Positions 1 through 32,000 of a stretch of DNA of 32,000 nucleotides are shown one piece after another; the first letter of the stretch is position 1; every line of letters begins with the position of its first letter. A program made the position numbers and the translations under genes. This DNA comes from Candidatus Saccharimonadota bacterium (GTDB lineage Bacteria > Patescibacteriota > Saccharimonadia > Saccharimonadales > UBA4665). The DNA is taken from NCBI GenBank assembly GCA_016699955.1, contig CP064993.1, positions 1,140,001 to 1,172,000 on the forward strand, in the 5' to 3' direction. The notes under the pieces were generated by a model that made no database searches, had not been told where the DNA came from, and was given only the letters and a program-made list of their open reading frames with translations.

Positions 1-168
1 ACTCTCGACCCTTATAAATTGATCGAGTCCGTGAATCTCATTACCAATTTCTGTGCCAGGAGGTAGGCTCATAAGAACTAGCTGTGTGTAATGCGTGGTG
101 TGGATTACACGACGGTAATCTGAATTTTCGGTGGTTAGCTTTCCAATGTTTTTTACAAAGTATTTCAT
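1..168 (-). CDS. cupin-domain protein, N-terminal 56 codons only (gene runs off the left edge)
   Basis: ATG at 166-168 (minus). Frame is open to position 1: MKYFVKNIGKLTTENSDYRRVIHTTHYTQLVLMSLPPGTEIGNEIHGLDQFIRVES. The pattern QLVLMSL.PG.EIG.E.H..DQF resembles small cupin_2 proteins. TATACT lies 6 nt upstream of the ATG. Confidence 0.6.
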   Translation of the reverse strand, partial: MKYFVKNIGKLTTENSDYRRVIHTTHYTQLVLMSLPPGTEIGNEIHGLDQFIRVES

Positions 169-221
169 AAACTCAGTATACTCCGGCTGCGTTAATGCGT
201 CTGTGATTAATAAAACAAAAC

Positions 222-243
222 TGGCTGGGGATGAGGGATTCGA
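222..243 (-). repeat. orphan 22-nt copy of the 3' end of tRNA-Gln (att-like direct repeat)
   Basis: tggctggggatgagggattcga at 222-243 is identical to 2178-2199 inside the intact tRNA-Gln, in the same orientation. No acceptor 5' strand is present, so it is not a functional tRNA. Confidence 0.85.
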
Positions 244-555
244 CCTACTTTCAGCAGGCCTGTCGCAACTTCTTTGCAAAACTAGTTTGCAAGAGTTGAC
301 TCCCTTGCGAATTGCCACCGGCAATTCTCACCCCGATCCTTAAGGTCAGAAATTCGAGCCCATAATCTCTAATATGCAAAAAGCCGGGTCAAGAAGACCA
401 GTCTTTTTGCATGGCTGGGGGTAAGTCCGACGCTTTGAACCCTTTATTTTCAGATTTCGTGCTCAATTGTCAGAAACCAAAGAAATTGGGCTTCATCCAC
501 TTCAAGGGTAAAGTTACTGTTGCAGAACCTTAAGGGAATGAAGCAACCGGCTAGT

Positions 556-1596
556 TTACTCTATATCAAGAAGCACTCCGTACGAATCTTTGACGATTTG
601 TTTCATGAGACTTATGTCGTTCATCTCATAGAACGCGATACAAGCACGTCGGTAGCGTGTCGGCTCGATACTGCCAAGGGTGATCGGTGGATATTCGTTG
701 CTTTCAAGAATTGCGTTTGCGAGCACCCGTGCGGTTCTTTTATTGCCGTCGGCAAAAGGCTGCAGATAGGATATAAGCAGTAAAATTGCAAGTGCCTTAT
801 CGAGTGGTTGTTCCATGGAGTTGACGGCGCTGATTACCTTATCGAAGTTCTCGTCGATTTGCGCACTGTGAGTAAGGGGGATGTATTTTGATCCGCTAAT
901 ACGAACGGCTGCTGTACGCAAGCCATACGATACATCGAGATCTTGGACTAGTAGCTCATGGAGCCTGAGTATCAGCGGGCGTGATATTGTTTTGAAGCTT
1001 TCCCTGTTCCCAAGTATGAAGTCATAGGCTTTTTGATGGTTTACAATCATCACGGCTTCTTGGTGAGTTTTGCCAGCAGCTTCTACCCTGTCTAGCAATA
1101 ATGTTTCTGTCTCTAGCTCCGAGTATGTATTGCCTTCGATGGAGCTAGATTTCCAAGCAAACTCTATAAGCCATTTCTGGCGCCATCTTGCTAACAGGGT
1201 GCTGTCCAGAGATTCCAGAAAATGTTGATACTTTGTTACGATCATCCTTTCGGCATTACCAAAAACGCCCTCGCCGATGTATCGCGCAGTCATTTCTGGT
1301 GCGTCAAGCAGATAACGAACCGACTGCCTTGCATCGTCTCTTAAATACGCATCGATTGCATCTGCCGAACGTTCTATATGAAGCCGTCCTAGTGTTGTAA
1401 GAGAATGTTGGCGACTAGGGCCAGCACCTTCGCTGGCTACTAGGCCTGCTACCGTCAGAGCTTTAACATCTCGCTGGATCGTATCGTCAGATACAGCGAA
1501 GCCTATTTCTGTCATCATCTCTAATACTTTTGCCGTGCTCGCTGGCAGCATAAACAGAACATTCAGTAGGTCACTTTGTCGTTTCTGTAGTTTCAT
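556..1596 (-). CDS. Fic/Doc-family protein with N-terminal winged-helix DNA-binding region and a degenerate active-site motif
   Basis: The ORF runs 556..1626; I prefer the internal ATG at 1596 (MKLQKRQSDLL). Fic core motif position reads QPFADGNKRTAR (727-762) versus canonical HxFx(D/E)GN(G/K)RxxR. SSSIEGN matches the (S/T)xxxE(G/N) auto-inhibitory helix motif. Confidence 0.8.
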   Translation of the reverse strand: MKLQKRQSDLLNVLFMLPASTAKVLEMMTEIGFAVSDDTIQRDVKALTVAGLVASEGAGPSRQHSLTTLGRLHIERSADAIDAYLRDDARQSVRYLLDAPEMTARYIGEGVFGNAERMIVTKYQHFLESLDSTLLARWRQKWLIEFAWKSSSIEGNTYSELETETLLLDRVEAAGKTHQEAVMIVNHQKAYDFILGNRESFKTISRPLILRLHELLVQDLDVSYGLRTAAVRISGSKYIPLTHSAQIDENFDKVISAVNSMEQPLDKALAILLLISYLQPFADGNKRTARVLANAILESNEYPPITLGSIEPTRYRRACIAFYEMNDISLMKQIVKDSYGVLLDIE

Positions 1597-1854
1597 ACGT
1601 GCCCTAATTTTACCACAACACCGCAAAGGTGGCGTATTTTAGTCTCGAATACCCGCATATTGCGGTGATTACCTGGCGTTTTTACTGATACTCACCTTGC
1701 TCATATCAACATGTCGCGGAGTATACAGTGATGTGATTTTTTTCAAATTGCCTAAAACATACCATCTATACAGTGTGATTATATTGGCTGGGGCTAGTGG
1801 ATGTATTCCAGGAAAACCGACAATTCCACATCACGGGTGTGGTCTCACTAGAGA

Positions 1855-1863
1855 TGGTATAAT
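1855..1863 (+). promoter_or_regulatory. extended -10 promoter element TGgTATAAT for the 69-aa ORF
   Basis: TGgTATAAT at 1855-1863, followed by SD AAGGAG (1880-1885) and ATG 1896. Confidence 0.5.
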
Positions 1864-1895
1864 CAGCACATTATAGTAAGAAGGAGCATGGTCGT

Positions 1896-2105
1896 ATGAT
1901 TCTAACTGACAAAGTAGTCCAAACAGGATTAGATGATACCAACCAACATTTAGCCAGTGATCTTGCAGGGCATGAAAAAGAGGCTGAGGCTAAAGGTGAG
2001 ATTGAAAAAGCAATTCTTTTACTCAAATACGGCGACACAGTTGAAGCATACAAAGCAGTATACCGTGCAAGACATATGCTTGGTTTATTTGTTCCAGATA
2101 GATGA
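1896..2105 (+). CDS. hypothetical small protein (69 aa), islet cargo
   Basis: Strong SD AAGGAG 10 nt upstream of the ATG and an extended -10 upstream. No recognisable family. Helical, charged composition. Confidence 0.55.
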   Translation: MILTDKVVQTGLDDTNQHLASDLAGHEKEAEAKGEIEKAILLLKYGDTVEAYKAVYRARHMLGLFVPDR

Positions 2106-2177
2106 GCTAAACGCACTCCGCATATCGTAAAAAGTCACCCACAATTAACCAGAGTCCATCATTTATCGCAATAAACA

Positions 2178-2251
2178 TGGCTGGGGATGAGGGATTCGAA
2201 CCCCCGATCCTGGGACCAGAACCCAGTGCCTTACCGCTTGGCCAATCCCCA
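2178..2251 (-). tRNA. tRNA-Gln (anticodon CUG), CCA encoded
   Basis: Minus strand reads TGGGGAT TG GCC AAGCGGTAA GGC A CTGGG TTCTGGT CCCAG GATC GGGGG TTCGAAT CCCTC ATCCCCA G CCA. This gives a cloverleaf with a U1:A72 pair typical of bacterial tRNA-Gln. TATAAT sits at 2262-2267 (minus), just upstream. Confidence 0.85.
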
Positions 2252-2335
2252 ATATGTCATGATTATACTCGAAAATGTACGATTTCTACACCTTAGAGGA
2301 CGTTGCAAGTGCGGTGCCTTGTCATAATACGACCT

Positions 2336-2364
2336 GAAAAATAAACCAGCAACTGCTGGTTTAT
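2336..2364 (-). terminator. intrinsic terminator (perfect 10-bp stem ATAAACCAGC/GCTGGTTTAT, 4-nt loop) followed by TTTT on the minus strand
   Basis: Stem at 2341-2364. On the minus strand the hairpin is followed by TTTTCAGG. Confidence 0.65.
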
Positions 2365-2605
2365 TCATACCTCTCAAAACTTCACACTGTTTTCAACGGC
2401 TTGAGGCCTCTCGCAACGCACCTCAAAACACTAATAGTTATTATATCATACGTTTTTTCTGCACAAACAATTTAGGCAGTTTTGCCGTTGTGATTTATAT
2501 AACATACATATTTACCCCTGTTAATTTATAAAACAAAATCATTGCATAGTATGCTTTTTAGCCAACTGCGCATAAGTCACTTTACAACAAGTAAGCAAAG
2601 TGTTC

Positions 2606-2634
2606 TTGATCGTATATATTTATTGTGTTATTCT
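2606..2634 (+). promoter_or_regulatory. sigma70-like promoter TTGATC-17 nt-TGtTATTCT upstream of the leader ORF
   Basis: -35 TTGATC at 2606-2611, 17-nt spacer, extended -10 TGtTATTCT at 2626-2634. The ATG at 2642 lies 7 nt after the -10. Confidence 0.45.
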
Positions 2635-2641
2635 TTCGATC

Positions 2642-2719
2642 ATGAGCAAATGCGCAAACAATGCAGCATATTATTATTCCGACTCCCCCGAGGCGGTTTA
2701 TAGCTCGTTGCGCACATAA
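2642..2719 (+). CDS. candidate Tyr-rich leader peptide (25 aa) of an attenuator
   Basis: ATG 2642 to TAA 2717-2719 gives MSKCANNAAYYYSDSPEAVYSSLRT, with three consecutive TAT codons at 2669-2677. It overlaps alternative RNA pairings and sits upstream of a TyrA-like gene. There is no SD, and the geometry is leaderless. Confidence 0.55.
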   Translation: MSKCANNAAYYYSDSPEAVYSSLRT

Positions 2720-2739
2720 GAAACAACCAGAATAACCAC

Positions 2740-2768
2740 AACCGCCTCACGCAAGAGGCGGTTTTTAT
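2740..2768 (+). terminator. attenuator terminator: AACCGCCTC / GAGGCGGTT 9-bp stem, 6-nt loop, then TTTATAT
   Basis: 2740-2748 pairs with 2755-2763. A T-run follows, just upstream of the RBS and ATG (2791) of the TyrA-like gene. Confidence 0.7.
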
Positions 2769-2790
2769 ATGCAAAGGAAAAGGAAACCGT

Positions 2791-3594
2791 ATGGCAGAAC
2801 ATTTACCGCAAATAGAAACTGTAGGCGTTATCGGCTTAGGAGCAATGGGGCGCTTCATATGTCAAAAGATGCTAGGTGATTATCAAGAAGTTATCGGTTA
2901 CGACCCAAGCCAAGATGCTATTAAAGGACTAGGTGGTATTGTTAGACCAGCCAGCCTAGCAGAGTTAGCCGAGCAAAGTGATGCTCTTATCCTCGCCGTT
3001 CCTGTGGCTGCGCTTAGTGGCCTCATAAGACGTCTTAAGCCAGAATTAACAAAGAAAGCACAGAAGCCACTACTAGTTGAAATGTGCTCAGTCAAAGAAT
3101 ACCCGGAAAAACTGTTCAAAAAACATCTTGATGGCTACGAAGAACTGCTACATGTTCATCACCTTTTCGGACCACAGAGCGCTCAAAACTCTTTTGATGG
3201 CCATAAAATATTTGTTACTAGTCAAACAGGTCAGCTAGCTAGCCAGATGCTTGGTTCGTGGGGTCAACTTAAGCTCGATGTAGCTCCGCTATCGGCCGAA
3301 AAACACGACAAGTTGATGGTAGTAAAACAAGTTATCCCCTTCTTTGTTGGTCGTATGTTAAATAGAATCGGCTACACTGGCGATAATATATACGACGCAA
3401 GAACACCATCCAGTGATGGAATGCAGTACGTCGTAGACCTTGACGAGAAACAATCTGAGGAGCTCTATAGAAGTGTGCTAAAGTACAATCGATACGCTAA
3501 GCCGGCTATACGCCTCCTTATGGAAAAAGGGCTTGTTGAGCTGTCGGAGTTGGAAACGCTTTGGGGAGAATTAGAAGAGGAGCTTGCCGCTTAA
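2791..3594 (+). CDS. tyrA: prephenate/arogenate dehydrogenase family protein (TyrA-like)
   Basis: 267 aa. N-terminal Rossmann GVIGLGAMG. CSVK and HHLFGP correspond to the TyrA-family GSVK and HP(M/L)FGP motifs. Confidence 0.7.
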   Translation: MAEHLPQIETVGVIGLGAMGRFICQKMLGDYQEVIGYDPSQDAIKGLGGIVRPASLAELAEQSDALILAVPVAALSGLIRRLKPELTKKAQKPLLVEMCSVKEYPEKLFKKHLDGYEELLHVHHLFGPQSAQNSFDGHKIFVTSQTGQLASQMLGSWGQLKLDVAPLSAEKHDKLMVVKQVIPFFVGRMLNRIGYTGDNIYDARTPSSDGMQYVVDLDEKQSEELYRSVLKYNRYAKPAIRLLMEKGLVELSELETLWGELEEELAA

Positions 3595-4067
3595 ACTTGC
3601 GGGGCTTCGTGAAAGGGGACATCGGCCAGCGTTGAGCCAGCTGGCGGTACATCTGTTGGGCTTGGAGGTACCGGCTGAACTTCGGGGCGAAGGATACTGT
3701 TTACTATTTTGTCGACAGTGTCTTCCGTCATCATCGCCTTCACGCTGTAGCCGGAAATACCAAGGTCGCGTAAGTCTTTGGGTGCTTCCGTTTCATTGAG
3801 ATTCGATATGACATAGACGGGGATATTTTTACCCCATTCGCTGGCACGCATAGTTGCTAGCACCTGTCCGCCGGATATATCAGGGATCATAAGATCTAGT
3901 AAAACTAGGTCAGGCATTTCTTTCTGTATAAAATATAGGCCGGTTATGCCATTGTAGGCGACATAACAGGTGTAACCCAGCAGCTCGAGTCGAGTTTTGT
4001 ATATTTCAGCAAGCGCCGTGTTATCCTCGACAATGATAATATTCTTAGAGGCATATTGTTGATTCAT
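3591..4067 (-). CDS. stand-alone response-regulator receiver (CheY-like) with Pro-rich C-terminal tail
   Basis: IIIVEDN...PDLVLLDLMIPD...VYVISN...K is the receiver-domain pattern. The ORF extends to 4097, but the ATG at 4067 is preceded by TACAAT + 7 nt (leaderless geometry). The stop shares the TTAA at 3591-3594 with the tyrA stop. Confidence 0.8.
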   Translation of the reverse strand: MNQQYASKNIIIVEDNTALAEIYKTRLELLGYTCYVAYNGITGLYFIQKEMPDLVLLDLMIPDISGGQVLATMRASEWGKNIPVYVISNLNETEAPKDLRDLGISGYSVKAMMTEDTVDKIVNSILRPEVQPVPPSPTDVPPAGSTLADVPFHEAPQV

Positions 4068-4139
4068 AGGCTTGATTGTAGTACAGACGCTAGCCATTTG
4101 CTAATATAAAGTAAGTATCAGTTTTAGAGAGGAGAGAAA

Positions 4140-5192
4140 ATGTCAGAATCCGTCAGGACGTGGGGTTTAATTGGACAAGGAAACATTGGCCGTGAGCTCG
4201 AACGCCAGATTGGACAACCGCATGTGGCAAAAAGACTCGGCCTGCAACCGCGACCGGCAATGATTGTAGAAGCAAACGGCATAATGGACGCCGACGGCGT
4301 GCTCAACCCTTCCCTAGTGTTTGCAGACGCGGATTTACCAGATGTGCTTTTTTTGGCCATACCCTCTGGAGGTGATGGCAAACTAGCCCATGGCTACACA
4401 TCGACCATACTGCAAAAAGGCAAGCTTGCCGTGACTGCCGAAAAAGCAGCCCTCTCACATTTCTTCTCAGATCTCAAAATCGCCTCAGACAACTTCAGCC
4501 GATTTGGCATCACCGCAAGCGTGGGTGGCGGTACGCGTATGCTTCGACTCGCCGAACAGTACAACATAGACCAGGCAAATATTACCGAAATGCATGCCGT
4601 TCTCAACGGTACACTCACTGCCATAATGAGTGAGGTTGCGCCTGTAGCTGGCACGCCGTTGCCACTTGAGGAAGCCGTTTCTAACGCCGTCGCTGCAGGG
4701 TTCGCAGAACCGGGCGCCGACTCACCGCAAGCGGTGCTCCGCGGTGAGGCTGAGGGAGATATTCCAAAAAAAATGTCCATCATTTATAACTTCTTGAAAC
4801 TTGGCGAGAGTGTAATCAGCTCAGACGATCTTGCGTTTTCCCTTTCCGACGAAGATATCAACGCCGCTGTTTCCGCTACTGAGCCTCACCGCTTCATCGT
4901 TTCATTCTACCCAGTAGCGAACGCTCCGCAAAAAGTTGAGCGTTTCGGCGGTTTTGAAAAGGTCATCGATAGTTGGAAATTGGTCGCTGGTTTTCGCGCA
5001 CTCAGTGACAACCCGCTTTTTGCTAGTTTTGCACCACTCAGCGCAGCTGGAAACGGTCTGGTGATTGGTCTTGGCCCAAACCTCAGCGACGGTATATACA
5101 CAGTGACCGGTCCAGGCGCGGGAGTACAACCAACTGTAAATGCCATGATAGATGACTATGTTCGACTCAGCCGCGCTGGAGCCGACCAATGA
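4140..5192 (+). CDS. hom: homoserine dehydrogenase
   Basis: 350 aa. GLIGQGNIG NAD-binding site. SVGGG, LNGT and AEP..D..G motifs of the Hom catalytic domain. SD GAGAGGAGA upstream. ATGA overlap with the next gene. Confidence 0.8.
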   Translation: MSESVRTWGLIGQGNIGRELERQIGQPHVAKRLGLQPRPAMIVEANGIMDADGVLNPSLVFADADLPDVLFLAIPSGGDGKLAHGYTSTILQKGKLAVTAEKAALSHFFSDLKIASDNFSRFGITASVGGGTRMLRLAEQYNIDQANITEMHAVLNGTLTAIMSEVAPVAGTPLPLEEAVSNAVAAGFAEPGADSPQAVLRGEAEGDIPKKMSIIYNFLKLGESVISSDDLAFSLSDEDINAAVSATEPHRFIVSFYPVANAPQKVERFGGFEKVIDSWKLVAGFRALSDNPLFASFAPLSAAGNGLVIGLGPNLSDGIYTVTGPGAGVQPTVNAMIDDYVRLSRAGADQ

Positions 5193-6604
5193 TCGTGATG
5201 AAGTTTGGCGGTACTTCTGTGGGGAGTGCTGAACGTATTCGAGAAGTGGCAAAACTAGTCGCTCGGTACCGGGATCGCCATCCCGCCGTTGTTACTTCTG
5301 CAATGACACAAATCACGAATCAGCTTGAAGACATGGCTCGGCTCGCGGTAACAGGTAACCGCAAGCGCGTCATTGCAACAAAACTAGCTGCTCTCAAGGC
5401 CGCACACGATGAAGCTATCACCGGGCTGGAGCTTGAACCATCGGCCGAAGCAGATCTGCGAGAAATTATTAATTCAAAAATCGTCATACTCGGCAACATA
5501 CTAAAAAGCGTGACCGCCCTAGGGGAGCTCACGCCACGCGGACGCGACCTAATACTATCTTTTGGTGAGCGCCTGTCTATTCACTTGGTTGCAGCGGCGC
5601 TTAATAACCAAGGTGTCCCAGCGGTAGCCGTAAACGCGACCGATTTTTTGCTAACAGACGATAACTTCAATGATGCACAGCCTCAACTACTACCATCCAA
5701 AAAGAAAGCGCAGAAGCTGTTGTTGCCTCTTATTGAAGCCGGGACTGTCCCCGTCGTGACGGGTTTTATAGGCGCAACACGCGACGGTGTCACCACCACA
5801 CTTGGGCGGGGTGGTTCCGATTTTTCGGCAACCATCTTAGGCTACTGCTTAGACGCTGAGGAAGTCTGGATCTGGACTGATGTCGATGGCGTCATGACAA
5901 GCGACCCACGCACGGTGCCGGATGCTCGCTCCATAGAACGTATGTCCTACGAAGAAGCCTCCGAACTCTCCTACTTTGGAGCAAAAGTTATCCACCCACG
6001 CACCATGACCCCAACAGCCGAACTCGGCATACCCATTGTTATAAAAAATACCATGAACCCAAGCCACCCGGGCACGCAAATCACGCCAGCTGGCGACCAA
6101 GATACAACTGGCGCCAAAGCCGTTTCACTCATGAAGAACCTAGCCATGATTACCATACAGGGAAAAGGTATGCGTGGCGTCTATGGGACTGCTGCAAGGG
6201 TATTCGACACTCTTGCCGCTGCACGGGTAAACATACTGTTTATATCGCAGGCATCTTCAGAAAACAACATTACGCTCGTCGTTGAAAAATCGGCCGGTAA
6301 AGCTGCGACTCGCGCATTGCGCCAAACATTTGCCACCGAAGTTCGGGCTAAGCGGATAGATTTTGTAGAATACCAGACAGGCGTATCACTGATAGCAGTT
6401 GTTGGTACGGGCATGCGGCACCACATGGGTATGGCAGGACATATTTTTAGTGCACTAGGTCGTGGCGGCGTGAATGTCATTGCCATTGCTCAGGGGTCAT
6501 CCGAGCTAAACATAACCATGGTTGTACGTGATACAGACGACGCCGTAGCCTTGCAGTGTATTCACGATGAGCTGTACGGTAGCCAGAAAGGAGATCACTC
6601 ATGA
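5189..6604 (+). CDS. lysC: aspartate kinase
   Basis: 471 aa. MKFGGTSVGS N-terminus and a TLGRGGSD motif. The C-terminal half has two ACT-like repeats. Start could be ATG 5189 or ATG 5198. ATGA overlap with asd. Confidence 0.9.
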   Translation: MIVMKFGGTSVGSAERIREVAKLVARYRDRHPAVVTSAMTQITNQLEDMARLAVTGNRKRVIATKLAALKAAHDEAITGLELEPSAEADLREIINSKIVILGNILKSVTALGELTPRGRDLILSFGERLSIHLVAAALNNQGVPAVAVNATDFLLTDDNFNDAQPQLLPSKKKAQKLLLPLIEAGTVPVVTGFIGATRDGVTTTLGRGGSDFSATILGYCLDAEEVWIWTDVDGVMTSDPRTVPDARSIERMSYEEASELSYFGAKVIHPRTMTPTAELGIPIVIKNTMNPSHPGTQITPAGDQDTTGAKAVSLMKNLAMITIQGKGMRGVYGTAARVFDTLAAARVNILFISQASSENNITLVVEKSAGKAATRALRQTFATEVRAKRIDFVEYQTGVSLIAVVGTGMRHHMGMAGHIFSALGRGGVNVIAIAQGSSELNITMVVRDTDDAVALQCIHDELYGSQKGDHS

Positions 6605-7689
6605 ATACTTACCGAGCAGCCGTGCTCGGCGCAACCGGTATGGTGGGTCAACGGTTTATTTCCCTACTCGAAAATCACCCGTGGTTCCATGTGACGACCG
6701 TCGCAGCCTCACCACGTTCTGCCGGAAGGACCTACAGCGAAGCCGTCGGCAATCGTTGGGCTATGAGCACTTCTATCCCAACAGAGATTGCCGAGCTGGA
6801 AGTACTTGCAGTTGAAGCCGATATTTTACAAATTACCCAAGCCGTCGATGTCGTTTTTTGCGCACTCGACATGGAAAAAGAAGACATTCGGCGCATAGAG
6901 GTAGCCTACGCAGCAGCAGGAGTGGCGGTCATCTCAAACAACTCCGCCCACCGTTGGACGCATGACGTACCGATGATAATGCCAGAGGTCAATCCCGAGC
7001 ACGCTGCACTGATAGACGCTCAGCGGAAAAACCACGCCTGGTCAACCGGCTTCATTGCCGTTAAGCCAAACTGCTCCATTCAGTCCTATGTAACTGTCTT
7101 AACCGCGCTTAGCTCGTTCCAGCCAGTAGGAGTCGGTGTCACTAGCCTCCAGGCCATTTCCGGTGCTGGCAAGACCTTTGCAACGTGGCCAGATATGGTA
7201 GACAACGTCATTCCCTTCATTGGGGGCGAAGAAGAAAAGTCCGAGAAAGAACCAATGAAAATTTGGGGCTCGTTAACGAAGGATAAGATTGAGCTTGCCA
7301 CAAGCCCGGTGATTAATGCGACATGTATCCGTGTCCCAGTTAGCGATGGCCACATGGCATCAGTTCAAGTAGTTTTCGATGGTTCGCCTACGAAAGAAGA
7401 CATTGTCAAAGCCGTAACAAAGTTTCGCAGTCCCCTGACTGCGCTCGGCCTGCCTTCAGCGCCAAAACAGCTCATCCAGTACTTCGAGGATACTAGCCGA
7501 CCACAAACAAAACTCGACCGCGATTACGAAAACGGCATGGGCGTCAGTATGGGTCGCCTCCGCCAGATTAGCGAGCATGACTGGCAGTTTGTCGCCCTCG
7601 CACACAACACCGTTCGCGGTGCGGCCGGTGGTGCCATCCTCATGGCCGAACTCCTTGCCGCCAAGGGGTATATTGTCAATCGTACCTAG
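6601..7689 (+). CDS. asd: aspartate-semialdehyde dehydrogenase
   Basis: 362 aa. GATGMVGQ Rossmann motif, active-site Cys in KPNCSIQ, and SGAG and HNTVRGAAG motifs. Confidence 0.9.
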   Translation: MNTYRAAVLGATGMVGQRFISLLENHPWFHVTTVAASPRSAGRTYSEAVGNRWAMSTSIPTEIAELEVLAVEADILQITQAVDVVFCALDMEKEDIRRIEVAYAAAGVAVISNNSAHRWTHDVPMIMPEVNPEHAALIDAQRKNHAWSTGFIAVKPNCSIQSYVTVLTALSSFQPVGVGVTSLQAISGAGKTFATWPDMVDNVIPFIGGEEEKSEKEPMKIWGSLTKDKIELATSPVINATCIRVPVSDGHMASVQVVFDGSPTKEDIVKAVTKFRSPLTALGLPSAPKQLIQYFEDTSRPQTKLDRDYENGMGVSMGRLRQISEHDWQFVALAHNTVRGAAGGAILMAELLAAKGYIVNRT

Positions 7690-7690
7690 T

Positions 7691-8065
7691 ATGAAGCAGC
7701 CCGATAACTATTCCGGCATTGTTTTGCGCGGCAACCAATATGGTCGGACGCTGGGGTTCCCTACGGCTAATTTTGACGCTGACATTTTAAAGCATGTCGA
7801 GCAAGAAGGTGTTTACGCCTGCTCCGTTCACCTGGGATCGCAGTTTTACAGGGGCGCACTTTACCTGGGGCCAAGAATTGTGCTGCACGAAACAAAACGG
7901 GTTTTGGAAATTCATATCCTAGACTTTAACCAGGATATCTACGGCCAAACGCTCTCATTCCAACTCGGTCGCTTCATCCGACCCCCACTGGATTTTGATG
8001 GTCTGGGCGCCCTCAAGGCACAATTTGCCGCTGACATCGCCGCTGTTAAGCAAGCAACCCAGTAG
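7691..8065 (+). CDS. monofunctional riboflavin kinase (RFK domain only, 124 aa)
   Basis: GFPTAN motif and LEIHILDF..DIYG..L, typical of the RibF C-terminal kinase domain. No FAD-synthetase domain. The ATG is 1 nt after the asd stop. The upstream part of the 7577 ORF overlaps asd and is discounted. Confidence 0.8.
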   Translation: MKQPDNYSGIVLRGNQYGRTLGFPTANFDADILKHVEQEGVYACSVHLGSQFYRGALYLGPRIVLHETKRVLEIHILDFNQDIYGQTLSFQLGRFIRPPLDFDGLGALKAQFAADIAAVKQATQ

Positions 8066-8098
8066 TAACCCGAGCACAGATTAAACGCTGAGTTGTAA

Positions 8099-10307
<2,209 letters not shown>

Positions 10308-10321
10308 ACCAGTATTGTCGC

Positions 10322-10372
10322 ATCAGAAAACAAAATAGAAAACTCCTCTTTAAAAATGGGAGTTTTCTATTT
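10322..10372 (-). terminator. intrinsic terminator downstream of the DUF1508 gene
   Basis: 14-bp perfect stem AAATAGAAAACTCC / GGAGTTTTCTATTT (10333-10346 / 10359-10372), followed on the minus strand by TTGTTTTCT. Confidence 0.7.
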
Positions 10373-10480
10373 GCACGACTGACTGCGCAAACGAACTTTC
10401 CGAACGCTCGCTTTTTTAGCTCACAACCTTCGATCGTTTTGGTCAAAAATCGGTGGTACTTCGGCGGGACGGAGGATTAA

Positions 10481-10657
10481 CTATGATGCAGCTTCAACAA
10501 CGTCGGCTTCTGCCGCAGCCCGAGTCACTGCTTCACAACCTCGTACCGCACCGTCTTTAGTGGTGTATTCTTCGCCCGTAGCAACAATTTCCCCGTTGCC
10601 TGCCTTTAGTCGCCAGCGCCAACCATTTTTGCTTGGGTATACTTCAAACTTTGCCAT
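10481..10657 (-). CDS. YegP/DUF1508 (UPF0339) family small protein, 58 aa
   Basis: MAKFEVYPSKNGWRWRLKAGNGEIVATGEEYTTKDGAVRGCEAVTRAAAEADVVEAAS. SD AAGGAGGG upstream. Absent from the ORF track because it is under 60 aa. Confidence 0.8.
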   Translation of the reverse strand: MAKFEVYPSKNGWRWRLKAGNGEIVATGEEYTTKDGAVRGCEAVTRAAAEADVVEAAS

Positions 10658-10746
10658 ATACGACCCTCCTTACTTGTACTACTATGATGCGCTAACGGCA
10701 TTCAAATGACAAGCGTACCCAAGCCGAATGTCGTATACTACATGCA

Positions 10747-11883
10747 ATGCTAGTTCCTTTTTCTGCACTAACGGCTCGCGTATACACGGTTGGGGTCAAG
10801 CCAATCCTGTTTCGTCGCAAGCCAGACATTGTCCATGAGCGCATGATAAAAGCTTCCCGTTTTGTTGGCAAAGTTGCCCCTTTACGCTGGCTCACACGCC
10901 TAGTGTATCGGCATGACGACAAGCGACTTAGCCAAAACTTTTACGGCACAACGTTCCCTAACCCCGTTGGTCTTGCTGCTGGGCTTGACAAAAATGCCGA
11001 AATGGTTGCTGTACTCCCTGCAATCGGCTTTGGCTTTGGCACTATTGGTTCGGTAACGCATCAACCTTGCGCAGGCAACCCGCGGCCTTGGTTTTACCGC
11101 CTGCCCAATCACAAATCACTAGTTGTTAATGCAGGCTTAGCAAATGAGGGCGTTGAAAAAATACAAAAGCGTCTCACAAAGTACAAAGCAGCATTGGTCC
11201 GAGGGTTTCCTCTAGTTGTTTCCGTTGCAAAAACAAACATCCCCGAAAATTGCACAGATGACGAGGCAATTGCGGATTATTTGGGTAGTTTGGTCAAGCT
11301 CAAAGATGAACCGCGGGTGGGTATACTGGAAATCAATATTTCCTGTCCCAACGCTTACGGCGGCGAACCATTTACTGATCCAAAGCGGCTAGAAACATTA
11401 CTTAGTGCAGTTGATACACTCAAAATTACAAAGCCAATCTGGGTAAAAATGCCTATAAACCACTCCTGGCCAGATTTCGATGCTCTACTAAAAGTCGTTC
11501 TCAAACACAATATCCAGGGAGTTACCATTGGCAACCTTAGCAAGGAGCGGAGTATAATTCCATCTGAAGAATTGCCGAATGAGGTTAAGGGCAACCTGAG
11601 CGGACTGCCCACTCAAACACTTAGTGACGAGCTGATAGGACAAACCTACCAGTCGTACGGCGACCGACTGACAATCATTGGCGTAGGGGGAATATTTACC
11701 GCCGAAGATGCTTACCGCAAAATTCGACTCGGCGCCAGCCTGGTTGAGCTTATCACCGGCGTTATATACGAGGGGCCACAACTTATCGGCCAGATCAATC
11801 GCCAACTCGCAAATCAGCTTAGCAAAGATGGGTTTTCAAACATTTCTAGCGCAATTGGGTCTGCTCACAGGCAAAACATTTAA
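10747..11883 (+). CDS. pyrD: dihydroorotate dehydrogenase (quinone-type, class 2)
   Basis: 378 aa. Motifs: GLAAGLDKNAE; LEINISCPN; GVGGI. TATACT + 7 nt precedes the ATG. Confidence 0.9.
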   Translation: MLVPFSALTARVYTVGVKPILFRRKPDIVHERMIKASRFVGKVAPLRWLTRLVYRHDDKRLSQNFYGTTFPNPVGLAAGLDKNAEMVAVLPAIGFGFGTIGSVTHQPCAGNPRPWFYRLPNHKSLVVNAGLANEGVEKIQKRLTKYKAALVRGFPLVVSVAKTNIPENCTDDEAIADYLGSLVKLKDEPRVGILEINISCPNAYGGEPFTDPKRLETLLSAVDTLKITKPIWVKMPINHSWPDFDALLKVVLKHNIQGVTIGNLSKERSIIPSEELPNEVKGNLSGLPTQTLSDELIGQTYQSYGDRLTIIGVGGIFTAEDAYRKIRLGASLVELITGVIYEGPQLIGQINRQLANQLSKDGFSNISSAIGSAHRQNI

Positions 11884-11886
11884 CAA

Positions 11887-11917
11887 AATAAAAAGCCTCG
11901 ATTACCGAGGCTTTTTA
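11887..11917. terminator. bidirectional intrinsic terminator
   Basis: AAAGCCTCG attac CGAGGCTTT stem flanked by an A-run (left) and a T-run (right). It lies between convergent pyrD and a small minus-strand ORF. Confidence 0.75.
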
Positions 11918-11957
11918 CACTTGCAGAAAGACGTTCATCATACACATTCCTCGCGCC

Positions 11958-12092
11958 CTACAGCGCAAGACCTGCAATACGATGAGCCCTGCGACGACGC
12001 TGCCACTTGTCTTCAAAACGTCGTATGACGGCTTGAAGCTCGGCCTCGCTACGCGGGTGCAAGTTAAAGGTTTGTTTAAATATGGTATTCAT
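11958..12092 (-). CDS. hypothetical small basic protein (44 aa)
   Basis: MNTIFKQTFNLHPRSEAELQAVIRRFEDKWQRRRRAHRIAGLAL. SD GGGAGG 8 nt upstream of ATG 12092. No family recognised. Confidence 0.35.
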   Translation of the reverse strand: MNTIFKQTFNLHPRSEAELQAVIRRFEDKWQRRRRAHRIAGLAL

Positions 12093-12301
12093 ACGCATTC
12101 CCTCCCGTATGACATTTTTATCATACGGCAGGCTGCGATAATCTGCTGTAACGTAATTCACACATATGGTGTGATAAAAGCCACAGTAACGCTACAGATT
12201 GCTGACGGTATTACTGGACAAGCACAAACCTGCACTTAATCCAGAGCAATCCAGGGGGTGTTTTAGGTCACTGTTATTTGAAGGCTAAGTACTTGTAGCG
12301 T

Positions 12302-12517
12302 TTACGCTTTGCCGCCTTTGCGGCCCGCTTCTCGCGCGCGCTCGGGGTTGTTCTTGAAATTGCCGGGGCTTATACTGCCACCAGCTTTACCCGCAAGCGA
12401 TGCGCGCTCGGGGTTGTTCTTGAAATTGCCAGAACTCAGTTTGCCGCCCTTACGACCAGCTCTAGCATGGCCTTCGGAGTCTCCGTGCCAACCCTTACCT
12501 GATTGTTCTTTTGCCAT
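12302..12517 (-). CDS. KGG-repeat general stress protein (YciG-like)
   Basis: 71 aa. Repeated G(N)FKNNPERA...AG.KGG units. Confidence 0.8.
   Translation of the reverse strand: MAKEQSGKGWHGDSEGHARAGRKGGKLSSGNFKNNPERASLAGKAGGSISPGNFKNNPERAREAGRKGGKA
12336..12430. repeat. two 29-nt identical coding repeats (period 66 nt) inside the KGG gene
   Basis: gcgcgctcggggttgttcttgaaattgcc at 12336-12364 and 12402-12430. Both encode GNFKNNPERA. Confidence 0.9.
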
Positions 12518-12585
12518 ACAAAACCCCCGCGCTATTCTGCTATAGCCAACTTACACCCTCGGAGCAGAAATTGCTATAAGATATC

Positions 12586-12885
12586 TTACACTCTTGGCCA
12601 CACCACCTTACCCAAAATGTCCTCCTTGGCAACGGGACCAAAGTGGCGACTATCTGTACTTTGAGACAAATTATCTCCCCTAACGTCGTATTTACCACCT
12701 TCTACCTTATGAATCCTTTTTATTTTTTCTCGGCCACGGTGCGAGATAACCACGACATCTTCAGGCTCATACTGCCGCTTCCTTACAGCAATAACCACCT
12801 GCTCTGGGTCGAGTACTGGCCACATGCTCTTGCCCACCACCCGCCGGATGAGAATAAATGTGCGTCTTTTGGACTCTTGGCTCAT
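12586..12885 (-). CDS. sodX: Ni-SOD maturation protease (S26-type signal-peptidase-like)
   Basis: GKSMWPVL (Ser nucleophile) and RGDN..S.DSR motifs. Located immediately downstream of sodN. Start taken at MSQESKRR (12885); the longer ORF would overlap sodN. Confidence 0.75.
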   Translation of the reverse strand: MSQESKRRTFILIRRVVGKSMWPVLDPEQVVIAVRKRQYEPEDVVVISHRGREKIKRIHKVEGGKYDVRGDNLSQSTDSRHFGPVAKEDILGKVVWPRV

Positions 12886-12895
12886 ATTCTTTTCT

Positions 12896-13276
12896 CTATT
12901 TTTTTGTTTCCCAAAATATTGTTGCAATATCATCAATCATGGTAAGCAGCTTATCCGCTTCAGAAACATCCATATGATGTTTACACTCACCGGCCTGCTT
13001 AGTAGCCAGCCAAAACTTGTCGTGAAGATCTGGATATTTCTCGAGGTGAACTGGCTTAAAATAGTCCGTCCAGAGCACCCAAAGGTGATGTTTTACAAGC
13101 TCAGCACGCTGCTCAATGAGAATAACGGCGCGCATTTTGTTGTGGTCGTCTAGCCCTTCGTACTTGGCCATCATTGCCTTCACACTCTCAGCTTCAATCC
13201 GTGCTTGCGCCGGGTCATACACCCCACACGGCAAATCACAATGCGCATACACCGGTTTAATTCGAAATAGCCTCAT
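12896..13276 (-). CDS. sodN: nickel-containing superoxide dismutase precursor
   Basis: MRLFRIKPVYA / HCDLPCGVYDPA: the Ni-hook motif follows an 11-aa propeptide. 126 aa. SD GGAGGG upstream. Confidence 0.9.
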   Translation of the reverse strand: MRLFRIKPVYAHCDLPCGVYDPAQARIEAESVKAMMAKYEGLDDHNKMRAVILIEQRAELVKHHLWVLWTDYFKPVHLEKYPDLHDKFWLATKQAGECKHHMDVSEADKLLTMIDDIATIFWETKK

Positions 13277-13310
13277 GCACTACCCTCCGTTTCTGTTTCT
13301 AGTATACACG

Positions 13311-14273
13311 CTAGTACAAAGAACGGTGTAGTGCTTCTACAAATTGAGGATAGTGAGTATGCGTCGTATGAGAACCGCCTTCAATCATTACAGCACTTAC
13401 ACTAGCACCGCCAGCAATAGAAACAAACTTTAATACCGATTTGATACGTTCATCGATATCTGGTGTATTTGTAAGCACATCATTTCTGCCAGATACGAAT
13501 AGTACCTTTGCGGTATTTTGCCTTTTAACTAAAGCAACCACATCGTTTAGTAGTGGATCGACTCCCCTATCCGGCCCAGCTGCCAAACCGTAAAGGTAAG
13601 ACTGGAGCATAGGCAGTGACTTTCCGGGTTTCAAGCCTCTTTGATCATAGGACTTTGGGCGATTTGCTGCCACAATCGCAAGTGTAGCCGCGTTCACTGC
13701 CAGCTTATCGGGTGTTTCTGCCTGATGTCTTTTTGCGTGTTTATTCTCGGCTACAAGCATACCCCACGCAAGTTTGGCAGGGCTCATATTAGCCCAACCC
13801 GTACGCACATTTTGAAAAACAGTTTCGATACTGTTCATTGGCGCAATAATACCTAGTGCCGTTGTCAAAACAGCACCAGCTGAATCGCTAGTAAGGTGTT
13901 GCGGCATTAATTGATTCTGTTCTAAAACTTCACGGAGCGCAATCACTACAGGCAGTGCTGCCTTTTCTTTCCAGTCATATAAGCTTCCATGCTGCGCAAA
14001 ATATCTGCGCTCTTTGGCGGTCAGAGCTCCGGATAAACCGTTACCGGGCAACGCAACAACCACATGTTTCAGGTTTGAGGCATCTGCTGCTTTAACGGCA
14101 GTTTCATACACATTTCCCGAGTTACCTGTCCGTGACGATGAGTATGTACCGGCTTCAAGAATGACTCCGCCCGTAGCCTCGTTGTTTACGGTCACAACCT
14201 CAAAAAGATAACGTCCGTCTGTCGAGACAAGCTGCTGGATTCCATCATAAATCTCTGTAATTTTCGTCGCCAC
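13311..14273 (-). CDS. hypothetical alpha/beta-hydrolase-like protein
   Basis: 320 aa. SDSAG nucleophile-elbow-like motif and a C-terminal GGSHTTH. GTG start at 14273; there is no in-frame ATG nearby. Confidence 0.5.
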   Translation of the reverse strand: MATKITEIYDGIQQLVSTDGRYLFEVVTVNNEATGGVILEAGTYSSSRTGNSGNVYETAVKAADASNLKHVVVALPGNGLSGALTAKERRYFAQHGSLYDWKEKAALPVVIALREVLEQNQLMPQHLTSDSAGAVLTTALGIIAPMNSIETVFQNVRTGWANMSPAKLAWGMLVAENKHAKRHQAETPDKLAVNAATLAIVAANRPKSYDQRGLKPGKSLPMLQSYLYGLAAGPDRGVDPLLNDVVALVKRQNTAKVLFVSGRNDVLTNTPDIDERIKSVLKFVSIAGGASVSAVMIEGGSHTTHTHYPQFVEALHRSLY

Positions 14274-14433
14274 TGCGTCCGAATTTTCAGTCAGTCTACC
14301 CTGCCGAGCAGTAATAATGGAACCTGGAAGCTCTACCCCCCCCTGAGTATGTAGTCACAGGGACATACTGATGCCCTACTCGGTAAAGGCTTTCTCCAAT
14401 CATAATGCTGTTATTATACATGTTTTTGTATAT

Positions 14434-15075
14434 TTAGCAAGTTTTTTCACGCCACTTTGCGATGGCGGCGTGATTGCCGTTTTGGAGCACTTCGGGCACT
14501 TTGAGGCCTCGAAATTCTGCTGGGCGCGTGTACTGGGGGTACTCTATTGTTTCATCGTCATCTTGGAACGATTCTATGTCTGCGCTAGTTTCGCCGCCAA
14601 GTACACCGGGAAGCAGGCGAACAACGCTGTCGATGATGATCATGGCAGGTAGCTCGCCGCCCGTGAGGACATACTTACCCATGCAAAATTGTTCATCGAC
14701 CCACTGCGTAATGCGCTCATCATAGCCTTCGTACCGAGGGCAGACGACAATGAGCCCGTTTTCATCGGCCGCTAGACGTTTTGCGTCTGATTGTTTATAC
14801 ATCTTGCCTCTGGGGGTCGGTAATATAACTTTTGCTGCAGGGTCTCGATCCTTTGCGAATTCTACAGCCGCCACAACCGGTTCTGGTTTAATGAGCATAC
14901 CATCTCCACCACCATAAGGCGTATCGTCGACTTGCTTGCGGGGGCCAAGTCCAAAATCCCGTAAATTTATTAATTCATATTGCACAATACCCCGGTTGGC
15001 AGCCTTCCACAGCATGCTGCTCCCAAGCATACCGGTAAACATATCTGGAAATAAGGTAATAATCTGAATTCTCAT
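14434..15075 (-). CDS. trmD: tRNA (guanine37-N1)-methyltransferase
   Basis: MRIQIITLFPDMF...DDTPYGGGDGM...CPRYEGYDER. The ATG at 15075 is preceded by TATACT + 7 nt. The ORF-track start 15081 is a TTG. Confidence 0.92.
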   Translation of the reverse strand: MRIQIITLFPDMFTGMLGSSMLWKAANRGIVQYELINLRDFGLGPRKQVDDTPYGGGDGMLIKPEPVVAAVEFAKDRDPAAKVILPTPRGKMYKQSDAKRLAADENGLIVVCPRYEGYDERITQWVDEQFCMGKYVLTGGELPAMIIIDSVVRLLPGVLGGETSADIESFQDDDETIEYPQYTRPAEFRGLKVPEVLQNGNHAAIAKWREKTC

Positions 15076-15554
15076 TGGCAACAGTATAACGCACGCATAT
15101 CATAACGCCCTAATGGTGTACCGGGTATGCAGCCAAACGAGCTGACGGGCGAGTTACGGGGCACTAATTCAAACATATTTCGGTTAAACGAGGAGGGGCA
15201 TGTTCTCTATGTTACGTATAAACCAAAACCACCCCTGTTACCAGTGGTGGTTTTGTCACATAAAGCTCCCAACGATTTTTTACGGCGTTGGCTCGCACGA
15301 GCTACTAGATGTTTTTATTTTATCGGTGTTAGTCTTTGTAAAGACTCCTACTACCCTAGCACGGCATAAGCATTTTGTCCAGCCCACGACACCATTTTTC
15401 CCAAACTAACGCACCCCACCCATCAATCCTTCAGAAACAAAACCATGTGAATGAAATGGCCTATAGGTCAGTTTATTCACGCTAATAGAGTGCTCTTGCG
15501 CGCACGCGTGCAACGTAGTTGCTGTAATGAGGTGGTGAAGCGCTGGGGTAAAGG

Positions 15555-16076
15555 TTAGATGTCGAGATCGTCGAGATCGGCAAGCTCCGCACGAGTGCGA
15601 GCCATGGCGTCACTTTCTTTTTTCTCAACTGGTTTGTCCTCTTGATCGTCGTCGTCATTCGGTACGGCGGCTGAAACAAATGAGCTGCCTGAGCTGTCGT
15701 CTGAAGCGTCATCTGCTACTGGCGCTGCACTGCTACCGTTTCCATCGGCATAGTTACTGCTAGAATCATTCTGTACTCTCTCTGGTCTCTCGGGACGAGG
15801 TAGAGGATTGCCGTTTTCGTCTAAGCGGTCAACATCTACAATTTTTAGGTTGTAGCGCGCTTCTTGCTTGGTACCAAGCGCTCGTAGCAAAGTGCGAATA
15901 CTTTGTGCCGTTGCACCCCGCTTACCAATCACGCGACCAAGGTCTTCTGCGTCTACGGTAAGTTCAAGCAATACACCTTTTTCATCTACGCTGCGTTTTA
16001 TACTAACTGCCTCTGGTTTTCCGACGAGTGATTTTACTACGTACTCGACGAATTGTTCGTCTATGGTCGCTGACAT
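15555..16076 (-). CDS. KH-domain RNA-binding protein (YlqC/UPF0109-like) with ~90-aa acidic low-complexity C-terminal extension
   Basis: The N-terminal ~80 aa contains the KH motif LGRVIGKRGATAQSIRTLL. The remainder is rich in D/E/S/N/P. SD GGAGG upstream. Confidence 0.85.
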   Translation of the reverse strand: MSATIDEQFVEYVVKSLVGKPEAVSIKRSVDEKGVLLELTVDAEDLGRVIGKRGATAQSIRTLLRALGTKQEARYNLKIVDVDRLDENGNPLPRPERPERVQNDSSSNYADGNGSSAAPVADDASDDSSGSSFVSAAVPNDDDDQEDKPVEKKESDAMARTRAELADLDDLDI

Positions 16077-16107
16077 GCTGCCTCCTATGGCTTAACTGAT
16101 AGTTACG

Positions 16108-16116
16108 ATTATACCA
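16108..16116 (-). promoter_or_regulatory. extended -10 TGgTATAAT upstream of the KH gene
   Basis: Minus strand reads aaacTGgTATAATcg. It lies between the rpsP terminator and the KH-gene SD. Confidence 0.5.
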
Positions 16117-16157
16117 GTTTGTTTGCTGTTGAGATAGTGTGCAGAAACATTTGAAGT

Positions 16158-16191
16158 TTAAAAATAAAACAATCTCGGAGCCAGTCCGAGA
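16158..16191 (-). terminator. intrinsic terminator after rpsP
   Basis: TCTCGGA ctggc TCCGAGA stem (16173-16191), followed on the minus strand by TTGTTTTATTTTT. Confidence 0.7.
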
Positions 16192-16229
16192 ATGTAAAAA
16201 ACACCAGTTTAACCCGCTCGCAAAATTAC

Positions 16230-16655
16230 TTATTCAACCGGTTTTTCTTCGGCTACAGGAGTCTCAACTTCTGTAGCAGCTGGTTGCTCAGCCGCCGGTT
16301 CAGCATCTGGCTCTTTAGCAGGTGCTTCTTCTTTGGGCTCTTCGGGTTGATTGCGACGAAGTTTTTCTGGGTGGCGGAGCTTGCCTTCTTGTTTTGCGGG
16401 TGTTTTCACCCAGCTAGGCAGCTTCATGCCTTCTTTTTTGAAGATCAACACAACCCTATCACTTGGCTGTGCGCCATGATCAAGATAGTGTTGTGCACGC
16501 TCTTTGTCTAGATTGAGTGTTTTGGTATGTGGGTCATATGTTCCGACCTGCGCGACAATTTTGCCACTGGTTGGGGTCCGACGGCTGTCTTGCACGACAA
16601 CGCGGAATTGTGCGTGGCCCTTACGGCCTGTGCGCTGCAAACGAATAACTAACAT
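16230..16655 (-). CDS. rpsP: 30S ribosomal protein S16 with E/P/A/K-rich C-terminal extension
   Basis: MLVIRLQRTGRKGHAQFRVVV... is the S16 core (~85 aa), followed by a ~55-aa extension. Confidence 0.93.
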   Translation of the reverse strand: MLVIRLQRTGRKGHAQFRVVVQDSRRTPTSGKIVAQVGTYDPHTKTLNLDKERAQHYLDHGAQPSDRVVLIFKKEGMKLPSWVKTPAKQEGKLRHPEKLRRNQPEEPKEEAPAKEPDAEPAAEQPAATEVETPVAEEKPVE

Positions 16656-16716
16656 TCGTTATTTCCTTCCCATTAGTTTGATACTTGTCCTATTCTACAG
16701 GTTACCACCCCTGTTG

Positions 16717-17409
16717 TCAAACGTAAGTCTTGAGGGCCGTTGCGGCGGCGGAAACTTGAGCGGTCTGTTTGCTAGGGCCATTACCACGCCCAACAAGCTT
16801 GTCGTTGACATACACACCCACTGTAAATTCTTTTTCATGGTCGGGGCCTTCCTCGCTTAACACTCGGTAATTTGGAGTGGCGCCCACCTGACCCTGCACT
16901 ATTTCCTGCAGCCGCGATTTTGGATCCATCCATGAACCTGTTTCGAGTATATCGTCAAATGTCGAGAGGATTGTATCAGTTATAAATATTCTACAGGCTT
17001 CATATCCACGCTCCAGGTACAGCGCGCCAATAATTGCTTCAAATGCGTTGGCTAGTATTTGTGCCCGTGCACGTTCTGTGCCATTCTTTTCTCCTCGGCT
17101 CAGGCGAAGCAAAGGCTCAACTCCCAGGCGGGCACCGGCCGCACTAATACTCTCAGTCCGAACAAGTGAGCTTCGCCAGTTAGTAAGGATACCCTCTGGC
17201 TCACTGTGGTGAGTGTATAGATATTCGGTCACAACCAGCTCCAGTACAGCATCGCCGAGAAATTCAAGTCGCTCATTGTGTTCGCTGGCCGATTTTTTAT
17301 GCTCGTTCAAATAAGAACGGTGTGTAAATGCCACAATAAGCACTTCAAGGTTCTTAAATGCTCCTCCCAAAAACTGTTTTGCAAAATCCTGATATAGTGT
17401 TGTGTCCAT
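16717..17409 (-). CDS. rnc: ribonuclease III
   Basis: NERLEFLGDAVLELVV signature and a C-terminal dsRBD. Confidence 0.92.
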   Translation of the reverse strand: MDTTLYQDFAKQFLGGAFKNLEVLIVAFTHRSYLNEHKKSASEHNERLEFLGDAVLELVVTEYLYTHHSEPEGILTNWRSSLVRTESISAAGARLGVEPLLRLSRGEKNGTERARAQILANAFEAIIGALYLERGYEACRIFITDTILSTFDDILETGSWMDPKSRLQEIVQGQVGATPNYRVLSEEGPDHEKEFTVGVYVNDKLVGRGNGPSKQTAQVSAAATALKTYV

Positions 17410-17516
17410 AACAATTGGTAGATTGTAGACTGTAGATTGTGGTGTTTGGTGAGTGGCCAGTGATTTGTAGGGCGTAGCAATAGCTAAACCTACCGTCAGC
17501 AGCAGTCTCCGGTCTA

Positions 17517-18050
17517 CTAGTTTGCGTTCCTTTCTCGTACTTTTTTCATCCCAACCAGCATAAGTTTACCGATGTCTTCGTAGGCAATCTCATCGACTGC
17601 CTTAGGTGCGGGTAACCACTGAATGTCACTCAGCCAATCTTCGGGGTGGAGGCGGTTAGTATTGCCCATGCCCTCGACAAGGTAAATGTGCATCGTCATC
17701 AGTACCAGCGTATGGTTGCGGCGGTAGCGAAAGTTTACTTTGCCAAGCCATTGTTGGACATGCATTTCTTGGAGACCTGTTTCTTCGCGAATTTCTCGCT
17801 CGGCGGTCGCTTTTGGCTCTTCACCCTCTTCAACATGCCCTTTTGGTATAGTCCAGCGATTTTTCGCATCTTTAATGAGCAGTATCTCTACGTTACCAGC
17901 TTTTTCATTCCGACGATACACGACGCCGCCAGAAGTCGTTTCGTGTACAACTTCCTGAATGACCGGCCGACGTGTCACAAAATTGCGAATACCTTCAATC
18001 GGTTTCTTGATACCTTCCATGGCAATTCTTTTTCGCTTTGCCTCACCCAT
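17517..18050 (-). CDS. Nudix hydrolase
   Basis: Nudix box GHVEEGEEPKATAEREIREETGL. Start ambiguous (M1 at 18050 or M11). Confidence 0.85.
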   Translation of the reverse strand: MGEAKRKRIAMEGIKKPIEGIRNFVTRRPVIQEVVHETTSGGVVYRRNEKAGNVEILLIKDAKNRWTIPKGHVEEGEEPKATAEREIREETGLQEMHVQQWLGKVNFRYRRNHTLVLMTMHIYLVEGMGNTNRLHPEDWLSDIQWLPAPKAVDEIAYEDIGKLMLVGMKKVRERNAN

Positions 18051-18055
18051 AACCG

Positions 18056-18604
18056 TTACGCTGCCTTCTTCGCACTAGGTTTGGTGGTTTTTTTTAAAGC
18101 TACTTTTTTGACAGGTGATTTTTTGACTGGTTTCACTTCGGATAATACTTTTTCCTCTGTAGCTTTCACCGCATCTGTGCCTTCTTTGTTTTTTAGAGCC
18201 GTACCAAGAACACCGTTTATAAACTTGCTTGAGTTGTCGCCGCCAAAGGCTTTGGCAAGCTCGACCGCTTCATTTATAACCACTTTTGGCGGAACATCCG
18301 GTTCATAATGCAGCTCATACAATCCCATCCTTAGCACTACACGATCCATCCGTGCAATCTGCTCCAAAGGCCACTCGGGTGCGAGCGGACGGAGTTCGTT
18401 GTCTAGCTGATCTTGATACTTGGCGACGCCCTTGACTAGTTCCTCTATGAAAAACACATCATCGACTGTTGATTCGTAGCGCGAAATATTGCGCTTGAGT
18501 ACCAAACCTAGGTCAAATGTGTCATCGTTTGCTTCGCGCCGAAAATCCAGCTCATAGAGCGTTTGAAGTGCAACAATGCGACCAAGGTGGCGGTTAGAAG
18601 CCAT
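18056..18604 (-). CDS. nusB: transcription antitermination factor NusB with Lys-rich C-terminal tail
   Basis: RIVALQTLYELDF... is the NusB fold region. The last ~45 aa are rich in K/P/A/V (KPVKKSPVKKVALKKTTKPSAKKAA). SD GGAG upstream. Confidence 0.88.
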   Translation of the reverse strand: MASNRHLGRIVALQTLYELDFRREANDDTFDLGLVLKRNISRYESTVDDVFFIEELVKGVAKYQDQLDNELRPLAPEWPLEQIARMDRVVLRMGLYELHYEPDVPPKVVINEAVELAKAFGGDNSSKFINGVLGTALKNKEGTDAVKATEEKVLSEVKPVKKSPVKKVALKKTTKPSAKKAA

Positions 18605-18701
18605 GACAATCTCCGTTCACTTGTAGTAGGTAAAATGTAGTGAGCATGCTCATATATAAATCTTTAGCGTAAACATGGTTACCCATGCTTGTGACTACAT
18701 G

Positions 18702-18866
18702 CTACTTGCTACTAGTCGCAGCGGCGAGTTTCTTACCGCTTTCACGACGCGTTGTATAGACCTTAACAGGTGATTTTTTGTTTACAGCTCGTGCCAATTT
18801 TAGTAGTAGGTGGCTGCGGCGTGCGCCTGTGGCGCGTGGACTGGTTCGTTTTTTTGGTTTACCCAT
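18702..18866 (-). CDS. rpmF: 50S ribosomal protein L32
   Basis: MGKPKKRTSPRATGARRSHLLLKLA..., 54 aa, with the RTS...RRSH signature. SD AAGGAG upstream. Below the ORF-track size cutoff. Confidence 0.8.
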   Translation of the reverse strand: MGKPKKRTSPRATGARRSHLLLKLARAVNKKSPVKVYTTRRESGKKLAAATSSK

Positions 18867-18912
18867 ATATGTGCTAACTCCTTCTTGGAAGTTTTATCTG
18901 ATATTTAAGACT

Positions 18913-18941
18913 ATCATACGCTATTTTGACCTATATCTCAA
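18913..18941 (-). promoter_or_regulatory. sigma70-like promoter TTGAGA-17 nt-TATGAT for rpmF
   Basis: Minus strand reads cTTGAGAtataggtcaaaatagcgTATGATagtc, about 45 nt upstream of the rpmF ATG. Confidence 0.5.
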
Positions 18942-19094
18942 GTCAGTGTGGAGGTTCAATACATCGAGGACACTTCTGCCTCCAATTGGCTGGTATTCAT
19001 CGGGTGACAAGTAGCCGAGTATTTGGTGCAGACGGTAGTTGTGGTATTTGGTGAGTACTGGTCAATAATCTCCTGCTGGCAAGCAGGCTTATCT

Positions 19095-19108
19095 ACCGTA
19101 ATCTTACT
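19095..19108. repeat. left copy of 14-bp target-site duplication ACCGTAATCTTACT
   Basis: Identical 14-mer at 20163-20176. Both copies directly abut the IS ends. Confidence 0.85.
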
Positions 19109-19163
19109 TATTAACCTCCCATACATCTTGCACACTTTCATCACCTCACTAAAGTAGAAAGGA

Positions 19164-19688
19164 GTGAAAGTGAGATACCGCAAGATGACAGAGAAACAAT
19201 TGCTCGTGTATGGAGCACGGATTCGTTTAGGGTGGTTTCGTAAAGCCGAAGAACTCGGGAATGTTGCGGCAGCCTGCCGGTTCTACGGCATTCCTCGACG
19301 AACATATTACTACTGGCATAGTCGCTGGGTGAGTCAGGGCAAAGCCCTGACGAGCCTGTACGATATGCCTCGTACGCCAAAGAGCCACACTAATGACGCC
19401 GATGACGAGGTAGTGAGTCTCGTCGTGCAGCTTCGCCTTGGTCTTGGTTACGGCGAAAATGCTCTTGCGCATGTCCTCAGGCGGGATTACGGCGTCGCCA
19501 CATCTGTGCACGGTGTCCACAACATCCTGAGCCGAGCAAAGTTACTAGAAGAGCGCAAAAGAAGGTACGCAAAACCCGCCAGCTCAGTGACCGTGAGTAT
19601 TACCCGGGCGAAGTCGGACAGATGGATGTCAAACATTGGAAGCGCAAAGGCTACCAGTATGACATCGTCGACTGTGCTACGAGGATAA
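19164..19688 (+). CDS. IS transposase, N-terminal HTH part (orfA)
   Basis: 174-aa ORF with a helix-turn-helix region. Possible starts are GTG 19164, GTG 19170 or ATG 19185. The frame ends at 19688. Confidence 0.7.
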   Translation: MKVRYRKMTEKQLLVYGARIRLGWFRKAEELGNVAAACRFYGIPRRTYYYWHSRWVSQGKALTSLYDMPRTPKSHTNDADDEVVSLVVQLRLGLGYGENALAHVLRRDYGVATSVHGVHNILSRAKLLEERKRRYAKPASSVTVSITRAKSDRWMSNIGSAKATSMTSSTVLRG

Positions 19689-20155
19689 AATACAAACGGA
19701 TCTATCCTGGATGCGACCCTGCGACAACGGTAGATTTTCTTGAGCATGCGGTCAGGTTCTTTGACCCAGCTTTCAGGTTCAAAGGGATTCAGACCGACAA
19801 TGGCACAGAGTTCACCTACGACCATTTGCCGCAAGTGAGACCGGAAACAGAGTGCCCGACTGTCCGGTGGCTCAGAGAACATGGGATTGAGCACCTCCGC
19901 ATCCCGCCGTCATCGCCACATCTCAACGGTCGAGTCGAGCGACCGCACGGAGTAGACAAGGATAGATACAAACGGCTAACAACGAATTCGCACACACTTG
20001 TCGAATTAAGAGAGTTTTGTAACGAAGATTGTCTCGACTACAACTTTTACCGACCGCATAGTATGCTAGACATGATGACACCGATTGAATACCTGCAAAG
20101 CTTGAAGGGTTACGAGCAGGCGACGGTGGATACTAGTGTGCTAGATGTTCGGTAG
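19622..20155 (+). CDS. IS transposase, DDE catalytic part (orfB, -1 frame relative to orfA)
   Basis: DVKHW (D), QTDNGTEF (D) and HLNGRVERPH (E) give an rve integrase core. The frame is open well upstream of 19622 (..REYYPGEVGQMDVK), so it is expressed by frameshift or is a frameshifted pseudogene. Confidence 0.75.
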   Translation: MDVKHWKRKGYQYDIVDCATRIKYKRIYPGCDPATTVDFLEHAVRFFDPAFRFKGIQTDNGTEFTYDHLPQVRPETECPTVRWLREHGIEHLRIPPSSPHLNGRVERPHGVDKDRYKRLTTNSHTLVELREFCNEDCLDYNFYRPHSMLDMMTPIEYLQSLKGYEQATVDTSVLDVR

Positions 20156-20162
20156 GTGGACC

Positions 20163-20176
20163 ACCGTAATCTTACT
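20163..20176. repeat. right copy of 14-bp target-site duplication ACCGTAATCTTACT
   Basis: Identical to 19095-19108. It contains the stop codon (20172-20174) of the adjacent minus-strand gene. Confidence 0.85.
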
Positions 20177-21404
20177 CAGCTTGCCTGTTGCCGACATAGT
20201 TATAATACTGCACAATCCGCGGATCATCTTGGTACATGCGCGTCAGGAGAAACAAACTTTTGGCTCGTACGACCGAAGACCAAGGCGCAAGCGCTCCATA
20301 ATTATTGTTATGCGCTCCATAATTATAGTAGTATGGCCAAAGAATTATTTCACCATTTACAGCCTTGTCCTCCGCTACATCTGATAGCGCGTAATCACGA
20401 TGCACGATGGCCTTGCTGAAAAGTTCATTATACTTAGCAGTATAAAAGGCATTCTGTTCTTTGGTAAATACTGCTTTAGCGGACGCAATCTGCCATTCAT
20501 TTATCACGTCCTTTGCTGCTTGCGAATTACTGGTATTTTCCACAGTAAGGCTTGGGTTTGCCTCTGCTTTAGCTTTGTATGCAAGCATACCGACATAAGT
20601 CGCAGCCCCATCAGGGTTTAACTCAGTAAACGAAGGATCTCCATAAATCCCATCCCTTCCAGTGCATTGGTTTGCATCCCATAAATGAAAAATCTCGTGA
20701 TGAAAAGTTGCCGAAATTGTTGGCTTCGTTGCATCTATATAAAACCGTCCAAAATCTTTTGTCTTAGTTGCCGTTTCGGCTCGACCCAAAATCGTTTTAT
20801 CAGCAATTTTCACTACGATCACTTCTGTCAAACCAATTTGATTCACTAGCTCCACGGGCAGCTCGGCAGTACTCCTAACCAGTGTTACGTAGTTTTGCTT
20901 GATAGCAAATTCATCTGACTCAGTAATAGTAGCGCTGGACAAAGGTACTATACCTCGTAGCGGGTATGTTGTGACGTCAGTTGGTTGAATCACACTTACC
21001 CCGTATCGTGCCATGAACTCCTTGGCCATAAGCTGGTAGTCGCTCAATGGTATGTTTTTGCCATTGTTTTCATAGAGGTTACTACTGTACCGATCAAGCG
21101 TTGCCCTTGGGTCAAAGACATGGAGGCCGTTTTTAGCAGCCGCTTCTTTACGCAGCCGCCAAAGACTATCTTGGGTGCTTTCTTTTTTATCTTGAGGAAA
21201 TTTAGGCAGAGGGTGGGCGAACAATGCATCGACGACAGCCTTGTCTTCGGCTGTAGGCTCATCGCATCGTGAAAATAGCGACGCACCAGGGATCGCAGAG
21301 CAGGCCGCGCTGCCCAACAATATAGTGAACGAAAGCAGGCTCACCGTCGCGCATTCGGTGAAACTAGGTAAAAAGGGTACTCGGCCGCAATCATTACGTT
21401 TCAT
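20172..21404 (-). CDS. secreted (possibly lipid-anchored) putative zinc metallopeptidase, HExxH
   Basis: 410 aa. N-terminal hydrophobic signal ending LLGSAAC. HHEIFH (HExxH) motif. No closer family recognised. Confidence 0.6.
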   Translation of the reverse strand: MKRNDCGRVPFLPSFTECATVSLLSFTILLGSAACSAIPGASLFSRCDEPTAEDKAVVDALFAHPLPKFPQDKKESTQDSLWRLRKEAAAKNGLHVFDPRATLDRYSSNLYENNGKNIPLSDYQLMAKEFMARYGVSVIQPTDVTTYPLRGIVPLSSATITESDEFAIKQNYVTLVRSTAELPVELVNQIGLTEVIVVKIADKTILGRAETATKTKDFGRFYIDATKPTISATFHHEIFHLWDANQCTGRDGIYGDPSFTELNPDGAATYVGMLAYKAKAEANPSLTVENTSNSQAAKDVINEWQIASAKAVFTKEQNAFYTAKYNELFSKAIVHRDYALSDVAEDKAVNGEIILWPYYYNYGAHNNNYGALAPWSSVVRAKSLFLLTRMYQDDPRIVQYYNYVGNRQAE

Positions 21405-21442
21405 TATGTTTATTTATAATATGTTTTACGCTAATATGCAAA

Positions 21443-23929
21443 CTACTTCAGGACGAAGCTGACCAGTTTTTTGGGGACATAGATGGTTTTGATAATTGCT
21501 TTACCCTCTAGATGTGCCGCTACTTTTTCGTCCCGCTTGGCAGTTTCTACGATGTCAGCTTCACTTGATTCGTTTCCGACGTCGATAGTTCCACGCAGTT
21601 TACCATTTACCTGGATAGCTATTGTCATCGTGTCCGTCACTAAGTACTGCTCGTCGCACAGCGGCCAGCTATCCTGCTGCACTGAGGATTCCCTACCTAG
21701 GTCGTGCCACAGCTCATCGGCGATATGCGGCGCAAAGGGCGCCACCAGGGCAACGAGACTCTCGAGCGCAAACTGCCAGGCGGCACGGTCGGCAAAATTA
21801 TCTTTGGTTTTCAATGCATAGAGTGTATTGGTAGCTTCCATCATGGCGGCGATGGCAGTGTTATAGCGCTGCGACTCAAGATCGGCTGTTACCTTTTGGA
21901 TTGCTGCATGAATCGCCCGCAAAACCGCCGGATTTTGTACTGGAGTATTGGCGACTGACTCTCGGCTCGTTGAGGGCATGCAGAATTCTTGCACCAGATT
22001 GAACACGCGGTTTAAAAACCGGTACGTACCTGGTACACCCTGCGGATCCCAGCGCATCCAAAGGTCGAGCGGGGCCGCAAACATCAGGTAGGTGCGCAAC
22101 GCATCGGCGCCGTAGCCTTGGGCAATAATCTCAAGCGGGTCGACACCATTTCCCTTGCTTTTACTAAACATTGTGCCATCACTAGCGGTAACTTTGCCGT
22201 TGAACAAGAACCTTTTGAATGGTTCAGGGCTATCAACAAGCCCAAGCTTATGGAAAAAGCGGGTTATGAACCGCGCGTATATCATGTGCGCCGTGGCGTG
22301 ATCGCCTCCATTGTAAAAATCTATCGGCATCCATTTGTTGGCAATGGCACTATCGAATATTGCGTCCTTGTTTGCTCCGTCGAAATAGCGCAGGTAGTAC
22401 CAACTGCTGCAAATGTAGGTGTCAAGGGTGTCTGTTTCGCGCTCGGCTGGACCGCCACACTGTGGGCAGTCGACTTTTAGCCAATCTTCGGCCCTCGCCA
22501 AGGCAGAGCGGCCATCACCACTCGGCGCAAAATCGTCGAGCTCTGGCAGTATCACTGGCAAGTTTTCGTCGAGTACAATTCCGTCTTTTGGACAGTGAAT
22601 GATGGGGATTGGCGCTCCCCAGTAGCGCTGCCTACTGACGCTCCAATCACGAATTTTATACTGTGTAACAGGCTCTCCTGAATTTTTAGCTACAAGTGCG
22701 TCAAGCATAGCTTGTCGGCCCTTTTCAAAATCCATGCCATCGAATTCTCCTGAGTTGGAAACGATATACTCTTTACGGTGCGGCTTAATGCATTCGCTAT
22801 AAGATACAAACTCTTGCTGCTCGGTAGTAAATATAATCGGTAGACCAAATTTTTTTGCAAATTCATTGTCTCGTTCATCTTCACCAGGTACGCCCATAAC
22901 TGCACCCGTCCCGTATCCCATCAGGACATAATCAGCAGTCCATATCGGAATTTTGGCGCCGTTAAGCGGATTGATCGCAAAAAGGCCCTCTATCGGAACG
23001 CCACTCTTCGTTTTATCAGCCATGCGCTCTAGCTCACTTTTGCGCATAACAGCAGCAGTATACTCTTCAATATCAACCGCATTTTCTGCAAGTTGACCGT
23101 AGCGCGAAACCAACGCATGCTCTGGAGCAAGCACCATAAAAGTTGTCCCAAAAATCGTATCATGAGCGGTAGTAAATACCTCTACGAATTCATCAACCGC
23201 ACCAAGGCCTTCGACTTTAAAACGAACATTGGCTCCTTCGCTTTTACCAATCCAGTTTTTTTGAGCAGTTTTGACCACTTCTGACCAATCGAGCGCATCG
23301 GTCGCTTCTAGCAATTCGTCCGCGTATTCGGTAATCTTGAAAAACCATTGTTTGACTTCTTTTTTTTGTACTTCGGGGTCATCGGCAGCATCGTGACGCC
23401 AGCATTTGCCGTCTAACACCTGCTCGTTTGCGAGCACTGTCTGACACTTTGTGCACCACCACTGCATGCGAGCATCTTGGTAGGCCAGACCGTGTTTGTA
23501 CATCTGCACAAAAATCCACTGAGTCCAGCGGTAATATTCTGGTAAATGGGTAGATATTTCTTTTGACCAATCGTTACTCCAACCCATGGCTTTGTACTGG
23601 GTGTGGTAGCTGGGAATGATTTTTGCCATGCTTTCCTGCGGAGACACACCGGCTTTAATAGCATAATTTTCTGCTGGCAAGCCAAACGCATCCCAACCCA
23701 CTGGATGATAACTCTCGTAACCTTGTTGGCGTTTGTAACGAGCCATGACATCTGAGATTGTGTAGTTCATCGCATGGCCAATATGAATACCTGCACCGCT
23801 CGGGTAGTTAAACATACTCATGGCGATATATTTTGGTTTATCAGAATTCAGATTGGCTTTATAGACCTGCTGTCTGTCCCACTCTGCTTGCCACTTTGGT
23901 TCTATTTCCTTAGGGTTATAGCGTTTCAT
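21443..23929 (-). CDS. leuS: leucyl-tRNA synthetase
   Basis: 828 aa. HIGH-type motif (IHIGH), a KMSKS-type motif (MFSKSKGN), CP1 and Zn-like CxxC segments. Confidence 0.95.
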   Translation of the reverse strand: MKRYNPKEIEPKWQAEWDRQQVYKANLNSDKPKYIAMSMFNYPSGAGIHIGHAMNYTISDVMARYKRQQGYESYHPVGWDAFGLPAENYAIKAGVSPQESMAKIIPSYHTQYKAMGWSNDWSKEISTHLPEYYRWTQWIFVQMYKHGLAYQDARMQWWCTKCQTVLANEQVLDGKCWRHDAADDPEVQKKEVKQWFFKITEYADELLEATDALDWSEVVKTAQKNWIGKSEGANVRFKVEGLGAVDEFVEVFTTAHDTIFGTTFMVLAPEHALVSRYGQLAENAVDIEEYTAAVMRKSELERMADKTKSGVPIEGLFAINPLNGAKIPIWTADYVLMGYGTGAVMGVPGEDERDNEFAKKFGLPIIFTTEQQEFVSYSECIKPHRKEYIVSNSGEFDGMDFEKGRQAMLDALVAKNSGEPVTQYKIRDWSVSRQRYWGAPIPIIHCPKDGIVLDENLPVILPELDDFAPSGDGRSALARAEDWLKVDCPQCGGPAERETDTLDTYICSSWYYLRYFDGANKDAIFDSAIANKWMPIDFYNGGDHATAHMIYARFITRFFHKLGLVDSPEPFKRFLFNGKVTASDGTMFSKSKGNGVDPLEIIAQGYGADALRTYLMFAAPLDLWMRWDPQGVPGTYRFLNRVFNLVQEFCMPSTSRESVANTPVQNPAVLRAIHAAIQKVTADLESQRYNTAIAAMMEATNTLYALKTKDNFADRAAWQFALESLVALVAPFAPHIADELWHDLGRESSVQQDSWPLCDEQYLVTDTMTIAIQVNGKLRGTIDVGNESSEADIVETAKRDEKVAAHLEGKAIIKTIYVPKKLVSFVLK

Positions 23930-23959
23930 AGAACCTAAGTATAACAGAGGCGGTCAAAA

Positions 23960-25141
23960 TTAGAACTGCTTGAGAAAATTCGTGGTGAAAGTGGTGGTGA
24001 GTTTGGCGCGCTGCGCATGACGCTCTAGAGCGTAGGCAGTGAGTTTTTCGACTAAAGCTACCCTGGAAATACCTGCTTGAGCCCAGTTGTGCGCGTACAA
24101 ACTACCGGGAAGCGGATTTACCTCGTTAAAGTATACTTTTTTTGCCTTGGTATCGATCAGCAAATCTACGCGGGCAATGCCCGTGCAGCCCAGCGTGCGA
24201 TAGACGTCAAGCGCCAGCTTCACGGCTTTTTCAGACAGCTCTTTTGGAAGATCCGCTGGAATGCGGCTGTAGCCCTGGGCTCCTTTTGAACCCATTTTTT
24301 TACCGCCGCTTCTCATGCTTTTACCACTCTTTTTACCGCCGTTTAGGTACTTTGTTTCAAAGTCAAAGAAGTCTTCGGCGTGAAGGAGCGGCTGCTCAAG
24401 CAGTGCAGGTTCAGGGTTGTCATTGCCCATAACAGGTAGAGTGACCTCAACCAAGTTGTGCACGGCCTCTTCGACGATAATTTTGTCGTCGTAGTGGGCG
24501 GCAATCTCTAGGCCGTTCTGTAGCTCCGTCATATTTTCTACTCGGCTAATACCGATGCTTGAACCCAAATGAGCCGGCTTTACGAAAAGGGGATATCGCA
24601 ACCCAGCACACTGCCGAATGGCTGCTTTACTATCTTGACCAAGCATTTGGCTATGAAACCAAACTCCCTTTGTAACTGGCAAACCTTCAGCGTACACAAG
24701 CTGTTTGGCAAGTACTTTATCCATAGCTACTGCCGCAGCAGCAACACCACAACCAACGTATGGAACGCCGGCCATTTCAAACACGCCCATGAGCTCGCCG
24801 TCTTCGCCGTGCGTACCATGCATAGCCGGAAATGCTATATCCACGGGAATAGTTTTGCGTCCCCCCAAACGAGTTGGAACTAGCAGTTTCATCCCATTGC
24901 CCAAAATCACCCCTGTTGGCTTCACCTGGGCCAGAACATCTTTTAGGTCGTTGCTCCTGTAGAGTGCAACGTTTTTTAGTTTTTCATGCACATACCACTG
25001 ACCGTCCTTGGCAATGTAAACCGGTACAACACGGTATTTTTTAGTGAGTTCGAGCGGGTTGATAATAGACGTAAGCGCCGTGACGATTGATACATCGTGC
25101 TCAGCGGATTGTCCTCCAAAAAATACTGCTACTGTTTGCAT
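23960..25141 (-). CDS. ddl: D-alanine--D-alanine ligase with a Gly/Lys-rich insertion
   Basis: MQTVAVFFGGQSAEHDVS..., then an ATP-grasp region and EVNPLPG. Start at ATG 25141, preceded by TATACT + 6 nt. The ORF track starts at 25183. Confidence 0.9.
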   Translation of the reverse strand: MQTVAVFFGGQSAEHDVSIVTALTSIINPLELTKKYRVVPVYIAKDGQWYVHEKLKNVALYRSNDLKDVLAQVKPTGVILGNGMKLLVPTRLGGRKTIPVDIAFPAMHGTHGEDGELMGVFEMAGVPYVGCGVAAAAVAMDKVLAKQLVYAEGLPVTKGVWFHSQMLGQDSKAAIRQCAGLRYPLFVKPAHLGSSIGISRVENMTELQNGLEIAAHYDDKIIVEEAVHNLVEVTLPVMGNDNPEPALLEQPLLHAEDFFDFETKYLNGGKKSGKSMRSGGKKMGSKGAQGYSRIPADLPKELSEKAVKLALDVYRTLGCTGIARVDLLIDTKAKKVYFNEVNPLPGSLYAHNWAQAGISRVALVEKLTAYALERHAQRAKLTTTFTTNFLKQF

Positions 25142-25272
25142 GTCAGTAGTATACAGCGAAGAGCTAAGAGTGCATAACCCCAACTCGGCGTAAGTGCCGA
25201 GGTATTGAAGGGGCGAACGGGCGTATCGGCGAGCTTCAGGCAGAGTGGAGGGACATTTTAGGACCGTATGAG

Positions 25273-26724
25273 TCAGTGGTAGTTATCAGTCCAATCGTTT
25301 TGCATGAGTACAACGTCACCCGTCGCAACAAAGTTCGATAGGTTAGTGTAAAATTCGAGCGGGTTATCTTGGACGAGAAGCTCGCCTTTGTAGTCAGTAT
25401 CATCGAGTCCCGCCTGTATGTCTGCGGTAACAGAATTGCGCATAAGCACTACTACATCTGGTTGGGCGGCAGCGATCAGACGACCAACTTGACGGTGAAT
25501 ATCGGCGGTTTCTTTTCCTTGGTCAACTAGACCTGGCGTTATATACATCTTACGCTTCGCCTTTAGCCCCGCCAGCAGCTCAGTCCCTGCGCGAATTCCT
25601 TCGAGGTTGCCGTTGTAGGTATCGTCTATAACCCAGGCTCCAGAAAGCTTATATGGTTGCATACGGTGTTCAAACGGCGTCGTTTTGCCAACACCAGTTT
25701 TGACTTCTTTTTCACTTAGCCCGCACGTTAGCCCAAAAGCGGCGGCAAACGCAAGCGGGCCAACCTGGTGAAGCCCGACTAGGCCGCTATGAAACTTCAG
25801 ATGCTTTTTTTCTTTTACCAGCTCAAATGAGGTTCCGTCCAGTCCTGTCCGAGCCTTGTCCACTCTCCAGCCGAGCACATTGCTACGAGAATAGGTTTGG
25901 TATTTCGGTTTTATAAAACCAAGCATCGCGTCAGATTCGGCATTGACGTACATGTTGTCAGGCGAGACGTAACGCGATAGTGAAAAGATGTCTTTTCCAG
26001 CGGCTTGCAGCGTCTTGTATTGGTCTAGGTGAGCTGGCGCCAAACCAGTAATGACTGCCTGTGTCGGCCGCACCATGGCACTAAACTGCGCCACATCGCC
26101 CGGCTTACCTTCGCCAAACTCCACGAGTACAACGTCTTCCTTGCCTGTGAGAGTTTGAGCAAAAAGTAAGTGAGAGCTAACAACATTCATATTTGCCGGC
26201 GTGGCCGCAACCGCAAGACCTTCACTAAGCACTGTTTGGAGCAGCTCTTTCATGCTGGTTTTTCCGTAGCTTCCGGCTATGGCAATACGATTTCCAGGGT
26301 GTTTTTGGAACAATTCAGCCGCCTGGATAGCCTGCCTGTTTTCGCGTGGTTCCGTAATTATGATGCGACCAAGCGCCAAAAATAGCGCAAGCATATGCGC
26401 CCAAACGATAGGGTAGGAAACAAGCAGCGCCAACCCATACCATCGTATTTCATCGTATGGTGTATTTTGACTGACATATATGAGCGAAAAGGCCAAAATT
26501 ATTTGGCTGAACATCCCTGATAACAGCCCGAGGCGTAGTAACCGCGCAGCTCTGGTCGGTTCCAGCGAACGACGCTGCATAACCGCCGAAAAATCCTGTA
26601 TCTGCCATAACCATCGCAGAAATGGAAATGATTGGTACTCAGTTGCTTGCGCCATGTAGGTCAAACTACGGCTGATGCGCAGCGGAGCATAAAAATTGTA
26701 CAGATTTCTAAGAACTCTATTCAC
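25273..26724 (-). CDS. MurF-type Mur ligase paralog A with N-terminal PFLRW + 2-TM module
   Basis: P-loop AIAGSYGKTS; ITGLAPAHLD; VIDDTYNGN (MurF-type DD(S/T)YN). The N-terminal ~125 aa has two hydrophobic helices instead of the usual N-domain. The GTG start at 26724 overlaps the upstream stop by 8 nt. Confidence 0.75.
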   Translation of the reverse strand: MNRVLRNLYNFYAPLRISRSLTYMAQATEYQSFPFLRWLWQIQDFSAVMQRRSLEPTRAARLLRLGLLSGMFSQIILAFSLIYVSQNTPYDEIRWYGLALLVSYPIVWAHMLALFLALGRIIITEPRENRQAIQAAELFQKHPGNRIAIAGSYGKTSMKELLQTVLSEGLAVAATPANMNVVSSHLLFAQTLTGKEDVVLVEFGEGKPGDVAQFSAMVRPTQAVITGLAPAHLDQYKTLQAAGKDIFSLSRYVSPDNMYVNAESDAMLGFIKPKYQTYSRSNVLGWRVDKARTGLDGTSFELVKEKKHLKFHSGLVGLHQVGPLAFAAAFGLTCGLSEKEVKTGVGKTTPFEHRMQPYKLSGAWVIDDTYNGNLEGIRAGTELLAGLKAKRKMYITPGLVDQGKETADIHRQVGRLIAAAQPDVVVLMRNSVTADIQAGLDDTDYKGELLVQDNPLEFYTNLSNFVATGDVVLMQNDWTDNYH

Positions 26725-27463
26725 CTAAAAATTCCTCAGTAGCACTGACCACTTCTTCTGGGGCGTCAAGATGAATAAAATGACCTGCTCCGTTTAAGAT
26801 ACGCAGGCTCGAACCATCTATGTCATGATTGAGCTGCTCACCGAGCTTGACCGGTGTTTGCTCGTCGGCAGCGCCATACAATAATAAAGTAGGAGTACTT
26901 ATATATGCTGCGTCGGCTCGAACATCGTCTCGAACTATTTTTTTAAATGTTTCTTGCATGTGCTCTGCGACTAGCAGGTCGGAACCCGCCGTTTCGTACA
27001 GTTTACGACGTAATTTGGACGTGACACGTTTTGGCAGTGGAGCAGTGATTGCCTTCCCAACTTTTGCTATAACTCGGTACGCCGTAGCGCTATTGGAACT
27101 TCGTACACCTGCGCTTGCAAGCAGGACTAACTTTTCGGCCTGAAATAGCCCCCGACCGACCCCGCGTATTGCAATTGCTCCCCCGTTACTATGGCCCATC
27201 ACTGCGTATGGTTTGACTCCAATTTTTTGTAAGAAATCGCGGACAAAGGTAGCGTAGTCGGTTAAGTTCCATGCTTCAGGCGGTGCCTCGGTAAGCCCAA
27301 ATCCTGGCAAATCGGGTACAACAACATCATAGTTTTTTGCAAGCTTGGCAGCAAATGTCTGCCAGCTTGCACTGCTGTCACCCCAACCGTGCAATACAAG
27401 CAATACCCGGCCACTACCGGTACGAGTATAGTCTGTTGCAATGTTTTGAACGATGACCCGCAT
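26717..27463 (-). CDS. alpha/beta-fold hydrolase
   Basis: 248 aa. HGWGDS oxyanion region, GHSNGG nucleophile elbow, and a C-terminal GAGH. Confidence 0.8.
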   Translation of the reverse strand: MRVIVQNIATDYTRTGSGRVLLVLHGWGDSSASWQTFAAKLAKNYDVVVPDLPGFGLTEAPPEAWNLTDYATFVRDFLQKIGVKPYAVMGHSNGGAIAIRGVGRGLFQAEKLVLLASAGVRSSNSATAYRVIAKVGKAITAPLPKRVTSKLRRKLYETAGSDLLVAEHMQETFKKIVRDDVRADAAYISTPTLLLYGAADEQTPVKLGEQLNHDIDGSSLRILNGAGHFIHLDAPEEVVSATEEFLGE

Positions 27464-27489
27464 ACAACTTACAGTGTAGCAGTATTTTG

Positions 27490-29109
27490 TTATTTTGCCT
27501 TGCGACGAAGCCAGTATGAGCTTTGCCGCACTAGCTTGTTGGCGTCGCGCGGATGAGCGAGTAGTTGCTTGACAACCTCTTCGGCAAAGACACCGTTTTG
27601 AGAGCCTTTTACTAGTACAACTGCACCTGTTTTCAGGTGCTTGCGCACAAAGGCGGCACAGGCAGTCTGGCTAGAAAAACTGTGCACAACACAGCCGTTT
27701 TTACGCGCCGATGGAGCTAACCAGCGCTGAGAATCACTGCCGAGTGTCAGAACAAAATCAAGCTTGTTTGGTTCACAGTAGCTACCGACTTCGGTATGTG
27801 CTTCTTTTGAGTACGCACCTAGCTCGTTCATACTACCAAGTACAGCAATCCGCTGAGTTGCACGCGACCCATATACTACGTCTAAAGCCGCTTTTACGGC
27901 TATTGGTGATGAATTATATGTATCATCTATAAGCTTACTGTTTTTTATACCGTCCAGCACTTGAATACGTCCAGCAGATGGTTCAAGCTCCTTTATGGCT
28001 TCGGCTATGCTAGCGTGTTTCAGGCCCAACATATCCGCCACCGCAGCTGCGGCAAGCACGCTTGATGCGCCCTGCTGCCCGACAAGCTTTGTATGCGCAT
28101 CTATAACCCCGGACGGAGTCTGTATCTGTAAAAACTGACCTCCCAAGTTAACTCGGCTCGACTCTGCGTAGTACCCGTGCGCTGAACCTTTGCGTAAACT
28201 GTAGGTAGTGGACGAGCGGCCAACCAGTAACTTCGGCGCTACAGCGTCAGCATTGACCAGCACGAAGCCACTGTAGTCAAATACCTTGGTTTCTTCTGCC
28301 GCAACCGCCTCGAGCGTACCAAAATATGCCATATGTTCTGGAGCAACTGCCGTCAAGACAGTAATATCCGGCCGGGTGTAGGCAAAACGCTGCATCTGGC
28401 CGGGTTTATCAGTACCAAGTTCGATTACTACCACGTCGTACGGGTAGGGGTGGTGGAGGCTTGCGGCAATTTCACCGAATACGCGCATCCAGGCAAAGGG
28501 ATTCAATAAAGGCGGCTCCTCTTGACCAAAAAAGATAAGTGGTACGGTAACTCGGTCATTGTAATTACCTGACTGGTATTGCACGCGCACATTCTGGCCG
28601 AGTAGTTGGGCGGTTGCCAGCTTTGTACTAGTTTTGCCTACTGAACCAGCGACGGCTACAACTGTAAATCGATGTTTTTGGCGAAGTCGTATGACCTGAC
28701 TTTCCAATATGTTTGCAACAATTGCTTTCCCGAGTAGTTTTGGATGAATGACGTAGTACAAGCTTCGTATCACAACGGCACATATGACAAAAAGTGTCAC
28801 GAGCAGGAGCGGCCCTCCAATAATTATCGCCAGACCAAACGCCCACGATCCCACCGTTCCCTGGGTAACCCATTTCCATAGCAACGCACCACCCGCAGCA
28901 TAGGTTGCCAGCAGCACACTTTGCATTAATCTTAGAAGCGACTTATCTGTTTGTAGCTGGTTTGGATGGGCTACGCGAAACGTTTTTGTTCGTCCAAACC
29001 AGCGTAAAAATGGTAACAATTGCTCATTATGCACGCGCCATGCCGCTAATACATTTGCTGGAAAATGTAGCGCGTAAAAACGCTGAACCGCCCACCAGGT
29101 TTTCTTCAT
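27490..29109 (-). CDS. MurF-type Mur ligase paralog B with N-terminal PFLRW + 2-TM module
   Basis: P-loop VAGSVGKTS; LTAVAPEHM; LIDDTYNSSP. The N-terminus is homologous to paralog A (FYA, PFLRW, LLRL, two TM helices). Start at MKKTWW (29109); the longer ORF would run through a terminator hairpin. Confidence 0.75.
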   Translation of the reverse strand: MKKTWWAVQRFYALHFPANVLAAWRVHNEQLLPFLRWFGRTKTFRVAHPNQLQTDKSLLRLMQSVLLATYAAGGALLWKWVTQGTVGSWAFGLAIIIGGPLLLVTLFVICAVVIRSLYYVIHPKLLGKAIVANILESQVIRLRQKHRFTVVAVAGSVGKTSTKLATAQLLGQNVRVQYQSGNYNDRVTVPLIFFGQEEPPLLNPFAWMRVFGEIAASLHHPYPYDVVVIELGTDKPGQMQRFAYTRPDITVLTAVAPEHMAYFGTLEAVAAEETKVFDYSGFVLVNADAVAPKLLVGRSSTTYSLRKGSAHGYYAESSRVNLGGQFLQIQTPSGVIDAHTKLVGQQGASSVLAAAAVADMLGLKHASIAEAIKELEPSAGRIQVLDGIKNSKLIDDTYNSSPIAVKAALDVVYGSRATQRIAVLGSMNELGAYSKEAHTEVGSYCEPNKLDFVLTLGSDSQRWLAPSARKNGCVVHSFSSQTACAAFVRKHLKTGAVVLVKGSQNGVFAEEVVKQLLAHPRDANKLVRQSSYWLRRKAK

Positions 29110-29121
29110 GATTCTATTTTT

Positions 29122-29162
29122 GCACAAAATGCCCCTCGTGTCACGAAACACGGGGGCATTTT
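29122..29162 (-). terminator. intrinsic terminator after the 500-aa membrane protein gene
   Basis: ATGCCCC(C)GTGT ttcgtg ACACG(A)GGGGCAT is a 12-bp stem, followed by TTTTGTG on the minus strand. Confidence 0.7.
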
Positions 29163-29187
29163 GCAGACTGGTTTGTCGTACAGTTTT

Positions 29188-30690
29188 CTACAGGCTGTTC
29201 GTTGAGTCAGTGAATGCGCCAAGGACGCTGTCGCCGCTAAATCCAAGTTGATTCATGACTGTAGTTATTGGAGTCGATCCGGCGGGCATCTCTACGGTAA
29301 GGTCATCCTTGCTTGGAGTAAAAGTAAATTTGCCAGTTATTGTTGCCGTGCTACCCTCCGAACCCACTTCTACGTTCACATCAAAGTTGGTTATATCCGT
29401 TTTGGTATCTACAGACATACCGAGGTCAAATGATCCTGTTTGACCAGAGGTATCGGTAGTAAATTTGATCCCAACAGGATAGACTGAACCCTCCGTGTAA
29501 TTCTGGTAAATAGTGAGTCTGGTTTTGTCATCATCTGGATCAGAGAAAACCAAGCTATGTATTAGTTTAGTCTGTTCGTCGACGTACACGTCAAATACGT
29601 AGTCGTCTTTTGCATCGTCAATGCTTTTCTCGAGCTCCTTAAGCTGCATGGACTGACTGAAGCTTTCGTCTGACTGGTTTTTGTACCAGTCGTTGAGTTT
29701 ACTTTCGTCAAGAGCTTTTCCAACCGCCTTAACATACGCCTTCATATTGGTCTTGCTGTAAGTTGCCTTGTACTGCATGACGTCCCGGCCATCTGCAGTT
29801 GATTTACCTTCAAAGCTTTTGTACTGTACGACGCCCTTTGTACTATTGTCTGTAAAGAGATATTCCTTGTTGACGACCTGAACCTTTGCCAATGCATCCT
29901 GCATCTGTTCTGTTGTTGGATTTGTTTTCAGGCTTGCTCCCGCCGCTTGGCTTGCCACTGAGTCAAGCAACGTGTGGTCGATAGCAATCCATTTGTCCTC
30001 GACTGTCGCTGCCTGCGATGGTTGCGCACCGAGGCCTTGTAGCATATCTGCTGCGCCGTCAAGCTTGATATACATGTCCGGATTATCTGAACCCTCGGCG
30101 TCTATCATGCGAAAATCTGCCTTCAGCTTCTGACCAACGATATTTGCATCCATGGTTAGATCGGCTTCCTTATCGCTCATATTTCCCTTTGTTGTAATAT
30201 CGAAGCTCACATCAGGCGACTTTACATTGATGGTGCCGTTTACTACAAAGCTCGGTGATGGCGATTTTGCTTCTTCTTGGACGTACTCTATGAGCTTATC
30301 GAGTGCCTTCCCGCTTTGTGTTAAGCTCTTACTAAAGACTGCTTCTGGCTTATTTGGCAGATACAGACCAAAGACATACCCAGCTGCAAGCAACACCGTA
30401 AGTGCGCCACCAGCCAAGGCAGGAATCAGCCACTTTTTCTTTCTTCCAGGGCCACCTGAACCACCGGGAGATGCCGTGAATACTGGGCTTTGTTGCACAC
30501 CACCTCCAACAACAGGGCTACCTGAGACGACAGGCGTAGTAACCTGTGGCGTAGACATGACTTCAGGTGCAGATTGTGTTGGCGCCGAAGGCTGTTCTGG
30601 AGCGAAATTATCCACTGTGGGCGGAACAGACCCCGTGGGGGCAGGGCCGTCCGTCGGATTGGTTGATTGAGAAGGGTTTGTTGGCTCCAT
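29188..30690 (-). CDS. hypothetical membrane-anchored protein (Pro/Thr/Ser-rich N-terminus, one TM helix, large C-terminal domain)
   Basis: 500 aa. About 85 aa of P/T/S/G-rich sequence, then RKKKWLIPALAGGALTVLLAAGYVFGLYL, then a ~390-aa domain with no recognisable motif. Confidence 0.65.
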   Translation of the reverse strand: MEPTNPSQSTNPTDGPAPTGSVPPTVDNFAPEQPSAPTQSAPEVMSTPQVTTPVVSGSPVVGGGVQQSPVFTASPGGSGGPGRKKKWLIPALAGGALTVLLAAGYVFGLYLPNKPEAVFSKSLTQSGKALDKLIEYVQEEAKSPSPSFVVNGTINVKSPDVSFDITTKGNMSDKEADLTMDANIVGQKLKADFRMIDAEGSDNPDMYIKLDGAADMLQGLGAQPSQAATVEDKWIAIDHTLLDSVASQAAGASLKTNPTTEQMQDALAKVQVVNKEYLFTDNSTKGVVQYKSFEGKSTADGRDVMQYKATYSKTNMKAYVKAVGKALDESKLNDWYKNQSDESFSQSMQLKELEKSIDDAKDDYVFDVYVDEQTKLIHSLVFSDPDDDKTRLTIYQNYTEGSVYPVGIKFTTDTSGQTGSFDLGMSVDTKTDITNFDVNVEVGSEGSTATITGKFTFTPSKDDLTVEMPAGSTPITTVMNQLGFSGDSVLGAFTDSTNSL

Positions 30691-30947
30691 AGAAGTATAA
30701 CTCCATAACGCTTACGTAATAATATTGGTAGTATAACCTCAGTTCGGCATAAGTACTACCGGTTTCCCATAATTATAACCCCAGCCCAGTGTAAGCACCA
30801 CTGTTAGCGCCTTTGGGCGTTAAGCGAGCCAGTGCGAAACCTTCAGTGCTTCACGGTTCTGCCGGCCGAGCAGGCTGACCGGTGCGATATGCGTGACCAC
30901 TAGAAATCGCCAGAACAATACGCTACACTATCTCTGTTCTAAAAAAT

Positions 30948-31024
30948 GGGGCTGTAGCTCAGTTGGCTAGAGCGCTTCCATGGCATGGAAGAGGTCCAGG
31001 GTTCGAGTCCCTGTAGCTCCACCA
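30948..31024 (+). tRNA. tRNA-Ala (anticodon GGC), CCA encoded
   Basis: GGGGCTG TA GCTC AGTTGGCTA GAGC G CTTCC ATGGCAT GGAAG AGGTC CAGGG TTCGAGT CCCTG TAGCTCC A CCA. The G3:U70 identity pair is present. Confidence 0.9.
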
Positions 31025-31034
31025 CGCTGTCCAA

Positions 31035-31068
31035 TAAAAAAATGCCCCGATACTTTTCGGGGCATTTT
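31035..31068. terminator. bidirectional intrinsic terminator
   Basis: ATGCCCCGA tacttt TCGGGGCAT is a 9-bp stem flanked by an A-run and a T-run. It lies between tRNA-Ala (+) and a small minus-strand gene. Confidence 0.75.
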
Positions 31069-31078
31069 GTAAATCAGT

Positions 31079-31270
31079 CTATGCTGGTTTTGCCGCGGAC
31101 ATTTCCTGAGAATGCTTGCTTTTATGTTTTGTACTTTCAAACCCATGGTAACGCTCAAAGTGAACATGGTTTACAACCGATGCAAGTTTGTGCCCATCAT
31201 GTTTATGAAACAGGCTGCGGGCGCGACTGACACTTTTGCACTGATGTCGCAATTTTTCTCGTAATGACAT
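31079..31270 (-). CDS. hypothetical small His/Lys-rich protein (63 aa)
   Basis: Strong SD GGAGG 8 nt upstream of the ATG. 9 His in 63 aa. No family recognised. Confidence 0.5.
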   Translation of the reverse strand: MSLREKLRHQCKSVSRARSLFHKHDGHKLASVVNHVHFERYHGFESTKHKSKHSQEMSAAKPA

Positions 31271-31319
31271 AGTTACATCCTCCTAGCAGATTAGTAATAG
31301 ACATTTAAAATATGTAAAA

Positions 31320-31682
31320 CTACTCCAGAACCGCAACCATTCTCCTCGGCAGCTCGGCAGTAATATCTTCTACAGACTCTCTATCAAACAGCTCACTGAT
31401 GGCTTGCCAGGCCGCGCGAACATAATCTCGCGCACTGCGTTCATCGACATCATCTATATCCATAAACTGTTCAATAATATCGTCGTCGAGCGTACTCGCT
31501 GTGGGTACCATCATGGCTGCTGAGCGCAGTTCCTCGGGGAGTTTGGCCGCAAAACCACGACGCGTATAGTCAGTTAGGTGCATAGCCACGTTTTCCACCA
31601 CGAGTTCGAGTGCATCCTGCGACACCCCATCGCGTGAGTTTGCCAGTTTTTTTATTTTATTGATGAGAACATGATATTTCAT
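31320..31682 (-). CDS. DUF2267-like protein
   Basis: 120 aa with two half-repeats ending in ..KLPEELRS.. and ..ELPRRMVAVL, as in DUF2267 proteins. SD AAAGGGGA upstream. Confidence 0.55.
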   Translation of the reverse strand: MKYHVLINKIKKLANSRDGVSQDALELVVENVAMHLTDYTRRGFAAKLPEELRSAAMMVPTASTLDDDIIEQFMDIDDVDERSARDYVRAAWQAISELFDRESVEDITAELPRRMVAVLE

Positions 31683-31824
31683 TATGTTTTCCCCTTTCCA
31701 GCTACTACTATGCGCTATAGTGCTTACAAAAAACTATGAGCTATATTACATTTGGCGAGATTTATTTGGTAAAACGGAACTGTTTATGGTATGATGGTAG
31801 TCTTATCGTAAGATAAGTAGACAT

Positions 31825-32000
31825 GGGGCTGAATTTTAAGCTCGACGTTGGTACCTTTCGGTCATGAATGCAGGTCGCTTGTCAGCGTTATAGGCAAAAC
31901 TCAGTAATTGCAAAATTCACTGATAAGCTAGTTAGCCTCAAAGAGAGTGCGCAAGCATTTCTTTTTGGACGCCAGCTGGCATACAACGTAGCCTAAACAC
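31825..32000 (+). ncRNA. ssrA: tmRNA (SsrA), 5' part; continues beyond the right edge
   Basis: GGGGCTGAATTTTAAGCTCGACG matches the tmRNA 5' acceptor/tRNA-like consensus (GGGGCUGA...UCGACG). It has the same GGGGCUG acceptor start as the tRNA-Ala. TGgTATGAT extended -10 at 31787-31795. Candidate tag frames lie downstream. Confidence 0.8.

Follow-up and report, generated by a model that had tools for sequence, protein, structure and literature searches.

A predicted leader-peptide attenuator with tyrosine codons upstream of a tyrA gene in Saccharibacteria, and its relatives with mixed aromatic codons

Does a 25-codon open reading frame with three consecutive tyrosine codons, located just upstream of a TyrA-like gene in a genome of Saccharibacteria, control the transcription of that gene? 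The window, i.e. the whole stretch of 32,000 nucleotides that was analysed, had been interpreted in a preliminary description as carrying an attenuator of the trpL/pheL/hisL type, based on four RNA segments with alternative pairings. The positions given there for the promoter-like site, the ORF, the three TAT codons, the segments and the tyrA ATG were all found correct to the base. The features of the locus are the following:

2606..2611, + strand: -35-like hexamer TTGATC, weak (from sequence; under the scan threshold, and a conserved -35 is absent in relatives)
2626..2634, + strand: extended -10 box TGtTATTCT, 7 nt 5' of the leader ATG
ATG 2642 to TAA 2717-2719, + strand: leader ORF of 25 codons, MSKCANNAAYYYSDSPEAVYSSLRT followed by the stop (from sequence; homologous ORFs at 17 other loci)
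2669..2677, + strand: putative regulatory codons TAT TAT TAT, Tyr10-12 (a Tyr codon lies next to segment 1 in relatives)
2678..2685, + strand: segment 1, (T)CCGACTC, with CCGACTC at 2679-2685, a weakened copy of segment 3 (from conservation of the 1:2 helix)
2686-2689, + strand: loop CCCC between segments 1 and 2 (from sequence)
2690..2698, + strand: segment 2, GAGGCGGTT, identical in sequence to segment 4, with GAGGCGG(TTT) reaching 2699; pairs with segment 1 or 3
2740..2748, + strand: segment 3, AACCGCCTC, 5' arm of the terminator and also 3' arm of the antiterminator (from scan and helix conservation)
2749-2754, + strand: terminator loop ACGCAA (from sequence)
2755..2768, + strand: segment 4, GAGGCGGTT (2755-2763), 3' arm of the terminator, with the T-rich tail TTTTTAT (from terminator scan and energy)
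2774..2786, + strand: Shine-Dalgarno region of the TyrA-family gene, AAGGAAAAGGAAA (from sequence; conserved with locus L006, GCAAAGGAGAAAGAA)
2791..3594, + strand: TyrA-family gene (prephenate/arogenate dehydrogenase-like), 267 aa, monocistronic (from Pfam, PDB and NCBI name)

The product of the structural gene scored 34.2 bits with the Pfam domain PDH_N (gathering cut-off 26.5). Its best solved relative was the soybean prephenate dehydrogenase PDH1 (PDB 5T95, E 2.6e-15, residues 10-243), in which tHPMFGPQ and EEHD aligned with vHHLFGPQ and EKHD of the window protein, respectively. We take the H-P-x-F-G-P motif to hold the catalytic His of TyrA, and E-H-D to be the second TyrA motif. The top NCBIfam matches were all prephenate dehydrogenases, none of them reaching the equivalog cut-off (best NF006409, 63.7 bits vs 310), and prephenate dehydrogenase is also the name given by NCBI (QQS19777.1). 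The TyrA-like assignment made in the preliminary description was strengthened by the PDH_N score, the match to 5T95 and the aligned motif of the catalytic His. Judged from these matches, the protein is a member of the TyrA family, with prephenate or arogenate as predicted substrate. A search among 5.8 billion proteins returned no match above 30% identity except the protein itself, and the distant TyrA matches (P0002-P0004) came from unrelated contexts. The gene is followed by a convergent response-regulator gene, and no other aromatic-pathway gene was found within the window.

A terminator scan recovered the 9-bp 3:4 hairpin that had been proposed, with six G-C pairs and a T-rich tail whose T-run extends to position 2766, on the + strand only. 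It ends 23 nt before the tyrA ATG (2791), a distance too short to accommodate a second promoter. The energies of the competing pairings, whose comparison had been proposed together with the hairpin, were computed as -16.2 kcal/mol for the terminator and -13.6 kcal/mol for the 2:3 antiterminator (-16.9 with its inner stem). At -5.9 kcal/mol, 1:2 is a weak helix, and it has a conserved internal mismatch. When an RNA ending before segment 4 was folded as free of ribosomes, 2:3 was already the thermodynamic optimum; termination would consequently have to be brought about by kinetics or by the ribosome as it translates, a departure from the picture known for E. coli trp.

Taken from the window alone, neither the 10-mer repeat shared by segments 2 and 4 nor the YYY run decides the matter. 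Comparative evidence was obtained by using a neighbouring homoserine dehydrogenase to retrieve syntenic Saccharibacteria loci. The sample comprised 18 distinct leaders, i.e. the window and 17 other loci from relatives and metagenomes. Two sister genomes (L006 and L008) have the leader at the same locus, and 15 more distinct loci were found beyond these. Taxonomy was checked for the window, L006, L008 and L034, the other loci being metagenomic. The leaders scored 62-97 bits with a covariance model (E <= 1e-9). A group of 'APYY' leaders was also folded in Python and is left out of the family described here, because the GC-rich terminator was absent.

All three helices were conserved in this sample. 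The terminator helix 3:4 had 89.8-92.8% of its cells paired, with three to four covarying pairs. The antiterminator 2:3, a helix left out of the covariance model that produced alignment A5, had 91.0-91.9% of cells paired and compensatory changes at three pairs (slid controls <=60%). Values for 1:2 were 73.6-75.8%, with double changes at three pairs (slid controls <=43%). Slid controls over all three helices had at most 63% of cells paired, and the covariation score of each helix was higher than in 500 of 500 shuffles, a statistic that overstates independence because the 18 leaders share descent. Locus L026 provides an example of compensation, segments 2, 3 and 4 being GTGACGGT, ATCGTCAC and GTGGCGAT as compared to GAGGCGGT, ACCGCCTC and GAGGCGGT in the window. 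The small ORF, its YYY run and the pairings 1:2, 2:3 and 3:4 of the four-segment design, whose conservation in related genomes had been proposed as a test, were recovered there with compensatory changes in each helix.

In the ORF itself, start codons were aligned in all 18 leaders, and the N-terminal part differed in length only by multiples of three (the cluster's first Tyr codon being reached after 18, 24, 27 or 30 nt). A Tyr codon was present in the cluster beside segment 1 in 18 of 18 leaders, exactly 9 nt before this segment in 15 of them, and segment 1 begins 1-2 nt past the last Tyr codon. Synonymous variation was seen as TAT/TAC and TTT/TTC, and aromatic residues made up 35% of positions around segment 1 vs 8% elsewhere in the leader peptides. 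The aligned starts, the frame-keeping indels and the synonymous variation among aromatic codons point to an ORF that is translated and not incidental. Conservation is lacking in the C-terminal half of the peptide, the frame across segment 2 varies by group, and two leaders (L023, 15 aa, and L038, 17 aa) stop early, just before segment 2; selection thus acts on the RNA and on the codons, not on the peptide.

The upstream signals also bear on translation. In the window, the spacer between TTGATC and TGtTATTCT measures 17 nt; the two boxes together have 8 of 12 consensus matches and were missed by the promoter scan. By-eye inspection of the 18 leaders identified TGnTAnnn[T/C/A] ending 6-10 nt 5' of the start codon in about 14, a clean TGn being missing in L018, L021, L023 and L034. 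No Shine-Dalgarno sequence was found 5' of the leader ATG, whereas the structural genes have one. With a -10 box at 7 nt from the ATG and no Shine-Dalgarno sequence, translation of the leader ORF most likely proceeds on an mRNA that is leaderless or nearly so. Attenuator leaders of C. glutamicum are leaderless transcripts, and we know of no case of leaderless translation demonstrated so far in Saccharibacteria.

The identity of the aromatic codons was then compared with the genes located downstream. Leaders preceding tyrA alone had Tyr codons only (YYY in the window, L006 and L008, YLYTDY in L038). Operons with prephenate dehydratase, tyrA and trpS had mixtures of Phe, Trp and Tyr (YFNFWF in L034, WNYFTF in L041, YFF in L026), and the tyrA...trpS operons L024 and L029 had YW. 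A YWF leader precedes a small ORF and trpS in L042, and another one precedes a small ORF in L021. The genes behind the element were always aromatic-amino-acid genes, i.e. tyrA, the PDT gene or trpS. Across these loci, the content of the putative regulatory codons tracks the tyrA/PDT/trpS content of the operon, and the window leader is the Tyr-only form of a wider family of leaders with Tyr, Trp and Phe codons. The same kind of leader stands in front of two TyrA types with a mutual identity of only 23%. For the second one (L008-type), a profile search against PDB sequences matched the Rossmann part only; this family was placed with TyrA by fold comparison, and in L034, L041 and L026 its tyrA overlaps a gene for prephenate dehydratase.

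Taken together, the locus combines features of the attenuator class: a short ORF, a cognate codon cluster, an intrinsic terminator, a mutually exclusive 2:3 pairing and a 1:2 pairing by the putative regulatory codons. The element is very probably a ribosome-mediated, leader-peptide transcription attenuator reporting how well Tyr codons are translated. Transcription would start about 7 nt past the extended -10 box, so that the RNA begins at or beside the leader AUG. With well charged tRNA-Tyr, the ribosome would pass codons 10-12, cross segment 2 and reach the stop codon; segment 2 would then be covered, back in its pairing with segment 1, or kept apart from segment 3 by the ribosome. Segment 3 would therefore pair with segment 4 in a 9-bp hairpin, which together with its U-tract would halt RNA polymerase 23 nt before tyrA. 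With scarce tRNA-Tyr, the ribosome would stall on the TAT codons with its footprint over segment 1, leaving segment 2 free to capture the emerging segment 3; the 2:3 pairing would prevent formation of the terminator and tyrA would be transcribed. In the window, the leader stop lies 18 nt beyond segment 2, and masking of this segment by the terminating ribosome can thus be taken literally only in the two early-stop variants. We infer the transcription start, the geometry of the ribosome footprint and the response to tRNA charging.

Other readings of the same features were considered. Alternative terminator and antiterminator pairings would suit any switch made of RNA alone or operated by a protein (a riboswitch, a tRNA sensor resembling a T-box, or an RNA-binding antiterminator protein) in which the ORF would be incidental, and tyrosine genes of Firmicutes do have T-boxes (PMC1262725). 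However, no T-box match was obtained in an Rfam scan of positions 2200-2900, even at E <= 10, and the Rfam Phe_leader model (RF01859) gave 18.8 bits on the window leader (E = 2, gathering score 55). Gathering scores in the window and five related loci were reached by tRNAs only, and a T-box, a riboswitch or a known Rfam leader was ruled out by these scans. The ORF 5' of segment 1 consists of only 36 nt of variable sequence, without a conserved structured aptamer, while frame-keeping indels, starts aligned by the -10 box and synonymous Tyr and Phe codons indicate translation; a switch of this kind appears improbable. A translated ORF could also act as a TnaC-like sensor through its nascent peptide; this peptide and free tyrosine in the exit tunnel would arrest the ribosome, and the arrest, in place of hungry codons, would control termination. 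Peptide length (23-26 aa) and the constant distance from the aromatics to a following Asp that many copies have (YYYSD, YxYTDY, YWFTD) are in line with this possibility, and the spacing loosely recalls W12/D16 of TnaC. Yet the conserved T/S-D residues simply result from segment 1 (ACCGAC) being translated, the reading frame of the C-terminal half differs between groups, the two early-stop leaders end before segment 2, the identity of the aromatics shifts with operon content, and the terminator is intrinsic, not Rho-dependent. A sensor of this type is highly unlikely.

The promoter, ORF and terminator also make up a complete unit, which could represent a separate gene for a small protein or an sRNA, terminator included; tyrA would then be expressed by constitutive read-through or in some other way, and no regulatory role would fall to the Tyr run. 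Terminated attenuator RNAs and leader peptides are known to act in trans in other bacteria (peTrpL/rnTrpL; PMC7298713 and PMC7968998). Against such a gene, the peptide is unconserved beyond the aromatic cluster and the segment 1 codons, a segment 2 duplicating the terminator arm with covariation would be purposeless, a tyrA promoter has no space 3' of the terminator, and the element always lies 5' of tyrA, the PDT gene or trpS. An independent gene is hardly probable; it was rejected, as was the TnaC-like arrest peptide, because the peptide is not conserved. Finally, a short ORF, a terminator and a (TAT)3 microsatellite might have come together in this AT-rich spacer by chance. About three exact 10-mer repeats at most 100 nt apart are expected by chance per 32 kb, the promoter match is weak, and YYY in a comparable ORF has a chance of P ~0.003, a single-window statistic. 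The observation rises above chance because it is conserved, with covariation and high covariance-model scores, at 17 other loci; on such comparative data a chance co-occurrence is already refuted and retains a negligible probability.

Leader-peptide attenuators are textbook examples of regulation for Trp, Phe, His, Thr, Leu and Ile/Val. The leaders of E. coli pheL-pheA and trpL-trpEDCBA are similar to ours in the short ORF with a run of end-product codons, the 1:2/2:3/3:4 design and the intrinsic terminator just 5' of a biosynthetic gene, and PheA uses prephenate, as the TyrA-family enzyme located here behind the leader is predicted to do. They differ in that the codons here are Tyr or Tyr/Trp/Phe mixtures, the lineage is Saccharibacteria instead of Proteobacteria, the leader has no Shine-Dalgarno sequence and starts 6-10 nt past the -10 box, 1:2 is weak with a conserved mismatch, and the stop is located past segment 2; the sequences are not homologous. 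T-boxes bind uncharged tRNA directly, extend over 200-300 nt and do not need translation. The Tyr T-boxes of Firmicutes (tyrS, tyrA) would share with our element the sensing of tRNA-Tyr charging and an antiterminator/terminator switch, but the sensing element here is predicted to be a translated ORF and has no T-box match. In C. glutamicum, the aroR leader located 5' of aroF is reported as a Phe-Tyr-Phe attenuator (Neshat et al. 2014, as cited in PMC11802643), responding, according to the same source, to Phe and not to Tyr availability. It is likewise a leader-peptide attenuator with mixed aromatic codons acting on an aromatic-pathway gene. However, the target of aroR is DAHP synthase, the enzyme of the first common step, whereas the present family precedes tyrA, has Tyr at an invariant position and includes a Tyr-only version; the sequences are unrelated and the phyla different. 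Classical attenuators were described for trpS and leuS of Streptomyces (PMC1262725), where an aminoacyl-tRNA synthetase gene follows the leader, an arrangement comparable to variants L042 and L021 (with trpS behind the small ORF in L042), although phylum and sequence are different and single-amino-acid codon runs are used.

A comparative survey placed tyrosine under T-boxes rather than attenuators (PMC1262725), and in the literature no paper was found on attenuators in Saccharibacteria nor on the Tyr leader described here. The statement in the preliminary description that no Tyr-codon attenuator was known from reduced-genome lineages is in agreement with this, as no Rfam family was found either. 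The predicted aromatic-codon leader is an addition to the leader-peptide attenuator class, undescribed for tyrosine or for Saccharibacteria. It provides a Tyr-specific example and an entire family of aromatic-codon leaders in a reduced-genome lineage, as well as a compact comparative demonstration of regulatory codons being retuned to operon content. The occurrence of two divergent TyrA types behind one leader suggests that a regulatory leader can outlive the gene it controls.

An extension of these observations, which we put forward tentatively and consider rather doubtful as a whole, is a Saccharibacteria-wide aromatic regulon with a codon 'address' (Y, YW, YFF, YFNFWF) rewritten for each operon. 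These epibionts, supposedly auxotrophic for amino acids, would finish Tyr and Phe synthesis from host-derived prephenate or chorismate, switched on by low tRNA charging, and the terminated leader RNA or peptide might act in trans, as rnTrpL and peTrpL do in Sinorhizobium. If this were true, the leader would be a direct read-out of host supply. Organisms usually called unable to make amino acids appear to have retained terminal Tyr and Phe enzymes, probably regulated by tRNA charging, and through these enzymes the metabolic dependence of Saccharibacteria on their hosts becomes directly testable.

Re-reading of positions 2300-3100 of the window reproduced every coordinate of the preliminary description, which placed a tyrosine-codon attenuator in front of a TyrA-like gene.

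Features of the tyrA leader in the window (all + strand, read from the sequence)
2606-2611: -35-like TTGATC, separated from the -10 box by a 17-nt spacer
2626-2634: extended -10 box TGtTATTCT, 7 nt 5' of the leader ATG
2642 (ATG) to 2717-2719 (TAA): leader ORF, peptide MSKCANNAAYYYSDSPEAVYSSLRT
2669-2677: regulatory codons, three TAT
2679-2685: segment 1, CCGACTC, followed by a CCCC loop
2690-2699: segment 2, GAGGCGGTTT
2740-2748: segment 3, AACCGCCTC, followed by an ACGCAA loop
2755-2763: segment 4, GAGGCGGTT, with a T-run up to 2766
2791: tyrA start ATG, preceded by the ribosome-binding region AAGGAAAAGGAAA

The terminator scan reported, exclusively on the + strand, a 9-bp stem with 6 GC pairs that runs into a T-rich tail. 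The minimum free energy fold of 2636-2790 (z = -2.7) contained this terminator together with a small hairpin between segments 1 and 2. The comparison of helix energies proposed in that description gave -16.2 kcal/mol for 3:4 (terminator), -13.6 for 2:3 (antiterminator; -16.9 with its inner stem) and -5.9 for 1:2; in ribosome-free RNA truncated at 2752, 2:3 was already the optimum. Taken alone, the features of the window are not far above chance: the promoter matched the consensus at only 8 of 12 positions, a 10-mer should recur within 100 nt about three times per 32 kb by chance, and the probability of YYY in such an ORF is about 0.003.

The downstream gene had been called TyrA-like, and its 267-aa product, identical to QQS19777.1 ('prephenate dehydrogenase [Candidatus Saccharibacteria bacterium]', on a contig of 1.21 Mb), passed Pfam PDH_N (34.2 bits, cut-off 26.5). 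Its closest solved relative was soybean prephenate dehydrogenase 5T95 (E 2.6e-15, residues 10-243), in which HPMFGPQ and EEHD align with HHLFGPQ and EKHD of the window protein. The top NCBIfam matches were all prephenate dehydrogenases, but far under the equivalog cut-offs. No close orthologue was found by protein search, the relatives recovered by exhaustive search being at most 41% identical. The gene is monocistronic, since the response-regulator gene converges on it, and its third-codon-position GC (0.39, against 0.49-0.56 in its neighbours) suggests a recent acquisition.

Because this TyrA lacks a close orthologue, syntenic loci were retrieved through the adjoining homoserine dehydrogenase gene. 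Five syntenic relatives had neither leader nor tyrA, and two others (L006, leader MTCVTNAAYYYADSPEAVYSSLHA; L008, leader MFICAHSVAYYYAGSTEAVYRSLHA) carried a homologous leader at the same place, each with a terminator. Behind it, both encode a 289-aa NAD-binding protein that is 23% identical to the window TyrA and matched no Pfam family; its AlphaFold model (pLDDT 92) was structurally closest to the prephenate dehydrogenases 7mqv, 3ggg and 5t9f (E about 1e-8 to 3e-9). As DNA homology between the window and these loci covers leader, terminator, ribosome-binding site and first codons and ends there, one leader type stands before two different TyrA types. The ribosome-binding site and first codons being common to both genes (window 2791-2802, ATGGCAGAACAT; L006 8575-8586, ATGACAGAACAG), the replacement junction may lie just within the coding region.

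An intergenic block of about 220 nt (window 2337-2590) showed about 70% column identity in eight Saccharibacteria genomes and had no Rfam match. Its minus strand (about 2338-2433) looks like a ~95-nt sRNA gene: the extended -10, TGaTATAAT, is invariant, the hairpin TTTTGAGG...CCTCAA covaries, GTTTTGAGAGG occurs a second time, and there is an intrinsic terminator. The block adjoins the response-regulator gene in relatives lacking both leader and tyrA, which makes leader plus tyrA look like an insertion.

The same element was found repeatedly on contigs carrying homologues of the 289-aa protein, and a covariance model search added two copies, giving 18 distinct leaders with those of the window, L006 and L008. 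The small ORF and pairings of the preliminary description were kept at L006, L008 and 15 further loci, and its YYY run at L006 and L008.

Leader peptides at the related loci
Group 1
L016: (M)KSTNSNTYLYTDYTQAVFAVRS, GTG start
L017: MKLLSNKSYQYTDYILAVFAVRS
L018: (M)KNLNKFQAYTYTDYIPAVFSVRS, GTG start
L038: MHFASNGTKLYLYTDYM
L041: MVALRAWNYFTFTGSPEAASPACA
Group 2
L020: MNRTATNSSYWRTASQCGGLFRIYKA
L023: MTQNASASYWYNHLP
L024: MKAQSISLYWRTGTTRDGLFRVLK
L025: MNNTATTRYWQNYDSRGGLFRVVK
L029: MKTTFAPGSYWRTDTTRDGLFNVVK
L022: MNTVFTQFNAYWFTDTSRDGLFPVLN
L026: MSNNRIQDNSYFFTGTQRDGLFRVLN
L034 (Saccharibacteria, RpoA cluster): MSHTKPYFNFWFINPLKWRSTCYCQ
L042: MSNYRQLGAYWFTDRNSGGLFRVL
L021: MSKSQTVFAYWFKNPTLAVCSVRS

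In about 14 of the 18, inspection by eye revealed an extended -10 (TGnTAnnnT/C/A) whose end lies 6-10 nt 5' of the start codon. No Shine-Dalgarno sequence preceded the leader ORF, whereas the structural genes have strong ones; from the position of the -10 box and this lack, we infer leaderless or near-leaderless transcripts.

Helix statistics were obtained from a MAFFT alignment of 16 leaders, with slid controls and 500 shuffles. Paired cells amounted to 89.8% for the terminator, 91.0% for the antiterminator and 75.8% for 1:2 (best slid controls 63%, 59% and 43%), each with double-sided changes at three pairs. The covariation score of each helix exceeded that of all 500 shuffles, figures that overstate independence because the leaders are related by descent. 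On the 18-sequence model-based alignment, 1:2 and the terminator together had seven pairs with double-sided changes, and the antiterminator, which lies outside the model, was 91.9% paired. The covariation suggested at the outset for segments 1-4 took the form of compensatory changes in all three helices, among leaders of shared descent. Individual compensations are concrete all the same: L026 and L022 have GTGACGGT, ATCGTCAC and GTGGCGAT as segments 2, 3 and 4, and the corresponding segments of the window are GAGGCGGT, ACCGCCTC and GAGGCGGT. In all leaders, segment 1 repeats segment 3 in degraded form, an internal mismatch being conserved.

The aligned start codons were ATG in 16 leaders and GTG in two, and the first Tyr of the cluster lay 18, 24, 27 or 30 nt from the start, in every case a whole number of codons. 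In 15 of the 18 leaders, a Tyr codon stood exactly 9 nt 5' of segment 1. Of the residues encoded by the nine codons that surround the beginning of segment 1, 35% were aromatic; in the remainder of these peptides the figure was 8%. Tyr was encoded by 30 TAT and 4 TAC codons, Phe by 10 TTT and 3 TTC. The ORF thus appears to be read, the peptide sequence itself being of no account. The reading frame of segment 2, which differs between groups 1 and 2, and the leaders of L023 and L038, which stop just 5' of it, argue against a peptide that arrests the ribosome by its sequence and against a small protein with a function of its own.

The codon cluster also follows operon content, several contigs being too short to judge.

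Leader codons and operon content
tyrA alone, next gene convergent: YYY (window, L006, L008), YLYTDY (L038)
prephenate dehydratase, tyrA and trpS: YFNFWF (L034), WNYFTF (L041), YFF (L026)
tyrA, three genes, then trpS: YW (L024, L029)
small ORF and trpS: YWF (L042)

The L026 leader has no Trp codon although its operon contains trpS. The trpS product passed TIGR00233 (293 bits); the score of prephenate dehydratase was 148 bits. In many relatives, as the contexts of L029, L034, L041 and L042 illustrate, the TyrA-like gene is part of a conserved gene row: S11-S4-rpoA-L17-L13-S9, (prephenate dehydratase), tyrA-like, trpS, then genes for a pseudouridine synthase and a holB-like product, so that the aromatic-amino-acid genes are embedded beside the ribosomal protein cluster. 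Directly after the terminator, before tyrA or trpS, several loci have a short ORF, about 60-72 aa long and acidic, without family match (L017 ~1236-1415; L022 ~1304-1500; L026 2766-2960; L042 4823-5041; L021 ~1200-1353).

Tyr-rich leader ORFs of yet another, third kind stand before genes whose products are 37-41% identical to the window-type TyrA and homologous to it, at L028 (391-480, MSNALTYRQISKANAPYYETTDRYQSQAA), L031 (2638-2724, MSKRTYRQVSQACAPYYASVNRYQSLDT) and L032 (3150-3218, MSKQPYHTYTALSAPYYDTTDR); each starts a few nt past a TGTTAAAATA -10 box. Folding of these leaders gave no GC-rich terminator; the Shine-Dalgarno sequence just 5' of the gene instead lies within a weak, AU-rich hairpin, and control may for this reason be translational. 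The L019 ORF (1229-1308, MSNQRFFASSLDTDKRNCVDYHYYYI*) ends in YHYYY, is flanked by CGTTGATT repeats and their complement, lies about 200 nt upstream of a TyrA-like start near 1515 and was not matched by the covariance model of the leaders.

Elsewhere in the window, homoserine dehydrogenase, aspartokinase (ACT domains) and aspartate-semialdehyde dehydrogenase genes form a tight row (4140-7689, +; 4-nt overlaps between the first two and the last two) that is conserved in 10 further genomes of Saccharibacteria, the proteins being 74-89% identical. It is a fragment of the aspartate-family pathway; the lineage is usually described as lacking amino-acid synthesis. At 12308-12461, where no ORF of at least 100 aa was listed, a 47-nt direct repeat (66-nt spacing, 83% identical) is flanked by a 22-nt repeat (132-nt spacing). 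On the minus strand (12586-13276), a 126-aa ORF with HCDLPCGVYDP resembles, by its Ni-hook motif, a nickel superoxide dismutase precursor, and the neighbouring 116-aa ORF resembles its signal-peptidase-type maturase. Overlapping ORFs of 174 and 177 aa (19164-20155, +), read from translations, resemble two IS-element transposase halves, helix-turn-helix then integrase-like; the pair may be joined by a programmed frameshift or be a decayed copy.

We regard ribosome-mediated attenuation on Tyr codons as likely. When Tyr-tRNA is scarce, the ribosome would wait at codons 10-12 and cover segment 1, which begins 1-2 nt 3' of the last Tyr codon; segment 2, left free, could capture segment 3 before segment 4 is synthesized, and tyrA would be transcribed. 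When Tyr-tRNA is ample, the ribosome would cross segment 2 and reach the stop at 2717; behind it, segments 1 and 2 could re-pair, the ribosome would lie between segments 2 and 3, and the terminator would therefore form. The trpL/pheL/hisL design first proposed is supported as regards attenuation; unlike in E. coli trp, however, the 1:2 helix is weak, with 2:3 already optimal in the truncated ribosome-free RNA, and the stop codon lies past segment 2. Because of both departures, the termination decision is probably kinetic and translation-dependent.

The Rfam scan gave no family at threshold (Phe_leader 18.8 bits, E = 2) and no T-box match. In a comparative survey, Tyr genes were T-box-controlled and attenuators were named for His, Thr and Phe (PMC1262725). 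The nearest analogue is aroR of C. glutamicum, which lies upstream of aroF and carries Phe-Tyr-Phe; it reportedly responds to Phe but not to Tyr (PMC11802643). Literature combining attenuation, leader peptides, prephenate or chorismate with Saccharibacteria or Patescibacteria yielded nothing relevant, in agreement with the earlier remark that no such attenuator is known to be described in reduced-genome lineages. We assign the element to the class of leader-peptide attenuators, of which the principle is already known; its amino-acid specificity and its lineage are new.

Follow-up and report, generated by a model that had tools for sequence, protein, structure and literature searches.

Gene organization of the locus

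The window analyzed in this study is a 32,000-nucleotide stretch of a Candidatus Saccharimonadota genome (GCA_016699955.1, CP064993.1:1140001-1172000). ORF calling in this window revealed five co-directional genes on the minus strand, designated ligA, hyd (an alpha/beta hydrolase), ligB, ddl, and leuS (Table 1), and thereby recovered the two ligase genes and the hydrolase gene of the original prediction. The GTG start of ligB overlaps the stop of hyd by 8 nt, as had been predicted, and an overlap of -4 or -8 nt was found in 62 of 67 related loci. Also as predicted, ligB lies directly upstream of ddl, with a gap of approximately 130 nt; the ddl ORF is open to a TTG at 25183. The ligA ORF extends without a stop as far upstream as a GTG at 29151, which falls within a terminator-like hairpin, and homologs of LigA also start at the ATG, indicating that the length of 539 aa is correct. 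The hairpin, absent from the output of the terminator consensus scan, likely marks the 5' limit of the ligA-hyd-ligB-ddl-leuS block. The 500-aa protein encoded further upstream matched no Pfam family, and at loci without ligA it is the upstream neighbor of hyd.

Table 1 Features of the ligA-hyd-ligB-ddl-leuS locus, with positions counted from the first nucleotide of the window
Feature	Position	Strand	Description and basis
leuS	21443..23929	-	ORF and synteny; conserved anchor on the downstream side of the locus
ddl	23960..25141	-	393 aa from ATG; DdlA-type, long form; third gene of hyd-ligB-ddl
ligB	25273..26724	-	483 aa, GTG start; ORF, Pfam, MurF homology
LigB N-module	26353..26724	-	aa 1-124; hydropathy, alignment, charge, AF2
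LigB predicted TM1	26473-26544	-	~aa 61-84
LigB predicted TM2	26371-26439	-	~aa 96-118
hyd (alpha/beta hydrolase)	26717..27463	-	248 aa; Pfam Abhydrolase_6 and Abhydrolase_1; predicted cytoplasmic
ligA	27490..29109	-	539 aa, ATG start; ORF, Pfam, MurF homology, leuS synteny
LigA N-module	28726..29109	-	aa 1-128; hydropathy, alignment, charge, AF2
LigA predicted TM1	28870-28941	-	~aa 57-80
LigA predicted TM2	28771-28839	-	~aa 91-113
Terminator-like hairpin	29131..29157	-	GC-rich, then ATTTTGTG; between the upstream gene and ligA; read from sequence
Membrane-anchored 500-aa protein	29188..30690	-	ORF; conserved neighbor upstream of ligA

Classification of the two ligases

Both ligases contain the Pfam domains Mur_ligase_M (PF08245) and Mur_ligase_C (PF02875) and no other Pfam domain. 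The respective scores are 73.4 and 59.1 bits for LigA and 71.9 and 32.3 bits for LigB, against cutoffs of 24 and 28.4. With both domains above the Pfam gathering score and a P-loop present (GSVGKTS and GSYGKTS in the two proteins), LigA and LigB belong by domain content to the Mur ligase superfamily; the motifs GSxGKTS, APxH, and DDTYN were found in each. Among NCBIfam models, murF (TIGR01143, EC 6.3.2.10) ranked first for the two ligases; its match begins past the N-domain, and its scores, 216.2 bits for LigA and 163.7 bits for LigB, remain under the curated cutoff of 288.6 while exceeding the MurD, MurE, and MurC models by a wide margin. E. coli MurF (1gg4) was matched at E = 2.6e-39 by LigA and at E = 8.6e-33 by LigB, and the HMM and PDB alignments of both ligases begin at approximately residue 94 of the E. 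coli protein. Using the AF2 models (pLDDT 92.5 for LigA and 92.3 for LigB) as Foldseek queries, the top 9-10 matches of these predicted folds were MurF structures for both ligases, with E-values from 1e-24 to 1e-18. The predicted MurF type of both ligases was thus borne out by the best sequence family as well as by the best fold, and placement against MurE, MurF, MurT, and CapB models likewise left MurF as the best for both.

Two other members of the superfamily were rejected as identities. The MurT model NF052464 scored 14.8 bits with LigA against a cutoff of 800 and did not match LigB, and DUF1727 was not found by Pfam in either, which speaks against an identity as MurT. The poly-gamma-glutamate synthetase PgsB/CapB joins an amide ligase of the Mur-ligase type to a membrane anchor at its N-terminus, a combination resembling that predicted for LigA and LigB. 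It differs in its partners (PgsC and PgsA), its product, and its lack of a link to ddl, and no PgsB/CapB model in NCBIfam or Pfam matched either ligase at E <= 0.01.

LigA and LigB can be aligned end to end, including the N-terminal module (24% identity, E = 2e-26), and their families were each reciprocally monophyletic in a rough neighbor-joining tree. Mean column identity is 65% in the LigA family and 67% in the LigB family, pointing to similar purifying selection. Mur synthetases share the invariant catalytic residues Lys, Glu, His, Asn, Asn, Arg, and Asp. The P-loop Lys, Glu, His, Arg, and Asp are kept across both families, and the two Asn of the E. coli MurF GRHNIAN motif are replaced, the corresponding sequence being G-x-Q-G-A in LigA and G-x-H-Q-V-G-P in LigB. 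LigA retains the MurF signatures GNxNDxxxxP and GxMxELG. LigB carries TPANxNVxSSH where MurF has GNxNNxxGxP and PGLVDQG where MurF has GDMxELG; both changes lie near the acceptor and incoming-substrate sites. The LigB family additionally has an invariant C-terminus, QNDWTDNY.

Overall, LigA and LigB resemble E. coli MurF (PDB 1GG4) in their central ATPase and C-terminal domains, in their P-loop, Glu, His, Arg, and DDxYN motifs, and in a gene that adjoins ddl. They differ in lacking the N-terminal UDP-binding domain, in place of which all LigB proteins and about half of LigA proteins carry a putative two-helix membrane module, and in the replacement of both Asn of GxHNxxN together with a TIGR01143 score below cutoff. 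LigB differs further in its altered signatures and its obligatory hydrolase neighbor.

The N-terminal two-helix module

The N-terminal modules of LigA and LigB are homologous, span approximately 125 aa, and occupy the place of the MurF N-domain. Alignment of about 120 homologs per family showed conservation of FYA/LY, PFLRW/YLxWFW, and two hydrophobic segments with a family-mean Kyte-Doolittle value of 2.0-2.25 over 19 residues. Lys plus Arg counts are 8.7 on the N-terminal side of the hairpin, 0.4-0.7 within its 10-residue loop, and approximately 4.5 on the C-terminal side, in agreement with the positive-inside rule. The AF2 models place two helices of 29-50 residues in the module (residues 55-83 and 88-121 in LigA). 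Hydropathy, charge, and modeling therefore agree on the two hydrophobic helices proposed for each module, and the conserved segments of about 20 residues with positive-inside bias correspond, at the level of prediction, to a membrane helical hairpin. The LigA module would begin with three short cytoplasmic helices and continue into a transmembrane hairpin with N-in/C-in topology.

No PDB match to the module was obtained even at E <= 10, and no Pfam or NCBIfam family covers it, in keeping with the claim that it is not a MurF N-domain. It is carried by 152 of 1.84 billion (1.84e9) protein clusters; all full-length clusters among them are of ligase length, and all taxonomically labeled matches are from Saccharibacteria or unclassified Patescibacteria. 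This distribution upholds the view that the architecture is foreign to ordinary bacteria.

The module is present in every member of the LigB family. Among leuS-linked LigA orthologs, about half are devoid of it: their start corresponds to residue ~124 and is closely preceded by stop codons. In LigA, therefore, the module seems to be an optional tether rather than a substrate determinant.

LigA as the probable housekeeping MurF of Saccharibacteria

Synteny points to ligA as the ordinary housekeeping MurF ortholog of Saccharibacteria and not as an exotic enzyme. leuS lies downstream in 40 of 44 ligA-centered loci, and ligB is absent from 38 of the 44. In Southlakia epibionticum ML1, the sole MurF is a 426-aa protein whose gene adjoins leuS and is essential by Tn-seq (PMC10633639 supplement); its orthology to LigA is judged from position and size. 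This protein has no N-domain, its Pfam M domain beginning at residue 29. MurE of S. epibionticum also has no N-domain, and MurC and MurD retain theirs (PMC10633639 supplement). N-domain loss in MurF thus appears from these sequences to be clade-wide in Saccharibacteria. The original prediction of a non-canonical, membrane-tethered MurF-like pair holds for the module, which was not found in ordinary bacteria. It does not hold for LigA, the ordinary MurF ortholog of the lineage, about half of whose orthologs have no anchor.

Two units at one leuS locus

The ligase-hydrolase-ligase arrangement had been read as one unit, and the synteny comparison speaks against this. Across 66 ligB-centered loci, ligA lies directly upstream of hyd-ligB-ddl in only 11. 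No ligA is upstream in the remaining 55, and 40 of these have leuS downstream. The conserved block is hyd-ligB-ddl, kept in approximately 78 of 80 GTDB loci; hyd precedes ligB in about 78 of these 80, and ddl comes after ligB in nearly all. The locus is therefore composed of two units, ligA with leuS and a hyd-ligB-ddl cassette, and the leuS-linked position in relatives holds ligA alone, the cassette alone, or, as here, both. ligA would be missing from cassette-only genomes; this state was judged at the locus, and ligA or another MurF might sit elsewhere in the genome, as illustrated by one locus (L080) in which ddl is followed by a gene resembling ligA; another (L088) has an additional, short ddl. 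In many genomes the cassette is apparently the sole MurF/Ddl set.

These comparisons also bear on the reading of LigB as a redundant or decaying copy of LigA beside an unrelated hydrolase gene, which we regard as highly improbable. The two ligases are indeed paralogous and lie side by side in the window. The conservation data contradict this reading: ligB occurs at no fewer than 577 loci (at least 577) in GTDB species-level genomes, with many family-specific invariant residues and the 67% mean column identity given above, and it stands without ligA at most related loci. The hydrolase is conserved as strongly as LigB, and the two genes overlap in 62 of 67 loci.

The hydrolase and Ddl of the cassette

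The alpha/beta hydrolase fold predicted between the two ligases was supported by matches to PF12697 (91 bits) and PF00561 (84.7 bits), both above cutoff. Its GHSNGG motif contains the nucleophile Ser92, which together with Asp200 and His228 is invariant in 115 homologs, placing the protein among the alpha/beta serine hydrolases. No specific NCBIfam subfamily was reached at cutoff, and the NCBIfam and PDB matches were generic only.

The cassette Ddl scored 310 bits with NF002528 (cutoff 262), and its best PDB match was DdlA (3i12, E = 1.4e-57). Its omega loop retains the Lys-Tyr pair (ETKY) of D-Ala-D-Ala ligases and carries an unusual Gly/Lys-rich insertion. This long Ddl co-occurs only with LigB, and a short DdlB-type co-occurs with LigA.

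Such a dedicated Ddl, alongside a paralogous MurF with changed substrate motifs, raises the possibility that hyd-ligB-ddl builds stems with an alternative terminal dipeptide or depsipeptide, with LigB specialized accordingly and the hydrolase cleaving off the usual dipeptide or terminal residue. If so, the cassette would confer intrinsic glycopeptide tolerance on epibionts living on Actinobacteria. murF paralogs have been reported within some van clusters, which fits this idea, as do the omega-loop insertion and the presence in some genomes (e.g., locus L088) of a second, short ddl besides that of the cassette. We nevertheless consider it unlikely, given that the cassette Ddl keeps Lys-Tyr and passes the NF002528 cutoff (310 against 262 bits) while falling far under that of every Van model. 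Furthermore, neither a two-component regulator nor a gene resembling VanH, VanX, VanY, or VanT was seen in the loci, and the cassette seems to be the only MurF/Ddl set in many genomes.

Proposed function and comparison with known systems

We propose that this locus specifies the D-Ala-D-Ala branch of peptidoglycan precursor biosynthesis in a two-unit, lineage-specific form (ligA and hyd-ligB-ddl), a reading to which we assign a probability of roughly 0.6. LigA would act as the housekeeping MurF, its canonical UDP-binding N-domain having been lost across the clade, and its module may hold the ATP-dependent catalytic core at the cytoplasmic side of the membrane, presumably near MraY. The separately inherited cassette would combine a DdlA-type ligase, a divergent and always tethered MurF-type ligase, and a hydrolase with a catalytically intact Ser-Asp-His triad, whose translation is probably coupled to that of LigB and which most likely acts with it. 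The three states of the leuS locus in related genomes (only ligA, only the cassette, or both) suggest that LigB can also supply the essential MurF step, in which case it may use the dipeptide made by the Ddl of its own cassette. D-Ala-D-Ala addition at the membrane inner face is the most likely reaction of both ligases, their putative MurF activity being indicated indirectly by the linkage to ddl and by the essentiality of the syntenic S. epibionticum MurF. The two altered signature motifs mean that identical chemistry is not assured for LigB. A non-canonical substrate, as suggested in the original prediction, may apply mainly to LigB, with its changed motifs and constant hydrolase coupling. 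Any role of the hydrolase is likewise presumptive.

Several observations weigh against this proposal. Both ligases score under the MurF cutoff and have both Asn of GxHNxxN replaced, and the strict coupling of hyd and ligB is left unexplained; we know of no MurF that needs a hydrolase partner. A less likely alternative is that LigB, possibly together with LigA, acts on undecaprenyl-PP-linked lipid I/II with an incomplete or unmodified stem rather than on UDP-MurNAc-tripeptide. LigB and the hydrolase would then form a pair similar to MurT-GatD, in which LigB activates the stem-peptide carboxylate and the hydrolase supplies or processes the nucleophile. To our knowledge, MurT is the only Mur-family enzyme that acts on lipid II. 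Like both ligases, it has no N-domain; its substrate is membrane-bound, and its gene lies beside that of a hydrolytic partner. The MurT and GatD genes of S. epibionticum overlap. The invariable membrane module of LigB, its altered substrate motifs, the conserved translational coupling with hyd, and the loss of the N-domain from MurE and MurF but not from MurC and MurD in S. epibionticum are all consistent with a lipid-linked substrate. However, the short LigA orthologs and S. epibionticum MurE and MurF have neither N-domain nor anchor, showing that N-domain loss is not tied to membrane embedding. MurT itself is soluble, with a DUF1727 C-terminal domain and a glutamine amidotransferase partner, whereas similarity to MurT is negligible (LigA, E = 0.009; LigB, none), DUF1727 is missing from both ligases, and the hydrolase is a generic alpha/beta type, not an amidotransferase. 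A separate MurT/GatD pair is present in Saccharibacteria, and the tight linkage to a Ddl that retains the omega-loop Tyr argues for an ordinary dipeptide substrate.

The proposed D-Ala-D-Ala branch has partial parallels in MurE-MurF fusions and Mur-MurG scaffolds, which bring late cytoplasmic Mur enzymes together or to the membrane (PMC10214165, PMC6420597), presumably to channel intermediates. Those systems employ full three-domain ligases, as fusions or protein-protein scaffolds, and have no integral membrane anchor in the place of the N-domain; no transmembrane, CPR, or Saccharibacteria example is mentioned in PMC10214165. A lineage-specific two-helix anchor in place of the MurF nucleotide-binding head would represent a previously undescribed form of the final cytoplasmic step in peptidoglycan synthesis.

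Organization of the ligase locus

Six co-directional genes on the minus strand of the window run from a membrane protein gene to leuS. The gene of the 539-aa MurF-type ligase (ligA) lies 26 nt from that of an alpha/beta hydrolase (hyd), whose stop overlaps the GTG start of the gene for the 483-aa paralog (ligB) by 8 nt, as originally noted; about 130 nt separate ligB from ddl, and 30 nt separate ddl from leuS. The ligA frame is open upstream to a GTG at 29151, inside a GC-rich hairpin directly past the stop of the upstream gene. Because of this position, and because homologs start at the ATG, the 553-aa GTG-started form was ruled out and the 539-aa form was accepted. Scanning for promoter and terminator consensus sequences gave no match above shuffled expectation.

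Table. Features of the ligase locus, in window coordinates
Feature	Position	Strand	Basis or remark
tRNA-Ala	30948-31024	+	
500-aa membrane-anchored protein, without Pfam family	29188-30690	-	ORF, Pfam
Terminator-like GC-rich hairpin, then ATTTTGTG	29131-29157	-	between upstream membrane-protein gene and ligA
ligA	27490-29109	-	ORF, 539 aa
alpha/beta hydrolase (hyd)	26717-27463	-	ORF
ligB	25273-26724	-	ORF
ddl	23960-25141	-	ORF
leuS	21443-23929	-	ORF

A strong 12-bp terminator-like hairpin (31039-31068, minus strand) overlaps the 3' end of tRNA-Ala and extends slightly beyond it, and the left end of the window carries a Fic/DOC-domain protein gene (556-1626, minus strand) close to tRNA-Gln (2178-2251). 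The window LeuRS is uninterrupted at 828 aa. LeuRS matches in many relatives (L015, L027, L030, L032, L039, L069 and others) fall into two to three pieces 400-500 nt apart, which indicates variable insertions in leuS; one LeuRS of 924 aa (L082, 16772-19546) has a weak ASCH match. On the plus strand, 4140-7689, 8111-9829 and 10747-11883 contain genes for a homoserine dehydrogenase-like protein, an aspartokinase and an aspartate-semialdehyde dehydrogenase, together with pgi and a dihydroorotate dehydrogenase gene. Such biosynthetic capacity exceeds the usual level of CPR genomes, and its aspartate branch could be a source of DAP or lysine for the stem peptide.

MurF-type identity of the two ligases

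Both proteins had been predicted to be MurF-type ligases lacking the usual N-domain, and profile and structure comparisons bore this out. The Mur central and C-terminal domains are their sole Pfam matches, and murF (TIGR01143) is clearly the best NCBIfam model (ligA 216 bits, ligB 164 bits); both scores fall under its cutoff of 288.6, with alignments starting past the N-domain. None of the NCBIfam models is a curated family covering these proteins, and database labels read MurF, 'Mur ligase family protein' or hypothetical protein. CapB/PgsB, MurT, MurE, FolC and cyanophycin synthetase identities were rejected on the same model comparison. E. coli MurF (1gg4) matched the family profiles (ligA 2.6e-39, ligB 8.6e-33) from MurF residue ~94 onward. 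AlphaFold2 models, built from alignments of 57 (ligA) and 54 (ligB) sequences, reached a pLDDT of 92, and their top Foldseek matches were MurF structures.

Both families keep the P-loop Lys, the Mg-binding Glu, the APxH His, the Arg and the DDxYN Asp, and in both alike the two Asn of GRHNIAN are substituted. The MurF signatures GNYNDRVTVP and GSMNELG are retained by ligA; ligB carries TPANxNVxSSH and PGLVDQG at these sites, and its C-terminal QNDWTDNY is invariant. An interpretation of ligB as a decaying duplicate was rejected.

A shared, predicted N-terminal membrane module

Alignment showed that the first ~125 residues (the N-module) are homologous between ligA and ligB. In both, LY...P..LV and YLxWFWxTxxF come first, then two hydrophobic helices joined by a 10-residue loop, the second helix carrying FGLALLxSYPxVWAH. 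Across about 118 homologs per family, Kyte-Doolittle means for both helices are 2.0-2.25 over 19 residues. Basic residues number 8.7 before the hairpin, about 4.5 after it and 0.4-0.7 in the loop, a distribution that would leave the ATP-dependent domains in the cytoplasm. AlphaFold2 modeled the region as three short helices and then a pair of long helices. Hydropathy, charge bias and model agree with the original proposal of two membrane helices, and indicate a predicted N-in/C-in hairpin with cytoplasmic catalytic domains.

The N-module matches no Pfam or NCBIfam family, nor any PDB chain with the threshold relaxed to E <= 10; it thus does not align to the normal MurF N-domain and is not a diverged form of it. 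A search of 1.84 billion representative proteins with its profile gave 152 matches, all N-terminal, and every full-length match lies in a protein of 464-583 aa, which confines the module to the ligA and ligB families. At one related locus (L164, about 5200-8377), an open, Gly/Asn-rich N-terminal extension of ~570 aa replaces the membrane module before a ligA-like core; this may reflect a fusion, or else an artefact of assembly or annotation.

ligA as the probable housekeeping MurF, with an optional anchor

In about half of the ligA orthologs linked to leuS, the protein begins at a position equivalent to residue ~124, and stop codons lie in frame shortly before it; these short forms lack the membrane module and a MurF N-domain alike. 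A rough neighbor-joining tree resolves ligA and ligB as reciprocally monophyletic groups, and in it the short ligA forms are basal in the ligA clade and also interspersed among long forms.

A comparison is offered by Southlakia epibionticum ML1, a Saccharibacterium in culture (Wang et al., Cell 2023, PMC10633639). Its supplementary tables list as Mur-family proteins MurC, MurD, MurE, MurT/GatD and one MurF. MurC and MurD have N-domains; MurE (403 aa, Pfam M domain from residue 22) is without one, and MurF (SEML1_0599, 426 aa) has its M domain from residue 29 (PMC10633639). SEML1_0599, two genes away from leuS and nusB, is scored essential by Tn-seq, and the annotation in those tables includes no Ddl, hydrolase-ligB cassette or alanine racemase (PMC10633639). 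Together with the short ligA orthologs, the MurF and MurE of this strain indicate that N-domain loss is a clade trait. Since about half of the leuS-linked ligA orthologs lack the membrane module, it cannot be required for ligA catalysis and is best read as a tether. ligA is the predicted housekeeping MurF of Saccharibacteria, its anchor being optional.

Distribution and synteny

The source organism belongs to Candidatus Saccharibacteria, and all taxonomically named ligA and ligB homologs are from Saccharibacteria or Saccharimonadales; one hydrolase homolog is labeled Verrucomicrobiae. GTDB species genomes were scanned with a ligB profile and metagenomes with a ligA profile. The former scan yielded at least 577 ligB loci, the best 80 of which are labeled Saccharibacteria/Saccharimonadales, Patescibacteria group or unclassified bacterium. 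Among these 80, the order hyd-ligB-ddl (hereafter the cassette) is nearly invariant, and at 62 of 67 loci the hydrolase stop and the ligB start overlap. ligA lies directly upstream of the cassette in 11 of the 66 ligB loci with enough flank. Where flank sufficed in the metagenome scan, ligA was followed by leuS at 40 of 44 loci and by the cassette at six of 44. The supposed ligase-hydrolase-ligase-ddl unit does not hold as a whole: its hyd-ligB-ddl part is conserved, but ligA is not a regular member of the block.

The locus backbone reads membrane protein(s) - X - leuS - nusB - nudix - rnc - rpsP - KH - trmD. X is ligA alone, ligA with a short DdlB-type ddl, ligA with hyd-ligB and a long DdlA-type ddl (the state of the window), or hyd-ligB-long ddl alone. 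At the loci compared, long Ddl occurs only with ligB and short Ddl with ligA. L088 carries a pair of ddl genes within 5 kb of each other (6630-7607 and 11425-12576): one encodes a short DdlB-type protein of 325 aa, the other the long DdlA-type protein of the cassette, of 383 aa. The ligA slot is precisely empty at cassette-only loci, and leuS accompanies both kinds of locus; from this locus-level synteny, we infer that many genomes have just one of the two ligases. In seven loci (L056, 4127-4951, minus strand, and six other GTDB loci), the cassette is immediately preceded by an aminotransferase-like gene of class IV (D-amino-acid or branched-chain), which may supply D-amino acids.

Cassette enzymes and proposed function

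[quoted passage not shown] The altered motifs of ligB may reflect another acceptor or another dipeptide.

The cassette Ddl scores above the curated D-Ala-D-Ala ligase cutoff. Its omega loop (24269-24340, minus strand) keeps the Lys-Tyr pair (ETKY) that distinguishes D-Ala-D-Ala from D-Ala-D-Lac and D-Ala-D-Ser ligases. A Gly/Lys-rich insertion of ~17-20 aa (KKSGKSMRSGGKKMGSKGAQGYS) follows ETKY, absent from solved DdlA structures, and the PGFTxxSMY motif has a 4-residue deletion. That the cassette, with its own Ddl type, is a Van-like module for an alternative terminus is very unlikely.

The hydrolase is a cytoplasmic alpha/beta-fold protein with generic family matches only; Ser92, Asp200 and His228 are invariant in its homologs, and its conservation equals that of ligB. 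No hydrolase-ligase fusion was found among its 120 closest homologs, leaving the pairing without Rosetta-stone support. The coupled genes and the membrane module could also fit a lipid-linked, MurT/GatD-like mode of action, which we regard as rather unlikely. In its broadest form, late stem-peptide steps in Saccharibacteria would use lipid-linked rather than UDP-MurNAc intermediates: MurC and MurD would have kept their UDP-binding N-domains, MurE and MurF would have lost theirs, and the MurF-types would have gained a membrane module. ligB and the coupled serine hydrolase would then form a new two-enzyme machine of MurT/GatD type, completing or modifying stem peptides carried by lipid I or lipid II. 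This extension is distinctly unlikely; if true, it would mean that a major uncultivated phylum makes its peptidoglycan by a reordered pathway.

Implications

MurF is an antibiotic target and, to our knowledge, is regarded as universally soluble, three-domain and cytoplasmic. Saccharibacteria are ultrasmall epibionts within the candidate phyla radiation, and envelope biogenesis is central to their life on hosts. In the literature searched on Saccharibacteria/Patescibacteria MurF, membrane-anchored Mur ligases and the CPR dcw cluster, we found neither a description of this architecture nor a paper on a membrane-anchored or N-domain-less MurF; PMC10214165 mentions no transmembrane, CPR or Saccharibacterial case, and the analysis in PMC8871954 excluded CPR.

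Under the favored model, a phylum-level lineage relies on MurF-type enzymes without the nucleotide-binding domain. In many Saccharibacteria, the enzyme is predicted to be membrane-fixed, and a second paralog is tied to a hydrolase as well as to a Ddl of its own. A question that follows is how the UDP-linked substrate is recognized, or whether the substrate is instead lipid-linked, and the short and anchored ligA forms provide natural enzyme pairs for comparison. Automatic 'MurF' labels in Saccharibacterial genomes mask two distinct, alternately distributed systems.
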